Source of the DNA: Caulobacterales bacterium
GTDB lineage: Bacteria; Pseudomonadota; Alphaproteobacteria; Caulobacterales; Caulobacteraceae
Length of the DNA: 64,000 bases
Assembly: GCA_947474395.1 (NCBI GenBank)
Contig: CANJID010000001.1
Span: 18,083-82,082, forward strand
Direction: 5' to 3'
Positions 1 to 64,000 of the stretch are shown here, piece by piece. The notes under the pieces are model-generated. The model saw only the letters and a program-made list of their open reading frames with translations, had not been told where the DNA came from and ran no database searches. The stretch's first letter is position 1. Every line of letters begins with the position of its first letter. The position numbers and the translations under genes are program-made.

Positions 1-599
1 CGTACCCCGGTCTTCACATGGCGCATGGCCTCGACCAGCAGGTGCTGGCGCTTGTACGCCTCCAGCCGGGCGACCAGCACCACCGCGTCGCCGTGGTCGC
101 CGCTCCTGAACCGCTCCGGCTCCAGCAGCGGCTGGTAGAGGATGGGCGTCTCGAGGCCGTTGAAGCGCCTGAGCCGGTCCTGGACCGTCCCGCTGAGGGC
201 GTAGACCTGGGCGGCCTCGCCCAGCGCCTCGGTGTCCAGCTCCATCAGGGCCCGGCGCACCGCCAGGGTGCGGGCGTCGTGCGGCAGGTAGCAGAGGGCG
301 GTGTCCCAGAGGTCGTAGAAGACCCGGAAGTGATGGATGAACCAGACCAGCTTGTGGGGGTGGCGGAGCACATAGGCGGGCGGGCGGATGCAGATCAGCC
401 GGTCGCAGCGGTCCGAGAGGTCGATCAGCCGCCAGCCGGCGATCTGGGCCAGCATGGTCTCCGGGTCGTCCACGAAGGGCAGGAGGAAGCTCTCGACCTC
501 GTGGCCCTGCGCCCTCAGCTTCGCCGCCAGCCAGTCGACGATGTGGCGCGCCCCGCCGGTGACGAACGGCACATAGGACGAGGCGATGATCAGCTTCAC
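1..599 (-). CDS. Glycosyltransferase family 1/4, N-terminal part (3' end lies beyond window start)
   Basis: Absent from ORF track because truncated. Manual reverse translation from GTG (complement of 597-599) gives VKLIIASSYVPFVTGGARHIVDWLAAKLRAQGHEVESFLLPF... It is open to position 3 and GC3-rich. GTGA start/stop overlap with the upstream GT gene. Confidence 0.6.
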   Translation of the reverse strand, partial: MKLIIASSYVPFVTGGARHIVDWLAAKLRAQGHEVESFLLPFVDDPETMLAQIAGWRLIDLSDRCDRLICIRPPAYVLRHPHKLVWFIHHFRVFYDLWDTALCYLPHDARTLAVRRALMELDTEALGEAAQVYALSGTVQDRLRRFNGLETPILYQPLLEPERFRSGDHGDAVVLVARLEAYKRQHLLVEAMRHVKTGV

Positions 600-1762
600 C
601 CGCCCGCCCCGGGCAGGGCGGCGCGCAGGATCGCCAAGGCGTCACGCTCACCGAAGGCCGCGGCGCCGGGCGGGGGCGGGGCGAGCTCCCCCCGCACGCC
701 GGCCCGGACCAGGCGGCGGAAATCGCCCGGATCGTCGGCCACGTAGAGTCCCGCGCCGGGCGAGGCGTGCGGATAGCCGACCAGGGCCTTGGGCGTGCAG
801 ACCACGGGCCGCCCGCTCCATAGGGCGTCGGCGGTTTTCATATTGGCGCCCGCGCCTACCCGGACGGGCAGGATCACGCAGGAAGCCGCGCGTAGGACCC
901 TTGCCAGATCGGCGGAGGGCAGGGGCCCGAGACTGCGGAACCGCGACTGGTTCAGGGCGCGAAAACTCCCGAACCGGGCGTCGGCCTCGATGGCCGGACC
1001 GACCGAGCCGGCCGCGGCGACCGTCTCCCCCAGACGCAGGACGCCGAGGCCGTCGGGGAAGGCCCAGAAGAACCCGTCCACGTTGGGCCAGAAGGCGCTG
1101 GCGACCATGGCCGCGTAGCGCTGCGGCCTCGCCGCTTCCGGTTCGGCGACCTCCGGCAGCCCGCTGATCGGCGGCAGGACAGTGGCCTCCACGCCCCAGC
1201 GGTCCCGCATGTACCGGGCGTCCTCGCCCGATATGGCCAGGACCACGTCCGCCGCCTGCGCCAGCTCGCGCTCCATCGCCTCCACAGCGAGCCGCCGCGT
1301 CTCCGCGCCCGGGGCGACAGGGCAGTAGGGGTAGAGCAGGGGCCGCAGCTCGGCCTCGATGTTGTGGGCGGAATAGATCAGCCGGGGCCGCCTGCCGCCC
1401 AGGTCCGCCAGGACCCGCCGCAGCAGCGGCCACGGCCAGGGATGCTCCACCACGATCAGGTCCGGCGCAGCGGCCTCGATGGCGCCCGTCAGCGCCCGTC
1501 TGCCCGCCGGATCGCTCTCCGCCGCCAGGGCCATGTGCAGCCCGCCGAACGCCATGTCCGCCTCCAGGGCGGTCTCAAGGGCAGGGTCAGACAGGAGGAT
1601 GTCGCTGCCGGCGGCGCCACCGGCTCCGGGATAGATGCCGACCGTCGTCACGCTCCAGCCGAGCGCCTCGAACAGGCGCCGGTTCGACAGCGCCCGGGCG
1701 TCGCCTCCCGAGACGGCGTTCTCGCCGAGCGGGAAGGGGGCGAGCATCAGGGCCCTACCCAC
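596..1762 (-). CDS. Glycosyltransferase family 1/4 (GT-B fold)
   Basis: 388-aa ORF. N-terminus MLAPFPLGENAVSGGDARAL and C-terminal GANMKTADALWSGRPVVCT resemble GT4 enzymes. 8-nt overlap with upstream gene and 4-nt overlap with downstream gene. Confidence 0.75.
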   Translation of the reverse strand: MGRALMLAPFPLGENAVSGGDARALSNRRLFEALGWSVTTVGIYPGAGGAAGSDILLSDPALETALEADMAFGGLHMALAAESDPAGRRALTGAIEAAAPDLIVVEHPWPWPLLRRVLADLGGRRPRLIYSAHNIEAELRPLLYPYCPVAPGAETRRLAVEAMERELAQAADVVLAISGEDARYMRDRWGVEATVLPPISGLPEVAEPEAARPQRYAAMVASAFWPNVDGFFWAFPDGLGVLRLGETVAAAGSVGPAIEADARFGSFRALNQSRFRSLGPLPSADLARVLRAASCVILPVRVGAGANMKTADALWSGRPVVCTPKALVGYPHASPGAGLYVADDPGDFRRLVRAGVRGELAPPPPGAAAFGERDALAILRAALPGAGG

Positions 1763-3236
1763 GGGCGGCCCCTGTCACGGCGGCCGTCAGGGCGTCGCCG
1801 AAGGTCGCCGGGCCGAGGTTGGCGAAGCGGTCGCGCGCCGTGGCTCGCAGCACCTCAAGCCGGGCCGGCTCCCGGATCAGGCGTTCGATCTCTTCGGTCC
1901 AGGCCGGGGCGTCGAGCGGGTCGAGCGCCGGCATCAGCCCCTCGGTCGCCTCCAACATGGAGGCATGGTCCGAGGTGATCATCGGCGTGCCGAAGGTCAG
2001 GGGCTCGATATTGCCGAGGCCCTCGTAGAAGGACGGGAACAGGGCGAAGCGGGCATTGCGGTAGAGCCAGATCAGCTCGGCGTCGGAGGCCTTGTTGTAG
2101 ATCCTCAGCTTGCCGCGCAGGCGCCGCCCGTGCTCGGCGAAGAAGCGCACCTCGTCCACACGCCAGCCCCACTTGCCGACGAAGACCAGGATCGGCAGGT
2201 CCTCCGGCGCCAGGCGCTCGGCCAGCCGCTCCCAGACCCGCAGGAGCAGCATGTGGTTCTTGCGCACCTCGATGGTGGCGCAGAAGACCGCGAACGGCCG
2301 CCCGGCCAGTTCGGCTGTCTCGACCTCGCCGATGGCCTCCGCGTGGGCGAACAGCAGGTTCGGGACCCGCCCCGCCACGACCCGGCAGTCGATGTCGTTG
2401 GGCGCGCAGATCACTCGCTGGAAGGCCTCGCGCGAGGTCTCAGACACCGTCAGCACCGTCTCGCTCAGGTGCGCCATCTCGACGAAGTAGCGATGCAGCC
2501 GGTCGGGCGGGACCGCCGCGACCTCGGGGTGCTCGACCACGATGACGTCATAGCAGACGCTCACCAGCCGGACCCCGAGGGCGACGACGGCGGCGAGCTG
2601 ATCGTAGTCGAGGTAGTCCCAGCCGTTGGCGGCGCAGACCAGCACATCGCCGTGGTTCCACTCCACCGCCCGCGATGGGGCGGGCGGCGCCGGTTCGGGC
2701 GCGGGCGGCGGAGGCCCCCTGCGGACGGCGAGGCGCGCGCCCCGGATCACGGTGTTCGCCGACAGGGCCCCGATGTAGAGCCCGACCCGCAGCGCTCGGA
2801 CGGCGAGGGCGTTCGACGGCAGGGCATGGCCGAGCCAGGCGCGCAGGGCTTGCGGCGCCTGGCTCCGCGGGGTCCGCGCCACGGCTTCGGCGAAGCGGGC
2901 AAGACGGGCGCCGACCGAAGGGACCGGCTCACTTACGGGCGGAGGCGCTTCCGCCGGTTCCGGCTCGGCCTCGGGGGTTCGGCCGTGGGCGACCGCGACG
3001 ATCCTCAGGACGGCGCGCGTCTCCTGCGCGGTCGCGTCGCGAAAGCCTCCAGCGGCCGGGTCGAAGCGCACGAAGTTGAGCGGCCGGTCGGCGGTCTTGA
3101 ACAGATGGTCGACGATGTAGTGCTCGACCCGGACGATGCCGACGGCCGTCTCGTCCCCCCAGTGCAGGATCAGGCTGGCGTCGTAGTGGATGAGCGACAT
3201 CGCGGGCAGTAGCCGAGAGGCGGCGCCCATCGTCAA
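1755..3236 (-). CDS. Glycosyltransferase with C-terminal GT1 domain and unassigned N-terminal ~250 aa
   Basis: 493-aa ORF. C-terminal half has LVFVGKWGW... and FALFPSFYEGLGNIEPLTFGTPMITSD (the GT1 E-x7-E region). Confidence 0.7.
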   Translation of the reverse strand: MTMGAASRLLPAMSLIHYDASLILHWGDETAVGIVRVEHYIVDHLFKTADRPLNFVRFDPAAGGFRDATAQETRAVLRIVAVAHGRTPEAEPEPAEAPPPVSEPVPSVGARLARFAEAVARTPRSQAPQALRAWLGHALPSNALAVRALRVGLYIGALSANTVIRGARLAVRRGPPPPAPEPAPPAPSRAVEWNHGDVLVCAANGWDYLDYDQLAAVVALGVRLVSVCYDVIVVEHPEVAAVPPDRLHRYFVEMAHLSETVLTVSETSREAFQRVICAPNDIDCRVVAGRVPNLLFAHAEAIGEVETAELAGRPFAVFCATIEVRKNHMLLLRVWERLAERLAPEDLPILVFVGKWGWRVDEVRFFAEHGRRLRGKLRIYNKASDAELIWLYRNARFALFPSFYEGLGNIEPLTFGTPMITSDHASMLEATEGLMPALDPLDAPAWTEEIERLIREPARLEVLRATARDRFANLGPATFGDALTAAVTGAARG

Positions 3237-3246
3237 GCGCGACCGT

Positions 3247-4032
3247 TCAGGCGTGCATGACCTCCATCTCGCGAGTCTCCTCGCCGAACTGGCAGGCGGT
3301 GTTGGCGCGGTCCGGGATTGCGATGCGGAGCTGGTCGAAGATCGCGCCCCACGCCCCCGTGTCGCCCATCCAGTCGGACTGCGGGTGAGTCGGGAGGGCG
3401 AACACCCGCACGCGGGGGTCGAGGGCGGCGGGGTCGATCGCGACCGGGGTGAAGGCCTCGTAATAGACGAAGGCCAGGGTGAAGCTCAGGCCGGGGAACT
3501 TGGCTTCGAGGGTCCGGCAGAGCCGGTTCAGGTCCTCCGTCTCCACCGTCTTGGGGTCGGCCACGTAGGGGTGCGGCGCGGGGGACTCCAGATGCCCGCC
3601 CAGGCGGATGAACACCGTCCGCCGGCCCTTCCTCATGAAGTCGATGAAGGACCGGTACTTGTGCAGGTGCTTGGCCCGGCAGGCCTCCAGGGCCTCGGCG
3701 CTGACCATGGCCTTGTAGTCTGCGGTCCTGGGGAAATCGTGGTGATGGGCCACGCCGTACCGGTCGCAGACCGCCGTGCCGCCGTCGAACTGCATGGTCA
3801 CGGACTGCCCGAAGCCCGCGCCATCGTCGGTCAGGACGCGCTCGATCGCGCCCAGCGGGGTGACCAGCCAGTCGAACGGGCTCTTGATCCGAAAGCCGAA
3901 CCGCTTTTCGACCTGGTAGGCGACCTGGCACAGGCCGCCGAGGCTGATCAACGCCTCGTAGGCCTCGCCGCGACGCCCGAGACCCAGGGTCCGCAGCAGG
4001 CTCTTGGCCCGTCCTATGATCCGCTCGCCCAT
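3247..4032 (-). CDS. DUF1796 family protein (putative papain-like cysteine peptidase fold)
   Basis: Internal ATG of the 801-aa track ORF (MGERIIGRAKSL...). The ISLGGLCQVAYQVEKRFGFRIKSPFDWLVTP motif is typical of DUF1796. The rest of the long ORF is antisense to the tannase gene. Confidence 0.65.
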   Translation of the reverse strand: MGERIIGRAKSLLRTLGLGRRGEAYEALISLGGLCQVAYQVEKRFGFRIKSPFDWLVTPLGAIERVLTDDGAGFGQSVTMQFDGGTAVCDRYGVAHHHDFPRTADYKAMVSAEALEACRAKHLHKYRSFIDFMRKGRRTVFIRLGGHLESPAPHPYVADPKTVETEDLNRLCRTLEAKFPGLSFTLAFVYYEAFTPVAIDPAALDPRVRVFALPTHPQSDWMGDTGAWGAIFDQLRIAIPDRANTACQFGEETREMEVMHA

Positions 4033-4131
4033 GGCTCTCACCCTGCCCTCGGCCCCCAGCGGCGGCAAGGCGGGGTGCACAGGACGGGCGGGGCGTGCGA
4101 AGCTCGCCCTAACAAGGGTAGGGGAAACGCC

Positions 4132-5868
4132 ATGATGAGATGGGTCGGGCTGATAGGCGCCTTGGTCGTCGCCGGTTCGGTGGGCGGGAGCCTTCAGGCG
4201 GCGTCGCCTTCCGGGACGAGCTGCGACGCGCTGGCGGCCCTGCCGGCGGGGCGGCTCGGCGATCCGACCCTGGTGGTCGCCTCGGCCGTGGCCCAGCCCG
4301 CCCAGGCGGCGAACGGCCGGACCCCCGCCATCCCCGCCAACTGCGAGGTCTTCGCCAAGCTGCAGGAGCGCAAGGGCGCCAACGGTCAGACCTACGCCAT
4401 CAAGCTGCACCTGCGCATGCCCACGGCGTGGAACGGGCGGTTCTTTTTCCAAGGCGGAGGGGGCTCCAACGGCGTTGTCGGCAATGCGGTGGGATCCCTG
4501 CTGGGCGGCCAGACCGGCAGCGCGCTCAGCCTCGGCTATGCGGTGGTCTCCCAGGACTCCGGCCACGACAACGCCGTCAACAACGACCCCAAGCTGCAGG
4601 GGACCGTGACCTTTGGCTGGGATGCCGAGGCCAGGCGCAACTACGGCTTCGCCTCCATCGGCCCGGTGACCCGCGTCGCCAAGGCCATGATCCGGGCCCA
4701 TTACGGGCGCGGCCCGCAGTTCTCCTATTTCGTCGGGGGCTCCAAGGGCGGGCAGGAAGCCATGATGGCCGCCCAGCGCTTCCCCGAGGAATTCGACGCG
4801 ATCCTGGCGGGCTATCCGGGCTTCAGGCTGGCCGACGCGGCCGCCATCGCCCAGATGTCCGACGCCCAGGCCTTCGCCGAGGCGGCGCGGGCCGCCGGCC
4901 AGGTCGACGCCGCGGGCCTGCCGCTGGTCAACAAGGCCATGACCGACGAGGACCTCGACCTGGCGTCCCAGGCCGTGCTGAAGGCCTGCGACAACCTCGA
5001 CGGCACGGTCGACGGCATGGTCGAGAACTTCATGGCCTGCACCACGCCGGTCGTCGCCCCGGCCCTGGCCGCCGTCACCTGCGCCGGGGCCAAGACGCCC
5101 GCCTGCCTGAGCGCGGCCCAGATCACCGCCCTGCGCAAGGTCTACGACGGCCCGCGCGACGCCCGTGGCGCGCCCCTCTACAGCGACTGGGCCTGGGACG
5201 CGGGGATCGGCGGGCGCTCGCCCCAGGGGTTCCAGCAGGGCTGGCGGACCTGGAAGCTCGGCCGCTACGCCAGCGACCGCAACGACGGCCTCGCCGTGGT
5301 GCTGGGCGGGGGGTCTGCCTCCGCGGTCTTTACCTCTCCGCCGACGGCGGTCGCGGACGATCCGGCCGCGCTCACCCGCTACACCCTGTCGGCGGACGTG
5401 ACGCAGAGCCCGGCGAAGGTGCGGACAAAGTGGGGAAGCTTCGGCGAATCCGCAGCCGACTTCATGCACGCAGAGGCCACGGATCTCCGCCGCTTCTACC
5501 GCCGGGGCGGCAAGCTGTTGATCTTCCACGGGGTCAGCGATCCGGTCTTCTCGATCAAGGACACCATCGCCTGGCTGAACAAGGTCGACCGCCGCGAGGC
5601 CGGCCGCGCCGCCCGCTTCGTTCGGCTCTTCGCCGTGCCGGGGATGAACCATGGGGGCGGGGGCCCCGCCACGGACCAGATCGACGCCTTCTCCGCCCTG
5701 GTGGCCTGGCGCGAGAAGAACGTGGCCCCAGTGTCGCTGACGGGGCGGGCGGGGGCCAACACCCCATGGCCCGGCCGCACGCGGCTGCTCTGCCCCTATC
5801 CGCAGCAGCCCCGCCGCAACGGGGGCGACATGGAGCGCGCCGAATCCTTCCGCTGCGTCCTGCCGTGA
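4132..5868 (+). CDS. Secreted tannase/feruloyl esterase family alpha/beta hydrolase
   Basis: Internal ATG of the 892-aa ORF. Signal peptide MMRWVGLIGALVVAGSVGGSLQAAS. FFFQGGGGSNG and YFVGGSKGGQEAMMAAQRFPEEFDAILAGYPGF motifs (nucleophile elbow GxSxG). Confidence 0.8.
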   Translation: MMRWVGLIGALVVAGSVGGSLQAASPSGTSCDALAALPAGRLGDPTLVVASAVAQPAQAANGRTPAIPANCEVFAKLQERKGANGQTYAIKLHLRMPTAWNGRFFFQGGGGSNGVVGNAVGSLLGGQTGSALSLGYAVVSQDSGHDNAVNNDPKLQGTVTFGWDAEARRNYGFASIGPVTRVAKAMIRAHYGRGPQFSYFVGGSKGGQEAMMAAQRFPEEFDAILAGYPGFRLADAAAIAQMSDAQAFAEAARAAGQVDAAGLPLVNKAMTDEDLDLASQAVLKACDNLDGTVDGMVENFMACTTPVVAPALAAVTCAGAKTPACLSAAQITALRKVYDGPRDARGAPLYSDWAWDAGIGGRSPQGFQQGWRTWKLGRYASDRNDGLAVVLGGGSASAVFTSPPTAVADDPAALTRYTLSADVTQSPAKVRTKWGSFGESAADFMHAEATDLRRFYRRGGKLLIFHGVSDPVFSIKDTIAWLNKVDRREAGRAARFVRLFAVPGMNHGGGGPATDQIDAFSALVAWREKNVAPVSLTGRAGANTPWPGRTRLLCPYPQQPRRNGGDMERAESFRCVLP

Positions 5869-5880
5869 GGTTCCCGGCGT

Positions 5881-6954
5881 CTAGAGCTTGAGGGGCGAGG
5901 CATAGCCGGTGAGTTCGAGGTAGCCTCGCCCGCCCTCCACCGTCACCGCGCCCTCCCAGTAGATCGGGCCCCCGGCGGCGCGGCTGTCGAGCTCCTGGTC
6001 GTCGAACAGCGGCCGGACCCGCCAGCGCCGCTCTCCCCCAGGCAGGCGGACCGTGAGCTGCCGCTCGACGGGGTAGGTCACGCGGGTCCGGGGCGAGCGC
6101 CATGTGCGAACGGTCGAAAAGCGCACGGCGTCGGGGCCAAGGCTGGTCGCGGGGCGGTTCGCGGGCCGCAGCGTTCCGCCGGCCCACAAGGGGCGCCCGG
6201 ATGCGTCGCGGATCTGGAACGCCATCAGGGCGCTTCCATCGGCCAGGTTGACCCCCAGCCAGTCCCAGCCGACCGCGCTTGGATCGAGCAGGGTGGACGA
6301 CCACTCCCGGTCCATCCAGGCCTGGCCCGTCACTGCTTGCGCCTTGCGGCCGCGCTGGATCCGGCCGGAAACCTTCAACTGCGGCAGGCTGTAGTAGTAG
6401 CTCGCCTGGCTCGGCGCCGGGCCCTTGCGGCTGTAGCCGCCCTTGCCCTGGAGCAGGACCGGCTGGCTCGAATCGAGGACCAGATCGAGGACGAAGTCGC
6501 TACCCTGCACCTTGGTGCGGATCCGGCCGTCGGCCTGCCGCTTCATGGTCCAGTCGTCGAGGACGATATCGAGGTCGGTCCTCGAGGCCGTGCCCAGGCC
6601 GAAGCCCTCGCGGGCTATGCGCTGGTCGTGGACGAGGCGGCCCGTCCGGGCGTCCGAGACGGCGGCGTGGGCGAACAGCACCTGACGGGGGGCGAAGGCG
6701 CTGGGGTTCGCCGGATCGCTGCCGGTCTTCGAGCGGAAGAAAGTCACCTGAAAGCCCACTGGCGGCCCGTCGCCGGTCTCCAGCCAGCCGGTGACGTACC
6801 ACCACTCGGTACGGAAATCGGGGTGGGCGCCGTGGTCGGCGGGGAAGGCCAGGGCGACGCCGGGACGGACCTCGGCGTAGCGCGGGGATGCGGGGGCCGC
6901 CGCGACGAGGAACATGGTCAGGGCGGCGACCGCCCAGGGCTTCCAGCGCGCCAT
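5881..6954 (-). CDS. AttH/CrtC-like lipocalin-domain secreted protein
   Basis: Start MARWKPWAVAALTMFLVAAAPA (signal peptide) inside the 718-aa ORF. FPADHGAHPDFRTEWWYVTGWL motif of the hydroxyneurosporene-synthase-like/AttH family. TGATG overlap with the permease stop. Confidence 0.7.
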   Translation of the reverse strand: MARWKPWAVAALTMFLVAAAPASPRYAEVRPGVALAFPADHGAHPDFRTEWWYVTGWLETGDGPPVGFQVTFFRSKTGSDPANPSAFAPRQVLFAHAAVSDARTGRLVHDQRIAREGFGLGTASRTDLDIVLDDWTMKRQADGRIRTKVQGSDFVLDLVLDSSQPVLLQGKGGYSRKGPAPSQASYYYSLPQLKVSGRIQRGRKAQAVTGQAWMDREWSSTLLDPSAVGWDWLGVNLADGSALMAFQIRDASGRPLWAGGTLRPANRPATSLGPDAVRFSTVRTWRSPRTRVTYPVERQLTVRLPGGERRWRVRPLFDDQELDSRAAGGPIYWEGAVTVEGGRGYLELTGYASPLKL

Positions 6955-9488
6955 CACCAGTCCTCCCTGACCGCGTCCACGGCGGCCTGCGAGATCGCGC
7001 GGCGCCCGGTCATGAGCGCGGCGATCGCGGACACGCCGATCAGCGCCCCCGCCACGCCGGCGAACAGCGAAAGCGGCAGGTGCGTCTCCATGGTCCAGTG
7101 GAAGGACTGCGGGTTCACCACATGGATCAGCACCTGGCTCATGGCGAGGCCAAGGCCGATGCCGGCGACGCCGCCGACCGCGCCCAGCAGCGCGCCCTCC
7201 GCCGCCAGCATGGCGGCGATCTGCCGGCGCAGGACCCCGACGTGGCGCAGCATGCCGAACTCCTTGATGCGCGCCAGGGTCTGGGCCGACATGGTGGCGG
7301 TCACCCCCGCCAGCCCCACCAGGATGGCGATGGCCTCCAGCAGATAGGTGATCGCGAAGCTGCGGTCGAAGATGCGCAAGGAAAGGGCGCGCAGGGCCCG
7401 GGACTCGGTGATCAGGGTGCGGCCCGCCAGGCGCTCGGGCAGCGCCGCACGCAGGCGCGCGACCACCGCGCCGGGGGCGGCGCCGGGGTCGAGATCGACG
7501 GCCGCTTCGTTGACGAGCCGGTCGCCCGTGAGGCGGACATAGTCGGCCTGCTCCAGGACAATGCTCCCCTGCTGGCGAGCGTAGTCGCGCCAGACGCCCA
7601 TGACGAAGGCGGTGGTCGCCTTGTCCGTCGCCGGGTCGACGAGGGGAAGGAGAAGGCGATCGCCCGGCCGATGGCCATAGATGCGGGCGGCGGGCTCGGA
7701 CAGCCATACCGGCGTCAGGCCAGGCGGCGGGCCTGACGCCCGGCCTCCCACCAGCGGCAGGCTCCCGCCGGGGTCGGGCCGCGCGACCAGCGCCGGCGGC
7801 GGCCGCTCGGCCGAGAGGCGCAGGGAGGTGGTTCTCAGGAAGGCGATCCCGGCGACCCCCGGGGCCGCCGTCATGGCCCGCCGCACGGGCTCGTCGAAGC
7901 CGTCGCCGTCCCCGCGATAGGTGAGATAGATGTCCGCCGGAAAGACCTGCAGCAGCCAGTCGTCGACCGACGAGCGGAAGCTGGTCACCATCACCGCCAT
8001 GGCGATCATCAGACTGGTGCTGGCGACGATCCCGCACAGGGCGACCGCCGCCTGGGACGGCGCGCCCCAGAGCCGGTTCAGGGCCAGTCTCAGGCTGGGC
8101 GCGCCCGGGGCGAGCCGCTGGGCGGGCGAGAGCAGGGCGCGCGCCAGCCAGGGTACGCCGGCGATCCCGCCGCCGAGGATCAGGGCGATCGACACATAGC
8201 CGAACAGCGGAAGCCCCCCGACCGGCGGAAGCAGGGCGCAGAGTGCTCCGGCCACCAGCAGGCCGAGCGCCGGGACGAGGGGCGGGGTCCGGCGCGGGTC
8301 GACGGCGTCGCCGAGGTTCTTCAGGGCCACGGCCGGCGGCGCGCCCACGGCCTGGCGCGCGGGCGCCAGGCCCCCAAGCAGGGCCGAGGCGAGGCCGAGG
8401 CCGCCGAACACCGCCGCGGCGCCGGGCGAGAAGGTCAGGGCGGGCCGGCGGACGTTTCCGAAGAAGCCCCCGCCGAGGTCGCCCCCGAACAGGCTCAGGG
8501 CCGCCTGCGCCAGGCCGAGGCCGATCGCCAATCCCAACCCTGCGCCCAGGAGGCCGACCGCCACGGATTCCAGCAGCACCTGGATCAGGATGGTCCGGCG
8601 ATCCGCGCCCAGCACTTGCAGCAGCGCGAACTGCGGGCGCCGGCGCGCCACCGAAAGGGACTGGGCCGAATAGATCAGGAAGGCGCCGGTCAAGAGGGCC
8701 ACCAGGGCCAGCATGTCGAGATTGACCCGATAGGCGCGCGAAAGATTGTCGGTCTGCCTGACCTCGCTATCGGGACTGGCGATTTCGGCGTCGGGGGGCA
8801 GGAGCGCGGACACCGCCGCCCGCACCGCCCCCGGGTCGGCGCCCTCGGCCAGCTTGAGGTCCAGGCGGTTCAGGCGCCCCACGCGGTCGAAACGCCACTG
8901 GGCCGCGGCGATGTCGATCACGCCGATGCGCTGGCCGTCGGGCGCGGCGGGCAGGTCGCCGACGATGCGGAACGGCTGCGGGCGGCCGCCGGCCGCAACC
9001 TCCACGGTGTCGCCGACCCTATGGCCGCCGGCGCGCAGGGCGGCGTCGGAGAGGAAGAGGCTCCCCTCGTCGAACCGGACCTCGGCGGGACCGCGCCCGA
9101 CCAGCGAGGGGGTCGCCGCGGCGGCGCGCAGGACATCGAGCCCGATCAGGGTCAGCCGGTCGCCGGGCCCCCCGCCCAGGTCGGCCGTCAGCTCCACGAC
9201 GGGGCTGACGGCGGCGACCCCGGCGAGGCGCGCCACCCGGGGATAGAGCTGTTCGTCGAAGCCCCGGGCGCTCACCGCCCGCACCTGCAGGTCCGCGTCG
9301 CCGTTGACCGCGGCGATGGCGCGGGAGAATTCGCTCAAGGCCGAGGTGTTGATCAGATGCACCGCGAAGCCCAGGGCCACGCCGACGGCGATGGCCAGGG
9401 CGCCGAGCGCCACCCGGGCGGGGTGGGCCCGCCATTCCCCCAGGATCATCCAGCGCAGGACCCCGGTGGGCAGGGCCTCAGCCGGCAT
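6954..9488 (-). CDS. ABC transporter permease with duplicated FtsX-like domains
   Basis: 844-aa polytopic protein. Two FtsX-type modules separated by large periplasmic loops. 11-nt overlap with the upstream ATPase gene. Confidence 0.85.
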   Translation of the reverse strand: MPAEALPTGVLRWMILGEWRAHPARVALGALAIAVGVALGFAVHLINTSALSEFSRAIAAVNGDADLQVRAVSARGFDEQLYPRVARLAGVAAVSPVVELTADLGGGPGDRLTLIGLDVLRAAAATPSLVGRGPAEVRFDEGSLFLSDAALRAGGHRVGDTVEVAAGGRPQPFRIVGDLPAAPDGQRIGVIDIAAAQWRFDRVGRLNRLDLKLAEGADPGAVRAAVSALLPPDAEIASPDSEVRQTDNLSRAYRVNLDMLALVALLTGAFLIYSAQSLSVARRRPQFALLQVLGADRRTILIQVLLESVAVGLLGAGLGLAIGLGLAQAALSLFGGDLGGGFFGNVRRPALTFSPGAAAVFGGLGLASALLGGLAPARQAVGAPPAVALKNLGDAVDPRRTPPLVPALGLLVAGALCALLPPVGGLPLFGYVSIALILGGGIAGVPWLARALLSPAQRLAPGAPSLRLALNRLWGAPSQAAVALCGIVASTSLMIAMAVMVTSFRSSVDDWLLQVFPADIYLTYRGDGDGFDEPVRRAMTAAPGVAGIAFLRTTSLRLSAERPPPALVARPDPGGSLPLVGGRASGPPPGLTPVWLSEPAARIYGHRPGDRLLLPLVDPATDKATTAFVMGVWRDYARQQGSIVLEQADYVRLTGDRLVNEAAVDLDPGAAPGAVVARLRAALPERLAGRTLITESRALRALSLRIFDRSFAITYLLEAIAILVGLAGVTATMSAQTLARIKEFGMLRHVGVLRRQIAAMLAAEGALLGAVGGVAGIGLGLAMSQVLIHVVNPQSFHWTMETHLPLSLFAGVAGALIGVSAIAALMTGRRAISQAAVDAVREDW

Positions 9489-10158
9489 CGTTTCCCACCA
9501 GGCCGGCGGGGGTCAGCTTGACCGTCCGGTCGGCGCAGGCGGCGGCGACCTTGGAGTGGGTGACCAGGAGGGTCGCGGCGCCGGCCTCGCGGACGTGGGC
9601 GGCGAAGAGGTCGAGCACCCGCGCGGCGGTCTCGGCGTCGAGATTGCCGGTGGGCTCGTCCGCCAGGATCAGGGCGGGGCGGTGGACGAGGGCGCGGGCG
9701 ATCGCCACCCGCTGCAGCTCGCCGCCGGAAAGTTGGTTCGGATAGTCGTCGCCGCGATCGCCGAGGCCCACGAGGTCCAGCATGCGCCGGCCCTGGTCGG
9801 CCGCCTCGCGGGCGGGACGGCGCTGGAGCATCAGGGGCAGGCTGACGTTCTGAGCCAGGCTGAGATGCGGGAGCACGTGGAAGGCCTGGAAGACAAAGCC
9901 GATCCGATCGCGCCGCAGCCGGGTCCGGCCGTCCTCGCCGAGGTCTCCAAGCGCGACGCCATCGAAGGTGACCGTGCCGCTGTCCGGGAGGTCCAGCCCC
10001 GCGACCAGGTTCAGAAGCGTCGACTTGCCGACGCCAGACTCCCCGGTCACGGCCACGAACTCGCCCGGCGCCAGGGCGAGATCGAGGCCGCGAAACAGCA
10101 CCCTGCCGCCCGGCACGGATTTCGAGAGCGAAGTGATCGAGAGCAGCGGCGACGTCAT
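9478..10158 (-). CDS. ABC transporter ATP-binding protein (LolD/MacB-type)
   Basis: Walker A GESGVGKST, signature LSGGELQRVAIARAL, Walker B ILADEPTGNLD. Confidence 0.9.
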   Translation of the reverse strand: MTSPLLSITSLSKSVPGGRVLFRGLDLALAPGEFVAVTGESGVGKSTLLNLVAGLDLPDSGTVTFDGVALGDLGEDGRTRLRRDRIGFVFQAFHVLPHLSLAQNVSLPLMLQRRPAREAADQGRRMLDLVGLGDRGDDYPNQLSGGELQRVAIARALVHRPALILADEPTGNLDAETAARVLDLFAAHVREAGAATLLVTHSKVAAACADRTVKLTPAGLVGNDAG

Positions 10159-10289
10159 GTGGGAACGTTATACCCCGGCCCGAGCGCTTTCGCGCGACCG
10201 TGACCGAGCCGTTCCGGGTTGGGACGCGACGCCCTTTGCCGACGGCGGGCGCGAACAGCGCCGTCAATTCACTGGTGGGAGCCTGGGAA

Positions 10290-10364
10290 TGGCTCCGCGG
10301 GTAGGATTTGAACCTACGACCCGCCGGTTAACAGCCGGCTGCTCTACCACTGAGCTACCGCGGA
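10290..10364 (-). tRNA. tRNA-Asn: tRNA-Asn (anticodon GTT)
   Basis: 75-nt cloverleaf read on the minus strand. Acceptor TCCGCGG/CCGCGGA, D arm GCTC-AGTGGTA-GAGC, anticodon arm GCCGG-CTGTTAA-CCGGC, T arm GTAGG-TTCAAAT-CCTAC, encoded CCA. Confidence 0.95.
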
Positions 10365-10402
10365 ACAGAGCCTGCGCTGGTGGCGCCGACCCAAGGCGGG
10401 GG

Positions 10403-10432
10403 GCTATAGCAGGCGCTTCGCCCGCTCCGCAA
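10403..10432 (-). promoter_or_regulatory. Possible sigma70-type promoter of tRNA-Asn
   Basis: Minus strand TTGCGGA-N15-GCTATAGC about 38 nt upstream of the tRNA 5' end. Resembles the Caulobacter TTGACGS...GCTANAWC type. Pattern match only. Confidence 0.3.
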
Positions 10433-10454
10433 GCGGCGCCCCCGCGCTGGGGGC

Positions 10455-10480
10455 AAAAAGAAGCCCGGCCGAAGCCGAGC
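10455..10480 (-). terminator. Rho-independent terminator-like hairpin (minus-strand orientation)
   Basis: Minus strand GCTCGGC-TTCG-GCCGGGC followed by TTCTTTTT. There is no annotated minus-strand gene upstream of it. Confidence 0.4.
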
Positions 10481-10702
10481 TTGCAAAGTCGGTGAGGGTG
10501 GGGTGTCTCCAACAGAAAGAAGACGAATCGAAAATTGCGCCTTGAGGGTGAATGAAACCTTAATGGCCGCGGGCGGTTCCGGACCGACGAATTTGTGGCT
10601 TCGCGCGGCCCGCCCTATCTTCCTGACCTGGATCAAGGCGGCCGGCCGCGCACTCCGGTCCGGTCAGTCGGCGCGACCGTCCAGGCAGTCAGAAGGCACT
10701 CC

Positions 10703-11092
10703 ATGTCGTCCCGTCAGCTCGATCTCGACGCCCAGCTGCCGGGGACCTATCCCAACACCTCCGAACGCGCCCAGATGGGGCTGAAGCTGAACCGCTTCTG
10801 CTACGACCTGCGGCTGCCGGAGAACCGGGCCCTCTACAAATCCGACCCGGAAGGGCAGATGGAGCGCTATGGCCTGGACGGGGAGGACCGCCGGCTGATC
10901 CGCGCCAAGGACTGGCTGGGACTGATCCAGCGCGGCGGCAACATCTTTCCCCTGCTGCGCCTGGCGCAGATGCACGGGGACAACCTCGAGGCCGTGGCGG
11001 CCCAGATGCGGGGCGAGACGGTGGAGCAGTACATGGCCAGCCGCGACTTCGACATGTTCGGCGCCGCCCCGCCCAAGCCCAAGGAAAGCTGA
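10703..11092 (+). CDS. Class III extradiol dioxygenase small (alpha, LigA-like) subunit
   Basis: 129 aa from an internal ATG (MSSRQLDLDAQLPGTY...). LNRFCYDLRLPENRALYKSDPE resembles protocatechuate 4,5-dioxygenase alpha chains. ATGA coupling to the beta subunit. Confidence 0.7.
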   Translation: MSSRQLDLDAQLPGTYPNTSERAQMGLKLNRFCYDLRLPENRALYKSDPEGQMERYGLDGEDRRLIRAKDWLGLIQRGGNIFPLLRLAQMHGDNLEAVAAQMRGETVEQYMASRDFDMFGAAPPKPKES

Positions 11093-11976
11093 TGGCCAGG
11101 ATCATCGCCGGGCTCGGCTCGCCCCATTCCCCCGGCATCGGCAACGCCGTGGACAAGAACAAGTGGGACGACCCCGAGTGGAAGGGGCTGATGGACGGCT
11201 TTCGCGTGATGCAGCGCTGGCTGGCCGAACAGAAGCCGGACCTGGCCATCCTGGTCTACAACGACCACGTCACCACCTTCTTCTTCGACGTCTATCCGAT
11301 GATCGCCTTAGGGGTCGCTCCCGAGCACGAGATCGCCGACGAGGGCTGGGGCCCCCGAGCCCTGCCTCCCGTCCCCGGCGACGCCCGCTTCGCCTGGCAC
11401 CTCGCCCACAGCCTGGTGGACGACGAGTTCGACATCACCGTGTGCCAGAAGATGCCCCTCGACCACGGGGCCCTGACCCCGCTTTCGGCGCTCTGGCCGG
11501 ACCGGGAGCACGGCTGGCCCTGCCCGATCATCCCGGTGGCCATCAACGTGCTGCAGTTCCCCATCCCCAGCCCCCGGCGGATGTTCAAGCTCGGGCAGGG
11601 GTTCCGCCGGGCGGCCGAGACCTACGACAAGCCCCTTCGCATCGTGGTGCTGGGCACCGGCGGTCTCTCGCACCGCATTCATGGCGAGCGGTTCGGCGAC
11701 AAGAACTACGCCTGGGACGCCGAGTTCCTCGATCTGATCGAGACCGACCCGGAAGCGCTCGCCTCGCGCCGGCTGCAGGACTATGTGGACGACGCCGGCG
11801 CCGAGGGCGCTGAATCCATCATGTGGCTGGCCATGCGCGGCGCCTTGCCCGACAAGGTGCGCCGGGCCCACCGCAACTATTTCGCCCCCGTGCATACCGG
11901 CTACGCCCAGCTGATCCTGGAGGACCCCGACGCGGTCCTTCCGACCGAAACCAAGGTGAGTGAAGACGTTGCCTGA
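11092..11976 (+). CDS. Class III extradiol ring-cleavage dioxygenase beta (LigB-like) subunit
   Basis: 294 aa. MARIIAGLGSPHSPG..., LVYNDHVTTFFFD and LGTGGLSHRIHG motifs of the LigB family. Confidence 0.85.
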   Translation: MARIIAGLGSPHSPGIGNAVDKNKWDDPEWKGLMDGFRVMQRWLAEQKPDLAILVYNDHVTTFFFDVYPMIALGVAPEHEIADEGWGPRALPPVPGDARFAWHLAHSLVDDEFDITVCQKMPLDHGALTPLSALWPDREHGWPCPIIPVAINVLQFPIPSPRRMFKLGQGFRRAAETYDKPLRIVVLGTGGLSHRIHGERFGDKNYAWDAEFLDLIETDPEALASRRLQDYVDDAGAEGAESIMWLAMRGALPDKVRRAHRNYFAPVHTGYAQLILEDPDAVLPTETKVSEDVA

Positions 11977-12679
11977 CCGTCCCGTCGTCTACCTGCTGCC
12001 CGGCCTGCTCTGCGACGACATCGTCTGGGAGCCGCAGGTGCGTAGCCTCGGGGCCGACTACGACATCCGTATCCCGAAGTTCTTCGGCTTCGATTCGCTT
12101 GCGGCCATGGCCCGCTCGGTGCTGGCGACGGCCCCCGCCCGCTTCTCCATCGCCGGCCATTCCATGGGGGGCCGCGCCGCCATGGAGGTCTTCCGCCTCG
12201 CCCCCGAGCGGATCGAGCGCCTGGGCCTGATGGACACCGGCGTCCACACCGTGCGCGACCATGAGCCGGAGCGCCGCGCGGCCCTGACCGCCCTCGGCTA
12301 CGAGAAGGGCATGGGAGCCGTGGCCGACGCCTGGATCCCGCCCATGATCCACCCCGACCACCTCTCCGACACCGCCATGATGGACGCCCTCCGGGCCATG
12401 GTGATGCGCGCAACGCCTGAAATCTTCGAAGGCCAGCAGAAGGCCCTGCTGGAGCGCCCCGACGCCGGCCCGCTCCTCCCCACCATCGCCTGCCCCACCA
12501 TGGTCCTGTGTGGCCGCCAGGACGCCTGGAGCCCCTTCTCCCACCACGTCGAGATCGCCGCCGACATCAAGGGCGCCGTCCTGGTCCCCATCGAGGACAG
12601 CGGACACATGGTCACCATGGAGCAGCCGCAAGCCGTGAACGCCGCCTTGCGGGCCTGGCTGGAAACGGGAGCGCGTTAG
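11960..12679 (+). CDS. Alpha/beta-fold hydrolase
   Basis: 239 aa, GTG start. Nucleophile elbow IAGHSMGG and C-terminal SGHMVTMEQP. Overlaps the ligB-like stop by 17 nt. Confidence 0.75.
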   Translation: MKTLPDRPVVYLLPGLLCDDIVWEPQVRSLGADYDIRIPKFFGFDSLAAMARSVLATAPARFSIAGHSMGGRAAMEVFRLAPERIERLGLMDTGVHTVRDHEPERRAALTALGYEKGMGAVADAWIPPMIHPDHLSDTAMMDALRAMVMRATPEIFEGQQKALLERPDAGPLLPTIACPTMVLCGRQDAWSPFSHHVEIAADIKGAVLVPIEDSGHMVTMEQPQAVNAALRAWLETGAR

Positions 12680-12717
12680 ACGAAAGTGTGAGCGGTTTCG
12701 CCGCTCGAACGCGCTCC
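12668..12717. repeat. 50-nt structured dispersed repeat, copy 1
   Basis: GGAGCGCGTT...GAGCGG-TTTCG-CCGCTC...AACGCGCTCC. 49/50 identical to the reverse complement of 58728-58777. Its first 12 nt supply the last codons and the TAG stop of the hydrolase gene. Confidence 0.85.
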
Positions 12718-12732
12718 GAGCATCTAAGCGAT

Positions 12733-12768
12733 GGAATGTTCAAGGGGTAGAAACCCCTTGAACATTCC
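12733..12768. repeat. Perfect 16-bp inverted repeat (hairpin)
   Basis: GGAATGTTCAAGGGGT-AGAA-ACCCCTTGAACATTCC with no T tract. Lies between the hydrolase and SnoaL-like genes. Confidence 0.8.
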
Positions 12769-12844
12769 GAGGTGCGGTAGGGGTTGGCGGTCATGGCCGC
12801 CGCCGTCTAGGTTCGCTCCGGACAACCACCGGAGAACAAGAAAA

Positions 12845-13291
12845 ATGGCCGACCTGTCGCCCCTGGACCGCCTGGTCATCGAATCCGAATGCACCCGGCT
12901 CGTCTATCGCTACGCCGGCCTGAACGACGCCGGGGACTATGTGGGGGTGGCCGATCTCTTCACGGCGGACGGGTCCTTCGCCCGCCCGACCGCCCCGGAA
13001 ACGCCCCTGGTCGGGCGCGACGTGATCCGCGCCGCCTTCGCCGCCCGACCCAAGGGACGGATGAGCCGGCACATCGTCTCCAACGTCATCATCGAGGTCG
13101 AGAGCGAGACCCTGGCGCGGGGGACCAGCTACATCCTGCTGTTCACCGCCGCCGCCCCGGAGAGCGGGACCGCCAAGGCCGATCCGGTGCAGCTGGTCGG
13201 CGGCTTCTCCGACACCTTCGCCAAGGAAGACGGCATCTGGAAGTTCAGGCAGCGCCAGGGCTCGGTGTCGCTGTCCAGCGGCGGGAGCTGA
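12845..13291 (+). CDS. SnoaL-like / NTF2-fold protein
   Basis: 148 aa from an internal ATG (MADLSPLDRLVIESECTRLVYRYAGLNDAGDY...). The pattern is typical of the SnoaL_4 family. Confidence 0.65.
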   Translation: MADLSPLDRLVIESECTRLVYRYAGLNDAGDYVGVADLFTADGSFARPTAPETPLVGRDVIRAAFAARPKGRMSRHIVSNVIIEVESETLARGTSYILLFTAAAPESGTAKADPVQLVGGFSDTFAKEDGIWKFRQRQGSVSLSSGGS

Positions 13292-13294
13292 CGC

Positions 13295-13342
13295 ACTCTT
13301 CCCCCTCTGGGGTAAGTACGCCCGAAGGGCGGGAAGGGGGCT
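13295..13342. repeat. Family-A REP/MITE-like element, half copy
   Basis: ACTCTTCCCCCTCTGGGGTAAGTACGCCCGAAGGGCGGGAAGGGGGCT matches the left arms of the elements at 17318 and 36823. It fills the convergent intergenic gap. Confidence 0.8.
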
Positions 13343-13961
13343 ACCGCCGCGGCGCGGTCCCAGGCACCGGCGCGCCCGATGCGCCCGGCGTTCCCGGCGT
13401 CCGGGGCATGGTCAGCCGCAGCGTCATGCCGCGATAGACTTCGACCCGGTCCATCACCACCATGTCCTCGGCGCCGGTCTGGCCCGGATGGGCGCGGGCG
13501 ATCAGGAAGTAGGCGCCGTCCGGCAGGTCCCGGAAGGTGAAGCTGTTCTGGGCGTCGCACTTCTCCGAGCGCACGAACTGGGCGTACTCGGGCGGGGCCG
13601 GGGTGGTGCGGGCGCGCACCTCGGTGACCGAGCGGATCGCTTCCACGTCCGAGCCGTAGAGCGAGACGATGCGGTCGCGGGAGTAGCGGGTCTGCGGCGT
13701 CAGCCCGACGTCGAGGCCGGCGCAGCTCCAGGTCCCGCCGGTGCGGGGCCGATAGGCCAGTGTCCCGACGATGCTGTTGGCGCCCCGGCCGACCGACCAG
13801 GCGAAATCGGCGGTGGTGAACTGGGCCGGGCCGACCGGCGCGGGCGGTGGCGGTGGCGGGGGCGGCGGCGTGGTGGCGCAGGCGGCCAAAGTCAGGACCG
13901 CCAGGGCGGGGCCCGCGATCCTGGAAAACCTACCAAAGCTCGAGCCCTTAGCCATCGTCAC
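13341..13961 (-). CDS. Lipoprotein with poly-proline linker, function unknown
   Basis: 206 aa. Lipobox LTLAAC followed by TTPPPPPPPPPAP. The C-terminal beta-rich domain (DLPDGAYFLIARAHPG) is reminiscent of carboxypeptidase-regulatory-like folds. Overlaps the upstream dioxygenase gene by 14 nt. Confidence 0.6.
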   Translation of the reverse strand: MTMAKGSSFGRFSRIAGPALAVLTLAACATTPPPPPPPPPAPVGPAQFTTADFAWSVGRGANSIVGTLAYRPRTGGTWSCAGLDVGLTPQTRYSRDRIVSLYGSDVEAIRSVTEVRARTTPAPPEYAQFVRSEKCDAQNSFTFRDLPDGAYFLIARAHPGQTGAEDMVVMDRVEVYRGMTLRLTMPRTPGTPGASGAPVPGTAPRR

Positions 13962-14763
13962 ACCCGAAACTTGTATTCCACGCCCGGCTTTCGCTCGATG
14001 TCCGGGGGAAGTTGGCGCGCTTCTCGGAAAAGTAGCGCTGGCGGTGGTCTCCGTCGTCGAGACGGTTGTAGGTGAGATAGAGGATGCGCCGCGCGTCCTT
14101 CGTCAAGTTCGGCTTGGAGGCGTGGGGCACATAGGAGTCGAAAAAGATCACGTCGCCGGGTTCCGTGGGCGTCGGGACGAGGTCGAAGCCCGCCATCTCC
14201 GCCGCCGAAAGGGGCCGCCATTCAGGGCCGATCATGCCGGGCAGGCGCGTGACATTGGCCATTTCCAGGCAGCCGTTCTCCATGGTGGCGCGGTCGATCC
14301 CCACCAGGGCCGTGACGAACAGGTCGGCGTAGGTCGACCAGCCGGCCTGCTGGTCCTGGTGCGGCTCGAAGCCGGCGCCGCCCGCCTCCTTGAAGTTGAT
14401 CTTCTCCTTGAAGAGGCATGCCTCCCCGCCGAGCAGCTGGTCGATCGCCCGGGCCAGCCGGCCCTCGCGCACCAGGCCGTCGAAGCCCGGATGATAGGGG
14501 CAGAAGTTCTCGATCCTCTGGATCACCCGCCGGCCGGCCTCGGTCAGGCTGTCCTCGCGGTAGACCATGTGCTCGCCGGGGACCTCCGGGCGTGCGGTCA
14601 GCTCGTCGGTCCAGGCGGCGATGGCCTGCGCCTCCGCTGGGGGGAAGAAGCCGCGCGCCACCACCCAGCCCATCCGCCGGTATTCGGCCATCTGCCGGGG
14701 GTCGAGCGGTCCGCTCAGAGCCTCGGCGTCCTTCATTCGGGTCGGGCGGGTCGGGGCGTTCAT
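13948..14763 (-). CDS. Phytanoyl-CoA dioxygenase (PhyH) family Fe(II)/2-oxoglutarate dioxygenase
   Basis: 271 aa from an internal ATG (MNAPTRPTRMKD...). HxD facial-triad motif FEPHQDQQ, distal His in FFDSYVPHAS, Arg in ARRILYLTY. 7-nt gap after the upstream nucleotidyltransferase. Confidence 0.75.
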   Translation of the reverse strand: MNAPTRPTRMKDAEALSGPLDPRQMAEYRRMGWVVARGFFPPAEAQAIAAWTDELTARPEVPGEHMVYREDSLTEAGRRVIQRIENFCPYHPGFDGLVREGRLARAIDQLLGGEACLFKEKINFKEAGGAGFEPHQDQQAGWSTYADLFVTALVGIDRATMENGCLEMANVTRLPGMIGPEWRPLSAAEMAGFDLVPTPTEPGDVIFFDSYVPHASKPNLTKDARRILYLTYNRLDDGDHRQRYFSEKRANFPRTSSESRAWNTSFGCDDG

Positions 14764-14770
14764 CGGTCGA

Positions 14771-15532
14771 TCATCGATTGGCGAGCTGGGGAAGGATGGT
14801 GTGACGGGCGCGCTCCACGTCGGCCTCGAAATCGATCTCGGTCCAGGGCAGGTCGCTGACATCCACCGCCCCGAAGCGGGCGGGCTCAGCCAGCATCAGG
14901 TCGCGGATGGCCTCCTCGTACTCGACCTTCAGCACCCCCCTGGCGACATAGTCGTCGCACCGGTCCCACAGGGCCGCCGCCGTCGCCGGTGAGAAGTGGA
15001 AGAAGCCCACCGACTCCCCGTGCCAGTCGTGGGCGTGCTCGGGCTTCTTGCGGAAGTCGACGATGGTCTCGCCGCGGAAGCAGATCTTCACCGGCTCGTC
15101 CCCCGGCTCAATCTCGCGGTCCACGAGAAGCGCGTTTTCCGCCGCGCCTTCGAACAGCCGGTCGATCATCCGCGAATCGTAGAGAACGTCGCCATCCATC
15201 AGCAGCACGGGACGGCCGCTCCGCATCAGCTCGCCCTGGGTCCAGAGCGAGACCAGGCTGCCCTCGGTGTAGCGCGGGTTCTCCACGAAATTCACCCGTC
15301 CTGCCTGTCCCAGCCGCTCGACCTCGGCGCGGATTTCCGCCCCGCGATGGCCCAACGTTATAGAGACGTCCCCGACGCCGGCTTCCCCCAGCGCCTCCAG
15401 ATGGCGCTGCAGCAGAGTCTTGCCGTCGAAGCTTAGCAGGACTTTCGGCCCGTCGTGACTGTCGCCCAGCCGGCGGCCTATCCCCGCGGCAAGGATGATC
15501 GCGCCCGCGTCCCTGTGACCCACGGATGACAC
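14771..15532 (-). CDS. LicC-like nucleotidyltransferase (candidate phosphonate/phosphoalcohol cytidylyltransferase)
   Basis: 253 aa. [13 protein letters not shown]...PKVLL signature of sugar/phosphocholine NTP-transferases, and [10 protein letters not shown]. Confidence 0.8.
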
Positions 15533-15654
15533 GCCCGCGATGCTCCTGCTGCATTTCTTCGAGAACGGCGAAGGTTTATAGAGCGGGCTTGCCGCCCCGC
15601 AAGGGGAACGGGCGGGCTTACGCCCCGCCGCAGTGGAAGTGTTGGATTTTCGCC

Positions 15655-17310
15655 ATGCCCCTCGACCAAGCCCGCCAGGGCGCCGCCTCGACCGACAAGG
15701 CCGCCGCGCCCGCCACGCGCTTCGCCGCGCTGCGGCAGGAAATCTTCGGGGACCGGCTGTCCTTCCTGATGGAGGCCCACGACGGCCTCTCGGCCAAGAT
15801 CGTCCAGGAGCAGGGCTTCCGCGGCATCTGGGCCTCGGGCCTGACCATGTCGGCGGCGCTGGGCCTGCGCGATTCGAACGAGGCCTCCTGGACCCAGGTG
15901 CTGGACGTCCTGGAGTACATGTCCGACGCCGTCTCCATCCCGATCCTGGTGGACGGGGACACCGGCTACGGCAACTTCAACAATGTGCGGCGACTGGTGC
16001 GCAAACTCTGCGATCGCGGGATCGCCGGGGTCTGCATCGAGGACAAGCTGTTCCCCAAGACCAACTCCTTCATCGGCGAGGCCCAGCCGCTCGCCGACAT
16101 CGAGGAGTTCTGCGGGCGCCTCAAGGCGGGCAAGGACAGCCAGACCGACGACGATTTCACCATCGTCGCCCGGGTCGAGGCCCTGATCTCCGGGCGCGGC
16201 ATGGAGGAGGCCCTGCGGCGGGCCGAGGCCTATCATTCGGCCGGCGCCGACGCGATCCTGATCCACTCCAAGAAGGCCGTGGCCGATGAGATCTTCACCT
16301 TCTGCGAGCGCTGGGGAAACCGCGCTCCGGTGGTGATCGTGCCGACCATGTACTACGCCACCCCGACCGACCTGTTCCGGCAGGCGGGGGTCTCCACCAT
16401 CATCTGGGCCAACCACCTGCTGCGCTCCTCGATCTCGGCCATGCGCGAGACCGCCCGCCGCATCCACGAGGACCAGTCCCTGGCCGAGGTGGAGGGCCGC
16501 GTCGCCACGGTGAAGGAAATCTTCGGCCTGGTGGGCAACGCCGAGCTGGAGGAGGCCGAGCGCCGCTACCTGCCGGGCGGGGCCAAGACCCGCGCCATCG
16601 TCCTGGCCGCCTCGGGCGGGGACCTGGGCGAACTGACCCGCGACGCCCCCAAGTGCATGATCGATATCCGTGGCCGCTCCCTGCTGCAGCGCCTGGTCTC
16701 CACCCTCAACGAGGGCGGGGTCCGCGAGGTCGCGGTGGTGCGCGGCTATCGCAAGGAGGCCGTCAGCCTGCCCGGCATCGTCACCGTCGACAACGATCGC
16801 TACGCCGAGACGGGCGAGCTCTATTCGCTCTCGACCGCCCGCCACCTGATCGAAGGCGAGACGGTGGTGGCCTATGGGGACGTCCTCTTCCGCAACTTCA
16901 TCCTCGAGAGCCTGATGGGCAGCGGCGCGGACATTGTCCTGGCCGTCGACGCGCTGAACCTGCCGGGCGCCCGCGCCGGGGTGCGCGACCTCGTGGTCGC
17001 CGACCGGGTCTTCTCCGGGGACTACCTCGACGACGCCCCGGTGAGCCTGGTCCGCATGGGCCACGACGTCCTCTCCGAGGCCGCCAGCGGCGAGTGGATG
17101 GGCCTGGCCCGCTTCAGCGCCAAGGGCGCCGAATGGCTCCGCGCCGAGATCGAGGCCATGGAGGCCGAGGGCCTGCTGGAGACCGCCGACCTGCCCTCCC
17201 TTCTGACGCGCCTTGCCGCCAAGCACCCGGTGCGGGTGAAGTACTTCAGCGGCCACTGGATGGACGTCGACAACCTCACCGACCTCGCCGACGCCCGCAA
17301 CTTCACCTGA
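15655..17310 (+). CDS. ppm: Phosphoenolpyruvate mutase fused to a C-terminal nucleotidyltransferase domain
   Basis: 551 aa from an internal ATG. The N-terminal ~300 aa carry [10 protein letters not shown] and [13 protein letters not shown] (PEP mutase EDKxxxxxNS). The C-terminal ~220 aa carry AIVLAASGG...[14 protein letters not shown]...VAYGDVLF (NTP-transferase fold). Confidence 0.9.
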
Positions 17311-17317
17311 GGCTCAC

Positions 17318-17451
17318 ACTCTTCCCCCGCCTGGGGGAAGTACGCCCGAAGGGCGGGAAGGGGGCTGAAGGGCGTTGCGGCCATGGTCGCGCCCTGCGGC
17401 CCCTATCGGCCCGAGGCAAGCTCGGCCCACTTCCCCCAGAGGGGGAAGAGT
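17318..17451. repeat. Family-A MITE/REP-like element, full copy
   Basis: About 22-bp imperfect terminal inverted repeats: ACTCTTCCCCCGCCTGGGGGAAG and CTTCCCCCAGAGGGGGAAGAGT. Each terminus is itself a GC hairpin. Lies in the 234-nt ppm-ppd gap. Confidence 0.8.
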
Positions 17452-17544
17452 TAGGAACGCTCGTCCTCAGCGCCCATTTGCCCTTTCGACTTCGCCGGCC
17501 AAACGCCTTAAATTGCTGATCATTCCAGGGGCAATTCCGACCGC

Positions 17545-18711
17545 ATGATCACCGCAGACGAGTTCATGGCCGAAGCCGGCCGCCGCGGCTTCGACTTCTA
17601 CACCGGCGTGCCGTGCAGCTATCTCACGCCCCTGATCAACGGGGTGCTCTCCAACCGCGCCCTGACCTATGTGGGGGCGGCAAGCGAGGGGGAGGCGGTG
17701 GCCATCGCGGCAGGCGCGTATCTGGCGGGCCGCAAGACGGTCGTGATGTGCCAGAACTCCGGCCTGGGCAACGCGGTCAATCCGCTGACCTCGCTGAACG
17801 CGCCCTTCCGCATTCCGACCCTGTTCATCACCACCTGGCGCGGCCGCCCCGGCGAGCCTGACGAGCCCCAGCACGAGGTGATGGGCCGCATCACCCAGGA
17901 CCTTATCGGCCTGATGGAGATCGAGCAGGCGCCGTTCCCGAACGAGGCGGCGGCCCTCGCCCCCGCCATCGACGCCGCCGTCCGTCACATGGATTCGGCC
18001 TCGCTTCCCTTCGCCTTCGTGATGAAGAAGGGCGACGTCCAGGATGGCGGCCTCGACCAGTCGCCCCTGTCCCGCCCGGCCGCCGGCCGGCGCGAGGACT
18101 TCGCCACCGGCGGCGAACGTCCGGCCCGCGCCGCCGTGCTGACCCGGTTCCTAGAGCTGACCGACGACCGCACCGCCGTCATCGCCACGACCGGCAAGTG
18201 CGGGCGCGAGCTCTTCACCCTCGCCGACCGGGACCAGCACCTCTACCAGGTCGGCTCCATGGGCGGGGCGAGCGGCATGGCCCTGGGGCTGGCCCTCAAC
18301 ACGGAACGCCCGGTGGTCGTGCTCGACGGGGACGGGGCGGCCCTGATGAAGCTCGGGACCTTCGCCACCGTCGGGGCCTACGCCCCGAAGAACCTGCTCC
18401 ACATCCTCCTGGACAACGGCGTGCACGATTCCACCGGGGGGCAGGCGACCGTCTCGGCGTCCGTGGACTTCGCCGCCATCGCGCTGGCCTGCGGCTACGG
18501 CTACGCGGCGTCCTGCGACAGTCTTGAGGGTTTCACTGCAGCCTTCCGCGCCGCCGCTTCGGCTACACGCCCGGCCCTGATCCACATGCGCATGGCCCCG
18601 GGCTCGATCGACAAGCTCGGCCGCCCGACCGTGACGCCCGCGGAGGTCGCCGCCCGCTTCAAGGCCTTCGTCGCCGGGGCGCCGGTCCGCAGCCCCGAGG
18701 CCGTTGCATGA
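17545..18711 (+). CDS. ppd: Phosphonopyruvate decarboxylase (ThDP-dependent)
   Basis: 388 aa. FYTGVPCSYLTPLIN N-terminus, ThDP motif VLDGDGAALMKLG...LDNGVHDSTGGQ. Confidence 0.9.
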   Translation: MITADEFMAEAGRRGFDFYTGVPCSYLTPLINGVLSNRALTYVGAASEGEAVAIAAGAYLAGRKTVVMCQNSGLGNAVNPLTSLNAPFRIPTLFITTWRGRPGEPDEPQHEVMGRITQDLIGLMEIEQAPFPNEAAALAPAIDAAVRHMDSASLPFAFVMKKGDVQDGGLDQSPLSRPAAGRREDFATGGERPARAAVLTRFLELTDDRTAVIATTGKCGRELFTLADRDQHLYQVGSMGGASGMALGLALNTERPVVVLDGDGAALMKLGTFATVGAYAPKNLLHILLDNGVHDSTGGQATVSASVDFAAIALACGYGYAASCDSLEGFTAAFRAAASATRPALIHMRMAPGSIDKLGRPTVTPAEVAARFKAFVAGAPVRSPEAVA

Positions 18712-19697
18712 AGTGGCCGGCCATCCTCGGCATCCTGATCGGCCTTGGCCTGGCGATCACGCTGATCGCCGCCAACGACGTGGGCAAGATCCTGGCCGCC
18801 CTCGTCGGCGCCGGCTGGGGCATCCTCCTGGTGATCGTCCTGCGCCTGCCCCAGACCATCGCGTCCGCGCTCGGATGGCGCGCCCTGGTGGCCGAGCCGG
18901 GCCCCAATATCGCGGTCTTCACCGGCCTGCGCTGGATCCGGGAGGCGGTGAACAACCTCCTGCCGGTGGCCGGAGTCGGCGGCGACGTCGTCCGCGCCCG
19001 CCTGCTCGCCCTCCAGGGCGTCAGCCTGAAGGGGGCCTCGGCCAGCGCCGCGGTGGACCTCAGCGTCGAGATGGCCAGCCAGATCGTCTTCGCCCTGATG
19101 GGCGTCGGCATGCTGCTGCTCTATCGCCCCGGGGTGGACACCCTCGGTTGGGTGCTGGGCGTCATCGGCGTCGGGGCGGTCATCGCCGGCTCCTTCATGC
19201 TCAGCCAGCGCTTCGGCCTGTTCAAGCTGGTGGAGAAGACCCTGGTCGCGGCCTCCGAGAAGGCCGGCTGGGCGGCGCTCGGCGACATCTCCGGCCTGCA
19301 TGAGGCGGTGGTGGCCCTCTACCGCAGCCCCGGCCGCTTCCTCCATTCGGGCGCCTGGCACATGGCGTCCTGGTTCTTCGGCGTGCTCGAGCTGTGGGCG
19401 GCCCTGCATGTGCTCGGGGTCGAGGCCGGGTGGCGCGAGGCCCTGATCATCGAGAGCCTCGGCCAGGCCATCCGCGGCGCCGCCTTCGCCGTGCCGGGGG
19501 CGCTCGGCGTGCAGGAGGGCGGCTACGTCCTGGTCTGCGCCCTCTTCGGCATCCCGCCGCAGCAGGCCATCGCCCTGTCCCTGATCCGGCGCATCCGCGA
19601 CCTCGTCCTGGGCGTGCCGGCCCTCATCGTCTGGCAGCGCATCGAGGGGCGTATGTTCGCCCGCCGCGCCGCTGCATCCGAGGCCGCGCCGTCGTGA
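18708..19697 (+). CDS. Polytopic membrane protein of the lysyl-PG-synthase TM-region/UPF0104 (flippase-like, HpnL-related) family
   Basis: 329 aa, multiple TM helices. RWIREAVNNLLPVAGVGGDVVRARLL motif is typical of the family. ATGA overlap with ppd and GTGA overlap with the transaminase. Confidence 0.7.
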   Translation: MKWPAILGILIGLGLAITLIAANDVGKILAALVGAGWGILLVIVLRLPQTIASALGWRALVAEPGPNIAVFTGLRWIREAVNNLLPVAGVGGDVVRARLLALQGVSLKGASASAAVDLSVEMASQIVFALMGVGMLLLYRPGVDTLGWVLGVIGVGAVIAGSFMLSQRFGLFKLVEKTLVAASEKAGWAALGDISGLHEAVVALYRSPGRFLHSGAWHMASWFFGVLELWAALHVLGVEAGWREALIIESLGQAIRGAAFAVPGALGVQEGGYVLVCALFGIPPQQAIALSLIRRIRDLVLGVPALIVWQRIEGRMFARRAAASEAAPS

Positions 19698-20797
19698 GCG
19701 ACAGCCCGCTCCTCCTCACCCCCGGGCCCCTGACCACGCGGGTCGAGACCCGCCGCGCCATGATGCGCGACTGGGGCTCGCGCGATCCGGCCTTCATCGC
19801 CCTGACCGCCGAGCTGCGCGAGCGCCTGCTGAAGGTGGCGGGCGGGGAGGGGACGCACGTCGCCATCCCCCTCCAGGGCAGCGGCACCTTCATCGTCGAG
19901 GCGGCCGTCGCCTCCATCGTTCCCCCCGAGGGCAAGCTGCTGGTCCTGGCCAACGGCGCCTACGGCGAGCGGATGATCGAGATCGCGCGCCGCATGGGCC
20001 GCGCCGTCGAGGCCCTGCGCTGGGCCGAGGACCGCCCCGTCGAGCCCGGCGCCGTCGCCTACGCCCTGGCCGCCGACCGGGACATCACCCACGTCGGCCT
20101 GATCCACTGCGAGACCACCACGGGCCTGCTCAATCCGCTGCAGGCGATCGCGCAGGCGGTGTCCGACGCCGGCCGGAGCCTGATCCTGGACGCCATGTCG
20201 AGCTTCGGCGCCCTGCCCATCGATCTTCAGACGACCCCGGTCACGGCCCTGCTCGCCTCTTCCAACAAGTGCCTGGAAGGCGTGCCGGGCATCGGCTTCG
20301 CCCTGGTCGACGCCCTCGCCGTCGGCAAGGCCAAGGGGAACAGCCCCTCCCTCAGCCTGGACCTTGCCGCCCAGCACCAGGGTTTCGAGGCCAACGGCCA
20401 GTGGCGCTTCACCCCGCCGGTCCAGGTGGTCGCCGCGGCCGTGGAGGCCCTGCGTCTGCTGGAGGCCGAGGGCGGCCCACGCATGCGCCTCTCCCGTTAC
20501 CAGGCCAATTTCGATACCCTCGCCGTCGGCATGCTGCGGCTGGGCTTCCCGCTCTACCTCGATCCCGGCCTGCAGGCGCCCATCATCGCCACCTTCCTGC
20601 CGCCCACGGATCGGGCATTCGCCTTCGAGCGGCTGTACGCGGGACTGGCGCAAAGAGGTTTTCTGATCTATCCGGGGAAATTGACGCAGGCGGAAAGCTT
20701 CCGCATTGGTTGTATAGGCGCGCTTGAGCCTGCGGATTTTGCTAGGTTGCTCGTAGCAATAGAGGCGGTCGCCGTCGAAATGGGCCTCTCGGCCTGA
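19694..20797 (+). CDS. phnW: 2-aminoethylphosphonate:pyruvate aminotransferase (PhnW/AepZ type)
   Basis: 367 aa from an internal GTG (VSDSPLLLTPGPLTT...). Class V aminotransferase with PLP lysine in SSNKCLEG. Confidence 0.88.
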   Translation: MSDSPLLLTPGPLTTRVETRRAMMRDWGSRDPAFIALTAELRERLLKVAGGEGTHVAIPLQGSGTFIVEAAVASIVPPEGKLLVLANGAYGERMIEIARRMGRAVEALRWAEDRPVEPGAVAYALAADRDITHVGLIHCETTTGLLNPLQAIAQAVSDAGRSLILDAMSSFGALPIDLQTTPVTALLASSNKCLEGVPGIGFALVDALAVGKAKGNSPSLSLDLAAQHQGFEANGQWRFTPPVQVVAAAVEALRLLEAEGGPRMRLSRYQANFDTLAVGMLRLGFPLYLDPGLQAPIIATFLPPTDRAFAFERLYAGLAQRGFLIYPGKLTQAESFRIGCIGALEPADFARLLVAIEAVAVEMGLSA

Positions 20798-20811
20798 AAC
20801 AACTTGTAACA

Positions 20812-21324
20812 GTGAGCCGGATGCTCAAGTTTTTCGCCATCACTGCCGTCCTGGCCACCCTGGTCTCTTCGCCCGCCGCGGCGGAGACCGGGCCGATCAG
20901 AGACATGGCCGCCGGCCTGAAGCGCCTGGTCGCCGCCGGCGCGCCCGGCGACGACGCCGCGCCGCTGCAGATCGTGGTCTGGAACCTGAAGAAGGCGCTG
21001 GGCACCGTGCGCGTGGCCATCTGCACCCCGGCTACCTTCCTGAAGACCGACTGTCCGTGGGAGGGCGTCGCCCAGGCCACGCCCCAGGGCGCGGTGGTGA
21101 CCATCGCCGGCCTGCCGCCGGGGGTCTACGCGGCCCAGGTGTTCCAGGACGAGAACGACAACCACCAGGTCGACCGCAATGTGCTGGGCGTTCCCAAGGA
21201 AGGGGTGGGCTTCTCCAACGACGCCCCAATCCTGCTGAAGGCGCCCAGCTTCGCCGCCGCCTCCTTCGAATATGCGGGCGAGGGCATGACCCTGCGCGTG
21301 AAGCTGCGCCACTTCACGCCGTAA
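20812..21324 (+). CDS. DUF2141 secreted protein
   Basis: 170 aa, signal peptide. QVFQDENDNHQVDRNVLGVPKEGVGFSNDA motif characteristic of DUF2141. Starts 15 nt after phnW. Confidence 0.6.
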   Translation: MSRMLKFFAITAVLATLVSSPAAAETGPIRDMAAGLKRLVAAGAPGDDAAPLQIVVWNLKKALGTVRVAICTPATFLKTDCPWEGVAQATPQGAVVTIAGLPPGVYAAQVFQDENDNHQVDRNVLGVPKEGVGFSNDAPILLKAPSFAAASFEYAGEGMTLRVKLRHFTP

Positions 21325-21375
21325 GCCCCCACCGGCCCGTCATCGTCGGGCTCTTCCTGAGCGACCGGCTTTGCG

Positions 21376-22758
21376 TCAACCGAACAGGGGGACCGGTCCG
21401 CGGCCGCCGCCGTTCCAACTGGCCCAGTTCGGGAACACGTACGGCATGTCCGCCGCAGGGACGCCGAACCGCTGGACCACGCCGCCAAGATATTCCTCCA
21501 GGGCGATCGACGGGATCCAGCGACCGTCGTCGGACGAATCCTCGGGCCCGCGGAACGTCGTATCTGGGTATCGGCCGTGTATCCGGGCCCCGGCGAGTCC
21601 CCCGCCAATCACCAGATGGTTCGACCCCCAGGCATGGTCCGAGCCCGCCTGTGCGTTGCCGCGATAGACCCGGCCGAAGTCCGAGAGGGTGAAGGTGGTG
21701 ACGTCGGCGGCCACGCCGAGCGCTTCCATCGCTTTTTGGAAGGCGGCGAGCGCGGCGGCGAGGGCGGCGTAGAGGTTGGCCTGCCGGCCTGCGGTGTTGT
21801 CGGTCTCGTCGACCTGGCCCGCGTGGGTGTCGTAGCTGCCGTGGCCGGCGAAAAAGATCTGCCGGGCGTGGCCAAGCGCGGACCGGGCTTCGATCAGCCG
21901 CGCGATCCTCAGGAGCTGGGCCGCGATGTCGGTGTTAAGCATAACGCCCTTGGCATCCTTGAAATAGGCGTCGACGGTGGCGGTTCGGGTCAGGATCGCG
22001 TTTGCGGCGAAGGCCTGATCGTAGGCGCGCGAGAAGCCGAGCCCGGTCAGCCGCGTCACCGGTCCCTGGGAGTCCGCGTCGGCGAAGGCGGTCAGGCCAG
22101 CTTGCCTTGCGACCACCACCGCGTCGCGGCTCGAGGCGTCGTAACCGTGGCGCGCGATGCTCCCCGTGGGCGGCAACACCAGGGGAGAGCTTCGCTGGCC
22201 GAGCAGCGCCAGGCTGGAGCCCGCCACCGAGATCAGCGGCGATATCGCGGGCGCGCCGTCCATCCGGTCATTGATGCGGCCCATGAAGCCGTCGACGTTC
22301 ATGGCTCTGGCCTGCAGCCCTTGCCACACATGCTGCTGGCCAGAGTGTGACATCAGGTGCAGGGGGCGCAGGTCCGGCCGCGACAGGTAGAGCCGTCGGT
22401 CGAGCGGCTGGAACAGCACGCCCGTGTTGAGCACGACGTTCAGCGAGCCCTTGTCCCAGAGGGGGCGAAGCGGCGCCAGGCTCGGGTGCAGACCGAAGGG
22501 CGTGCCCGCAAGGGGCTTGAGAGCCTCCCGCGCGAGCGCGAGCTGGGGTCCCCGGCCGGCGGCGTACCCCGCATAGCGGTCGTCGGTCGGCACGATCATG
22601 TTCCAGCCGTCGGCGCCCCCGAAGAGGAAAACGCCGACCATGGCGCGGTAGGGCGCGCGGGTCTGGGCCATGGAGGCCGACCGGCCAAGCTGGGCCAGGG
22701 CGGCCGCTGCCCCCGATCCGGCGGCGAGCCTGACGATGTCGCGGCGGGAGAGGGTCAT
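21376..22758 (-). CDS. DUF1501 protein (sulfatase/alkaline-phosphatase superfamily) with Tat signal
   Basis: 460 aa from an internal ATG (MTLSRRDIVRLAAGSGAAAALAQ, a twin-arginine signal). C-terminal GSDHAWGSNHLVIGG. Confidence 0.8.
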   Translation of the reverse strand: MTLSRRDIVRLAAGSGAAAALAQLGRSASMAQTRAPYRAMVGVFLFGGADGWNMIVPTDDRYAGYAAGRGPQLALAREALKPLAGTPFGLHPSLAPLRPLWDKGSLNVVLNTGVLFQPLDRRLYLSRPDLRPLHLMSHSGQQHVWQGLQARAMNVDGFMGRINDRMDGAPAISPLISVAGSSLALLGQRSSPLVLPPTGSIARHGYDASSRDAVVVARQAGLTAFADADSQGPVTRLTGLGFSRAYDQAFAANAILTRTATVDAYFKDAKGVMLNTDIAAQLLRIARLIEARSALGHARQIFFAGHGSYDTHAGQVDETDNTAGRQANLYAALAAALAAFQKAMEALGVAADVTTFTLSDFGRVYRGNAQAGSDHAWGSNHLVIGGGLAGARIHGRYPDTTFRGPEDSSDDGRWIPSIALEEYLGGVVQRFGVPAADMPYVFPNWASWNGGGRGPVPLFG

Positions 22759-22760
22759 AT

Positions 22761-24455
22761 CTAGCGGTCCACCTGGAACAGAGGCGAGCTGGCGGCGAGG
22801 TACAGGGCGGTCTGGGCCCGTTGGCGCGCCTGCGTCGTCGCGTTCTTGTTGACGATGGCGGTCAGCGCCCCCCGCATGGCGCTGCGCTGCGTCGCGCTCA
22901 TGCCGTTGCCGAGCAGCAGCAGGTTCACGCGGTCCATCAGCCCCTCGACGTCCGCGGCCGCGGCCTCCCAGTCTGCCCACAGGGGCTTCGTGCCCGTGGC
23001 GCTCTGCGTGTGGGGCTTGAACTCCTTGCGGTCGGCATCGCCTTCGACGGTCCAGTCGTAGACGAGGTTGTGCCGGCCGACGTCGGCCGCCGTCGTCAGC
23101 AGCTTCGACGGGGGGCTCACCAGCGGCGCGCCGAGCGGCAGCGGATAGTCCGGCGGATAGAAGTTGAACACCGAGGGCGCGGACCACAGCGGCTGGCCCA
23201 TCACCCCGTCGCGCGTGGTGAAGACGTAGCCGTCCGTGGTCATGCCGATGGCCCGGGCCAGGGCGACGGCCAGCAGCACCGGCTCCTTCACCTTGCCTTC
23301 GATGGCCGCGAGACGGTCCCCGCGCGCCTCCGGGTCGAGCAGGATCGCCCGCACCACCGACCTCATGCTTCCGCGCACGCCCTGGCCGTTGTCGGCGAAC
23401 ACCCGCGCGACCCGTTCGACGTAGGCGGGGGTGGGGTTGGAGACGACGAGCTGCTGGATCAGCGACTTGGAAACATACGGCGCCACGTTGGGGTGGTTGA
23501 AGACCGCGTCCACGACCGCGTCCACGCTTGCGCTCTGGCTTGCCTGGGCGGGGACCGTCACGCCCAGGAAGCTCTTGGCGTCCGCGTCGTAATCCGAGGC
23601 CGAGCGGATCATCCGCTGGGTGTAGTCGATGCGGCTCTTGTCCTTCGGCGACGCCCCGGGGAAGCGCACGCAGGTCCATCCGGTCAGGGCCCGCGCGACT
23701 TCGTGGACGTCGCTGCCGGTGTAGGCCGGTATCGGCGCGCCTTGGACGTCGAGCTTGAGGCTGCCGTCGAGGTTCAGCATGTCCTCGCCGATCGAGAACA
23801 GCTGCATCAGTTCCCGCGCGTAGTTCTCGTTCGGCGAAGCTTTGGTCGACCCCGCCATGTCGAGGTAGTCGCCCATGTACGCGTTCAGGGTGACCGCCTT
23901 CAGCAGGTCCCGGTAGTTGCCGAAGGCGTTGTCCAGCAGCAGCTGGTGATAGGTCGCGAGGCCGGCCGTCGAGTCGATATCCTGGTTGGCGACGACCAGC
24001 AGCTCGGCCAGGGCGAGCGCCACTCTCTGGCGGAGCTGGTCGTTCCGCATGACCGCGTCGGCGTAGAAGCGCATCGCGACCGGCGTCGACTGCCAATAGG
24101 TCGCCTTGCAGCTCGCGGCCTCCGACCCGGATTTCGACCGGCAATAGCTTTGCGGGATATTCCGGTCGGCGATGATGTCCTGGTAGCCGCTCTCGGCGAG
24201 GGCGAACTGCTCGTCCAGCCAGGCGGCGGGTCCCACCTGGCTCATATGCGCGATCAGCGCCGGGGTCGGTCCGAACGTCGCCTGCTTGGCCAGCCGGACC
24301 GCATCGGGAGCGGAAAACGCCGCAACCGTGACGGCCTCGGGCGCCATGAACCGCGGCTCGGGCGGGTTCGCCCCTGTCAGGGCCGCAGCGCCCGCGCACG
24401 CCGCCGCGCAAGCCAGGGCGGAAGCGGCGAGGATCGACGGCGATGGCGACGCCAT
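22761..24455 (-). CDS. DUF1800 protein
   Basis: 564 aa. ...MGDYLDMAGSTKASPNENYARELMQLFSIG... motif of DUF1800. Stop lies 3 nt before the DUF1501 start (a canonical pair). Confidence 0.8.
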   Translation of the reverse strand: MASPSPSILAASALACAAACAGAAALTGANPPEPRFMAPEAVTVAAFSAPDAVRLAKQATFGPTPALIAHMSQVGPAAWLDEQFALAESGYQDIIADRNIPQSYCRSKSGSEAASCKATYWQSTPVAMRFYADAVMRNDQLRQRVALALAELLVVANQDIDSTAGLATYHQLLLDNAFGNYRDLLKAVTLNAYMGDYLDMAGSTKASPNENYARELMQLFSIGEDMLNLDGSLKLDVQGAPIPAYTGSDVHEVARALTGWTCVRFPGASPKDKSRIDYTQRMIRSASDYDADAKSFLGVTVPAQASQSASVDAVVDAVFNHPNVAPYVSKSLIQQLVVSNPTPAYVERVARVFADNGQGVRGSMRSVVRAILLDPEARGDRLAAIEGKVKEPVLLAVALARAIGMTTDGYVFTTRDGVMGQPLWSAPSVFNFYPPDYPLPLGAPLVSPPSKLLTTAADVGRHNLVYDWTVEGDADRKEFKPHTQSATGTKPLWADWEAAAADVEGLMDRVNLLLLGNGMSATQRSAMRGALTAIVNKNATTQARQRAQTALYLAASSPLFQVDR

Positions 24456-24552
24456 GAGCTGACTCCGCCGCTCGTCCTGAGCGGTGACCGCCCCAGACGA
24501 AACTGCGCCGGTTAACCACCGGTAAGCGGAGAGCGACGATTGCTCGTCAGCG

Positions 24553-25143
24553 CTACGGAGCGCGCTGCTTCATCAGGGCGGCGAGGCTCAGCCACAGCGC
24601 TATGGCCGGGGTGATCAGGCTCGCCGCCACCAGCATGGGCTTGATCTGGCCGAGCCAGATCAGGATCGGCACCAGGATCATCAGGTCGTCGGGATCGACG
24701 TCGAAGCGCCCGAACCGCCAGGGCTTCAGCTCCACCAGCTTCCAGACGTTGAGCTGCCAGAACATCACCCCGATGCCGAGGCCGGCGGACACCCCGAGCC
24801 AGACCGCGATCGAGCCCCACACCGGGATCAGGCCGATGCCGATGCCGATGAAGCCCGCCACCCCGGCGATGCAGTCGCAGATCAGGTCGTAGACGTGCCC
24901 GCCCGGGCTGGACTGGCCGGTTTGGCGGGCCAGCTCCCCGTCCGCCCGGTCGAGCAGCATGGAGAGCACGAACACCAGTCCGCCGACGCCGAGCCACAGG
25001 GCCCCGGCCTTGGCGTAACAGACGGCCGAGGCGATCGCGGTGATCAGGCGCAGGGTGGTGATCTGGTTCGGCGTGACCTTGGTCGGGGCGATCGCCCGCA
25101 CCACGGGCCGCACGATCTGGTGGATCACCGTATTGGAGCTCAC
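24553..25143 (-). CDS. CDP-alcohol phosphatidyltransferase family protein
   Basis: 196 aa. Complete DRADGELARQTGQSSPGGHVYDLICD motif (D-x2-DG-x2-AR-x8-G-x3-D-x3-D). 4-5 TM helices. Confidence 0.85.
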   Translation of the reverse strand: MSSNTVIHQIVRPVVRAIAPTKVTPNQITTLRLITAIASAVCYAKAGALWLGVGGLVFVLSMLLDRADGELARQTGQSSPGGHVYDLICDCIAGVAGFIGIGIGLIPVWGSIAVWLGVSAGLGIGVMFWQLNVWKLVELKPWRFGRFDVDPDDLMILVPILIWLGQIKPMLVAASLITPAIALWLSLAALMKQRAP

Positions 25144-25298
25144 GCGGGCGGGTCCTTAGCCTGGGGCGATGGGCGCGCAATGTGTCGAGGCGACAGGACG
25201 ATGACAAGCCCGCCCCTCCCTACGGTCACGGTTGCGAGGCGTGACCGGCTATGCTCTTGAAAGCTCCCGGCCTTTGCCGGCAAAGGCCCTGAGGCGTC

Positions 25299-27926
25299 AT
25301 GAAGCCATCCCTGATCGCCCGGATCGTCGCCGCCAGCTGCAGCTATGCCTGGGCGGTGATCGCCGCGTCCCTGGTCCTCGTCGCCGTGGCGGTGGTCTAT
25401 GTCGGCGGCCACTTCGCCATGACCACCGACACCGCCGAGCTGATCTCGCCCAAGCTGGCCTGGCGCCAGAACGAGGCGGCCCTCGACAAGGCCTTCCCGC
25501 AGAACAACGACCTGATCGCCGTGGTGGTCGACGGCGCCACGCCCGAGCGCGCGGAGGAGGGGGCCGCCGCCTTGTTCGCCAAGCTGTCGGCCATGAAGGA
25601 CAGTTTCCCCCGCGTCACCCGCCCCGACGGCGGGCCCTTCTTCGCCCAGAACGGCATTCTCCTGCTCCCCACCAAGGAGGTGGAGGCCACCGCCAACCAG
25701 CTCCTCGCGGCCCAGCCCTTCCTCGGCGCCCTGGCCGCCGATCCGAGCCTGCGCGGGGTGATGGGCAGCCTGTCGACCGCCCTGATGGGGGTGAGCGGCG
25801 GGCAGGCCACGATCGACGACCTCGACCGGCCCATGAAGGCCTTCGGCGACGCCCTGCAAGGCGTGGTCGAGGGCAAGCCCAAGCCGTTCTCCTGGCGCGC
25901 CCTGATCTCCGGCCAGACGCCGGGCACCCGCGAGACCCGCAAGTTCATCCTGGTGCAGGCCAAGCTCGACTACGGGGCGCTGGAGCCGGGGTCCAAGGCC
26001 TCCGAGGCCATCCGCGGCGTCGCCCGCTCGCTGCAGCTCGACAAGGACCACGGCGTCGACGTCCGCCTCACGGGCTCGGTGCCGCTGGCCGACGAGGAGT
26101 TCGCCAGCCTGTCGGACCGGGCGGTGCTGATGACCAGCGCCATGATCCTGGCCATGATCGGCATGCTGTGGCTCGGGGTGCGCTCGGTCCGGATCATCGT
26201 CTGCATCCTTGTCGCCACCTTCATCGGCCTGGTCTTCACCGCCGCCGCGGGCCTGGCGGTGGTCGGGCGCTTCAACCTGATCTCGGTCGCCTTCATCCCG
26301 CTCTTCGTCGGCCTGGGAGTGGATTTCGGCATCCAGTTCAGCCTGCGCTACCGGGCCGAGCGGCGGCAGTTCCCGGACCTGAAGCAGGCCCTGGCGGCGG
26401 CGGGCGCCTCGGTCGGCAATTCCCTGGCCCTGGCCGCGGCGGCCATCGCCGTGGGCTTCTTCGCCTTCCTGCCCACCGCCTATATCGGCGTCTCCGAGCT
26501 TGGCGTGATCGCGGGTATCGGCATGATCATCGCCTTCGCCCTGTCGGTGACCCTGCTACCGGCCCTGGTGTGCGTCGCCAAGCCTTCGGGCGAGGACGAG
26601 GAGGTCGGCTACAAGAGCTTCGCCCCCATCGACCGCTTCCTGGAGGAGCGCCGCTCCCTGGTGCTGAAGATCGCCCTGGGCGCGGCCATCGTCTGCGCCT
26701 GCCTGATGCCGTTCCTGCGGTTTGACTTCAATCCGCTGCACCTGCGCAGCCCGCACGTGGAATCCATGCGGGCGCTGGCGGACCTGATGAAGGACCCCGA
26801 CCGCACCCCCAACACCATCGACATCCTCACCCCGTCCCTGGCCGACGCCGACGCCCTGGCCAAGCGCATCTCCGCCCTGCCGGAGGTGTCCCAGGCGGTG
26901 ACCCTGTCGAGCTTCATCCCCTCCGACCAGGACGCCAAGCTGGCCGCCCTGAGCGACGCCTCCCTGCTGCTGGACCCCAGCATCAATCCCTTCGAGACCA
27001 CGCCCCCGCCCACCGACGCCGAAACCATCAAGTCCCTGGCCGAAACCGCCGCCGGCCTGCGCGCGGCCGCCACGGGAGACAGCGGAGGGGCGAAGAACGC
27101 CCGCCGCCTCGCCGACCTCTTGGACCGCCTCGCCAAGGCCGGGCCGGAGCTCCGCACCAAGGCCGCCGCCACCCTGATGTCGCCGCTGGGCACGGTGCTG
27201 GACCAGCTTCGCTCCACCCTCCAGGCGCAAGCTGTGACCAGGGAGAGCCTGCCCGAGGACATCCGGTCCGACTGGGTGGCCGCCGACGGCCGCGCCCGCA
27301 TCCAGGTCTTCCCCAAGGGCGACTCCAACGACAACGCCAACCTGCGGCGCTTCTCCAAGGCCGTGCGCGCCGTGGCCGCCGACGCCGCCGGCACGCCGAT
27401 CTCGATCCAGGAGGCGGGCAACACCATCGTCACCGCCTTCCTGCAGGCCGGGCTGTGGTCGTTCCTGGCCATCATCGCCCTGTTGTGGGCGGTGCTGCGC
27501 CGCCCGAAGGACGTGCTCCTGACCATGGTCCCGGTGGTGCTGACGGGCCTTCTGACGCTGGGCACCTGCGTGGTGATCTTCCAGCCGATCAACTTCGCCA
27601 ACATCATCGCCCTGCCGCTGCTGTTCGGCATCGGGGTCGCCTTCAACATCTACTTCGTCATGGCCTGGCGGGCGGGGGCGACGAACCTGCTGCAGTCCAG
27701 CCTGACGCGAGCGGTGCTGTTCAGCGGTCTGACCACCGGCATGGCCTTCGGCGCCCTGATCCTGTCCAGCCACCCCGGCACGGCCAGCATGGGCAAGCTG
27801 CTGATCATCTCCCTGTTCTGGACCCTGGTGACCGCCCTGCTGTTCGAGCCGGCCTTGCTGGGCAAGCACGACGGCTCCCGCGAGGAAGTCTGCGACCCGG
27901 AGCCGCTAGAGGAGAGGGCGGTCTGA
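25299..27926 (+). CDS. hpnN: Hopanoid-associated RND/MMPL-type transporter
   Basis: 875 aa with two 6-TM bundles and large periplasmic loops. The N-terminal sequence pattern and hpn context match HpnN. Confidence 0.85.
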   Translation: MKPSLIARIVAASCSYAWAVIAASLVLVAVAVVYVGGHFAMTTDTAELISPKLAWRQNEAALDKAFPQNNDLIAVVVDGATPERAEEGAAALFAKLSAMKDSFPRVTRPDGGPFFAQNGILLLPTKEVEATANQLLAAQPFLGALAADPSLRGVMGSLSTALMGVSGGQATIDDLDRPMKAFGDALQGVVEGKPKPFSWRALISGQTPGTRETRKFILVQAKLDYGALEPGSKASEAIRGVARSLQLDKDHGVDVRLTGSVPLADEEFASLSDRAVLMTSAMILAMIGMLWLGVRSVRIIVCILVATFIGLVFTAAAGLAVVGRFNLISVAFIPLFVGLGVDFGIQFSLRYRAERRQFPDLKQALAAAGASVGNSLALAAAAIAVGFFAFLPTAYIGVSELGVIAGIGMIIAFALSVTLLPALVCVAKPSGEDEEVGYKSFAPIDRFLEERRSLVLKIALGAAIVCACLMPFLRFDFNPLHLRSPHVESMRALADLMKDPDRTPNTIDILTPSLADADALAKRISALPEVSQAVTLSSFIPSDQDAKLAALSDASLLLDPSINPFETTPPPTDAETIKSLAETAAGLRAAATGDSGGAKNARRLADLLDRLAKAGPELRTKAAATLMSPLGTVLDQLRSTLQAQAVTRESLPEDIRSDWVAADGRARIQVFPKGDSNDNANLRRFSKAVRAVAADAAGTPISIQEAGNTIVTAFLQAGLWSFLAIIALLWAVLRRPKDVLLTMVPVVLTGLLTLGTCVVIFQPINFANIIALPLLFGIGVAFNIYFVMAWRAGATNLLQSSLTRAVLFSGLTTGMAFGALILSSHPGTASMGKLLIISLFWTLVTALLFEPALLGKHDGSREEVCDPEPLEERAV

Positions 27927-28021
27927 GGCGCGTTTCCACCGCCGGTCTTTGCATATGCGGCCCGCGGGCCTAGTCTCTCCTTATCGGCGGTAACAAAAGA
28001 ACGCCGGATGGGAGGTGACGC

Positions 28022-28309
28022 ATGACGTCCTTTATCCTCGCCCTCTTGCTCGCCGCCGCCGAGCCCTCAGGCCAAGCCGGAACCGCCACGGCGCAGCCGC
28101 CCGTCGCCGTGAAGGCCTCCCAGCCTGTCAACGATCCGAACAAGATGGTCTGCAAGGTGACCGAAAACGCCGGCAGCCGCATCCAGGGCCGCACCTGCAA
28201 GACCCAGGCGCAGTGGGACGCCGCCGAGGAGGAACTGCGCCACCTCTTCAACGACGTCCGCGCCAAGGGCACCCTGACCAACAACAACCCGGGCGCCAGC
28301 GGGCATTAG
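28022..28309 (+). CDS. Small secreted protein, unknown function
   Basis: 95 aa, signal peptide, KMVCKVTENAGSRIQGRTCKTQAQW motif. GGAGG SD upstream. Confidence 0.5.
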   Translation: MTSFILALLLAAAEPSGQAGTATAQPPVAVKASQPVNDPNKMVCKVTENAGSRIQGRTCKTQAQWDAAEEELRHLFNDVRAKGTLTNNNPGASGH

Positions 28310-28326
28310 CGGCCGGCGTCGGCGCC

Positions 28327-28977
28327 TCAGCCCTTCAGCAGGCCGTCGGCGGTGGCGTTGATCTTCTTGACCAGGGCCTCGGCGCCGCCCTTGTCGATGG
28401 TGGCCGAGAAGTCGGAACGCTTGCTGGCAAGCTCCGAGACCCCGCCCAGATAGAGCACGTCCAGCACCTTCCAGGTCGAACCCGATTGGCGGACGCGGAA
28501 GGTGAGGTTCACCGGGTCCTTCTTGGGGGTCACGATCTGGGTCTTGATCAGCTTCTCGGTCCCCCGCGTCACCACATTGGGGTCGATCTTGAAGCTCTGG
28601 CCGGACCAGCCGTCGAAGTTGGAGGCCCAGCTCGCCACGCTCATGCGGGTGAAGGCCTTGACCAGGGCGGCCTGGTCGTCGGCCGACAGGGTGGTCCACT
28701 TGGGGCCGACGGCGAAGCGGGTCATGGCGGGCAGGTCGAAGGCCGCGGTCACGGCCGGCTGCAGCTTCTTGTAGCGGCCGTCCACCCCGGCGGCCTTGCC
28801 GGCCTTCATGGCGTCGATCAGGGAGCCGGTGAAGGCCTCCACCGTGGCGATGGCGGGATCGGCGGCGGCGGCCTGCACATAGGCGGGGACGCTCAGCGCC
28901 AGGAGGGTGAGTGGCGCAATGGCGGCCAGGCCCAGGCGGCGGAGCGGGGAGGCGGTCTTGGTCACGGTAGCCCTCAC
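28327..28977 (-). CDS. hpnM: MlaC/Ttg2D-like periplasmic lipid-binding protein (HpnM-type)
   Basis: 216 aa, signal peptide, toluene-tolerance Ttg2D-like sequence. GTGA-coupled downstream of dxs. Confidence 0.75.
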
Positions 28978-30803
28978 AAGGCTGTTTGGATCACCCGAAC
29001 GATGTCGGCGGCGTTCAACCCGGCCTGATCATACTGCCTTTGCGGATCATCATGCTCGAGGAACGCGTCGGGCAGGGTTAGCGCGCGGAAGCTGAACCCA
29101 GGCCGAACAAGATCCTCATTGAGCAGATATTGCGACACGTGGCTGCCGAACCCGCCGACCGACCCCTCCTCAACGGTGAGCAGCAGGCGATGGTTGCGCG
29201 CCAGGTCGCGGATCAGAGCGTGGTCCAGGGGCTTGGCGAAGCGGGCGTCGGCGACGGTGCAGGAGACGCCCGTCTCGCCGAGGGTCTCCGCCGCCGCCAG
29301 GGCGTGGCTGAGCCGGCCGCCCAGGCTGAGGATGGCCACGTCAGAGCCTTCGCGGACGACGCGGCCCTTGCCGATCTCCAGCGGGGTTCCGCGGGCAGGC
29401 AGCTCGACGCCGACGCCTTCGCCGCGGGGGAAGCGCACGGCGCTCGGCCCGGAATCGTGGGCGGCCATGGTGGCCACCATGTGCATCAGCTCGGCCTCGT
29501 CGGCGGCCGCCATCACCGTGAAGTTGGGCAGGCAGCAGAGGTAGGCGAGGTCGAAGGCGCCCGCGTGGGTCGCCCCGTCGGCGCCGACCAGCCCGGCGCG
29601 GTCCATGGCGAAGCGGACCGGCAGGTTCTGGATCGCCACGTCGTGGACCACCTGGTCGTAGGCCCGCTGCAGGAAGGTCGAGTAGATGGCGCAGAAGGGC
29701 CGATAGCCCTCCGTCGCCATGCCGGCGGCGAAGGTGACCGCGTGCTGCTCGGCGATGCCGACGTCGAAGGTCCGGGTCGGGTGCTTCTTCTCGAACAGGT
29801 CCACGCCCGTGCCCGAAGGCATGGCGGCGGTGATGGCGACGATCTTGGGGTCCGCGTCGGCCTCGGCGATCAGGGCCTCGGCGAAGACCTTGGTATAGGT
29901 CGGATGGCCCGGCTTGCCCTTCACCTGGACGCCGGTGGCGACGTCGAACTTGCCCACCGCATGGCCCCGGTCGGCGGAGGCCTCGGCGGGAGGGTAGCCC
30001 TTGCCCTTCTCGGTGATCAGGTGGAGCAGGACCGGCCCCGGGGCGAGGTCGTCGCGGATCGCTTCCAGCACCTGGGTCAGGCGGTCGATGTCGTGGCCAT
30101 CGACGGGGCCGAAGTAGCGGCAGCCCAGGGCCTCGAACAGGGAGGCCTTGCCCTTGTTCCTGGCCAGATCGACGAGGTGGTCGGCCAGGGCGCCGACCGG
30201 CGGCGCGATCGACATCTGGTTGTCGTTCAGCACGATTAGCATGCGGCTGGGCAGGGAGCCGGCGTTGTTCAGGGCCTCATAGGCCATGCCCGCCGTGATG
30301 GCGCCGTCGCCGATCACCGCGATGACATGGTTGTCCCCGCCCGCCAGGTCGCGCGCGACCGCCATGCCGAGCCCGGCCGAGATCGAGGTGGAGGAGTGGG
30401 CCGCGCCGAAGGGATCGTAGGCGCTCTCCGAGCGTCGCGTGAAGCCGGACAGACCCCCGGCCTTCTTGATGGTGCGGATGCGCTCGCGGCGCCCGGTGAG
30501 GATCTTGTGCGGATAGGCCTGGTGGCCGACGTCCCAGATCACCCGGTCGGCGGGGGTGTCGTAGACGTAGTGCAGGGCGACGGTCAGCTCGATGACGCCC
30601 AGGCCCGCGCCGAAGTGGCCGCCGGTGACCGAACAGGCCTCGATGGTCTCGGAGCGCAGCTCGTCGGCGACCTGGCGCAGGGCCTCGCGGGGAAGCTCGC
30701 GCAGGTCGGCGGGAATGCGGATCTGGTCGAGCAGGGGCGTGCGCGAGCCTTGGCCCAAGGCGATCTCGGCGTCGGTGACGGCGTCGGGGAAGGTGTCGGG
30801 CAT
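28974..30803 (-). CDS. dxs: 1-deoxy-D-xylulose-5-phosphate synthase
   Basis: 609 aa. [51 protein letters not shown]. Confidence 0.95.
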
Positions 30804-31771
30804 CAGGATTCTCGATCGAGCAGATAGAAGGGGAGCTGTCGCAGGTCGTCGGCCTCGGGGCCGTAGATATCCAGGGCGGCGGCGGCCTGGTGCGCGAGGC
30901 GCCTGGCCTCGGCGCGGGCGCCCTCCAGGCCGTGCAGGGAGATCAGGGTGGCCTTGCCCATGTCCTGGTCCTTGCCGACCGCCTTGCCGGCGCTCTCGGC
31001 CGTGCCGGTGGCGTCGATGATGTCGTCGGAAATCTGGAAGGCGAGGCCGAAGTCCCGGGCGAAGCCGCGCAGCCGCGCCTGGTGTTCGGGACCCGCTTGG
31101 CCAAGGAGCGCGCCGGCCTCGCAGCAGAACTCGAACAGGGCGCCGGTCTTCATCCGCTGCAGCTGCACCACCTCGTCCATGCCGTAGCCGGCGGTGGGGG
31201 CGACGATGTCCATCATCTGGCCGCCGATCATCCCGTCCGAGCCGCCCGCGCGGGCCAGGGCCAGGGATAGGGCGCAGCGCACCTCGGCGTCGGGGTGGGT
31301 CTCGCGGCCCGCCAGGATCTCGAAGGCGACGGTCAGCAAGGCGTCGCCGGCCAGGATGGCGGTCGCCTCGTCGAACTTCCTGTGGGTGGTGGGGCGCCCG
31401 CGGCGCAGGTCGTCGTCGTCCATCGCGGGCAGGTCGTCGTGGACCAGGGAGTAGGTGTGCAGGGCCTCGATGGCGGCCGCGGCCCGCAGGCTCTGCGCGT
31501 CGGGCACGCCGAACAGCCGGGCCGAGTGCAGCACCAGGAAGGGACGCAGCCGCTTGCCGCCGGCGAAGATGGCGTAGCGCATGGCCTCCGGCACGCGGCC
31601 GTGGTGGCCGACGGGGCGGGGCAGCACGGCTTCCAGGGTGCGCTCCACGGCGCCCGCGGCCTCGACCATGGCGGCGCTCAGCGATGAGGCGCGGGTCGGC
31701 TGTGTCTTCGTGGCGGTAAGGCTAGGACTGTTCACGCTTCCCCGAGGGTTCTTCTTTGGACGCCTGGACAA
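30803..31771 (-). CDS. ispA: Farnesyl/geranylgeranyl diphosphate synthase (polyprenyl synthetase)
   Basis: First aspartate-rich motif [20 protein letters not shown], second FQISDDIID. The true start may be the ATG at 31669 (MVEAAGA...). 1-nt overlap with the dxs start. Confidence 0.85.
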
Positions 31772-32075
31772 CTTGAAGTCGAATCAGAGACATGGAGGCC
31801 GATCGCGCCCGCGTAGCAAGCCTGCGGGCCGCGACAAAGCTCGCCGTCCGATGCGGATTACACCCCATATTTCGGCGCTCGCCCCCGAGCTCCGTTCCCA
31901 TCGGCAAGATGATAGCCGCGCCGGCGACCGATTTTCCATCGCGGATTGAGGACCTTGGCCTTTTTCTGACAGTTCCGCGACGATCCGCCGCCCTGTCCGG
32001 GAATTCAGCACTTCCAGTCGGGGGCCCCACAGCCTATTCTCGCCGCTTCGTGCGGGGCGCGGGGGATTACATACG

Positions 32076-33035
32076 GTGCGGGTTGTTTTGGCTCAGCCGC
32101 GCGGCTTCTGCGCAGGCGTGGTTCGGGCGATCGACATCGTCGAACGTGCGCTCGAGAAGTACGGGCAGCCGGTCTATGTGCGCCACGAGATCGTCCATAA
32201 CCGCCACGTCGTCGACAGCCTGAAGAACAAGGGCGCCCGCTTCGTCGAGGAACTGGACGAGGTGCCCGAGGGCGCCATCACCATCTTCTCCGCCCATGGC
32301 GTGGCCCAGTCGGTGGTCGAGGAAGCCAAGACCCGCAACCTGCCGGTGCTCGACGCCACCTGTCCCCTGGTCTCCAAGGTGCACAGCCAGGGCAAGCGTT
32401 ACGTCGGCCGCGGCCGGGGCCTGATCCTGATCGGCCACGCCGGCCACCCGGAGGTCGAGGGCACCATGGGCCAGGTCGGCGCCCCGGTGACCCTGGTCTC
32501 CACCGAGGCGGACGTCGAGCAGCTCGACATGCCCGCCGACGCCCCGCTCGCCTACGTCACCCAGACCACCCTGTCGGTGGACGACACCAAGGGCGTGATC
32601 GCCGCCCTGAAGCGCCGCTTCTCCGACATCGTGGGACCTGAGACCACCGACATCTGCTACGCCACCCAGCACCGCCAGTCGGCTGCGCGCGACCTCTGCA
32701 AGGTCGCCGACGTGATCCTGGTGGTGGGCGCCAACAACTCGTCCAACGCCAATCGCCTGCGCGAGATCGGCGTCGAGGAAGGCCTGCCGAGCTACCTGAT
32801 CGCTGACGGCAGCGAACTCGACCCCGCCTGGGTCGCCGGCAAGGAGACCGTGGGCCTGACCGCCAGCGCCTCGGCGCCCGAAGAGCTGGTCCTGGGCGTC
32901 ATCGCCGCCCTGCGCAAGCTGGGTCCTGTCGAGGTCGTGCAGATAGCCGGCATCGAAGAGAACATCGAGTTCCGCCTTCCGGCCGAACTGCGCTATCCGT
33001 CCGAGGAAGAAGCCGCCGAAGAGCTGGCCCTCTAA
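32076..33035 (+). CDS. ispH: 4-hydroxy-3-methylbut-2-enyl diphosphate reductase
   Basis: 319 aa, GTG start. [34 protein letters not shown] motifs. Confidence 0.95.
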
Positions 33036-33068
33036 AACCTGCCGTTTGTTTCGAAGGAGTGCTCCCGC

Positions 33069-34229
33069 GTGGCAATTCCGCTGCACGAAATGGCCCGCAT
33101 CGGGGCCTACATCGTCAAACAGCACCTGACGGGGCGTAAGCGCTATCCGCTCGTGCTGATGCTGGAGCCGTTGTTCCGCTGCAACCTGGCCTGCTCGGGC
33201 TGCGGCAAGATCGACTATCCCGACGATATCCTGAACCAGCGCCTGTCGGTCCAGCAGTGCATGGACGCCATCGACGAGGCGGGCACCCCGGTGGTGTCCA
33301 TCGCGGGCGGCGAGCCCCTGCTGCACCGGGACATGCCCGAGATCGTCAAGGGCTACATCGCCAAGAAAAAGTACGTCATCCTCTGCACCAACGCCCTGCT
33401 GCTGACCAAGAAGATCGACCAGTACACGCCGAGCGACTTCTTCACCTGGTCCATCCACCTCGACGGCGACCAGGCCATGCACGACAAGGCCGTGTCCCTG
33501 GACGGCGTGTACCAGAAGGCCATCGCCGCCATTAAGCTGGCCAAGCAGAAGGGCTTCCGGGTCCAGATCAACTGCACCCTGTTCAACGACGCCCAGCCCG
33601 ACCGGGTGGCGAAGTTCTTCGACGAGATGACGGCGGCGGGCCTCGACGGCATCACCGTCTCCCCGGGCTACGCCTATGAGCGCGCGCCCGACCAGGAGCA
33701 CTTCCTGAACCGGGAGAAGACCAAGACCCTGTTCCGTGGAATCCTCGCCAAGGGCGAGGGCGGCAAGCGCTGGGAGTTCACCCAGTCCCTGATGTTCATG
33801 GACTTCCTGGCCGGCAACCAGACCTACCACTGCACCCCGTGGTCGATGCCGCTGCGCACCGTCTTCGGCTGGCAGAAGCCCTGCTACCTGGTCGGCGAAG
33901 GCTACACCAAGACCTTCCAGGAGCTGATGGACACCACCGAGTGGGACAACTACGGCGTCGGCAACTACGAGAAGTGCGCCGACTGCATGGTCCACTGCGG
34001 CTTCGAGGGCACGGCCGTGGCCGACACCATCAAGCGTCCGTGGGAGGCCCTGAAGGTCGCCATGCGCGGCGTGAAGACCGACGGCGACTTCGCTCCCGAC
34101 ATCTCCCTGGACAACCAGCGCCCGGCCGAATTCGTCCACGCCGGGCACGTCGAGAAGATGCTGGCGGAGATTCACGCCGCCAAGGCCGGCCGCGCCAAGG
34201 GCCCAAAGATCACCGAAGCGGCGGAATAG
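33069..34229 (+). CDS. hpnH: Radical SAM adenosylhopane synthase
   Basis: 386 aa. CNLACSGCGKIDYP radical SAM cluster motif. High similarity pattern to HpnH (LMLEPLFRCNLAC..., SIAGGEPLLH). Confidence 0.9.
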   Translation: MAIPLHEMARIGAYIVKQHLTGRKRYPLVLMLEPLFRCNLACSGCGKIDYPDDILNQRLSVQQCMDAIDEAGTPVVSIAGGEPLLHRDMPEIVKGYIAKKKYVILCTNALLLTKKIDQYTPSDFFTWSIHLDGDQAMHDKAVSLDGVYQKAIAAIKLAKQKGFRVQINCTLFNDAQPDRVAKFFDEMTAAGLDGITVSPGYAYERAPDQEHFLNREKTKTLFRGILAKGEGGKRWEFTQSLMFMDFLAGNQTYHCTPWSMPLRTVFGWQKPCYLVGEGYTKTFQELMDTTEWDNYGVGNYEKCADCMVHCGFEGTAVADTIKRPWEALKVAMRGVKTDGDFAPDISLDNQRPAEFVHAGHVEKMLAEIHAAKAGRAKGPKITEAAE

Positions 34230-34289
34230 GGCCTCCTCGCGCATCGTAGTCGTATCGGCGGGCTACACGCCGAACGAACCATAGGGGTT

Positions 34290-34841
34290 TTGGCGATGGG
34301 CGTTCTTTCCAGGACGTTGCGGATGGGCGGCGTGCTCCTGGCGCTGTCCCTCTCCGCGGCGAGCGTAAGCCTGAAGCTCATCGCCGGGGTGCTGGCCGCC
34401 GCCGGCCTCGCGTCGCAGGCCGCCGCCCAGGGCGCCGCGCCCGCGCCCCAGCCCGACTACCACCCCAGCATGGGCGACCTGATGACCACGGCGGTGCAGC
34501 CGCGCCACACCAAGATCGGCCTGGCGGGCGCCGAGCGGAACTGGGCCTACGCCACCTACGAGATCAGCGAGCTGCGCAACGCCTTCAACCGCATCGCCCG
34601 CACCATTCCCATGACCAACGGCTCGGACACGGCGGCCCTGGTCTCCACCCGCATCAAGGAGCCGATCGACCGGGTCGAGGCGGCGATCAAGGCCAAGGAC
34701 GCCAAGGGCTTCGACACCGCGTACGTCGCCCTGACCAAGGCCTGCAACACCTGCCACGAGACCCAGAACAAGCAGTTTGTGGTGATCAAGGCGCCGTCCG
34801 GCTCGCCCTATCCGGACCAGGACTTCCACGCCGGGAAATAG
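34290..34841 (+). CDS. Putative class II (c-prime/c556-like) c-type cytochrome
   Basis: 183 aa, signal/TM segment, predicted helical. Single haem site CNTCH near the C-terminus. Confidence 0.5.
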   Translation: MAMGVLSRTLRMGGVLLALSLSAASVSLKLIAGVLAAAGLASQAAAQGAAPAPQPDYHPSMGDLMTTAVQPRHTKIGLAGAERNWAYATYEISELRNAFNRIARTIPMTNGSDTAALVSTRIKEPIDRVEAAIKAKDAKGFDTAYVALTKACNTCHETQNKQFVVIKAPSGSPYPDQDFHAGK

Positions 34842-34933
34842 GGGCCGCGCCCTTCCCGCGGGCGGTCCCCGATGCGATCCTGATTCCGCGAGCGTGATGC
34901 AAGAGCCATGACGGCGGTCGGGTCAGGGGAAGC

Positions 34934-36823
34934 GTGATGGGTTTGAGGGCGTCTCTTGGTTTGTCGATTGGCGTGCTGGCGGCGGCGGTCCTGGCCATTG
35001 GAGCGGGATCGGTCCTCGCCCAGCCCCCCGCGCCCGCCGCTCCCGGCGCCGCCCCGCGGCCCGCCACGGCCGCGACCGAGGCGGGGTTCGGCATCTTCCA
35101 GACCCGGTGCCTGGGCTGCCACGGCAACCCCGCCTACGAGCGCGCGCCCTCGCCGAACGTCCTGCGCGAGATGTCGCCTGAGCGAATCTACGAGTCCCTG
35201 ACTACCGGGGTGATGAAGACCATCGTCGGCGACAGCCTGAGCGACGCTCAGCGCCGCACCGTCTCCGAATCCATCGCCGGACGCATCCTGGGCTCGGCGG
35301 GCAAGGGCGACGCCGCCTCCATGGCCAACCGCTGCACGGCGGCCTGGCCCGCGCGCTATGCGCCCCAGGGCGGCTGGCCCGCGTGGGGCGTGGACGGAGC
35401 CAATACCCGCAACCAGTCGCTCAAGGCCGGTGGCCTGGCCGCCGTGGACATCCCCAAGCTGAAGCTGAAGTGGGCGTTCGGCCTGCCGCAGAGCACCTCC
35501 TCCTACAGCCAGCCGGCGGTTGCGGGCGGGCGCCTCTTCGTCGGCGCCGACACCGGCTACGTCTACGCCCTCGACGCCAAGACCGGCTGCGTGCAGTGGT
35601 CCTTCCTCGCCAAGGCCGGCGTGCGCGCGACCCCGGTGATCGGCAAGGCCGGGACGACCCCGGCCGTTTTCGTGGGCGACCTTCGCGCCTACGTCTATGC
35701 GCTCGACGCCCGCACCGGAAAGCTGCTCTGGAGCCTGAAGGTCGAGGACAACTTCACCCAGCGCGTCACCGCCTCGCCGACCCTCTATCGCGACCGGCTC
35801 TATGTGCCGATCTCCGAGTGGGAGGAGTTCTCGGCCGGCAACCTCGACTACGGCTGCTGCACGGCGGTGGGGGGCATCGCGGCCCTCGACACCGCCACCG
35901 GCAAGATGGTGTGGAAGACCTATGTGATGGACCGGCCGCAGCCCACGCGGAAGAACTCGAAGGGGGTGCAGCAGTACGCCCCGGCGGGCGGGGCGGTCTG
36001 GAACACCCCGGCGATCGATCCCATCCGCAACGCCGTCTACTTCGGCACCGGGGACGCCACCACCTATCCGGCCGCCGGGACCTCGGACTCGATCATGGCG
36101 CTCGACATGGCCTCGGGCCGTGTCCTGTGGTCGACCCAGGTGCACGGGAACGACTCATTCCTCGGCGGCTGCAACGGGACCGCCGCCACCAAGTCCGACA
36201 ACTGCCCGCAGGTGCAGGGTCCCGACTGGGACATTCCCGCGCCGGTGATCCTGACCCGTCAGCCCTCCGGCCAACGCATGGTGCTGGTCTCCACCAAGCC
36301 CGGCGACGTCCTGGCCCTCGATCCAGACAAGGGCGGCAAGGTGATCTGGCGCGTGCACACCAGCGGCGGCGCGCCGCTCGGCGACGGCCCGGGCCGCGCG
36401 GGCGGCCAGCAGTTCGGCATGCTGTGGGGCGGGGCCCTGGACGGATCGACCGTCTACTACGGCCTCACCGACGGCGGGGTGGCGGCGCTGAACGTCGCGG
36501 ACGGCAAGCGGGTGTGGCTGAACCGCCTGGGCTCCGCGCCCGGCCGCACGGTCAACAACGGCTCGCCGGGGACCGGCGTGCCGGGAGCCCTGCTGATCGG
36601 CGGCGGCGACGGCAAGGTGCACGCCCTCGACAAGAAGACCGGCGACGAGCTCTGGGTGACCGAAACCGCCAAGCCCTTCGACACGGTCAACAAGGTCCCG
36701 GCCAAGGGCGGCTCGATCAGCTCCTTCGGCCCGGTGGTCGCCGACGGCATGCTCTACATCGGCTCAGGCTACGCCGTGATCGGCGGCCAGCCGGGCAATG
36801 TGCTGCTGGCGTATGGGAAGTAA
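34934..36823 (+). CDS. PQQ-type beta-propeller quinohaemoprotein dehydrogenase (polyvinyl-alcohol-dehydrogenase-like)
   Basis: 629 aa, signal peptide. N-terminal cytochrome c domain (CLGCH). Repeated propeller blades (GYVYALDAKTGCVQW, AYVYALDARTGKLLW, KVHALDKKTGDELW). Confidence 0.7.
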   Translation: MMGLRASLGLSIGVLAAAVLAIGAGSVLAQPPAPAAPGAAPRPATAATEAGFGIFQTRCLGCHGNPAYERAPSPNVLREMSPERIYESLTTGVMKTIVGDSLSDAQRRTVSESIAGRILGSAGKGDAASMANRCTAAWPARYAPQGGWPAWGVDGANTRNQSLKAGGLAAVDIPKLKLKWAFGLPQSTSSYSQPAVAGGRLFVGADTGYVYALDAKTGCVQWSFLAKAGVRATPVIGKAGTTPAVFVGDLRAYVYALDARTGKLLWSLKVEDNFTQRVTASPTLYRDRLYVPISEWEEFSAGNLDYGCCTAVGGIAALDTATGKMVWKTYVMDRPQPTRKNSKGVQQYAPAGGAVWNTPAIDPIRNAVYFGTGDATTYPAAGTSDSIMALDMASGRVLWSTQVHGNDSFLGGCNGTAATKSDNCPQVQGPDWDIPAPVILTRQPSGQRMVLVSTKPGDVLALDPDKGGKVIWRVHTSGGAPLGDGPGRAGGQQFGMLWGGALDGSTVYYGLTDGGVAALNVADGKRVWLNRLGSAPGRTVNNGSPGTGVPGALLIGGGDGKVHALDKKTGDELWVTETAKPFDTVNKVPAKGGSISSFGPVVADGMLYIGSGYAVIGGQPGNVLLAYGK

Positions 36824-36941
36824 CTCTTCCCCCTCTGGGGGAAGTACCCGCGAAGCGGGGGAAGGGGGCTAAACGCGGCGCCCTTCAGCCCTCTCAGTCA
36901 GGCCGTTCGGCCTGCCAGCTCCCCCAGAGGGGGAGCAGTTA
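36821..36941. repeat. Family-A MITE/REP-like element, full copy
   Basis: TAACTCTTCCCCCTCTGGGGGAAG...GCTCCCCCAGAGGGGGAGCAGTTA. It fills the whole convergent gap, and its two TAA termini are the stop codons of the flanking genes. Confidence 0.8.
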
Positions 36942-37598
36942 GAGCCCCAACAACGGCCCCAGCGCCGTCCGGTGGCGCTGCAGGGCCTTGAACGCGGCCT
37001 CCACCTCGCGGGCGGTGCGCATCAGGGCGGGGAGCTGGCCGGGGTCCTTCAGGATCGAGCCGGTGATGGCGGCGTAGTTGATCCCCCCGTCCGGCTTCAT
37101 GCAGTTCAGGAAGGCCGGCGGCAGGTCGTGGTGGGTGGTGTCCGACACCACCCGCACGGCGGCGAAGGGCAGGCCGTGCTCGGCGGCGACGCGGGCGGCC
37201 ACGTGGCTTTCCATGTCCACCGCCAGGGCCCCGGTTCCTTCGCGGAGGCGCCGCTTCTCCGCTCCCTCCATGACGATCACCTCCGAGCCGTAGAAGTCCG
37301 CGTGCCGGGCCCCCGCCAGGGCCGCCAGGATCGCCGCCGTCCAGGCCTCGTCGGCGGCATGCCGCGCGCCCTCGCTGATCACCTCGCGGGCCACCAGGCA
37401 GTCCGCCACCTGCAACGAGGGGTCCAGGGCGCCGGCGATGCCGATGCTGATCACCCCCCGGGGGCGCCGCTCGGCGATCGCCGCGGCGATGCGCTCCGCC
37501 AGGGCGCCTGAGAGCCCTCCGCCCGCGATGGTGCGTATTTCGGGGTGGCCGACGATGCGCTCCTCGCGCGTCAGGCCCATCACCGCCAGCACGGCCAT
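36939..37598 (-). CDS. hpnG: Hopanoid-associated nucleoside phosphorylase-family enzyme (adenosylhopane nucleosidase)
   Basis: 219 aa. PNP/UDP fold (GIAGALDP..., AVDMESHVAARVA). Matches the HpnG pattern and context. Confidence 0.8.
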   Translation of the reverse strand: MAVLAVMGLTREERIVGHPEIRTIAGGGLSGALAERIAAAIAERRPRGVISIGIAGALDPSLQVADCLVAREVISEGARHAADEAWTAAILAALAGARHADFYGSEVIVMEGAEKRRLREGTGALAVDMESHVAARVAAEHGLPFAAVRVVSDTTHHDLPPAFLNCMKPDGGINYAAITGSILKDPGQLPALMRTAREVEAAFKALQRHRTALGPLLGL

Positions 37599-37727
37599 GC
37601 CGCATCCCTCCCGTCAGAAGCCTGGGGTTCTAGCGTCCGCGGCCGGGGTGCGCACCTGCCGGCGGAGCCAAAAGCGCGCGGGGACGTTCCGCTCTCGCAC
37701 TATCCCCCTGAAAACCGGAGTTCCGCC

Positions 37728-38210
37728 ATGCGTAGGCTTCTCGCCACGACCCTAGCCGCCCTGATGGCGGCCTCCAGCGTGGCGGCCTCGGCCGGCGCGG
37801 TCCAGGCCGCCCCGACCACAATCCATGCTCAGCCGGGCGCCTTCGCGCCGGTGCAGTACCGGGGCGACAACCGGGACAACAACCGCGGCGGCAATTATCG
37901 GGGCGCCGACCGGGGCCCGAACCGCGACGCCTTCCGCGACCGCGGCTACTGGGACCGCCGCAACGGCCGCGGCTACTACGACCGCACCTATCGCAACACC
38001 CGCCGGGACGACACCTCGGCCATCGCGGCCGGCTTCCTCGGCTTCGTCCTCGGCGCCGCCATCGCCGGCTCGCCCAACGACCGGACCTACGCCAGGGGGC
38101 GCCTGAGCGACTCCAGCTGGGTGACCAATTGCTCGCGCCGCTATCGCTCCTTCGACCGGAGCAGCGGCACCTACCTCGGCAACGACGGCTATCGCCACTA
38201 CTGCCGCTAA
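37728..38210 (+). CDS. BA14K-family secreted protein
   Basis: 160 aa from an internal ATG, signal peptide. C-terminal CSRRYRSFDRSSGTYLGNDGYRHYC motif. Confidence 0.7.
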   Translation: MRRLLATTLAALMAASSVAASAGAVQAAPTTIHAQPGAFAPVQYRGDNRDNNRGGNYRGADRGPNRDAFRDRGYWDRRNGRGYYDRTYRNTRRDDTSAIAAGFLGFVLGAAIAGSPNDRTYARGRLSDSSWVTNCSRRYRSFDRSSGTYLGNDGYRHYCR

Positions 38211-38232
38211 GCGCTTAGCCCGGAGCTAAAAA

Positions 38233-38260
38233 AGGCCCCGCCGGTCGCCCGGCGGGGCCT
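38233..38260. terminator. Bidirectional rho-independent terminator
   Basis: AGGCCCCGCCGG-TCGC-CCGGCGGGGCCT, flanked by AAAAA upstream and TT downstream. Lies between convergent genes. Confidence 0.7.
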
Positions 38261-38306
38261 TTCCTATCTGCGGCGGGGGACAGGGATCCTCCGCGCCGGC
38301 AGGTCT

Positions 38307-38621
38307 CTACTTCGAGGCGGCCTTGGCCTTGTCGCCGGCGGCCTTGGCGGCGTCGCCGGCCTTCTCGGCGGCGGCCCCGGCGGCGGCGGCGGTGTCGCCC
38401 GCGTTGGCGGCGGCGGCGGTGGCCGTCTCGTTGGCCGCGGTGGTGGCGGCCACGGTGTTGGCGGCCTCGGCGGCCGTGTTGGCGGCGGTGGACGCTTCAG
38501 CAGCGGCGGAGGCCGCGTTCGAAGCGGCGTTGGCGGCGTCGGCGGCCTTGTCGGCGGGCTTGGTGCAGGCGGCGAGGCTGAGGGCGGCGATGGCCGCGGC
38601 GGTGATCACGATAGCGCGCAT
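38307..38621 (-). CDS. Alanine-rich low-complexity lipoprotein
   Basis: 104 aa, lipobox LSLAAC, remainder A/T/N/K-rich. GGAG SD upstream. Confidence 0.5.
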   Translation of the reverse strand: MRAIVITAAAIAALSLAACTKPADKAADAANAASNAASAAAEASTAANTAAEAANTVAATTAANETATAAAANAGDTAAAAGAAAEKAGDAAKAAGDKAKAASK

Positions 38622-38909
38622 GGTGGAGGTCTCCTTCTTGACCGTTTCGCGTCCTCGGCGTGAGGGCGCAAGTACAGCGCGCGCATAGTCTTGCAGCCGG
38701 GGCCGCGGTCAACTGCGTACGGCTAAGCTGTCGGGGCGTCTCTCTCGGGGAAAGCCGTCCTCCTTACAAATTTGTAAGTTCAGCAGCCCGAAACGCCCGG
38801 CGAATCCTTTGTTTCGAGGGCCGCAACGGCCGCGCCGCGACTCGGCAATTCGCCCGCCGATCGGCGCCGGCTGGGCGCCCGGCGGCCGGGCCATTATGGT
38901 CCGCGCCCC

Positions 38910-39233
38910 ATGAGCACCGACCCCCGACCCTTTTGGCGTAACCTCTTCTCCAGGCCCGATCCGGCGGCCGACGAGGCCCGCCTCCGCGAAGAGCAGCGCG
39001 CCATCGAACTGGAGCGCCAGGCCATAGAGGACGCCGTGGCCCGCGCCGGCCCCGTGCCCCCAGCCGCGCCGAAGGTCCCGCCGAGGCCCGCGATCCAGCT
39101 CCCGCCGCCGGCCCCCCGGCCGGACCCGGAGCGGCCGTTGCTTAAGCTGAAGCGGCATCCCTCCTGGTTGGTGGCGGCCCTGACCCTGCTCTTCGTTCTG
39201 CTGGTGATCTGGGCGAGCAACGGCGCGCCGTGA
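38910..39233 (+). CDS. Hypothetical proline-rich protein with C-terminal TM anchor
   Basis: 107 aa, GC3-rich frame, C-terminal WLVAALTLLFVLLVIW helix. No family recognised. Confidence 0.45.
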   Translation: MSTDPRPFWRNLFSRPDPAADEARLREEQRAIELERQAIEDAVARAGPVPPAAPKVPPRPAIQLPPPAPRPDPERPLLKLKRHPSWLVAALTLLFVLLVIWASNGAP

Positions 39234-39386
39234 CCCCCCTTCTCTCCGGCGGGGAGAGGTCGAGCAGGCGCCCAGCCTGCCGGGTGAGGGGCCCAAGGAT
39301 GAAGGGGCGCCACGCCAGTCCGCCTCACCTTCCCACGCCGCTTCGCAGCGCGGGCCCCCCCTCTCCCCACTGGGGAGAGGGGAGCC
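39234..39386. repeat. Family-B ~153-bp structured repeat, copy 1
   Basis: Terminal hairpins CTCTCC-GGCGG-GGAGAG and CTCTCCCC-ACT-GGGGAGAG. About 80% identical (by eye) to the reverse complement of 45189-45341. Confidence 0.85.
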
Positions 39387-39408
39387 AGGGGTTCCCCTGC
39401 GAATTAAC

Positions 39409-39444
39409 GCGCCATTTACAAGTCTTCCCTGCGGCGCCTAACCT
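39409..39444 (+). promoter_or_regulatory. Conserved promoter-like motif upstream of 4-TM paralogue 1
   Basis: GCGCCATTTACA-N14-CGCCTAACCT (TTTACA-N17-CTAACC). The same motif with identical spacing occurs at 42663-42698. Confidence 0.35.
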
Positions 39445-39502
39445 CTCGACCATCGAGGGGCCCGCGTTCAATGACGGGTCCTGAAGACATTGGGAGGGCG
39501 CT

Positions 39503-39946
39503 ATGAAGTACCCTGTATGGTTCATCCGCTTCCTGTTCGGAAGTTGGATGGTCGTCAACGGCATGAACCACTTTGCTCCCCTGTTTCCGCAGCCGATGGG
39601 CTCCAAGCCCCTCAGCCACGAGCTGATCGTGGCCCTGCTGGACAGTCATCTGTTCGACCTCGTCAAGGCGGTCGAGCTCGTCGCCGGCCTCAGCGTCCTG
39701 TCCGGGTTCTACGCCCCGCTGGCGGTGATCCTGTGCCTGCCGGTGTCGTTCTGCGTCTTCTACTGGGACGGACCCCTGGAAGGCATGACCTCGCGGGCGG
39801 CCCAGATGGGCGACAGCGTGATCATCTGCAACCTCATCCTCTGCGCGGCCTACGTGAAGAGCTACAAGTCGATGTTCGCCTTCAAGTCGACGCCGCGGAA
39901 CCTCGGCGCCTCCGGCGGCGCGCACGCTCAACCGGCGGGAGCCTGA
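39503..39946 (+). CDS. Small 4-TM membrane protein (DoxX-like architecture), paralogue 1
   Basis: 147 aa. Shares long identical blocks with 42749-43189 (PLFPQPMGS, ALLDSHLFDLVK, CLPVSFCVFYWDGPLEGMTS). Confidence 0.65.
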   Translation: MKYPVWFIRFLFGSWMVVNGMNHFAPLFPQPMGSKPLSHELIVALLDSHLFDLVKAVELVAGLSVLSGFYAPLAVILCLPVSFCVFYWDGPLEGMTSRAAQMGDSVIICNLILCAAYVKSYKSMFAFKSTPRNLGASGGAHAQPAGA

Positions 39947-39949
39947 GCC

Positions 39950-40372
39950 ATGAAGAACCTTGTCATGATCGGGCGCCTCGTCTTCGGCGCCTGGATGCTC
40001 GTCAACGGCGTCAACCACTTCGGGACCCTCTCCGGGTCCTTCAGCCTGTTCGCCGAACCCGTCGGCACCCAGCCCCTCGCCGTGCAGCTGATGGCCGCCT
40101 TCAACCACTCCAGCCTGATCAACGTGGCTTACGCCATCCAGCTGATTGGCGGCGCCCTCGTCCTCGCCGGCGTGTTCACGCCCTTCGCTCTTTGCGCCCT
40201 CATGCCGGTCTCCACCTGCGCGGCCTATTGGGCGGTGGTGCTGGAGCATGAGCCGGTCGGGGCGCTTCTGGCCCTGGTGGCGTTCGCGCTCAACGGCCTG
40301 CTGATGCTGGCCTATGTCGACTACTACAAAGGCGTCCTGGCTCGGTATGCACCGACCCTTGGCGAAGCTTGA
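39950..40372 (+). CDS. Small 4-TM membrane protein, divergent paralogue 2
   Basis: 140 aa. Starts 4 nt after paralogue 1. Conserves the FGxWMxVNGxNHF, QPL and PxSxCxxYW positions. Confidence 0.6.
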   Translation: MKNLVMIGRLVFGAWMLVNGVNHFGTLSGSFSLFAEPVGTQPLAVQLMAAFNHSSLINVAYAIQLIGGALVLAGVFTPFALCALMPVSTCAAYWAVVLEHEPVGALLALVAFALNGLLMLAYVDYYKGVLARYAPTLGEA

Positions 40373-40386
40373 GGGAGGACGGACAC

Positions 40387-40773
40387 ATGAACTTCGACAC
40401 CCTTTTCGCCAACCCGAAGGGCCGCACCGGCCAGAAGCTGTTCGTTCCGGCCCTGCTCGTCCTGCTGCTCGCCATGGCGGTCTACGGCTTCTACACCCGC
40501 GGCCGCACGGGCCAGTGGTGCCTGCTGGTGCTCTTGGCGCCGGCCCTGGTGCTGCACGCCCGTCGCCTGCACGACATGGGCAAGAGCGCCATCCTGCTCC
40601 TCGTCCCCGTCGTGCTCGTGGCCGGCGGCATCTACCTGCGGATCGCGAGCCGAGGCTCCCAGATCGAGGTCGCCGTCACCCTGGCGGCCCTCGCTTCCTG
40701 CGCCCTCTTCGCCCTCTGGGGCCTGATCGGCAAGGGCCAGGCGGAAGCCAACAAGTACGGCGAACCAGCCTGA
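40387..40773 (+). CDS. DUF805 inner-membrane protein
   Basis: 128 aa from the ATG preceded by GGAGG. RRLHDMGKSA and C-terminal NKYGEP motifs of DUF805. Confidence 0.7.
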   Translation: MNFDTLFANPKGRTGQKLFVPALLVLLLAMAVYGFYTRGRTGQWCLLVLLAPALVLHARRLHDMGKSAILLLVPVVLVAGGIYLRIASRGSQIEVAVTLAALASCALFALWGLIGKGQAEANKYGEPA

Positions 40774-40806
40774 CAAACGGGGCTGAAAAGCGCCGCTGAA
40801 AACAGC

Positions 40807-40841
40807 GAGGGGCCGGGTGCGAACCCGGCCCCTCTTCTTTT
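40807..40841 (+). terminator. Rho-independent terminator
   Basis: GAGGGGCCGGG-TGCGAA-CCCGGCCCCTC followed by TTCTTTT. Confidence 0.8.
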
Positions 40842-40852
40842 GTCGGGGCGGA

Positions 40853-41275
40853 TTAACCCCTGGGCGTCAGCAGCGAGCGCGGCACGTAGCCGATGCCGAC
40901 GCCGTCCTTGCCGACCAGCAGCCAGTCGTAGCCCTTCACCTTGGCCAGCACCGTCACCGGGGCCCCGACCGTGTCGAGCCGTCCGGTCTGGGCGCTGGTG
41001 TGGTCGAGGTCGCTGAAGATCGGCGTGGGGTTGGCCACCATCAGCCGCTCGGTCGGCGCCTCATAGCCAGCCTGCGGCTTGACCCCAGGAGCGAGCCGCG
41101 GCGCCGCCGCCAAAGGGGTCCCTGGGGCCGCCGTCGCCCCCGTCGTAGCCGTCGCCGCGGCGGCGTCTCCGGGGGAGAACAGGCCGACGGCCAGGGCCGC
41201 CGCCAGCACCGCGATCAGAGCCAGCGGCCACAGGTCGGCGATAGCTTCCAGCTTGCGGATCTTCTGCAGAGTCAT
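40853..41275 (-). CDS. Membrane-anchored bacterial SH3-domain protein
   Basis: 140 aa from the ATG with a GGAGGG SD (the track ORF starts at an upstream TTG). N-terminal TM helix, Ala/Pro linker, C-terminal VTVLAKVKGYDWLLVGKDGVGIGYVP. Confidence 0.6.
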   Translation of the reverse strand: MTLQKIRKLEAIADLWPLALIAVLAAALAVGLFSPGDAAAATATTGATAAPGTPLAAAPRLAPGVKPQAGYEAPTERLMVANPTPIFSDLDHTSAQTGRLDTVGAPVTVLAKVKGYDWLLVGKDGVGIGYVPRSLLTPRG

Positions 41276-41303
41276 GGCGATATCCCTCCACAACCGGCAT
41301 GGC

Positions 41304-41783
41304 TCAGGCCGCCTTGCGCCCGGTCGGGCGCTCGAGGCGCTCGATCCGGTTCGCCTCGGCGCCGGCGATCTCGATCCGCCGCGGCTTCAACGCCTCGGGG
41401 ACCTCCCGCGCCAGGTCGATGGACAGCAACCCGTCCGCATAGTGCGCGCCCTTGACCGCCACATAGTCGGCCAGCTCGAAGCGCCGCACGAAGCCCCGCC
41501 CGGCGATGCCGCGATGCAGGAAGGCGCGGCCGTCCTGGTCGCCGCCCTCCTTGCGGCCGGCGATCACCAGCAGGTTCGGCTGCGCCGTGATCTCCAGCTC
41601 ATGGGGCGCGAAACCGGCCGCGGCCAGGCTGATGCGATAGCTGTCCTCGCCGGTCTTCTCGATGTCGTAGGGAGGCCAGTTCCCCGCCTCGTCGGACCGC
41701 ATCGCGGTCTCCACGAGGTCGGCAAGGCGGTCGACGCCGATCATCGACCGGTACAGGGGAGAGAAGTCGAATGCCGTTCTCAT
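41304..41783 (-). CDS. Small heat-shock protein, Hsp20/IbpA family
   Basis: 159 aa from the second ATG (MRTAFDFSPLYRSMIGVDRL...), 6 nt after GAGGAG. Alpha-crystallin core PPYDIEKTGEDSYRISLAAAGF...ADGLLSIDL. Confidence 0.9.
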   Translation of the reverse strand: MRTAFDFSPLYRSMIGVDRLADLVETAMRSDEAGNWPPYDIEKTGEDSYRISLAAAGFAPHELEITAQPNLLVIAGRKEGGDQDGRAFLHRGIAGRGFVRRFELADYVAVKGAHYADGLLSIDLAREVPEALKPRRIEIAGAEANRIERLERPTGRKAA

Positions 41784-41875
41784 TTCCATCTCCTCGAACG
41801 AGCAAGTTGGACCTGAGGGCGCGCCTGGAACGCGCGCGCCCCTGACACACCGGGCCCCGAAAAGCGCCCGGCGGC
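41784..41875 (-). promoter_or_regulatory. ROSE-like RNA thermometer 5' leader of hsp20
   Basis: Minus-strand leader folds into three hairpins. First, CCGGGC...GCCCGG. Second, GGGCGCGC...GCGCGCCC. Third, CUU(G)CUC-GUUC-GAGGAG, which pairs the SD with a UUGCU anti-SD and leaves a bulged G. Confidence 0.55.
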
Positions 41876-41880
41876 TAGCG

Positions 41881-41930
41881 AGATAGAAAGGCCGAAAACG
41901 GCTTCAAGAGCCTGGCCGCAATTTTTTTTG
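41881..41930 (-). promoter_or_regulatory. Sigma32-like heat-shock promoter with upstream A-tract
   Basis: Minus strand CTTG-N17-TCTATCT (alphaproteobacterial RpoH type CTTG-N17/18-CYTATNT), preceded by AAAAAAAATT at about -47 to -57. Confidence 0.35.
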
Positions 41931-42051
41931 CGGCGGCCGTTTCGGTGTAGAGGGGGTCCGTTCCCGACTAAACCTCCGCTAGACGGGACCTAAGCTTCAC
42001 CCTAGGGTTGAAGGACTGCAAAATGCAGTTTTCCTTGGGGGGAAACAGAAA

Positions 42052-42465
42052 ATGCGTAGCCTTTTTCGGGTGACGGCGCTTGTCGTCGCCGCAGGGTCGC
42101 TTGGCGCTTGTGCAACCGTAACCAGGGGCACCAATACAGCGTGGGAGGTCAACACCTCGCCGCCAGGCGCCAAGGTCAAGACCACGAACGGCTTCTTCTG
42201 CGATTCGACTCCTTGCGCGCTCAAGATGCCGCGCAAGTCGGAGTTCACCGCGGAGATCACCAAGGATGGCTACAAGCCGGCTAGCGTCCACGTGACCAAT
42301 AAGGTTGGCAGCGGCGGCGGCGCTGGCATGGCCGGAAATGTTCTCGTCGGGGGCATCATCGGCGCGGCGGTGGACGTCGGCTCCGGGGCGATGCTCGACC
42401 TCACCCCGAACCCTGTGAACGTGACGCTGGAAAAGGACGGCGGTGGTCCCGTCGCGTCCCGCTAG
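42052..42465 (+). CDS. Lipoprotein (PEGA-like beta domain plus Gly-rich C-terminal segment)
   Basis: 137 aa, lipobox GSLGAC. VNTSPPGAKVKTTNGFFCDSTPCALKM resembles PEGA domains. Gly-rich hydrophobic tail. Confidence 0.6.
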   Translation: MRSLFRVTALVVAAGSLGACATVTRGTNTAWEVNTSPPGAKVKTTNGFFCDSTPCALKMPRKSEFTAEITKDGYKPASVHVTNKVGSGGGAGMAGNVLVGGIIGAAVDVGSGAMLDLTPNPVNVTLEKDGGGPVASR

Positions 42466-42662
42466 ACGTCGGCCCGCCCGGCTCTAAGGGGTCCTTCGGA
42501 GGCAGGCCGCGCCTGGCTTGCCTCCATTCCCCACCAGCCCGGGCCGCGCCGCTTGGTCGGCCGATACCTGGTAGTTTGAGTAACAGCCCGCGTTGCGGCG
42601 TTGCGTCACCAATCCTTGCTGCGGCCTTGCGAGTCGTCGCGAATATTTTTGGCCCGCCCCGG

Positions 42663-42698
42663 GCGCCATTTACAGGCCGAAGACTTCTCGCCTAACCT
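42663..42698 (+). promoter_or_regulatory. Conserved promoter-like motif upstream of 4-TM paralogue 3
   Basis: GCGCCATTTACA-N14-CGCCTAACCT, with spacing identical to 39409-39444. Confidence 0.35.
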
Positions 42699-42748
42699 GA
42701 GCGTTGATAAATGCGCGCAGGCGCCATCGTAATACGAAGGAAGCGGCC

Positions 42749-43189
42749 GTGAAGTATCCCATCTGGTTCTTCCGCCTGCTGTTCGGCAGCTGGATGACGA
42801 TCGCCGGCATCAACCACTTCTACCCGCTGTTCCCCCAGCCCATGGGGAGCCAGCCGCTGAGCAACGAGCTGATCCACGCCTTGCTGGACAGCCACCTGTT
42901 CGACCTCGTCAAGTTCGTGGAGTTCATCGCCGGGGTCATGGTCCTGACCGGCTTCTACGCGCCCCTGGCGGTGGTCATCTGCCTGCCGGTCTCGTTCTGC
43001 GTCTTCTACTGGGACGGCCCCCTGGAAGGCATGACCTCCATCGCCGCCATCTACGGCGACGCCGCCCTGATCTCGAACCTGGTCCTGTGCGTGGCCTACT
43101 GGAAGAGCTACCGCGCGATGTTCACGCTGAGGGCGAAGCCGCGGGGGCTGGGGTCCGCTGACGCCGCCGGAGAGCCCGCCAAGGCCTGA
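42749..43189 (+). CDS. Small 4-TM membrane protein, paralogue 3
   Basis: 146 aa from the GTG preceded by GAAGGAAG. Close paralogue of 39503-39946. Confidence 0.65.
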   Translation: MKYPIWFFRLLFGSWMTIAGINHFYPLFPQPMGSQPLSNELIHALLDSHLFDLVKFVEFIAGVMVLTGFYAPLAVVICLPVSFCVFYWDGPLEGMTSIAAIYGDAALISNLVLCVAYWKSYRAMFTLRAKPRGLGSADAAGEPAKA

Positions 43190-43196
43190 GCCGGCC

Positions 43197-45140
43197 CTAC
43201 AACCCCCAAACCACCGCTCTCGTATTCCCCCGCTTGAGGTTGCGATACCGCGCCAGGGCCCAGAGCGGGAAGAACTTCGGGTAGCCGTGGTAGCGGAGGT
43301 AGAAGACGCGGGGGAAGCCGCCGCCGGTGTAGTGGTCCTGGCTCCAGAGGCCGTCCGCTTCCTGGCGCGCGCGCAGCCACTCGATCCCCCGCGCGGTCGC
43401 CTCATGGTCCACCTCGCCCGCCGCCATCAGGCCGAGCACCGCCCAGGCGGTCTGTGAGGCGTTGGAGGGGGCCGGCTCGTAGCCACGATAGTCCAGCTTG
43501 TAGCTGTCGCAGTCCTCGCCCCAGCCGCCGTCCGCGTTCTGGATGGCGATCAGCCAGGCGGCGCCGCGCTTCATGGGTGGCGCTTCGGGAGGAACGCCGG
43601 CGCCGTTGAGGGCGGCCAGGGCCGACCAGGTGCCATAGACGTAGTTCACCCCCCAGCGGCCGAACCAGCTTCCGTCCTTCTCCTGGTCGGCCTCGATATA
43701 GGCCACGCCCTCGGCGGTGACGCTGTCCTCCATCCCCCGCCCGAGCTGGGCCAGCATGCCGACGCAGCGCGCCGAGACGTCCACCGTCGGCGGGTCGAGC
43801 AGGGCCCCATGGTCGGCGAAGGGGATGTTGTTGAGGTAGTGGTAGGTGTTGTCGGCGTCGAAGGCGCCCCAGCCGCCGCCCTTGGACTGCAGCCCGTCCA
43901 CCCATTCGGCGCCGCGGGATATGGCCTCGTCGAAGCGGGCGGCGTCGCCCTTCAGCAGGGGTTTGGCGCGATCCATGGCCATCACCACCACGGCGGTGTC
44001 GTCCACGTCCGGATAGTGGGGGTTGGCGTACTGGAAGCCCCAGCCGCCGGGGCGCACGTCCGGGCGCCGCTCGGCCCAGTCGCCTTTCACGTCGAGGATC
44101 TGCAAGGGTGCGAGCCAATCCAGCCCACGCTCGACGGCCCTGGTCGCCGGTTCTCCCCCGGCCTCCAAAAGCGCGTGGGCGGCGAGGCCCGTATCCCACA
44201 CCGGCGAGACGCAGGGCTGGCAGTAGGCCTCGTCCTCATGGACGACCAGCAGCTTCTCCACCGCCTTGCGGGCGATGGCGCGGTGGGGGTGGTCCGGGGC
44301 GTAACCCAGGGCGTCGAACATCATCACGGTGTTGGCCATGGCGGGGTAGATGGCGCCCAGGCCGTCCTCCCCGTTCAGCCGTTCCACCACGAAGTCGCGG
44401 CAGGCGGCGATGGCCTTCTTGCGCGTCGCCTTGGGGAAGTGCGGCTCCACCACCCGCAGGATCGCGTCGATGATCCCGAAGATGACGATCCATTCGCGCT
44501 TGCGGTGGGTGGGCTTCTTCGGCGGCGGCGGGGCGCCCGCGGCCCGGAACAGCTCGGGCACGCCCACGCCGCGGGCGTTCTTCGCCCGGGGCCGCATCGA
44601 AGTCAGGACCAGCAGCGGCACGATCACCGTCCGCGCCCAGTAGCTCATCTTCGACAGGTGCACCGGGAACCAGCGCGGCATCAGGATCAGCTCGACCGGC
44701 ATGCGGGGGATCGACTCCCAGGCGATCTGTCCGAACAGGGCGAGCTGGAAGCGGGTGAAGACATTGACCTCAGAGGCCCCGCCACGGGCCAGCACGGCTT
44801 CCCGGGCGCGCACCATGTGCGGACTGTTCGGATCGTCGCCGATCATCTTCAGGCAGAAATAGGCCTTCACCGTCGCCGAGATGTTGAAGGCGCCTCCGTG
44901 GAAAAGCGGCCAGCCGCCGTGCTCGCCCTGGATGCGGCGCAGGTACACGCCGATCTTGCGTTCAAGCTCGAGGTCCTCGGGCTCGCCCAGATAGTGGCGC
45001 AGCAGGACGTACTCGGCCGGGATGGTGGCGTCGGCCTCCAGCTCGAACACCCAATGCCCGTCGGCGCGCTGCAGCTTGAGCAGCCCCGCCGTCGCGCGGT
45101 CCACCGCCTCGTCCAGACTGTTCAGGTCGGCGTCGTACAT
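43197..45140 (-). CDS. shc: Squalene-hopene cyclase
   Basis: 647 aa from the internal ATG (MYDADLNSLDEAV...). Catalytic DVDDTAVVVMA (DxDD) and multiple QW repeats. The 50-aa N-terminal extension in the track ORF is a translated family-B repeat. Confidence 0.95.
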   Translation of the reverse strand: MYDADLNSLDEAVDRATAGLLKLQRADGHWVFELEADATIPAEYVLLRHYLGEPEDLELERKIGVYLRRIQGEHGGWPLFHGGAFNISATVKAYFCLKMIGDDPNSPHMVRAREAVLARGGASEVNVFTRFQLALFGQIAWESIPRMPVELILMPRWFPVHLSKMSYWARTVIVPLLVLTSMRPRAKNARGVGVPELFRAAGAPPPPKKPTHRKREWIVIFGIIDAILRVVEPHFPKATRKKAIAACRDFVVERLNGEDGLGAIYPAMANTVMMFDALGYAPDHPHRAIARKAVEKLLVVHEDEAYCQPCVSPVWDTGLAAHALLEAGGEPATRAVERGLDWLAPLQILDVKGDWAERRPDVRPGGWGFQYANPHYPDVDDTAVVVMAMDRAKPLLKGDAARFDEAISRGAEWVDGLQSKGGGWGAFDADNTYHYLNNIPFADHGALLDPPTVDVSARCVGMLAQLGRGMEDSVTAEGVAYIEADQEKDGSWFGRWGVNYVYGTWSALAALNGAGVPPEAPPMKRGAAWLIAIQNADGGWGEDCDSYKLDYRGYEPAPSNASQTAWAVLGLMAAGEVDHEATARGIEWLRARQEADGLWSQDHYTGGGFPRVFYLRYHGYPKFFPLWALARYRNLKRGNTRAVVWGL

Positions 45141-45188
45141 CCCGTTTGGGCTACACGATTTGAGCGCGGGGACCAATGCGGCGGGGTG

Positions 45189-45341
45189 TTTCCCTCTCCC
45201 CGGCGGGGAGAGGGAGGGGCCCGTTCGGCGTAGCCGAATGGGAAGGTGAGGGGGACTGGCGTGGTGCGGCCGTATCCCTGTCCCCCTCACCCGGCAGGCT
45301 GACGCCTGCTCGACCTCTCCCCACCGGGGAGAGGGAAAGGG
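45189..45341. repeat. Family-B ~153-bp structured repeat, copy 2 (inverted relative to copy 1)
   Basis: Terminal hairpins CTCTCCCC-GGC-GGGGAGAG and CTCTCCCC-ACC-GGGGAGAG. Occupies most of the intra-operon gap between the small ORF and shc. Confidence 0.85.
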
Positions 45342-45342
45342 A

Positions 45343-45540
45343 CTACTTCGCCTGGAAACTGCGCGGCTCGCCGGCGACCTTCACCTGGGTCGCGCTGCCG
45401 CTGCTCCTCAGGATGACGGCGGCGGACTTCGCCAGGTCGGCGGCGGCCTGCTTGGTTTCCGCCAGGACGAGGACCTCGCCCTCGGAGCTCACGCTCCACT
45501 GCTTGTCGTGTCGTGCGATGACCAGGACGCTGGGATTCAT
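45343..45540 (-). CDS. Small (65 aa) hypothetical protein, DUF2188-like
   Basis: Strong GC3 bias, AGGAGA SD 7 nt upstream. VIARHDKQWSVSSEGEVLVLAETKQAAADLAKSAA resembles DUF2188 proteins. Confidence 0.55.
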   Translation of the reverse strand: MNPSVLVIARHDKQWSVSSEGEVLVLAETKQAAADLAKSAAVILRSSGSATQVKVAGEPRSFQAK

Positions 45541-45598
45541 GAGCCGGTCTCCTGAGAACCATCAACAAAGGGCGGGCCGGAGTGTTCCCGTCGCCTCG

Positions 45599-46849
45599 TC
45601 AGCTCAGCGTCAGCCGGGCCGCCTCCACCCCCGACCGCACCGCCCCCTCGATGGTGGCGGGCAGTCCCGTGCGCGTCCAATCCCCAGCGAGGACCAGGTT
45701 GGAAAGCTCCGTGCGTGCGGGCGGGCGCTTGGCCTCCTGCTCCGGCGTGGCGGCGAAGGTCGCGCGCTTTTCCTTGACGATCTGCCAGGGGGGCAGGTCG
45801 GGGCCGAGGCCGTGCAGGGCGGCGACATCGGCCCACAGGGCGTGGGCCAGCCGCTCCCGGTCCCAGTCGACGATGCGGTCGGCGGCCGAGGTGGTGGTGG
45901 AGATGCGGCCCGGAAAGCAGAACACCCACTCCGCCGTGCCGCCGATCACCCCCACCATGGGGAGGGCCCCCGCGGGGGGCTCGATACGGAAGTGGCCGTT
46001 GACGATGGAGCGGAAGTCGTCGGGCGCCGACAGGCCCGGCAGGAGCTGTTGCGCCACCCAGGGCGGGACGGCCAGGACCACGGCCTCGCCCGCCGCCACC
46101 GGCGTCGTCTCGTCTCCGAAGTCGAGGCCGACGACCCGGCCGCCTTCGACGTCGAGCTTCTTCAGCCGCTGTCCCAGCCGCACCGATCCGCCGTGCGCGG
46201 TGAGCCAGGCCACCGCCGGATCGACGAAGGCCGCCGCCAGGGTCGGCTCGGCGATGCGCGGGCGATAGTGGGCGCCGCCCTTGGCCAGGGTTTCGCGCAG
46301 AACCGCCCCCGCCAGTTCGGCCGACGACGCTTCGGCTTCGGTATTGAGCGCCGCGACCAGGAAGGGCTGCATCAGCCGGTCCCACAGGGGCCCGCGGCAG
46401 GCCATGGCCTGGTCCACCCGCCGCGCCGCCGGCTGGGCGGGCAGGAGCTTGGCGATTTGCAGATAGTCGGCTGCCCTGGTTCCCGGCACGCGGCGCGCCT
46501 GCGACAGGACCCACCAGGCCAGCGGCCCCTCGTTGGGGCGCAGGCGCCAGCGCTCGCCGGTGCGGATGTCGGCCCAGTCGAACACCGCCCGGTCCGGCCC
46601 GGCCAGCCGGTCGCTCGCGCCGATGGTCGCCAGATAGTCCCGGACCGCGTGGTTGCCCGACAGGACCAGGTGGTTGCCGTTGTCGATGGTGAGGCCCAGC
46701 TCCTTGTCGAAGTAGGACCGGCACCGCCCCCCCGCTTGCGCCGCGGCTTCCGACACCTCGACGGAAAGGCCGCGTTCGGCCAGGCGCACGGCGGCGGACA
46801 GACCCGCCAGCCCGGCCCCGATCACGTGGACCTTGGCCCGGGCGCTCAT
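45599..46849 (-). CDS. hpnE: Hydroxysqualene dehydroxylase (FAD-dependent amine-oxidase fold)
   Basis: 416 aa. Dinucleotide motif VIGAGLAGLSAAVRLAERG. ATGA overlap with hpnD. Confidence 0.85.
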   Translation of the reverse strand: MSARAKVHVIGAGLAGLSAAVRLAERGLSVEVSEAAAQAGGRCRSYFDKELGLTIDNGNHLVLSGNHAVRDYLATIGASDRLAGPDRAVFDWADIRTGERWRLRPNEGPLAWWVLSQARRVPGTRAADYLQIAKLLPAQPAARRVDQAMACRGPLWDRLMQPFLVAALNTEAEASSAELAGAVLRETLAKGGAHYRPRIAEPTLAAAFVDPAVAWLTAHGGSVRLGQRLKKLDVEGGRVVGLDFGDETTPVAAGEAVVLAVPPWVAQQLLPGLSAPDDFRSIVNGHFRIEPPAGALPMVGVIGGTAEWVFCFPGRISTTTSAADRIVDWDRERLAHALWADVAALHGLGPDLPPWQIVKEKRATFAATPEQEAKRPPARTELSNLVLAGDWTRTGLPATIEGAVRSGVEAARLTLS

Positions 46850-47700
46850 CCCCCCAGCGCGCTCCGCAGCGCCAGCCAGATCTTGCGGGGTTTGGAGAGG
46901 CTCACCCGCGTGCGGGGCGCGGCCCAGCCCTGGCGTTCGGTGCGGCGCAGGATCTCGCTGTAGACCGCCTCCATCATCCGGGGCGCGGTGAGCCGCCCCT
47001 TGGGACGCTTTCGCATCAGGGCGTCGGCGTCGTGGTAGTGGGCGCGGGCGAGCGCGGCGACCTCGCGGGCCGCGGCGTCGATATTGGGATGGGCGATCAC
47101 CGCCGCCGGGGTGGTGACGGGCACGCCCGCCCGCTCCAGCGCCTCGCGGGGCAGGTAGAGGCGCCCGATGGCGGCGTCCTCGTCGAGGTCGCGCAGGATG
47201 TTGGTGAGCTGCAGCGCCTGGCCGAGGCTGCGGGCGAGGGCGATCCCTGGCTCCCGGTCCATGCCGAACACCTTGACCGACAGGCGTCCGACCGAGCTCG
47301 CCACCCGATCGCAGTAGAGGTCGAGTTCGGCGAGCGTCGGGGCCACGATGTCGCCGTCGGCGTCCATCTGCATGCCGTCGATCATGTCGATGAAGTCCGC
47401 GCGTTCCAGCCCGAACCGCCGCACAGCCTCGGCGAGGAACGCCGCCTGGCCCGCGTCGCCGCCGGCGTAGAGGGCGTCGATGTCGGCGCGCCAGGCGTCC
47501 AACTGCTTCTTGCGGTCCGCCCGGCTGCCCTCCCCATCGTCGGCGATGTCGTCCACCGCCCGGCAGAAGGCGTAGATGGCGAACATCCCCGCCCGCTCGG
47601 CCGGGGGCATCAGCTTCATGGCCGCATAGAAGGACGAGCCGGCGACCTTGGCCTCTAACGAGGCGATATTTGGCGCCGCCATGTCGGGGGCCGCGCTCAT
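46846..47700 (-). CDS. hpnD: Presqualene diphosphate synthase (squalene/phytoene synthase family)
   Basis: 284 aa. FCRAVDDIADD and ILRDLDEDA Asp-rich motifs. ATGA overlap with hpnC. Confidence 0.88.
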   Translation of the reverse strand: MSAAPDMAAPNIASLEAKVAGSSFYAAMKLMPPAERAGMFAIYAFCRAVDDIADDGEGSRADRKKQLDAWRADIDALYAGGDAGQAAFLAEAVRRFGLERADFIDMIDGMQMDADGDIVAPTLAELDLYCDRVASSVGRLSVKVFGMDREPGIALARSLGQALQLTNILRDLDEDAAIGRLYLPREALERAGVPVTTPAAVIAHPNIDAAAREVAALARAHYHDADALMRKRPKGRLTAPRMMEAVYSEILRRTERQGWAAPRTRVSLSKPRKIWLALRSALGG

Positions 47701-48533
47701 CGCCGCCTCAAGATGAGGCCGCCCGCCGCCAGCAGGGCGAGGCCCGCCATCTGCGGCTTGGAGTGGTGCACCTTTTCCGAAAGCGGATCGCGCACCTTCA
47801 GCAGCCGCGTCAGGCTCTCGGCCAGCCGCTGGATCACCGCCACCTCGAGGGCGAGGCGGGTGTCGTCGATCATCCGGGCGAAGGGCGCCGACGTCGCCAG
47901 CAGCCCCTCAGTCTGGATGGCCAGACTCCGGATCACACCGCGCAGGGCAGGGGAGGCGGATGGCTCGGCCAATGCTTCCACCCCGATCCCGGCCGCCGCC
48001 AGGGCGTCCGCGGGGATGTAGACCCGGTCGATGTCGCGGTAGTCCTTCCCGCAGTCCTGCAGGTGGTTGATCACCTGCAGCGCCGCGCAGAGGGCGTCGT
48101 TGGCGGGCCAGGAGCTGCGGTCCTCTCCGTGCACGTCCAGCACGTAGCGGCCGACCGGCGCGGCGGAATAGCGGCAGTAGTCCATCAGGTCGGACCAGTC
48201 GCGGTAGCGCGTCTTGGTGCAGTCCCGCCGGAAGGCTTCCAGGAGGTCGAGGGCGTGCTGCTCGCTCAAGGAGCGCTCGGCCAGGATCGCGCGCAGGGCC
48301 ACGCCCTCCCGGTTCTCGTCGCTCTCGCCGACCAGGCTGGCGCGCATGATCTCCAGGAGGCGCAGCTTCTCCTCGGCGGGGGCGGTAGCGTGGTCGGCCA
48401 CGTCGTCGGCGGCGCGCACGAAACGGTAGAAGGCCAGGATCGGCGCCCGGTGCTGCGGCTTGACGATCCCGGCGACGGGGAAGTTCTCATCCGAGTGCCC
48501 CTTGCCCGAGGCGAGGTCCGCCGCGCCCGTCAT
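47697..48533 (-). CDS. hpnC: Hydroxysqualene synthase (squalene synthase family)
   Basis: 278 aa from the internal ATG (MTGAADLASGKGHSDENFPVA...). FVRAADDVAD and HLQDCGKDY motifs. ATGA overlap with hpnB. Confidence 0.88.
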   Translation of the reverse strand: MTGAADLASGKGHSDENFPVAGIVKPQHRAPILAFYRFVRAADDVADHATAPAEEKLRLLEIMRASLVGESDENREGVALRAILAERSLSEQHALDLLEAFRRDCTKTRYRDWSDLMDYCRYSAAPVGRYVLDVHGEDRSSWPANDALCAALQVINHLQDCGKDYRDIDRVYIPADALAAAGIGVEALAEPSASPALRGVIRSLAIQTEGLLATSAPFARMIDDTRLALEVAVIQRLAESLTRLLKVRDPLSEKVHHSKPQMAGLALLAAGGLILRRR

Positions 48534-49684
48534 GCGTCGGGGCCCGTGATGGCCTGGGCGCGGCCTTTCCACATGCCGCCCTTGCCGCGCCAGACCTGCA
48601 CCGCCGAGGCGATGGTGAAGCCGGTGTAGATGGTCCCGATCACCGGCAGGGCCAGGGCCCAGAGGGGCGAGACGCGGTAGAACTTCAGCATGGGCAGGAA
48701 GGCGAGCGTCATCATCGCCCAGACCACGGCGCCGATGATCTGCTGCAGGCCGTGGCCGAACAGGGTCAGGACGATCGGCGCCAGGTAGGTGACGATCATG
48801 GCCATGACCGTGCCGACCAGGACCCAGACCGAATATTTCAGCTGTGCGAAGGCCGTGCGCGAGATCATCCGCCCGATCTCGCCGACGGTCAGATAGGGGC
48901 GCAGGCTGGTCGCCCGCTCGGTGAGGCCGAGCCAGATCGGGCCCTGCTCCTTCATCCGCCGCCCCAGGGCGCAGTCGTCGATGATCTCGCGGCGAATGGA
49001 CTCGATCCCGCCCGCCGCCTCCAGGGCTTCGCGCCTGGCCAGCATGCAGCCCCCCGCCGCGGCGGCGACAGCATGGTCGGGTTGGTTCACCCAGGCGAAG
49101 GGGAACAGCATGTCGAAGAAGAAGACGAAGGCGGGGATCAGCAGGCGCTCGGGCAGGGTGGCGCAATGCAGCCTGGCCATCAGCGAGACCAGGGTCAGGC
49201 CGCCGGCCTCGGCGCGCGCCACGAGCCTGCGCAGGTTATCCGGCGAATGGGCGATGTCGGCGTCGGTGAACCAGAGGTAGGCCGGCTTATTGCCCGCCTT
49301 CGCGACGCCCTGCTGCATAGCCCAGAGCTTGCCGGTCCAGCCTTCGGGCGGGGCTTTGCCGATCAGGATGGTGAGGCGGTCGGCGGCCTGCTGGACCGTC
49401 GCCGCCGCCTTGGCGGCCTCGGCGGTGCCGTCGTCCGACTGGTCGTCGATCAAGATCACGCGGAAGTCGCCGGGATAGTCCTGGGCCAGGAGGCTTCCCA
49501 CCGAGGTCGCGATCACGTCGGCCTCGTTGCGGGCCGGGACCACGGCGACGACGGCGGGCCAGGTCTCCGGATCGGACGGCTCGTTGCGGTCGTCCCGCTC
49601 GCGGGTCAGCCAGAACCAGCCGCGCCCGAACATCAGGTGCAGCCAGATCCCCAGGGTCGCGAGGGCGAAGAGCCAGGCCATCAT
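48530..49684 (-). CDS. hpnB: Hopene-associated family 2 glycosyltransferase
   Basis: 384 aa. VVAVVPARNEADVI...ILIDDQSDDGT (GT2 DxD region) and C-terminal TM helices. ATGA overlap with hpnA. Confidence 0.85.
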   Translation of the reverse strand: MMAWLFALATLGIWLHLMFGRGWFWLTRERDDRNEPSDPETWPAVVAVVPARNEADVIATSVGSLLAQDYPGDFRVILIDDQSDDGTAEAAKAAATVQQAADRLTILIGKAPPEGWTGKLWAMQQGVAKAGNKPAYLWFTDADIAHSPDNLRRLVARAEAGGLTLVSLMARLHCATLPERLLIPAFVFFFDMLFPFAWVNQPDHAVAAAAGGCMLARREALEAAGGIESIRREIIDDCALGRRMKEQGPIWLGLTERATSLRPYLTVGEIGRMISRTAFAQLKYSVWVLVGTVMAMIVTYLAPIVLTLFGHGLQQIIGAVVWAMMTLAFLPMLKFYRVSPLWALALPVIGTIYTGFTIASAVQVWRGKGGMWKGRAQAITGPDA

Positions 49685-50682
49685 TTCAGATAGCCGGAAG
49701 CGGCGAACCAGGCGACCGCGTCGGCGAGTCCCTCACGATAGGGGCGGGCGGTGTAGCCGAGCTCGCCTTGCGCCTTGGCCGAGGAGAAGAACATCTTGCG
49801 GCCGGCCATCTTCAGGGCGTCGGCGGTCAGGAAGGGCTCCTTGCCGGTGATCCGCGCCACCGCCTCGGCGGCGTAGGCGAGGGGATAGAGCGGCCCGGTC
49901 GGCAGGCTGACGGTGGGGGCCTTGCGCCCCGTCAGGGCGGCGATGCCGGCCAGCATGTCGCGCAAGGAGACGTCCTCGCCCCCGAGGATATAGCGCTCGC
50001 CGATCCTGCCCTTGGCGAAGGCCAGGAGGTGCCCCTCGGCCACGTCGTCCACATGCACCAGGTTCAGCCCGGTATCGACGAAGGCCGGCACCTTGCCGGT
50101 CGCGGCTTCCACGATCACCCGGCCCGTGGGCGTCGGCTTCACGTCGCGGGGGCCGATGGGGGTGGAAGGGTTGACGATCACGGCCGGCAGGCCCTCGGCG
50201 ACCATCCGCTCGACCAGCCGCTCGGCCGCCACCTTGCTGCGCTTGTAGGCCCCGATCGCGCCCGCCTCGGTCAGGGGCCGGGTCTCGTCCACGGGGGCGG
50301 TCGCGCCCTTCAGGTCCAGGGTGGCGACGCTGGAGGTGTAGACGATGCGCTCGACCCCGGCGTCGCGGGCCGCCTCCATAACGCTGCGCGTGCCGACCAG
50401 GTTGTTGCGGACGATCTCCTCGGGGTCCCGCGCCCAAAGCCGGTAGTCGGCGGCGACGTGGAAGAGGTAGCGCGCGCCCTGCATCGCCTTGGTCATGGAG
50501 GCGGGATCGCGCATGTCCCCCTCCACCAGCTCGGCGTCGAGACCGGCGAGGTTCTGGCGGGGGCTGGACTGGCGGATCAGGCAGCGGACATTGAAGCCGC
50601 GGGCGGCCAGGGCCCGGGCCACCGCCGAGCCGACGAAGCCCGAAGCCCCCGTCACCAGCACGCTGTCCCCGCCCGTCGCCAT
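49681..50682 (-). CDS. hpnA: Hopanoid-associated NAD-dependent sugar epimerase/dehydratase
   Basis: 333 aa from the internal ATG (MATGGDSVLVTGASGFVGSAV...). Rossmann TGxxGxxG and YxxxK (YKRSK). Confidence 0.85.
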   Translation of the reverse strand: MATGGDSVLVTGASGFVGSAVARALAARGFNVRCLIRQSSPRQNLAGLDAELVEGDMRDPASMTKAMQGARYLFHVAADYRLWARDPEEIVRNNLVGTRSVMEAARDAGVERIVYTSSVATLDLKGATAPVDETRPLTEAGAIGAYKRSKVAAERLVERMVAEGLPAVIVNPSTPIGPRDVKPTPTGRVIVEAATGKVPAFVDTGLNLVHVDDVAEGHLLAFAKGRIGERYILGGEDVSLRDMLAGIAALTGRKAPTVSLPTGPLYPLAYAAEAVARITGKEPFLTADALKMAGRKMFFSSAKAQGELGYTARPYREGLADAVAWFAASGYLK

Positions 50683-50749
50683 GTCCGCGCTGTTCCTCAC
50701 GTTTGCCGCCCCGTCCTTACACGGTTTCGCAGGCGTCGTGAGGGTCCCC

Positions 50750-50789
50750 AAACGCAACATCGGCCGCCCCAGGGTTGGAGCGGTCGATG
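50750..50789 (-). terminator. Rho-independent terminator of S-layer gene 1
   Basis: Minus strand CATCGACCGC-loop-GCGGCCGATG (9/10 bp) followed by TTGCGTTT. Homologous to 53366-53407. Confidence 0.65.
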
Positions 50790-50834
50790 CCGAAGGTCTC
50801 GAAGATGGGTTGCGCCGACGCTGGGCGCATCCGC

Positions 50835-53087
50835 TCAGAAGAGGAAGGTGAAGTCGCTCGCGGCGACGCCGGTCAGGCCGGCCGCGTTGACGCCGACGAG
50901 GCTGGCGATCAGCACGGTCCCGCCGGCGGTTCCGCCATTGGTGTCGAGGTAGAGCTCGGCGTTGCCGGTGGTGGTGTTGGCCACCATCACCAGGAAGCGG
51001 GCGGTCGTGACCGCAGCCACCATGGTGTCCTCGGCGGCGGCGAAGCCGCCGGTCGTGGTCGAGGTGGTGTTGACCACGATCACTTCGGCGTTCACGGCGC
51101 CCATGGCGGTGAAATTGGCCCGGTTGGTGAAGCCGTCGACCACCGTGTCGCCGTTGCCGAGGTTGTAGTGCGTGGCGTTCCCGGCGACGACCAGCTTGTC
51201 CGTGCCGAAGGCGAACCCGGTGATGAGGTCGCCGGCTTCCGCCGCGATGTCGGCGGTCAGGGCCAGGAAGATGACACTCTGAGCGCCGGCGCCGAGGGTG
51301 ATGTTGTCCGCGCCTGCGCCGCCCATCAGGGCGTCGGCTCCGCCGCCGCTGGTGATGGTGTCGGCGCCGCCGTTGCCGATCAGCAGGTCGGCCCCGGTGT
51401 TGCCCGTCAGGGTGTCCGCGCCGTCGCCGCCCGTCACGCCGGTTATCCCCGCGCCGTTCGAGGCGTTGGTGAGGTTGGCGACGCCCAGGCCGATCACGAC
51501 GGTGCCGCCCGTACCGGTGCTGATGACCAGCTGGCCGTCAGTCTCAAGGTGGCCGTCGATCTGCAGGGTGCTGACGGCGACGGCCGTGCCGTTGATGGTC
51601 AGGGTGGCGGCGGCCGCCGTGTTGGCGTCCACGAGTTTGATGCTGGTCTCGGCGTTCCCCAGGATCACCGTCTGGATGTTGGTCACGCCGTTCAGGTCGT
51701 TGTTGGCCCCGCCGTCGTTGTCGGTGAAGGTCAGGGTGTTGGTCCCCGTCCCACCGTTGATGGTGTCGGCCGAGGTGAGGGTGGCGCCGAGGGCGATGGT
51801 GTCGTTGCCCGTGCCGGTGTTGATGGTGTCGTTACCGGCCGCGGTGTGGCTGACCGACAGGTCCGCCGTATAGGCGCCGGCAGCGACGGTGACGGCGCCG
51901 GCGGTGGTGTCGGTGATCGTGACGACGCCCTTCGCCTGGGCCGTGGCCCCGAGGGTGTAGGTCCCCGCGCCTGCCAGATCGAGGGTCTGGATGGTGGTCC
52001 CTGTGATTCCGCCGAAGTCCGCGTCCGCCACAGCGGTGAGGACGCGCAGGACGTTGGCGCCGCCGCCGGCGTTGATCGTGTCGGCCGCCGTCAGGTTGGC
52101 GCCCATGATGATCAGGTCGGCGCCGCTGCCGGTGGTGATGGTCTCGTTGCCGGTGCTGGAGCCAAGATTGACCGTGTTGGCCCCGTTGCCGAGCGTGATG
52201 GTGTAATTGAAGGGCCCGCCCGCGGCCCCGGTGACGGTGAAGTCACGGTTGTCGGTCGAGGAGTTCCAGGTCTGGTTCGAGGCAGACAGGTTGATGATCG
52301 TCGGCCCGAGGTCCGGCGTGATCGGGGTGGTGGGGGTCGCGGGGGCGCCGCCGCCGACGGGCGACAGGGACGCGGCCGGCGAGGCGTAGGCGGTCAGGCT
52401 GCCGCCGTAGCGGGCCGTGCCGTCGATCACCGCGCTGGAGAAGTTGTTCATGGCCGAGGCGTAGACGCCGACATCGGCCTTCATCGCCTCGGACATCAGG
52501 TAGCCGACCATGGCCGCCTTGATCGCCAGGTCGAGCTGGGCGGGCGTGGCGTTGGGCAGGCTGCCCTTGGCGACGGCGGTGAAATAGGCGAGGCGGCTGT
52601 TGATGTCGCCCTTGGCGGCGAAGGCGTTCAGGCGCTGGGCTTCGACGTACTGCGGGCCGATGATGGTGTCATAGGCCGCATCGACCGCCGCGGCGAAGGT
52701 CAGCCGCCCGTAGGTGGTGTTGAAGCTGGCCGCGCCGTCCCCGACCACGCCGAGGTTGATGGCGAAGTTGATGTATCGGTTCTCGGCGTTGAAGCGCGCG
52801 TAGTAGGCGTCGTTCAGGTCTGTGGCGTTGTTGGCCGAATTGACCAGGTAGGTCAGGCCTGCCGCCGTCGGCGCGGCGCCGGTGAAGAACTGGTAGTTCA
52901 AGGCCGCGACGGCGGTGTCGGCGTCCCCGGAATTGACCACCACCGCACGGGCCTGCACGTCCGTGAGAATTCCCGAGGCGTTGCGGGACGCCGCTGCGTC
53001 CAGGGCCGCGCCATTGGCGGCGTCGGGGAACAGGCCGAAGTGTTCGGCCGAATACATCGCACGAAGCTGAGCAGCAGAATAAGCCAT
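50835..53087 (-). CDS. RsaA-like S-layer protein with RTX calcium-binding repeats (paralogue 1)
   Basis: 750 aa from the internal ATG (MAYSAAQLRAMYSAEHFG...). YQFFTGAAPTAAGLTYLVNSANNATDLNDAYYARFNAENRYINFAINL closely matches the C. crescentus RsaA N-terminal anchoring domain. GGDGADTLTGNTGADLLIGNGGADTITSGGGADALMGGAGADNI are RTX nonapeptides. No signal peptide, so a type I secretion substrate. Confidence 0.85.
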   Translation of the reverse strand: MAYSAAQLRAMYSAEHFGLFPDAANGAALDAAASRNASGILTDVQARAVVVNSGDADTAVAALNYQFFTGAAPTAAGLTYLVNSANNATDLNDAYYARFNAENRYINFAINLGVVGDGAASFNTTYGRLTFAAAVDAAYDTIIGPQYVEAQRLNAFAAKGDINSRLAYFTAVAKGSLPNATPAQLDLAIKAAMVGYLMSEAMKADVGVYASAMNNFSSAVIDGTARYGGSLTAYASPAASLSPVGGGAPATPTTPITPDLGPTIINLSASNQTWNSSTDNRDFTVTGAAGGPFNYTITLGNGANTVNLGSSTGNETITTGSGADLIIMGANLTAADTINAGGGANVLRVLTAVADADFGGITGTTIQTLDLAGAGTYTLGATAQAKGVVTITDTTAGAVTVAAGAYTADLSVSHTAAGNDTINTGTGNDTIALGATLTSADTINGGTGTNTLTFTDNDGGANNDLNGVTNIQTVILGNAETSIKLVDANTAAAATLTINGTAVAVSTLQIDGHLETDGQLVISTGTGGTVVIGLGVANLTNASNGAGITGVTGGDGADTLTGNTGADLLIGNGGADTITSGGGADALMGGAGADNITLGAGAQSVIFLALTADIAAEAGDLITGFAFGTDKLVVAGNATHYNLGNGDTVVDGFTNRANFTAMGAVNAEVIVVNTTSTTTGGFAAAEDTMVAAVTTARFLVMVANTTTGNAELYLDTNGGTAGGTVLIASLVGVNAAGLTGVAASDFTFLF

Positions 53088-53365
53088 GATCTGACGTTCC
53101 CTTTGGAGGGAAGCCTTTAAGCGTTCCATCCAGGCCTAAAGCCGGACGCCAAATGGCAACGCCAGACCAAATTATTGATTATCGAACTTGTTGGGAGACT
53201 AAGGGCCGAATCTATTCTGGGGGGCAAGGCGTAAACTCCATACCCTCGGCCTCGAGCCAAAAGATCCACGCTTAAGCTCTCAAAAGATGGCTTTTGCGCG
53301 CGTTCGGTGAAGCTTGGCCGGCGAAGCCGCCGCCCGCCTCGCCGGCTGTGGCCGTCGGGCAAGGC

Positions 53366-53407
53366 CAAAACGCAACATCGGCCGCCCCAGTGTTGGAGCG
53401 GCCGATG
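53366..53407 (-). terminator. Rho-independent terminator of S-layer gene 2
   Basis: Minus strand CATCGGCCGC-TCCAACACTGGG-GCGGCCGATG (10/10 bp) followed by TTGCGTTTT. Confidence 0.75.
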
Positions 53408-53448
53408 CCGAAGTCTCAAGATGGGTTCGCCGGAGACCGGCGGGCCCG

Positions 53449-55665
53449 CTAGCCGATGAAGGTGAACTCGGTCCCGTCGAAGGCGTCCACGCCGGCTTGG
53501 TTGATGCCGACCAGGGTGGCGATCTTGGTGATGCCGCCCGCGGTCAGGCCGTTGGAGTCGAACCAGACTTCGCCGGCGCCCGTGGTGCTGTTCTCGATCA
53601 CGACCAGCACGCCGTTGCCCGCCGTCACCGAGGCGGTGATGGTGGCGATGTCCGCCGCGCCGGTCCCCGTGGTGGTCGCCGCGGTGGTGATGATGATCAG
53701 CTCGGCGTTGGCCGTGGCGGCGTCGGCGATAGCGGCCTTGGTCGTGATGTTGTCCACCACGGCGTCGGCGTTGCCGATCTTGTAGTGCGTCGCGTCCGAG
53801 CTGAAGACCAGCTTGTCGTCGGCGCGGGTGAAGGCCGTGATGCTGTCGCCGGCTTCGGCAGAGATCCCAGCGGCCAGGGCGATGTAGGCGATGCTGTCGA
53901 CGCCGCCGCCGCCAGTGATGGCGTCCGCGCCCGCTCCGCCCACCACAGTGTCGGCGCCGCCGTTGGTCGCGATGGTGTCGATCCCGGCGTTGCCGATCAG
54001 GACGTCATTGCCGGCCGCGCCGGTGAGGGTGTCGTCCCCAGCGCCGCCGACGATGCCGGTCGCCGCCGCGGTGAGGGCCGCAGTGGTCAGGGCGATGGCG
54101 CTGGTGCCGCCGGCGCCGGTCGTGATCGCCAGCTTGCCGTCAGCTTCGGCCGAACCGTTGATGTCCAGGGTGACGGCGGCCAGGGCCGCGCCGTTGATGG
54201 TCAGGGTGGCGGCGGCGGCCGTGGTCGCGTCCAGCAGGGTGATGACGGTCGCGGCGTTGCCCAGGGTCACCGTCTGGATGTTGGTGACCTTGTCCATGTC
54301 GGTGGCGGCGCCGTTGCCGTCGGTGAAGGTCAGGGTGTTGGTGCCCGTACCGCCGTTGACGGTGTCCACAGCGGCCAGGTTGGTGCCCATGTTGAAGGTG
54401 TCGTTGCCGGTGCCGCCCGTGAACGAGGTCGTCGTGGCGTTGTAGGCGGCGTCAGTGGCCGTGACGGTGATGCCGCCGTTGCCGCTGTTGGTCAGGGTCA
54501 CGATGCCGGCGGCCTTGGCGGCGGCGGCGAGGACCGCCGAACCGGTCGCGCTGTAGTCCAGGGTCTGGATGGTGCCGGCGGTGATGCCGCCGAAGGCGAC
54601 GTCGGCGACGGCGCCGCTGACGCGCAGGGTGTTGACGCCCGTGCCGGCGTTGATGAGGTCAGCAGCGGTGAGGTTGGCGCCGTAGACGAGCAGGTCGTTG
54701 CCCGTACCGGTGGTGACCTTGTCGTTACCGGTGGTGCCGGCGAGGTTGACCGTGTTGGCCCCGTTGCCGAGGGTGATCGTATAGTTGAAGGCGCCCGCGG
54801 CGCCGTTGACGGTGAAGTCGCGGTTGTCCGCCTGGGAATTCCAGGTCTGGTCCGAGCCGGGCAGGTTGATGACCGTCGGCCCGAGGTCGGGCGCGGTGGG
54901 CGTGCCCGGAGCCGTCGGCGAGGTGCCGCCGACGGGGGTCAGTGACGAGGCCGGGGAGGCGTAGGCGGTGAGGCTGCCGCCGTAGGTGGCCCGGCCGTCG
55001 ATGATGGCGTTGGAGAAGTTGTTCATCGCCGAGGCGTAGACGCCGACGTCGGCCTTCATGGCTTCGGACATCAGGTAGCCGACCATGGCCGCCTTGATCC
55101 CCAGGTCGAGCTGGGCGGCGGTGGCGTTGGCGGGCAGGCTCGCCCTGGCCACGGCGGTGAAGTAGGCGAGGCGGCTGACGATGTCGCCCTTGGCGGCGAA
55201 GGCGTTCAGGCGCTGCGATTCGACGTACTGCGGACCGATGACGGTGTCATAGGCCGCCGCCACCGCCGCGGCGAAGGTCAGGCTGCCGTAGGTGGTGCTG
55301 AAGGTCGCTGCGCCCGCGCCCATCACGCCGAGGTTGATGGCGAAGTTGATGTAGCGGTTATCCGAGCTGAACCGGCTGTAGTAGGCGTCGCTCAGGTCGG
55401 TCGAATTGAGGTTCGAGTTGACCAGGTACTGCATGCCGGCGGCCGACGGGGCCGAGCCGGTGAAGAACTGGTAGCTGAGGGCCGCGACGGCGGTGTCGCC
55501 GTCGCCGGTGTTGACCACCGCGGCCCGGGTCTGCTCGTCCGTCAGGGCGCCCGAGGCGTTGCGGGAAGCCGCGAGATCCAGGGCGGCGCCGGTCGTGGCG
55601 TCAGGGAAGAGGCCGAAGTGTTCGGCCGCGTACATCGCGCGAAGCTGGGCGGCGGAATAAGCCAT
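53449..55665 (-). CDS. RsaA-like S-layer protein with RTX repeats (paralogue 2)
   Basis: 738 aa. MAYSAAQLRAMYAAEHFG..., YQFFTGSAPSAAGMQYLVNSNLNSTDLSDAYYSRFSSDNRYINFAINL. RTX block GGAGDDTLTGAAGNDVLIGNAGIDTIATNGGADTVVGGAGADAITGGGGVD. Collinear with paralogue 1. Confidence 0.85.
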   Translation of the reverse strand: MAYSAAQLRAMYAAEHFGLFPDATTGAALDLAASRNASGALTDEQTRAAVVNTGDGDTAVAALSYQFFTGSAPSAAGMQYLVNSNLNSTDLSDAYYSRFSSDNRYINFAINLGVMGAGAATFSTTYGSLTFAAAVAAAYDTVIGPQYVESQRLNAFAAKGDIVSRLAYFTAVARASLPANATAAQLDLGIKAAMVGYLMSEAMKADVGVYASAMNNFSNAIIDGRATYGGSLTAYASPASSLTPVGGTSPTAPGTPTAPDLGPTVINLPGSDQTWNSQADNRDFTVNGAAGAFNYTITLGNGANTVNLAGTTGNDKVTTGTGNDLLVYGANLTAADLINAGTGVNTLRVSGAVADVAFGGITAGTIQTLDYSATGSAVLAAAAKAAGIVTLTNSGNGGITVTATDAAYNATTTSFTGGTGNDTFNMGTNLAAVDTVNGGTGTNTLTFTDGNGAATDMDKVTNIQTVTLGNAATVITLLDATTAAAATLTINGAALAAVTLDINGSAEADGKLAITTGAGGTSAIALTTAALTAAATGIVGGAGDDTLTGAAGNDVLIGNAGIDTIATNGGADTVVGGAGADAITGGGGVDSIAYIALAAGISAEAGDSITAFTRADDKLVFSSDATHYKIGNADAVVDNITTKAAIADAATANAELIIITTAATTTGTGAADIATITASVTAGNGVLVVIENSTTGAGEVWFDSNGLTAGGITKIATLVGINQAGVDAFDGTEFTFIG

Positions 55666-55912
55666 GTCGAATCAGTCCCGTTTTTTGAGGGTGAAGCGCG
55701 AGGCTTCCCCAGGCCTCGACGGGACCGAACGCTCTCGCGCCGCGCCGACCGTCTCTTATCGAATAGAAAAGCAAGATTAACGGAGTGACAAGACGAAAGC
55801 TAGACCGCATGGAAACTGCAGTTTCAAGCTTAAGTCGCTGAAAAATCTGAATCCGGTGGGGGGCAAGGCCGCGCGCCCTGTCATGCGGCCGTTACAGTCC
55901 AGGGGCCGCGTC

Positions 55913-56863
55913 CTACGGTCGCGGGGCGCCGGCTGGTTCGACGGGGGGGCCTTCGCTTCCCGTGGGCTGCGCGGGGGCCGCGGGAGCCGCACCGGCCGAA
56001 TCAGCGCCGCCCGCCGCGGCAGGCGTGGCGGCGGGCTCGTCCTCGAACTCAGGCAGGGCCTGGAGGTCCACGTCGCCCCCGCGAATCTGGGCCTGGCGGC
56101 TCTGCAGATAGAACGAGCGCAGGGTGGCGTAGGAATCGGTCGAGAGCTTCTCAAGTTGCTGCAGCTGGTCGTCCGAGCGAGCGCGCAGGTCGAGCCCCCC
56201 CGCGACCGCGCGGGTCACCGAGACGGCCGTGTCGCCCCGATAGCGGGTCCAGGCCAGCGGGTCGGACGCCATGTCCACCCCCTTGCCGAACAGGTCGCGC
56301 GCCGTGGAGGGGCCGACCATGGGCAGGAAGATGTAGGGGCCCGGCCGCACGCCCCAGACGCCGAGGGTGGTGCCGAAGCCGTTGTCGTGGTGGGCGACGC
56401 CCGCCCCATAGGCCGCGACATCGACCAGGCCGCCGATGCCGAACACCGTATTGGTCATGAAGCGGGCCAGGGTCTCCATGGCGTGGGAGAAGCGGAACTG
56501 GGCCACGTCGTTCATCAGCACGACCGGCTCGGACAGGTTGACGATGGCGTTGTGGATGCCGCTGCCGATCGGCCCGGGCGTGACGGCCCGGTAGCCCATG
56601 GCGGCGGGACGCAGCACGGCCCGGTCGATGCTCTGGTGGATGCCGTAGAACTGCCGGTTGGTCGCTTCCCACGGATCGGGATTGGCGCCGGTGCCCGGCG
56701 GCGGGCCCGCGGGCGGCGTCGGGCCGATCCCGACCGATGTGGGGGCTGGCTGGGCCTGGGTCTCGCCCGACGCCTGCGCCTGAGGCTGAGGCTGAGCCTG
56801 GGCCAGGACGGGGCTCGCGGAAAGCAGGAGGAAGGCCGCCACGGCGGACAGAGCTCGAACCAA
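55913..56863 (-). CDS. mlaA: MlaA/VacJ family outer-membrane lipoprotein
   Basis: The core NPDPWEATNRQFYGIHQSIDRAVLRPAAMGYRAV...FGIGGLVDVA is typical of VacJ. Start placed at the TTG 4 nt after GGAGGG, which gives signal peptide (M)VRALSAVAAFLLLSASPVLA. The track ORF extends to 56992. Pro/Ala-rich C-terminal tail. Confidence 0.75.
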   Translation of the reverse strand: MVRALSAVAAFLLLSASPVLAQAQPQPQAQASGETQAQPAPTSVGIGPTPPAGPPPGTGANPDPWEATNRQFYGIHQSIDRAVLRPAAMGYRAVTPGPIGSGIHNAIVNLSEPVVLMNDVAQFRFSHAMETLARFMTNTVFGIGGLVDVAAYGAGVAHHDNGFGTTLGVWGVRPGPYIFLPMVGPSTARDLFGKGVDMASDPLAWTRYRGDTAVSVTRAVAGGLDLRARSDDQLQQLEKLSTDSYATLRSFYLQSRQAQIRGGDVDLQALPEFEDEPAATPAAAGGADSAGAAPAAPAQPTGSEGPPVEPAGAPRP

Positions 56864-57065
56864 TCTTCCCTCCCTCAGGTCCGGCGGCGCGAAACGGCGA
56901 CGCTTCACAGCAAATGAACGGGAACGCAAAACGTTCAACGCCCACACCGTCTCCAGCGAAGGTTTCGCGCGGAGTGCACCAAGGCCGCGCAACCCTAGGC
57001 CGAATCGATAGCGGAAAGGCTAAGGCCGGGCCGGGCTCCGGCCAAGCTTGGGGCCAAGCTTCCGC

Positions 57066-58547
57066 TCAGCGCGCGGCGACGGGTTTGATGTCCGAACTGG
57101 CGCTTTTCCACGTCACGTCCGAGGGGGTCCAGCCTCCGCCCAGCGCCTTGAAGGCGTTGACCGCCCCCTGGAGGTTGGCGGTGCGCACATTGGTCAGGGC
57201 GGCGCGGGCCTGGCGCCAGCCCTGCTCGGCCTGCAGCAGGGTGGTGAGGTCGGTGAGCCCGGCCCGGTAGCCCTTGTCGGCGGCGTCGAAGGCGAAGCGC
57301 GAGCGCGCTTCGGCCTGGGTCAGGAGTTCGGCGCGGCGCTGGTCCGCCTGCAGGGTGGTCAGGGTGTTCTCGGCGTCGGCGTAAGCGGACTGCACGGCCT
57401 TCTCGTAGGCGACGGCGGCCTGTTCGGCGCGGGCGTTCTGGGCGCGAATCTCGGCCAGGAGGCGCGGCCGGTCCAGGATCGGCACGGTCGCCCCCAGCCC
57501 CATCGACCACATGCGGGTGGTGGATTCGAACACCCCGGAGCTGCGGGTGAAGCTGATCCCCGGCTCGAGGGTCAGGTTGGGGAAGAGTTGCAGCTTGTCG
57601 AGCTTGACCGTGGTGGTCTGGGATTCCAGCCGGGCCTCGGCCTGCCGCACGTCCGGCCGGCGGGCCAGGAGCGCGCCTGGGGTGGAGGCGGGGACCTGCG
57701 GAGCGGCGGCCAGGCGCGGCTCGACGGTCAGGCTGTCCTGCGGCTGATATCCCCGCCCGACCAGGGTCAGGAGGGTGCGCTTGGCGCCGCGCAGGGCCCC
57801 GTCCAGGCGCGCGACCTCCGCCTCGCCGCTGAGCGCCGTGCTTTCCAGCCGGGCCGTGTCGGAGGTGGGACTGAAGCCGTAGTCCGACTTGCGCTTGCCG
57901 AGGTCGGCCATGCTGCGGGTGATGCGGGCGTTGTCCTGGGCGTCGGCGAGCTGGACCGCGATGCTGCGGGCCTGGATCAGGTCGCTCGCCACCTGGGCGG
58001 CGAGGGCCAGGCGGCTGGCCTCGACATCGAAGCGGGCGTCGGCGAGGTCGGCGTCGGCGCGGCGACGCACCGTGTGCCTGGCGCCCATGAAGTCCAGCTC
58101 CCAGGTCGGGTTGAACTGCAGATTGTAGGATGTCGACTGGCCGCCCGGGCTGGCGAAGGCGAAGCTGGTGGTCTGGCGGCTGTTCGAGGTGCGGGCCGTG
58201 CCCGACAGGTTCCCTTGGGGCAGGAAGGGCAGCAGGGCCTGCGAGCGGACGGCCTCCGCTTCTTCGAGCCGGGCCGCGGCGCTGCGGGCGTCGGGGGCGG
58301 CGGTCAGGGCCGCCTCGACCAGCGAAGTCAGCTGGGCGTCGTCGAACAGCAGCCACCACTTGTCGAGGGCCTGCTCGGGCAGGGCGGCGTTGATGGCCGT
58401 TCCCTTGGGCGTCTCGAAGGCGACGGGCAGGCGGGTGTCGGGGGTGGAGATGTGCGTCGCGGGCGCGCAGGCGGTCACGGCGGCGGAAGCCAGCAGACAG
58501 GCGGCCAAGCTAGGCGAGAGAGGGCCGGGAAGGCGGAAGGACTTCAT
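57066..58547 (-). CDS. Outer-membrane factor lipoprotein, NodT/TolC family
   Basis: 493 aa, lipobox AAVTAC. Two OEP repeats with coiled-coil-rich sequence. Confidence 0.85.
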   Translation of the reverse strand: MKSFRLPGPLSPSLAACLLASAAVTACAPATHISTPDTRLPVAFETPKGTAINAALPEQALDKWWLLFDDAQLTSLVEAALTAAPDARSAAARLEEAEAVRSQALLPFLPQGNLSGTARTSNSRQTTSFAFASPGGQSTSYNLQFNPTWELDFMGARHTVRRRADADLADARFDVEASRLALAAQVASDLIQARSIAVQLADAQDNARITRSMADLGKRKSDYGFSPTSDTARLESTALSGEAEVARLDGALRGAKRTLLTLVGRGYQPQDSLTVEPRLAAAPQVPASTPGALLARRPDVRQAEARLESQTTTVKLDKLQLFPNLTLEPGISFTRSSGVFESTTRMWSMGLGATVPILDRPRLLAEIRAQNARAEQAAVAYEKAVQSAYADAENTLTTLQADQRRAELLTQAEARSRFAFDAADKGYRAGLTDLTTLLQAEQGWRQARAALTNVRTANLQGAVNAFKALGGGWTPSDVTWKSASSDIKPVAAR

Positions 58548-58727
58548 TGAAGGGTTCGGGCTCCCCGCGGCCCCCGCCGCGATCCGTCAGTCGGCCCTAT
58601 CTAATGCTGCTAAGCGGCGACGGAAAGACGGCGGCGCAACGTCCGGTCGAATAAGCTTCGCGCAGAGCCTTTTAGGGTCGGATGGGATCATCCGGCCCGT
58701 GTGAAAAGGCTCCCATTTTTAGCATTT

Positions 58728-58777
58728 GGAGCGCGTTCGAGCGGCGAAACCGCTCACACTTTCGCCTAACGCGCTCC
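58728..58777. repeat. 50-nt structured dispersed repeat, copy 2
   Basis: GGAGCGCGTTCGAGCGGCGAAACCGCTCACACTTTCGCCTAACGCGCTCC. 49/50 identical to the reverse complement of 12668-12717. Confidence 0.85.
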
Positions 58778-58906
58778 AGGTTCGTCCCACTTTTCCGTCC
58801 CACCTTTCGAGTGGGGCGAGATTCCATTTTACGCGCCCGATCGTCTGGGTCTTAATCAATGGGGAAGCGCGGCGTCAGACTGCGCTCTTATGAGGGAACG
58901 GCCGGG

Positions 58907-60268
58907 ATGAACGCGGAAGACCTTTTGCGCGCGATTTCCGACTACTGCCGTCAGGCTGAGATGGCCGAATCCACCTTCGGCCGGCTCGCCGTCAACGACG
59001 GAAAGTTCGTGAACCGCCTGAGGTACGGCGGTCGAGTGACGCCAATCACCGCGGAACGGGTGCAAAAATTCATGCTGAAAGCAGCTGCCACCACCAAGGC
59101 CAAGACGCCGGTCCCGCCGCCGGGCCTCGATCCTGAACAGAACTTCCGCTTCTACGACAACCGTCAGAAGTACCTGATGTTCGTCAACACCTGCTCCGAG
59201 AAGTGGGTCGTGGCGCACCGGGTGGCGGAAGAGTTCAAGAACATGCACCCGCGCCCGCCCGCCATCCGCATCTTCGACGCGGGGGTTGGCGACGGCACGG
59301 TGCTGACGCGCGTGATGCGCACCATGCACTCCAAGTTCGACAAGATGCCGTTCTACATCGTCGGCAAGGAGATCAGCCTCGAGGACGTGCGGCTGGCCCT
59401 GGAGAAGATGCCCGACCGCTTCTACGAGCATCCGGCGACCGTCCTGATCATGACCAACATGAACTACGCCGAGGCGCCGTGGCTGCAGCCGGCCAACCTC
59501 AACGCCGCCGCCAGCATGGTCTGGAAGGAAGTGGCGCTGAAGGGCAACAGCGCCGCCGAGTTCGACGAGCAGATCACCGACCTGCAGGACTTCCTGGCCG
59601 ACGCCTGGAAGGCGGGCGTCAGCCCCAAGACCGGCAACCCGGTCTATGAGAAGCCGGTGGTGCTGGTGCTCTACCGAGACGACTGCCGGTTCATGCTGGA
59701 CTCGGTGATCCCCAAGCGCGGCGCCATCCGGGCCGATTACGACCTCGTCATCGCCTCCCAGCCCTACCGGGCGCGGGCCTCGACGGCGTTCAAGGCCAAG
59801 CGGGTGATCGCGCCCCTGGCCCGGGCCCTGGCGCCCGGCGGCCGGCTCCTCGGCATCCACTCCTGCGGCAACGACCCGGCGCTGGAGATCGTGCAGAAGG
59901 TCTGGCCGAACGAGAAGCCCTTCGGCACCAACCGCCACGACCTCCTGGCCGCCACCAAGATGGAGCTGGGCAAGGCGGCGCGGAATTACAACTTCGTCGC
60001 CGGCTCGGATTCCAAGGCCATCTTCAAGTACGACATGCACACCCTGCCGGGGGAGATCGACTCCGACTCCAGCGCCTCGATCGGCACCTCGACCCTGTTC
60101 GCGGCCTGGAACGACGCGGCCTATGTGGCCCAGATCGAGGACCAGCGCCTCGAGCAGGCCATGACCAACGACGGCTATCTGCAGGCCACCCGCGAGGTGC
60201 TGAAGAAGCACGGCGCCCTGTGGTTCAACGACGAGTCCTTCGTGATCTCGCGCAAGCGGGACGACTAG
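58907..60268 (+). CDS. Class I methyltransferase-like protein with N-terminal ~60-aa extension, function unknown
   Basis: 453 aa from the ATG after GAGGGA (MNAEDLLRAISDY...). IRIFDAGVGDGTVL resembles SAM-binding motif I. No closer family recognised. Confidence 0.55.
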   Translation: MNAEDLLRAISDYCRQAEMAESTFGRLAVNDGKFVNRLRYGGRVTPITAERVQKFMLKAAATTKAKTPVPPPGLDPEQNFRFYDNRQKYLMFVNTCSEKWVVAHRVAEEFKNMHPRPPAIRIFDAGVGDGTVLTRVMRTMHSKFDKMPFYIVGKEISLEDVRLALEKMPDRFYEHPATVLIMTNMNYAEAPWLQPANLNAAASMVWKEVALKGNSAAEFDEQITDLQDFLADAWKAGVSPKTGNPVYEKPVVLVLYRDDCRFMLDSVIPKRGAIRADYDLVIASQPYRARASTAFKAKRVIAPLARALAPGGRLLGIHSCGNDPALEIVQKVWPNEKPFGTNRHDLLAATKMELGKAARNYNFVAGSDSKAIFKYDMHTLPGEIDSDSSASIGTSTLFAAWNDAAYVAQIEDQRLEQAMTNDGYLQATREVLKKHGALWFNDESFVISRKRDD

Positions 60269-60399
60269 AGCCGGAGCACGCCCCTGGGCGTTTGCCCCGA
60301 AGGCGTGTCACAAGCGCACTGGCCTCCGCCCACGTCTTTCGCTATCTGGCGCCGGCGCGGCCTCGGCCGTGGGCAGATTCAAGACGGAACGGGAAATCC

Positions 60400-61284
60400 A
60401 TGTTCGGGCTCTTCAAGCGTAAGCAGGCGGCCAAGCCGTCCCAGCCGAAAAGGCTCGCTATTCTGGACGGCTATACCGTCGAGGTGACGACGCGCGACAA
60501 GAAGTCCGTCGACGCGGCCAAGGAGTCCCTCAAGCCGGGCACGGAAGTGTTCGTCGCCCAGATTCCGGGCGAGACCCCCCTGAAGCTGGTGGACGTCTGC
60601 GTCTCCCTGCGCCAGGCCGACCTGATCCCGGTGCCGCACATCGTCGCCCGCAACATCGAGAGCGCGGCGCTCGCCGACGAGCTTCTGTCGCGCCTGGTGG
60701 GCGAGGCGGGGGTGGACCGCTGCTTCACCCCGGGCGGGGACGTCGATACTCCGGCCGGCCCTTACGCCTCCGCCTTCGAACTCCTGCAGAGTGGCGTCTA
60801 CGCCAAGCATGGCGTCAAGAAGCTCGGCTTCACCTGCTATCCGGAAGGCCACCCCAAGATCTCGGAAGAGGCCCTCGCCGAGGCCCGGCAGTCCAAGGCC
60901 AAGCTCGCCCGCGAGCAGGGCATCGACCACTGGTTCATCAGCCAGATGTGCTTCGACGCCGACGCCGTCATCAGCCTGGCCGAGACCCTGCGCGCCGAGG
61001 GCGTGACTGTTCCCCTGCGTATCGGCGTCGCCGGTCCGACCGACCGCAAGAAGCTGATCCGCTACGCCATGGTCTGCGGCGTCGGCGCCTCGATGAAGGT
61101 GCTGACTTCCAACCCCGAGACCATGGGCCAGCTGATGACCCACGACACGCCGGAGGACTTGCTGCGCACCGTGCAGGCCGCGGTGGACGCCAAGCCGTCG
61201 CTGGGCCCCGTCACCACTCACTTCTTCACCTTCGGCGACCTCGCCGGCGCGGCGAAGTGGGCCGAGGAGGCGAAGGGCGCCTAA
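60400..61284 (+). CDS. Methylenetetrahydrofolate reductase (MetF-like) family protein
   Basis: 294 aa from the internal ATG (MFGLFKRKQ...). TIM-barrel MTHFR-like pattern (VPHIVARNI..., GFTCYPEGHP..., FISQMCFDAD..., PLRIGVAGP). Confidence 0.65.
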   Translation: MFGLFKRKQAAKPSQPKRLAILDGYTVEVTTRDKKSVDAAKESLKPGTEVFVAQIPGETPLKLVDVCVSLRQADLIPVPHIVARNIESAALADELLSRLVGEAGVDRCFTPGGDVDTPAGPYASAFELLQSGVYAKHGVKKLGFTCYPEGHPKISEEALAEARQSKAKLAREQGIDHWFISQMCFDADAVISLAETLRAEGVTVPLRIGVAGPTDRKKLIRYAMVCGVGASMKVLTSNPETMGQLMTHDTPEDLLRTVQAAVDAKPSLGPVTTHFFTFGDLAGAAKWAEEAKGA

Positions 61285-61288
61285 GCTC

Positions 61289-61849
61289 TCAGTCCTTCGG
61301 CAGGGGTGGGCGCGTCATGGGGAAGATCGACATCTCGTTGATGATCCGCCGCTGGGTGAAGCGCCAGCGGCCGCCCTGTTTCACCAGCCGGTCGTCATAG
61401 CGCCCCGAGGCTCGGAGCACGGGCGCGCCGGACGTGCCGTCCACCACCGTCCAGTAGGCGCGCACCCGCGCCCGGTCGCCGTCGATCTGCATGGTCACGT
61501 TGGAGAAGGGGTGGCGGACCACCGGGTTGGCGGGGCGGGGCGCGTCGGGGGCGGTAGGCCGCAGACCGGGCGTGCCCGCCATCTTCGCCAGGGCGGCGTG
61601 GCCGCGGTACTCGGTCCCGTCGCCGGCGATTATGACCGCGTCGTCGGTGAAGAGCCCGGCGTAGCCCTCGCCGTCCGCGGAATCCAGCGCGAGGCCGTAC
61701 TGGCCCATCAGCTCGAGGATGGCTCTCCGGTCGGCCATGTGCCGGACAATCTCCGCCGTCGTGCGGGGCTCGGCGGCGGACGCGGCTTCGGGCAGGGCGA
61801 CCACCCAGACTCCGAGCATCAAGGCCGCGAGCGCGAGGACGGTCCTCAT
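61289..61849 (-). CDS. Secreted SnoaL-like/NTF2-fold protein
   Basis: 186 aa from the internal ATG (MRTVLALAALMLGVWVVALPEAASA). ILELMGQYGLALDSADGEGYAGLFTDDAVI pattern. ATGA overlap with the upstream paralogue. Confidence 0.65.
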   Translation of the reverse strand: MRTVLALAALMLGVWVVALPEAASAAEPRTTAEIVRHMADRRAILELMGQYGLALDSADGEGYAGLFTDDAVIIAGDGTEYRGHAALAKMAGTPGLRPTAPDAPRPANPVVRHPFSNVTMQIDGDRARVRAYWTVVDGTSGAPVLRASGRYDDRLVKQGGRWRFTQRRIINEMSIFPMTRPPLPKD

Positions 61850-62391
61850 CGCGCGGGCGCCGCCGCCGGGGCTGCGGTCATGTCGGTGGTGATCCGGCGC
61901 TCGGTCCACAGCCATTTGCCGTTCCGCTTCACCAGGGTGTCCTGGTAGCGCCCCATCGATGCGAGGGCGGGCGCCCCGCCGCCGGCGCTGGAGGTCGTGG
62001 TCCAGTAGGCGCGCACGGTGGCGCGATCGCCGTTGATGTCGACCACCGCGTTGTGGAAGGCGTGGCGGTTGATCCGCGCGGCCGAAGGGGCGCCGGGGGC
62101 CGGCTTGCGTCCGTCCACATAGGCCTTGATCGCGGCGCGCCCCTTCTGGACGTTCGCGCCGTTGCCCGAAATCAGAACCCCGTCCTGGGTGAACATGGCC
62201 GCGTAAGTCGCCCCGTCCGCGTCGTCCAGGGCGAAGCAGTAGCGGGCCATCATGTCGAGGATCAGCTCCTTGTCGTAGAGCTGGCGCACTGTGGCCGCCT
62301 CGGATTGCGCGCGGGCGGGGGCCGGCGCGGCCGAGACCGCGAGCCCCAGCGCCATAGCGGACATGGCGAGAGCGATCGCCAACTTCGACAT
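61846..62391 (-). CDS. Secreted SnoaL-like/NTF2-fold protein (paralogue)
   Basis: 181 aa, signal peptide. ILDMMARYCFALDDADGATYAAMFTQDGVL is collinear with the downstream paralogue. Confidence 0.65.
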   Translation of the reverse strand: MSKLAIALAMSAMALGLAVSAAPAPARAQSEAATVRQLYDKELILDMMARYCFALDDADGATYAAMFTQDGVLISGNGANVQKGRAAIKAYVDGRKPAPGAPSAARINRHAFHNAVVDINGDRATVRAYWTTTSSAGGGAPALASMGRYQDTLVKRNGKWLWTERRITTDMTAAPAAAPAR

Positions 62392-62591
62392 GCAGTCCTC
62401 CCCCGGTTCTTGGGTGCAGCATGCTGTGTCGCCGCCGCTAACTCAACGGCCATCTAGCGGCGCTAGGCCAGGGCTGGCGCCGCTGCGCGCATCTGACGAT
62501 CCGCCTTGAAGCTCCTGCACGGCGGGGCTGCGAAGACCGCACGGCCTTTTGCGGCCTAATCTCTGTCCGCAACCGCGAGGCGTGAGAAGCC

Positions 62592-63410
62592 GTGACCACC
62601 GCATCAGAACGAGCCGCCGCCGTCTTCGCCTTCTTAGCCGCGGCCCTGGCCGGCGGCCCGGCCCTGGCGGCCAAGGCTCCCGCACTTCCCGACTTCGAGG
62701 GGGTGTGGATGATCCAGCCCGGCTACTACCTCGGCAAGCCGCTGCTGCCCGCCCCCAGGCTCGCCCCGGCGGTGGCGGAACGGAACCTGAAGAAGCGCGC
62801 GGCGGAGAAGGCGGGCTATGTGCGGGAGGTTTCCGGCATGCTGTGCGGCCAGAACGGCGGGCCGAACATGTACCAGATCCGCTCGCCCTTCGAGGTCTTC
62901 GGCGGCTTCGGGCGCATCACCTTCATCTTCGAGACGGAGATGAACAACCAGCCGCACACCATCTACCTGGAAGAAAAGGCGCACTCGCCGGACGTCTATC
63001 CCAGCTTCAACGGCCACTCGATCGGCCGCTGGGAGGGCAGGACCCTGGTGGTCGACACGGTCGGCTTCATCGGGCGGGGGACCCTGCTCGGACCCGTGCC
63101 GCGCACCCCCACCACCCACACGGTCGAGCGCTTCACCTGGTCGGCCGACGGCAAGACCATGAGCGATGCGATCACCATCGAGGACCCGGCGAGCCTGACA
63201 GAGCCCTGGACCACCACCCTGGTGTTCGACCGCAAGCCCCGCACCGAGGAGCGCTTCGAGGTCTGGTGCGACGCCGACCTCGCCGCCTTCAAGGCCCTGG
63301 ACCTGCAGGCCTACAAGGACGCCGACCCGGAGATCGCCCTGATCCTGGAGGGCGGCTTCACCGACCCGGCGGTGACCATCGCCGCCGAGGCCAAGGCCGC
63401 CCTGCAGTAG
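62592..63410 (+). CDS. Secreted hypothetical protein
   Basis: 272 aa, GTG start, signal peptide AFLAAALAGGPALAA, GC3-rich. No family recognised. Confidence 0.55.
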   Translation: MTTASERAAAVFAFLAAALAGGPALAAKAPALPDFEGVWMIQPGYYLGKPLLPAPRLAPAVAERNLKKRAAEKAGYVREVSGMLCGQNGGPNMYQIRSPFEVFGGFGRITFIFETEMNNQPHTIYLEEKAHSPDVYPSFNGHSIGRWEGRTLVVDTVGFIGRGTLLGPVPRTPTTHTVERFTWSADGKTMSDAITIEDPASLTEPWTTTLVFDRKPRTEERFEVWCDADLAAFKALDLQAYKDADPEIALILEGGFTDPAVTIAAEAKAALQ

Positions 63411-63493
63411 GCTGGGTCGGGCCTGTCTGGTATTCTGCAGGCGTCGAATGCATCGAGGCTCGAGGCCAAGCCGTGCTCAGGTCTGATGGGAAG

Positions 63494-63829
63494 ATGGTCC
63501 CGAGGCGGCCTCCGCCACGGACGCCCGTGACCCCCAAAATTCGCCTCTTCCTCCGGATCGTGAAGGCGATGGGCGTTGTCGCCGTGGGGTTATGGTTCTC
63601 CTGGGGTGGACTCGTGATGAGTTGGGCGGGGAACCGGCCCCTCAAGCCCGACGCGCTACATCCGTACGCCTACAACAACCACGGCATAATGTACGTGTCG
63701 GCGATGGACTTAGCCTGGAGCAATGGGCTGCAGATCGGCGCGCTCGTCATGCTCTGCGCTACCCTGCTGGTCCAGAGAATGGCGTTGAAGATCGATCCCG
63801 ACTTCGATCGCCGATGGACCAACCCCTGA
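63494..63829 (+). CDS. Small hypothetical membrane protein
   Basis: 111 aa tail of the 426-aa track ORF. Two hydrophobic helices. Locally lower GC and GC3 than the surroundings. Start uncertain. Confidence 0.4.
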   Translation: MVPRRPPPRTPVTPKIRLFLRIVKAMGVVAVGLWFSWGGLVMSWAGNRPLKPDALHPYAYNNHGIMYVSAMDLAWSNGLQIGALVMLCATLLVQRMALKIDPDFDRRWTNP

Positions 63830-63847
63830 GGGTCCGAGGAAGGCCTC

Positions 63848-64000
63848 TTACGCCGCCGCCTTGCCCCACAGGCGCTTGGAGGCGATGGCGGCGCCTTCGG
63901 TCAGGGAGCGCAGCTTCTTGTAGCTGATGTCCATGTCCATCTTGCCGTAGCCGGCGAAGGTGCCGAAGCCGCAGTCGGTGCCGGCGATGACCCGTTCGCG
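63848..64000 (-). CDS. Cobalamin-independent methionine synthase (MetE C-terminal/UROD-like) family protein, 3' end only
   Basis: Manual reverse translation: ...RERVIAGTDCGFGTFAGYGKMDMDISYKKLRSLTEGAAIASKRLWGKAAA*. The TDCGF zinc-ligand motif is typical of the family. Confidence 0.55.
   Translation of the reverse strand, partial: RERVIAGTDCGFGTFAGYGKMDMDISYKKLRSLTEGAAIASKRLWGKAAA

Follow-up and report, generated by a model that had tools for sequence, protein, structure and literature searches.

In the window analysed here, a 64,000-nucleotide stretch of DNA, a gene for a small CDP-alcohol phosphotransferase lies between genes for 2-aminoethylphosphonate (AEP) synthesis and a hopanoid locus. 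This arrangement raises the question of which head group the enzyme transfers and to which lipid. A sequence-only reading of this DNA had proposed that CMP-AEP, or its hydroxylated form, is coupled to diacylglycerol or to a polyol lipid, with an ordinary housekeeping enzyme as the alternative.

The transferase and its superfamily

The gene (24553-25143, minus strand) starts with GTG and encodes a product of 196 aa as a stand-alone, unfused gene. An AAGGA Shine-Dalgarno sequence was found upstream of the start at a distance of 9 nt, and the N-terminus MSSNTVIH lines up with the starts of 30 homologues in the alignment. Since 695 homologues were retrieved at E ≤ 0.001 from a search of 5.8 billion proteins, the gene is no chance ORF. 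An overlapping frame (24512-25207, 231 aa) was rejected as an Arg/Pro-rich shadow ORF. The product matched Pfam PF01066 with 49.5 bits (E 7.7e-13; gathering cut-off 22), and the superfamily signature D-x2-D-G-x2-A-R-x7-8-G-x3-D-x3-D is complete in it, as D65-RA-D68-G69-EL-A72-R73-x8-G82-HVY-D86-LIC-D90. All eight motif residues (D65, D68, G69, A72, R73, G82, D86 and D90) are invariant in a 30-sequence alignment, as is a further DPDD at residues 150-153. The protein belongs to the CDP-alcohol phosphotransferase superfamily (PF01066); the ORF, the PF01066 score and the eight invariant residues bear out the earlier description of a 196-aa membrane protein with a complete motif.

In the AF2 model (pLDDT 89.2), helices were predicted at residues 6-21, 25-45, 48-75, 80-104, 112-132, 151-163 and 167-194, and the target is thus predicted to have the six-TM architecture of the solved superfamily members, including their N-terminal juxtamembrane helix. 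The best 29 listed Foldseek ranks were all CDP-alcohol phosphotransferase family members, with AF2299 at the top (TMq 0.79; range for this protein 0.77-0.79), compared with 0.68 for IPCT-DIPPS, 0.64-0.74 for PIP synthases and about 0.5 for PgsA and PssA. AF2299 was also the best sequence-profile match to a solved structure (E 3e-9). Enzymes of the AF2299/DIPPS type take soluble CDP-alcohol donors, and the acceptor of DIPPS is soluble as well. AF2299 and IPCT-DIPPS of Archaeoglobus fulgidus (PDB 4o6m/4o6n/4q7c and 4mnd) have the motif form DG-E-(I/L)-AR in common with the target, but they are about 18-21% identical to it and carry an additional cytoplasmic domain. Bacterial PIP synthase and PgsA (PDB 6h59, 5d92, 7drj) resemble the target in size class and six-TM fold (TMq 0.64-0.74 for PIP synthase, 0.50 for PgsA), whereas they use a CDP-diacylglycerol donor and the target scores below their NCBIfam cut-offs.

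The architecture of the eukaryotic CEPT/EPT-type AEP transferases was not found in the target, and the likeness to them appears to be a functional analogy only. CMP-AEP is used by eukaryotic choline/ethanolamine phosphotransferases, as known from the older literature. The chemistry proposed here, in which a soluble head group, an amino-alcohol linked to CMP or CDP, is passed to the hydroxyl of a lipid, is like that of CEPT1 and CHPT1 (PDB 8gyw, 8ero), but these proteins have about 380-400 aa, more helices than the six of the 196-aa target and a diacylglycerol acceptor, with TMq of 0.42-0.60.

The target could in principle be an ordinary PgsA, Pcs or PIP-synthase paralogue that lies near hpnN by chance. 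Its superfamily and size are those of such enzymes, and homologues carry the JGI automatic annotations 'phosphatidylglycerophosphate synthase' or 'archaetidylinositol phosphate synthase'. However, the target reached 22.8 bits on the PgsA model TIGR00560 (cut-off 109.1) and 20.9 bits on the CDP-OH-type PssA model TIGR00473 (cut-off 107), both far short of the equivalog level. The same was found for the PIP synthase model NF045883 (54.7 bits, cut-off 170) and the archaetidylinositol-phosphate synthase model NF040950 (56.1 bits, cut-off 180), whose matches span just residues 5-108. Identity as a PIP synthase was rejected on these scores together with the gene context. The separate pgsA that the earlier reading had named as a check was located in the same genome (L001 1483-2085, TIGR00560 127.1 bits). 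Given this gene, and scores far under all of these cut-offs, the housekeeping role of PgsA does not belong to the target. The family is also patchy, being found in 41 of 401 and 24 of 375 sampled genomes and in neither the two same-family genomes nor the one same-order genome sampled, and it keeps its synteny with AEP and hpn genes. A chance-placed housekeeping paralogue is therefore hardly credible.

The phosphonate genes and their published relatives

The AEP genes on the plus strand begin with a PEP mutase fused to a MobA-like cytidylyltransferase of the Ppm-PntC type (15526-17310), which matched TIGR02320 at residues 70-338 (388.5 bits, cut-off 319.55) and PF12804 at residues 358-474. It is followed by phosphonopyruvate decarboxylase (Ppd, 17545-18711; TIGR03297 429.6 bits, cut-off 312.5), by the MprF-flippase-like (LPG_synthase_TM) membrane protein HpnL within the operon (18708-19697; TIGR03476 286.4 bits, cut-off 195.65; PF03706 110 bits) and by 2-aminoethylphosphonate-pyruvate transaminase (AEPT). 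The AEPT frame is listed as 19394-20797 (NF010006 465.1 bits, cut-off 296, residues 102-464); as the family match begins at residue 102, its true start is probably near 19697. A DUF2141 protein (20812-21324, plus strand; PF09912 88.1 bits) is a recurrent cluster member; in 12 of 80 related loci, no more than 400 bp separate its gene from that of the transferase. On the minus strand are a second, stand-alone PntC/LicC-like nucleotidyltransferase (14771-15532; PF12804 61.5 bits), found in 48 of the 80 loci, and a PhyH-family Fe(II)/2-oxoglutarate dioxygenase (13948-14862; PF05721 81.9 bits), found in 27 of them. The dioxygenase is PhnY*-like (NF052437 147.9 bits, under the cut-off of 500) and is proposed to hydroxylate AEP at position 1. 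From the end of AEPT (20797) to the stop of the target (24553) the gap is 3.76 kb, in agreement with the distance of 3.8 kb given earlier.

This gene set has been described before. Li and Horsman (2022), citing Yu et al. (2013), defined a 'Group 1 phosphonolipid' or 'Burkholderiales_CDP-OH' ppm neighbourhood family, which accounts for 318 of 882 pepM neighbourhoods in RefSeq (PMC8942020). Its core has seven genes, namely Ppm fused to PntC, Ppd, AEPT, a 2-oxoglutarate oxygenase, a second PntC and two lipid-synthesis genes, the last two described as 'associated with phospholipid biosynthesis' (PMC8942020). According to that paper, no phosphonolipid has been characterised from these clusters, whose function is predicted and whose product is not known. 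As a prediction, the phosphonolipid idea has therefore been published before (PMC8942020, PMC8776678). The two lipid genes were equated here with PF01066 and PF03706 by way of the group name and the 80 related loci, as they are not named in the text of PMC8942020 available. With this equation, all seven core genes are present in the window (13948-25143), and by sequence the target is the transferase of the published, biochemically uncharacterised Burkholderiales_CDP-OH core. Two differences were found: in the window a DUF1800/DUF1501 pair stands between the transferase and the operon, whereas in relatives the transferase adjoins the operon, and it lies here head-to-head with hpnN within a full hopanoid locus, unlike in Burkholderiales_CDP-OH.

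Across genomes, pepM, ppd or AEPT occurred within the fetched flank (10 kb) of the target orthologue in 57 of the 80 related loci, with AEPT within 400 bp in 29. In five of five genomes checked in which the locus lacks pepM, the gene was found above cut-off elsewhere in the genome. The target is 52-60% identical to the copies of Roseomonas, Sphingomonas and Inquilinus, and in a quick tree it fell within a 52-row clade (SH-aLRT 94), 41 rows of which lie within 1.5 kb of AEPT; the tree is unrooted, since the branches that lead to the PgsA of this genome and to the L003 domain, at about 7 substitutions per site, are too long for rooting. From these sequence comparisons the target appears orthologous to the transferases of pepM clusters. 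In an alphaproteobacterial sample of 401 genomes, pepM was present in 33 of 41 carriers of the transferase versus 18 of 360 non-carriers. Judged from these sequences, the tie to phosphonate synthesis is no local accident, and the AEP genes near the orthologues together with the low PgsA and PssA scores support the earlier proposal that CMP-AEP, or its hydroxylated form, is coupled to a lipid.

No pepM was seen in seven of the 41 carriers. In G060, fragments of pepM lie at contig ends, whereas G177, a genome 98% complete, contains none. In these pepM-less carriers the cytidylyltransferase, the dioxygenase and HpnL are retained beside the transferase, which leaves room for donors other than phosphonates. 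The LicC/PntC-like cytidylyltransferase might instead make a CDP-aminoalcohol, such as CDP-ethanolamine or a hydroxylated relative, giving a phosphate-linked head group, with AEP used only where pepM is present. In G177, G302 and G021, which lack pepM, the transferase still lies with the NTP-transferase and the PhyH dioxygenase (and HpnL), in G177 as part of the hpn locus, and the Roseomonas marmotae orthologue of the stand-alone nucleotidyltransferase bears the RefSeq name 'phosphocholine cytidylyltransferase family protein'. This donor nevertheless seems quite unlikely, given the AEP genes in the window and in the 57 loci, the enrichment of pepM among carriers, and a partner dioxygenase nearest to phosphonate hydroxylases, if under their cut-off; carriers without pepM could also import AEP.

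The polarity could also be reversed, as in PgsA and PIP synthase, with CDP-diacylglycerol as donor and 1-hydroxy-AEP as acceptor, yielding phosphatidyl-1-hydroxy-AEP. The top NCBIfam matches of the target are indeed archaetidylinositol-phosphate and PIP synthases, PIP synthase structures match its fold well, and the conserved dioxygenase would make the required hydroxyl. Such a reaction would leave no role for two conserved cytidylyltransferases and would not explain the hopanoid link described below (restriction to genomes with squalene-hopene cyclase, SHC, and HpnN fusions), and the scores are far under the family cut-offs of 170-180; we regard it as decidedly improbable.

The hopanoid locus and the lipid acceptor

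The target is transcribed divergently from hpnN, the hopanoid RND (MMPL) transporter gene (25299-27926, plus strand; NF052374 1158.3 bits, cut-off 1100; TIGR03480 1047.9 bits), which is followed by hpnM for an MlaC-like hopanoid-associated protein (28327-28977, minus strand; TIGR03481 192.1 bits, cut-off 160.1). With the target ending at 25143 and hpnN starting at 25299, the shared intergenic region spans 25144-25298, the 155 nt noted earlier. An inverted-repeat search revealed in it a perfect 20-nt palindrome, GGCCTTTGCC/GGCAAAGGCC (25269-25288), and the inverted repeat CGGTCACG-N9-CGTGACCG (25223-25247), and a consensus scan of 24400-25400 returned no sigma-70-like promoter and no terminator. 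The transferase lies within 400 bp of hpnN, as in the window, in 10 of the 80 related loci. In R. marmotae p1318-3 the order is hpnA...shc-hpnG-hpnH-ispH-(hypothetical)-CDP-OH transferase-AEPT-HpnL-aepY-aepX-cytidylyltransferase.

'Terpene-phosphonate' hybrid clusters, with shc/hpn genes beside pepM as at the loci studied here, have been reported from genome mining (Guzman and Vilcinskas 2021, PMC8776678; Wang et al. 2020, PMC7285500; also PMC8942020). Roseomonas aerilata and R. nepalensis of these reports correspond to the related loci L005 and L016. In the portions of the reports available, the CDP-alcohol transferase and HpnL are given no role, and there is no mention of fusions to HpnN or of co-occurrence with SHC.

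SHC was found in all 41 alphaproteobacterial carriers, which come from 25 families, versus 83 of 360 non-carriers (124 of 401 overall), and in 23 of 24 gammaproteobacterial carriers versus 38 of 352 genomes not scored as carriers (61 of 376 overall). As the genomes counted are related, the Fisher p-values are too strong and overstate significance. Carriers were set at E ≤ 1e-30, which includes paralogous clades (110-145 bits); among those with at least 150 bits, SHC was present in 18 of 18 and pepM in 15 of 18. Where hpn genes were not near the locus, SHC was still found in the genome in five of five cases (four above cut-off, one cut by a contig end).

In addition, one related locus (L088) has a single ORF of 1097 aa with both PF01066 and MMPL. 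A region-restricted protein search with this fusion as query returned six natural proteins of 1057-1089 aa that join the transferase domain to HpnN (TIGR03480 805-991 bits, cut-off 751.85), with the transferase first in five and HpnN first in one (P0128). With the target as query, no fused relatives of greater length were found at E ≤ 1e-20, a kind of search that gives weak evidence. In L092 and L093 the transferase lies in long frames (1149 aa and 494 aa, respectively) that were rejected as fusions, as PF01066 was the only domain found in them; other long upstream frames at related loci are taken to be GC-rich DNA with few stop codons.

The SHC co-occurrence and the HpnN fusions make a polyol lipid such as bacteriohopanetetrol (BHT) the best-supported acceptor of those proposed earlier. 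With diacylglycerol as acceptor, the same CMP-AEP or CMP-1-hydroxy-AEP donor would give a phosphatidylethanolamine-like phosphonolipid, and the hopanoid link would stem from outer-membrane lipids being regulated or exported together rather than from chemistry. To our knowledge, all superfamily members characterised with a lipid acceptor use diacylglycerol; among them the eukaryotic CEPT/EPT-type enzymes provide a precedent, and CEPT1 was a Foldseek match (TMq 0.60). Neither a PF02666 Psd nor a CDP-OH-type PssA was found in the genome of the target, which is 99.65% complete, so a PE-like, zwitterionic AEP-diacylglycerol would also make sense and could replace PE. This acceptor further fits the 'Group 1 phosphonolipid' label and the wording on phospholipid biosynthesis for the two extra genes (PMC8942020). 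Muricoccus (Roseomonas) pecuniae DSM 25622, which has the full cluster (L037), was reported to contain BHT only, at about 0.1 mg/g, and the part of that report available mentions no phosphorus-containing hopanoid (PMC12583986). However, diacylglycerol is universal, and the presence of SHC in 64 of 65 carriers of the two class samples would therefore remain unexplained. Repeated fusions to the hopanoid-specific HpnN in both domain orders and the position of the gene within hpn loci in many families also argue against it, and diacylglycerol seems to us a somewhat unlikely acceptor.

Proposed pathway and its meaning

The reading that we prefer, for which we see about an even chance, is that the target serves a conserved AEP module as its head-group transferase in the membrane and moves AEP or 1-hydroxy-AEP from CMP to a lipid alcohol, more likely to a bacteriohopanepolyol than to the rival acceptor diacylglycerol. 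Ppm-PntC, Ppd and AEPT, which all score above the curated cut-offs of their families, make AEP; the later steps are inferred. The cytidylyltransferase, as the Ppm-fused PntC domain, the stand-alone protein or both, would convert it to CMP-AEP, and the head group may be hydroxylated to 1-hydroxy-AEP by the PhnY*-like dioxygenase. The six-TM target, with a predicted metal site of D65, D68, D86 and D90 at the cytoplasmic face, would then move the phosphonyl group from CMP to the hydroxyl of a membrane lipid and free CMP. As a speculation, the head-group amine might be bound by the invariant hairpin on the cytoplasmic side that holds DPDD (residues 142-153). The most likely acceptor would be an extended hopanoid with a bacteriohopanetetrol-type side chain, and the resulting phosphono-hopanoid might be flipped to the outer leaflet by HpnL and taken to the outer membrane by HpnN and HpnM. 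This complete picture, with bacteriohopanepolyols capped by AEP or 1-hydroxy-AEP into zwitterionic phosphono-hopanoids that are flipped by HpnL and exported by HpnN/HpnM, seems somewhat less likely than not.

A literature search, with subscription journals mostly outside its coverage, returned neither a described phosphono-hopanoid nor a characterised bacterial AEP-lipid transferase. HpnL has stood as an orphan hopanoid gene ever since its naming, and its function is still called unknown in papers of 2025-2026 (bioRxiv 10.1101/2025.07.29.667474; PMC12583986). Through the HpnN gene fusion and the SHC co-occurrence, the orphan product of the CDP-OH cluster and the orphan HpnL become one testable hypothesis, for which product masses can be predicted. 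The calculated [M+H]+ is 654.4857 for BHT-AEP (C37H68NO6P) and 670.4806 for BHT-(1-hydroxy-AEP). If it is true, phosphono-hopanoids would be a new class of bacterial lipids, the pepM gene-cluster family that is most abundant in RefSeq would have its missing product, and HpnL would receive its first function. Hopanoid biology would gain a C-P-bonded, phosphatase-resistant head group, and with it would come a new phosphonate sink in soils and fresh water and possibly a new class of biomarker precursors. Should the acceptor be diacylglycerol, a bacterial AEP-lipid synthase would still have been assigned for the first time.

The transferase gene and its paralogues in the source genome

The predicted CDP-alcohol phosphotransferase (hereafter the transferase) is encoded by a 196-aa ORF (24553-25143, - strand) with a GTG start. 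An AAGGA Shine-Dalgarno sequence was read 9 nt upstream of this start, and the starts of 30 homologues align with the N-terminus. The protein scored 49.5 bits against Pfam PF01066 (cut-off 22), and every position of its motif, D65-x2-D68-G-x2-A-R-x8-G82-x3-D86-x3-D90, was invariant in the 30-sequence alignment, which bears out the 196-aa membrane protein with a complete motif described in the sequence-only reading. A family-specific DPDD at 150-153 was likewise invariant and is preceded in the model by a short hairpin. The AlphaFold2 model built from this alignment (pLDDT 89.2, pTM 0.81) has a juxtamembrane helix and six long helices. The top Foldseek ranks were all CDP-alcohol phosphotransferases: TMq was 0.77-0.79 for AF2299, 0.64-0.74 for PIP synthases, 0.68 for IPCT-DIPPS and 0.60 for CEPT1, whereas PgsA and PssA reached only about 0.5. 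AF2299 was also first in a profile search of PDB sequences (E 3e-9).

The alternative offered earlier, an ordinary PgsA/Pcs-like paralogue, was strongly disfavoured. Three PF01066 genes were found in the source genome (99.65% complete): PgsA, an N-terminally extended protein and the transferase. PgsA scored 127.1 bits against TIGR00560 (cut-off 109.1), whereas the transferase scored 22.8 bits against the PgsA model, 20.9 against PssA and 54.7-56.1 against the PIP-synthase models, all far below the cut-offs. Since a separate true PgsA is present and these scores are so low, a housekeeping identity is very unlikely. The proposed search for separate pgsA and pssA genes was thus answered positively for pgsA; neither a CDP-OH-type PssA nor a phosphatidylserine decarboxylase (Psd, PF02666) was found in this genome, and the source organism may lack the usual phosphatidylethanolamine route. 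The third PF01066 gene (locus L003, 757-2975, contig C31) is an ORF of 438 aa whose N-terminal extension is long; no NCBIfam equivalog fitted it (44 bits at best). A YegS/DAG-kinase-like lipid kinase comes immediately after it, and the two may represent another head-group pathway.

Gene neighbourhood and phosphonate synthesis

The window holds a single large hopanoid locus (hpnA, hpnB, hpnD, hpnE, shc, hpnG, hpnH, ispH, FPP synthase, dxs, hpnM and hpnN). Adjoining it is an operon for 2-aminoethylphosphonate (AEP), comprising PEP mutase (pepM) fused to a MobA-like nucleotidyltransferase, phosphonopyruvate decarboxylase (ppd), HpnL (TIGR03476, 286 bits; cut-off 196), AEP transaminase (AEPT) and DUF2141. 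A second nucleotidyltransferase and a PhyH-family dioxygenase are divergent from this operon. The arrangement noted earlier was confirmed: hpnN starts at 25299 on the opposite strand, leaving the 155-nt shared region, and the AEPT gene ends 3.76 kb from the transferase, in agreement with the 3.8 kb given for the phosphonate operon. The shared region contains two inverted repeats (25223-25288), namely a perfect 20-nt palindrome, GGCCTTTGCC/GGCAAAGGCC, 10 nt ahead of the hpnN ATG, and CGGTCACG-N9-CGTGACCG; they may serve as an operator or leader hairpin.

In a pattern scan over 185,579 species genomes, 495 relatives of the transferase were confirmed. The 80 best loci were taken forward and searched with 23 window proteins by tblastn (matches counted at >=40% query coverage). 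The transferase is set apart from the AEP operon by a DUF1800 gene (22761-24455, - strand; PF08811, 299.5 bits) and a DUF1501 gene (about 21376-22760, - strand; PF07394, 79.6 bits). Neither had a tblastn match in any of the 80 loci, and the pair (21376-24455) therefore looks like a local insertion. DUF2141 (20812-21324, + strand; PF09912) is a recurrent cluster member, lying <=400 bp from the transferase in 12 of the 80 loci (Sphingomonas, Inquilinus, Micropepsaceae). Downstream of the dioxygenase, a 206-aa ORF (13341-13961, - strand) had neither a Pfam nor an NCBIfam match; a 43%-identical copy adjoins hpnN in Caulobacter sp. S45 (L062). Just past hpnA are two large paralogous proteins (50835-53129 and 53449-55665, - strand) with a SapA-protease-like N-terminal region and serralysin/RTX-like repeats.

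Although contig ends cut many loci, pepM, ppd or AEPT was found in the fetched flanks of 57/80, and AEPT lay <=400 bp from the transferase in 29/80. The counts for HpnL, the second nucleotidyltransferase and the dioxygenase were 54, 48 and 27 loci, respectively, and 13 loci had neither phosphonate nor hopanoid genes. In each of five genomes whose transferase locus was without pepM, a pepM above the TIGR02320 cut-off was found elsewhere. In the same-class sample, pepM (E <= 1e-80) was present in 33/41 genomes carrying the transferase family but in only 18/360 non-carriers, and in 15/18 carriers at a >=150-bit family threshold. Two paralogous transferases per cluster occur in L028, L030, L069-L073, L077, L083 and L089-L091, often with one copy near AEPT or pepM and the other adjoining hpnN, hpnA or HpnL; in the window there is a single copy. 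For NZ_VCCH02000054.1 (L036), whose record title reads 'Mycobacterium sp. KBS0706', mislabelling or a contaminated assembly is probable: its genes run in the Inquilinus order, and in the tree its transferase branches from within the Inquilinus sequences.

No pepM was found in seven of the 41 alphaproteobacterial carriers. In one (G060), pepM shows up only as fragments at contig ends; four (G177, 98% complete in 20 contigs; G302; G324; G021) have only distant isocitrate-lyase-family matches. G177 keeps shc-hpnD-hpnB-hpnN-nucleotidyltransferase-dioxygenase-HpnL-transferase in one row, and in G302 and G021 the transferase still has the nucleotidyltransferase and dioxygenase as neighbours. The minimal unit thus consists of cytidylyltransferase, dioxygenase, HpnL and transferase, with AEP synthesis an add-on in most carriers, though not in all. 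Carriers without pepM would either import AEP or use a module that can install a phosphate-linked amino-alcohol.

Association with hopanoid genes

Squalene-hopene cyclase (SHC; E <= 1e-60) was present in all 41 alphaproteobacterial carriers, spread over 25 families, versus 83/360 non-carriers; the carriers include relatives and are not independent, and Fisher p-values on these counts overstate significance. At the >=150-bit threshold, SHC was found in 18/18 carriers. In a further, independent class sample built around a gammaproteobacterial carrier, 24 of 375 genomes were carriers, 23 of them with SHC (background 61/376). The lone exception, G541, is a 1.8-Mb assembly with the transferase on a 5.6-kb contig (C193) beside AEPT and ppd. 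Without genomes flagged unpublished (G250; G449, G551, G706, G718) the counts were 40/40 and 19/20. Five more carriers without hpn genes near the transferase all had SHC; four copies exceeded the cut-off, and the fifth is cut short at a contig end. The family was found in 41/401 sampled genomes of the class. Neither transferase nor pepM nor SHC was found in the two same-family genomes and one same-order genome sampled (G080, G378, G251); the whole hpn and AEP region is therefore patchy, gained or lost as a block.

Hopanoid genes were found in 49/80 loci, and hpnN lay <=400 bp from the transferase in 10/80 (Acetobacteraceae, Caulobacteraceae, Micropepsaceae), as in the window. In Roseomonas marmotae, on the 430-kb replicon p1318-3, the annotated order is hpnA-GT-hpnC-hpnD-hpnE-shc-hpnG-hpnH-ispH-(hypothetical)-CDP-alcohol transferase, then AEPT-LPG-synthase-domain protein-aepY-aepX-'phosphocholine cytidylyltransferase family protein'-polyprenyl synthetase ... 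MMPL transporter-VacJ lipoprotein. This complete hopanoid and AEP set (L097, 7956-36525) is extrachromosomal, and two IS701 transposase genes immediately precede it.

Members of the transferase family are also naturally fused to HpnN. In L088 (G273), PF01066 (residues 31-167) and MMPL form a single 1097-aa ORF, with AEPT divergent just upstream. A region-restricted protein search with this ORF as query gave six database proteins of 1057-1089 aa with both domains (transferase part 39-100% identical), and the transporter part of all six passed the HpnN model TIGR03480 (805-991 bits; cut-off 751.85). The transferase is N-terminal in five and C-terminal, after HpnN, in P0128, so at least two independent fusion events are indicated. 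In a quick tree, four fused forms fell in a clade beside that of the window's transferase and two in more distant paralogous clades. Another fusion, P0127 (689 aa), joins the family to a class-III aminotransferase (PF00202; top NCBIfam match PigE-type aminotransferase, 426.6 bits).

Predicted pathway and lipid acceptor

The AEP synthesis steps have family assignments above curated cut-offs. Cytidylyl activation would then give CMP-AEP, the dioxygenase might optionally 1-hydroxylate it, the transferase would pass it to a hydroxyl group of a lipid on the cytoplasmic side, HpnL would flip the lipid product, and HpnN and HpnM would export it. This full scheme is given about an even chance. As predicted acceptor, a bacteriohopanepolyol was weighted over diacylglycerol because of SHC co-occurrence, position near hopanoid genes and the HpnN fusions. 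With no Psd found in the source genome, a PE-like AEP-diacylglycerol would be a sensible product here. Two further points count against a hopanoid acceptor. The source genome has hpnI and hpnJ away from the hopanoid locus, and the transferase module is therefore not its sole hopanoid tailoring route. In addition, Muricoccus pecuniae DSM 25622, which has the whole cluster (L037), gave only bacteriohopanetetrol, about 0.1 mg/g, in a 54-strain survey (PMC12583986).

The cluster and its 'phosphonolipid' label are already in print. The window gene set is the seven-gene core of the 'Burkholderiales_CDP-OH' group of PMC8942020. According to that paper, the group makes up 318/882 RefSeq pepM neighbourhoods, corresponds to what Yu et al. 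2013 called 'Group 1 phosphonolipids', and has no characterised phosphonolipid. The pepM-shc linkage has been mentioned as a possible 'terpene-phosphonate' for Roseomonas (PMC8776678), for Nitrosococcus (PMC7285500) and in one sentence of PMC8942020, and HpnL is still termed functionless (bioRxiv 10.1101/2025.07.29.667474; PMC12583986). In the full-text literature, with most subscription journals outside coverage, no paper was found that names an acceptor for the transferase, mentions HpnN fusions or the SHC restriction, or describes a phosphorus-containing hopanoid. The hopanoid evidence (SHC co-occurrence, position and HpnN fusions) goes beyond the printed predictions. The candidate CMP-AEP:lipid transferase of the sequence-only reading was judged correct, with phosphonate and hopanoid links from comparative genomics: it is a real gene and a new member of a predicted, biochemically uncharacterised family, for which the comparative evidence points to an unprecedented acceptor.
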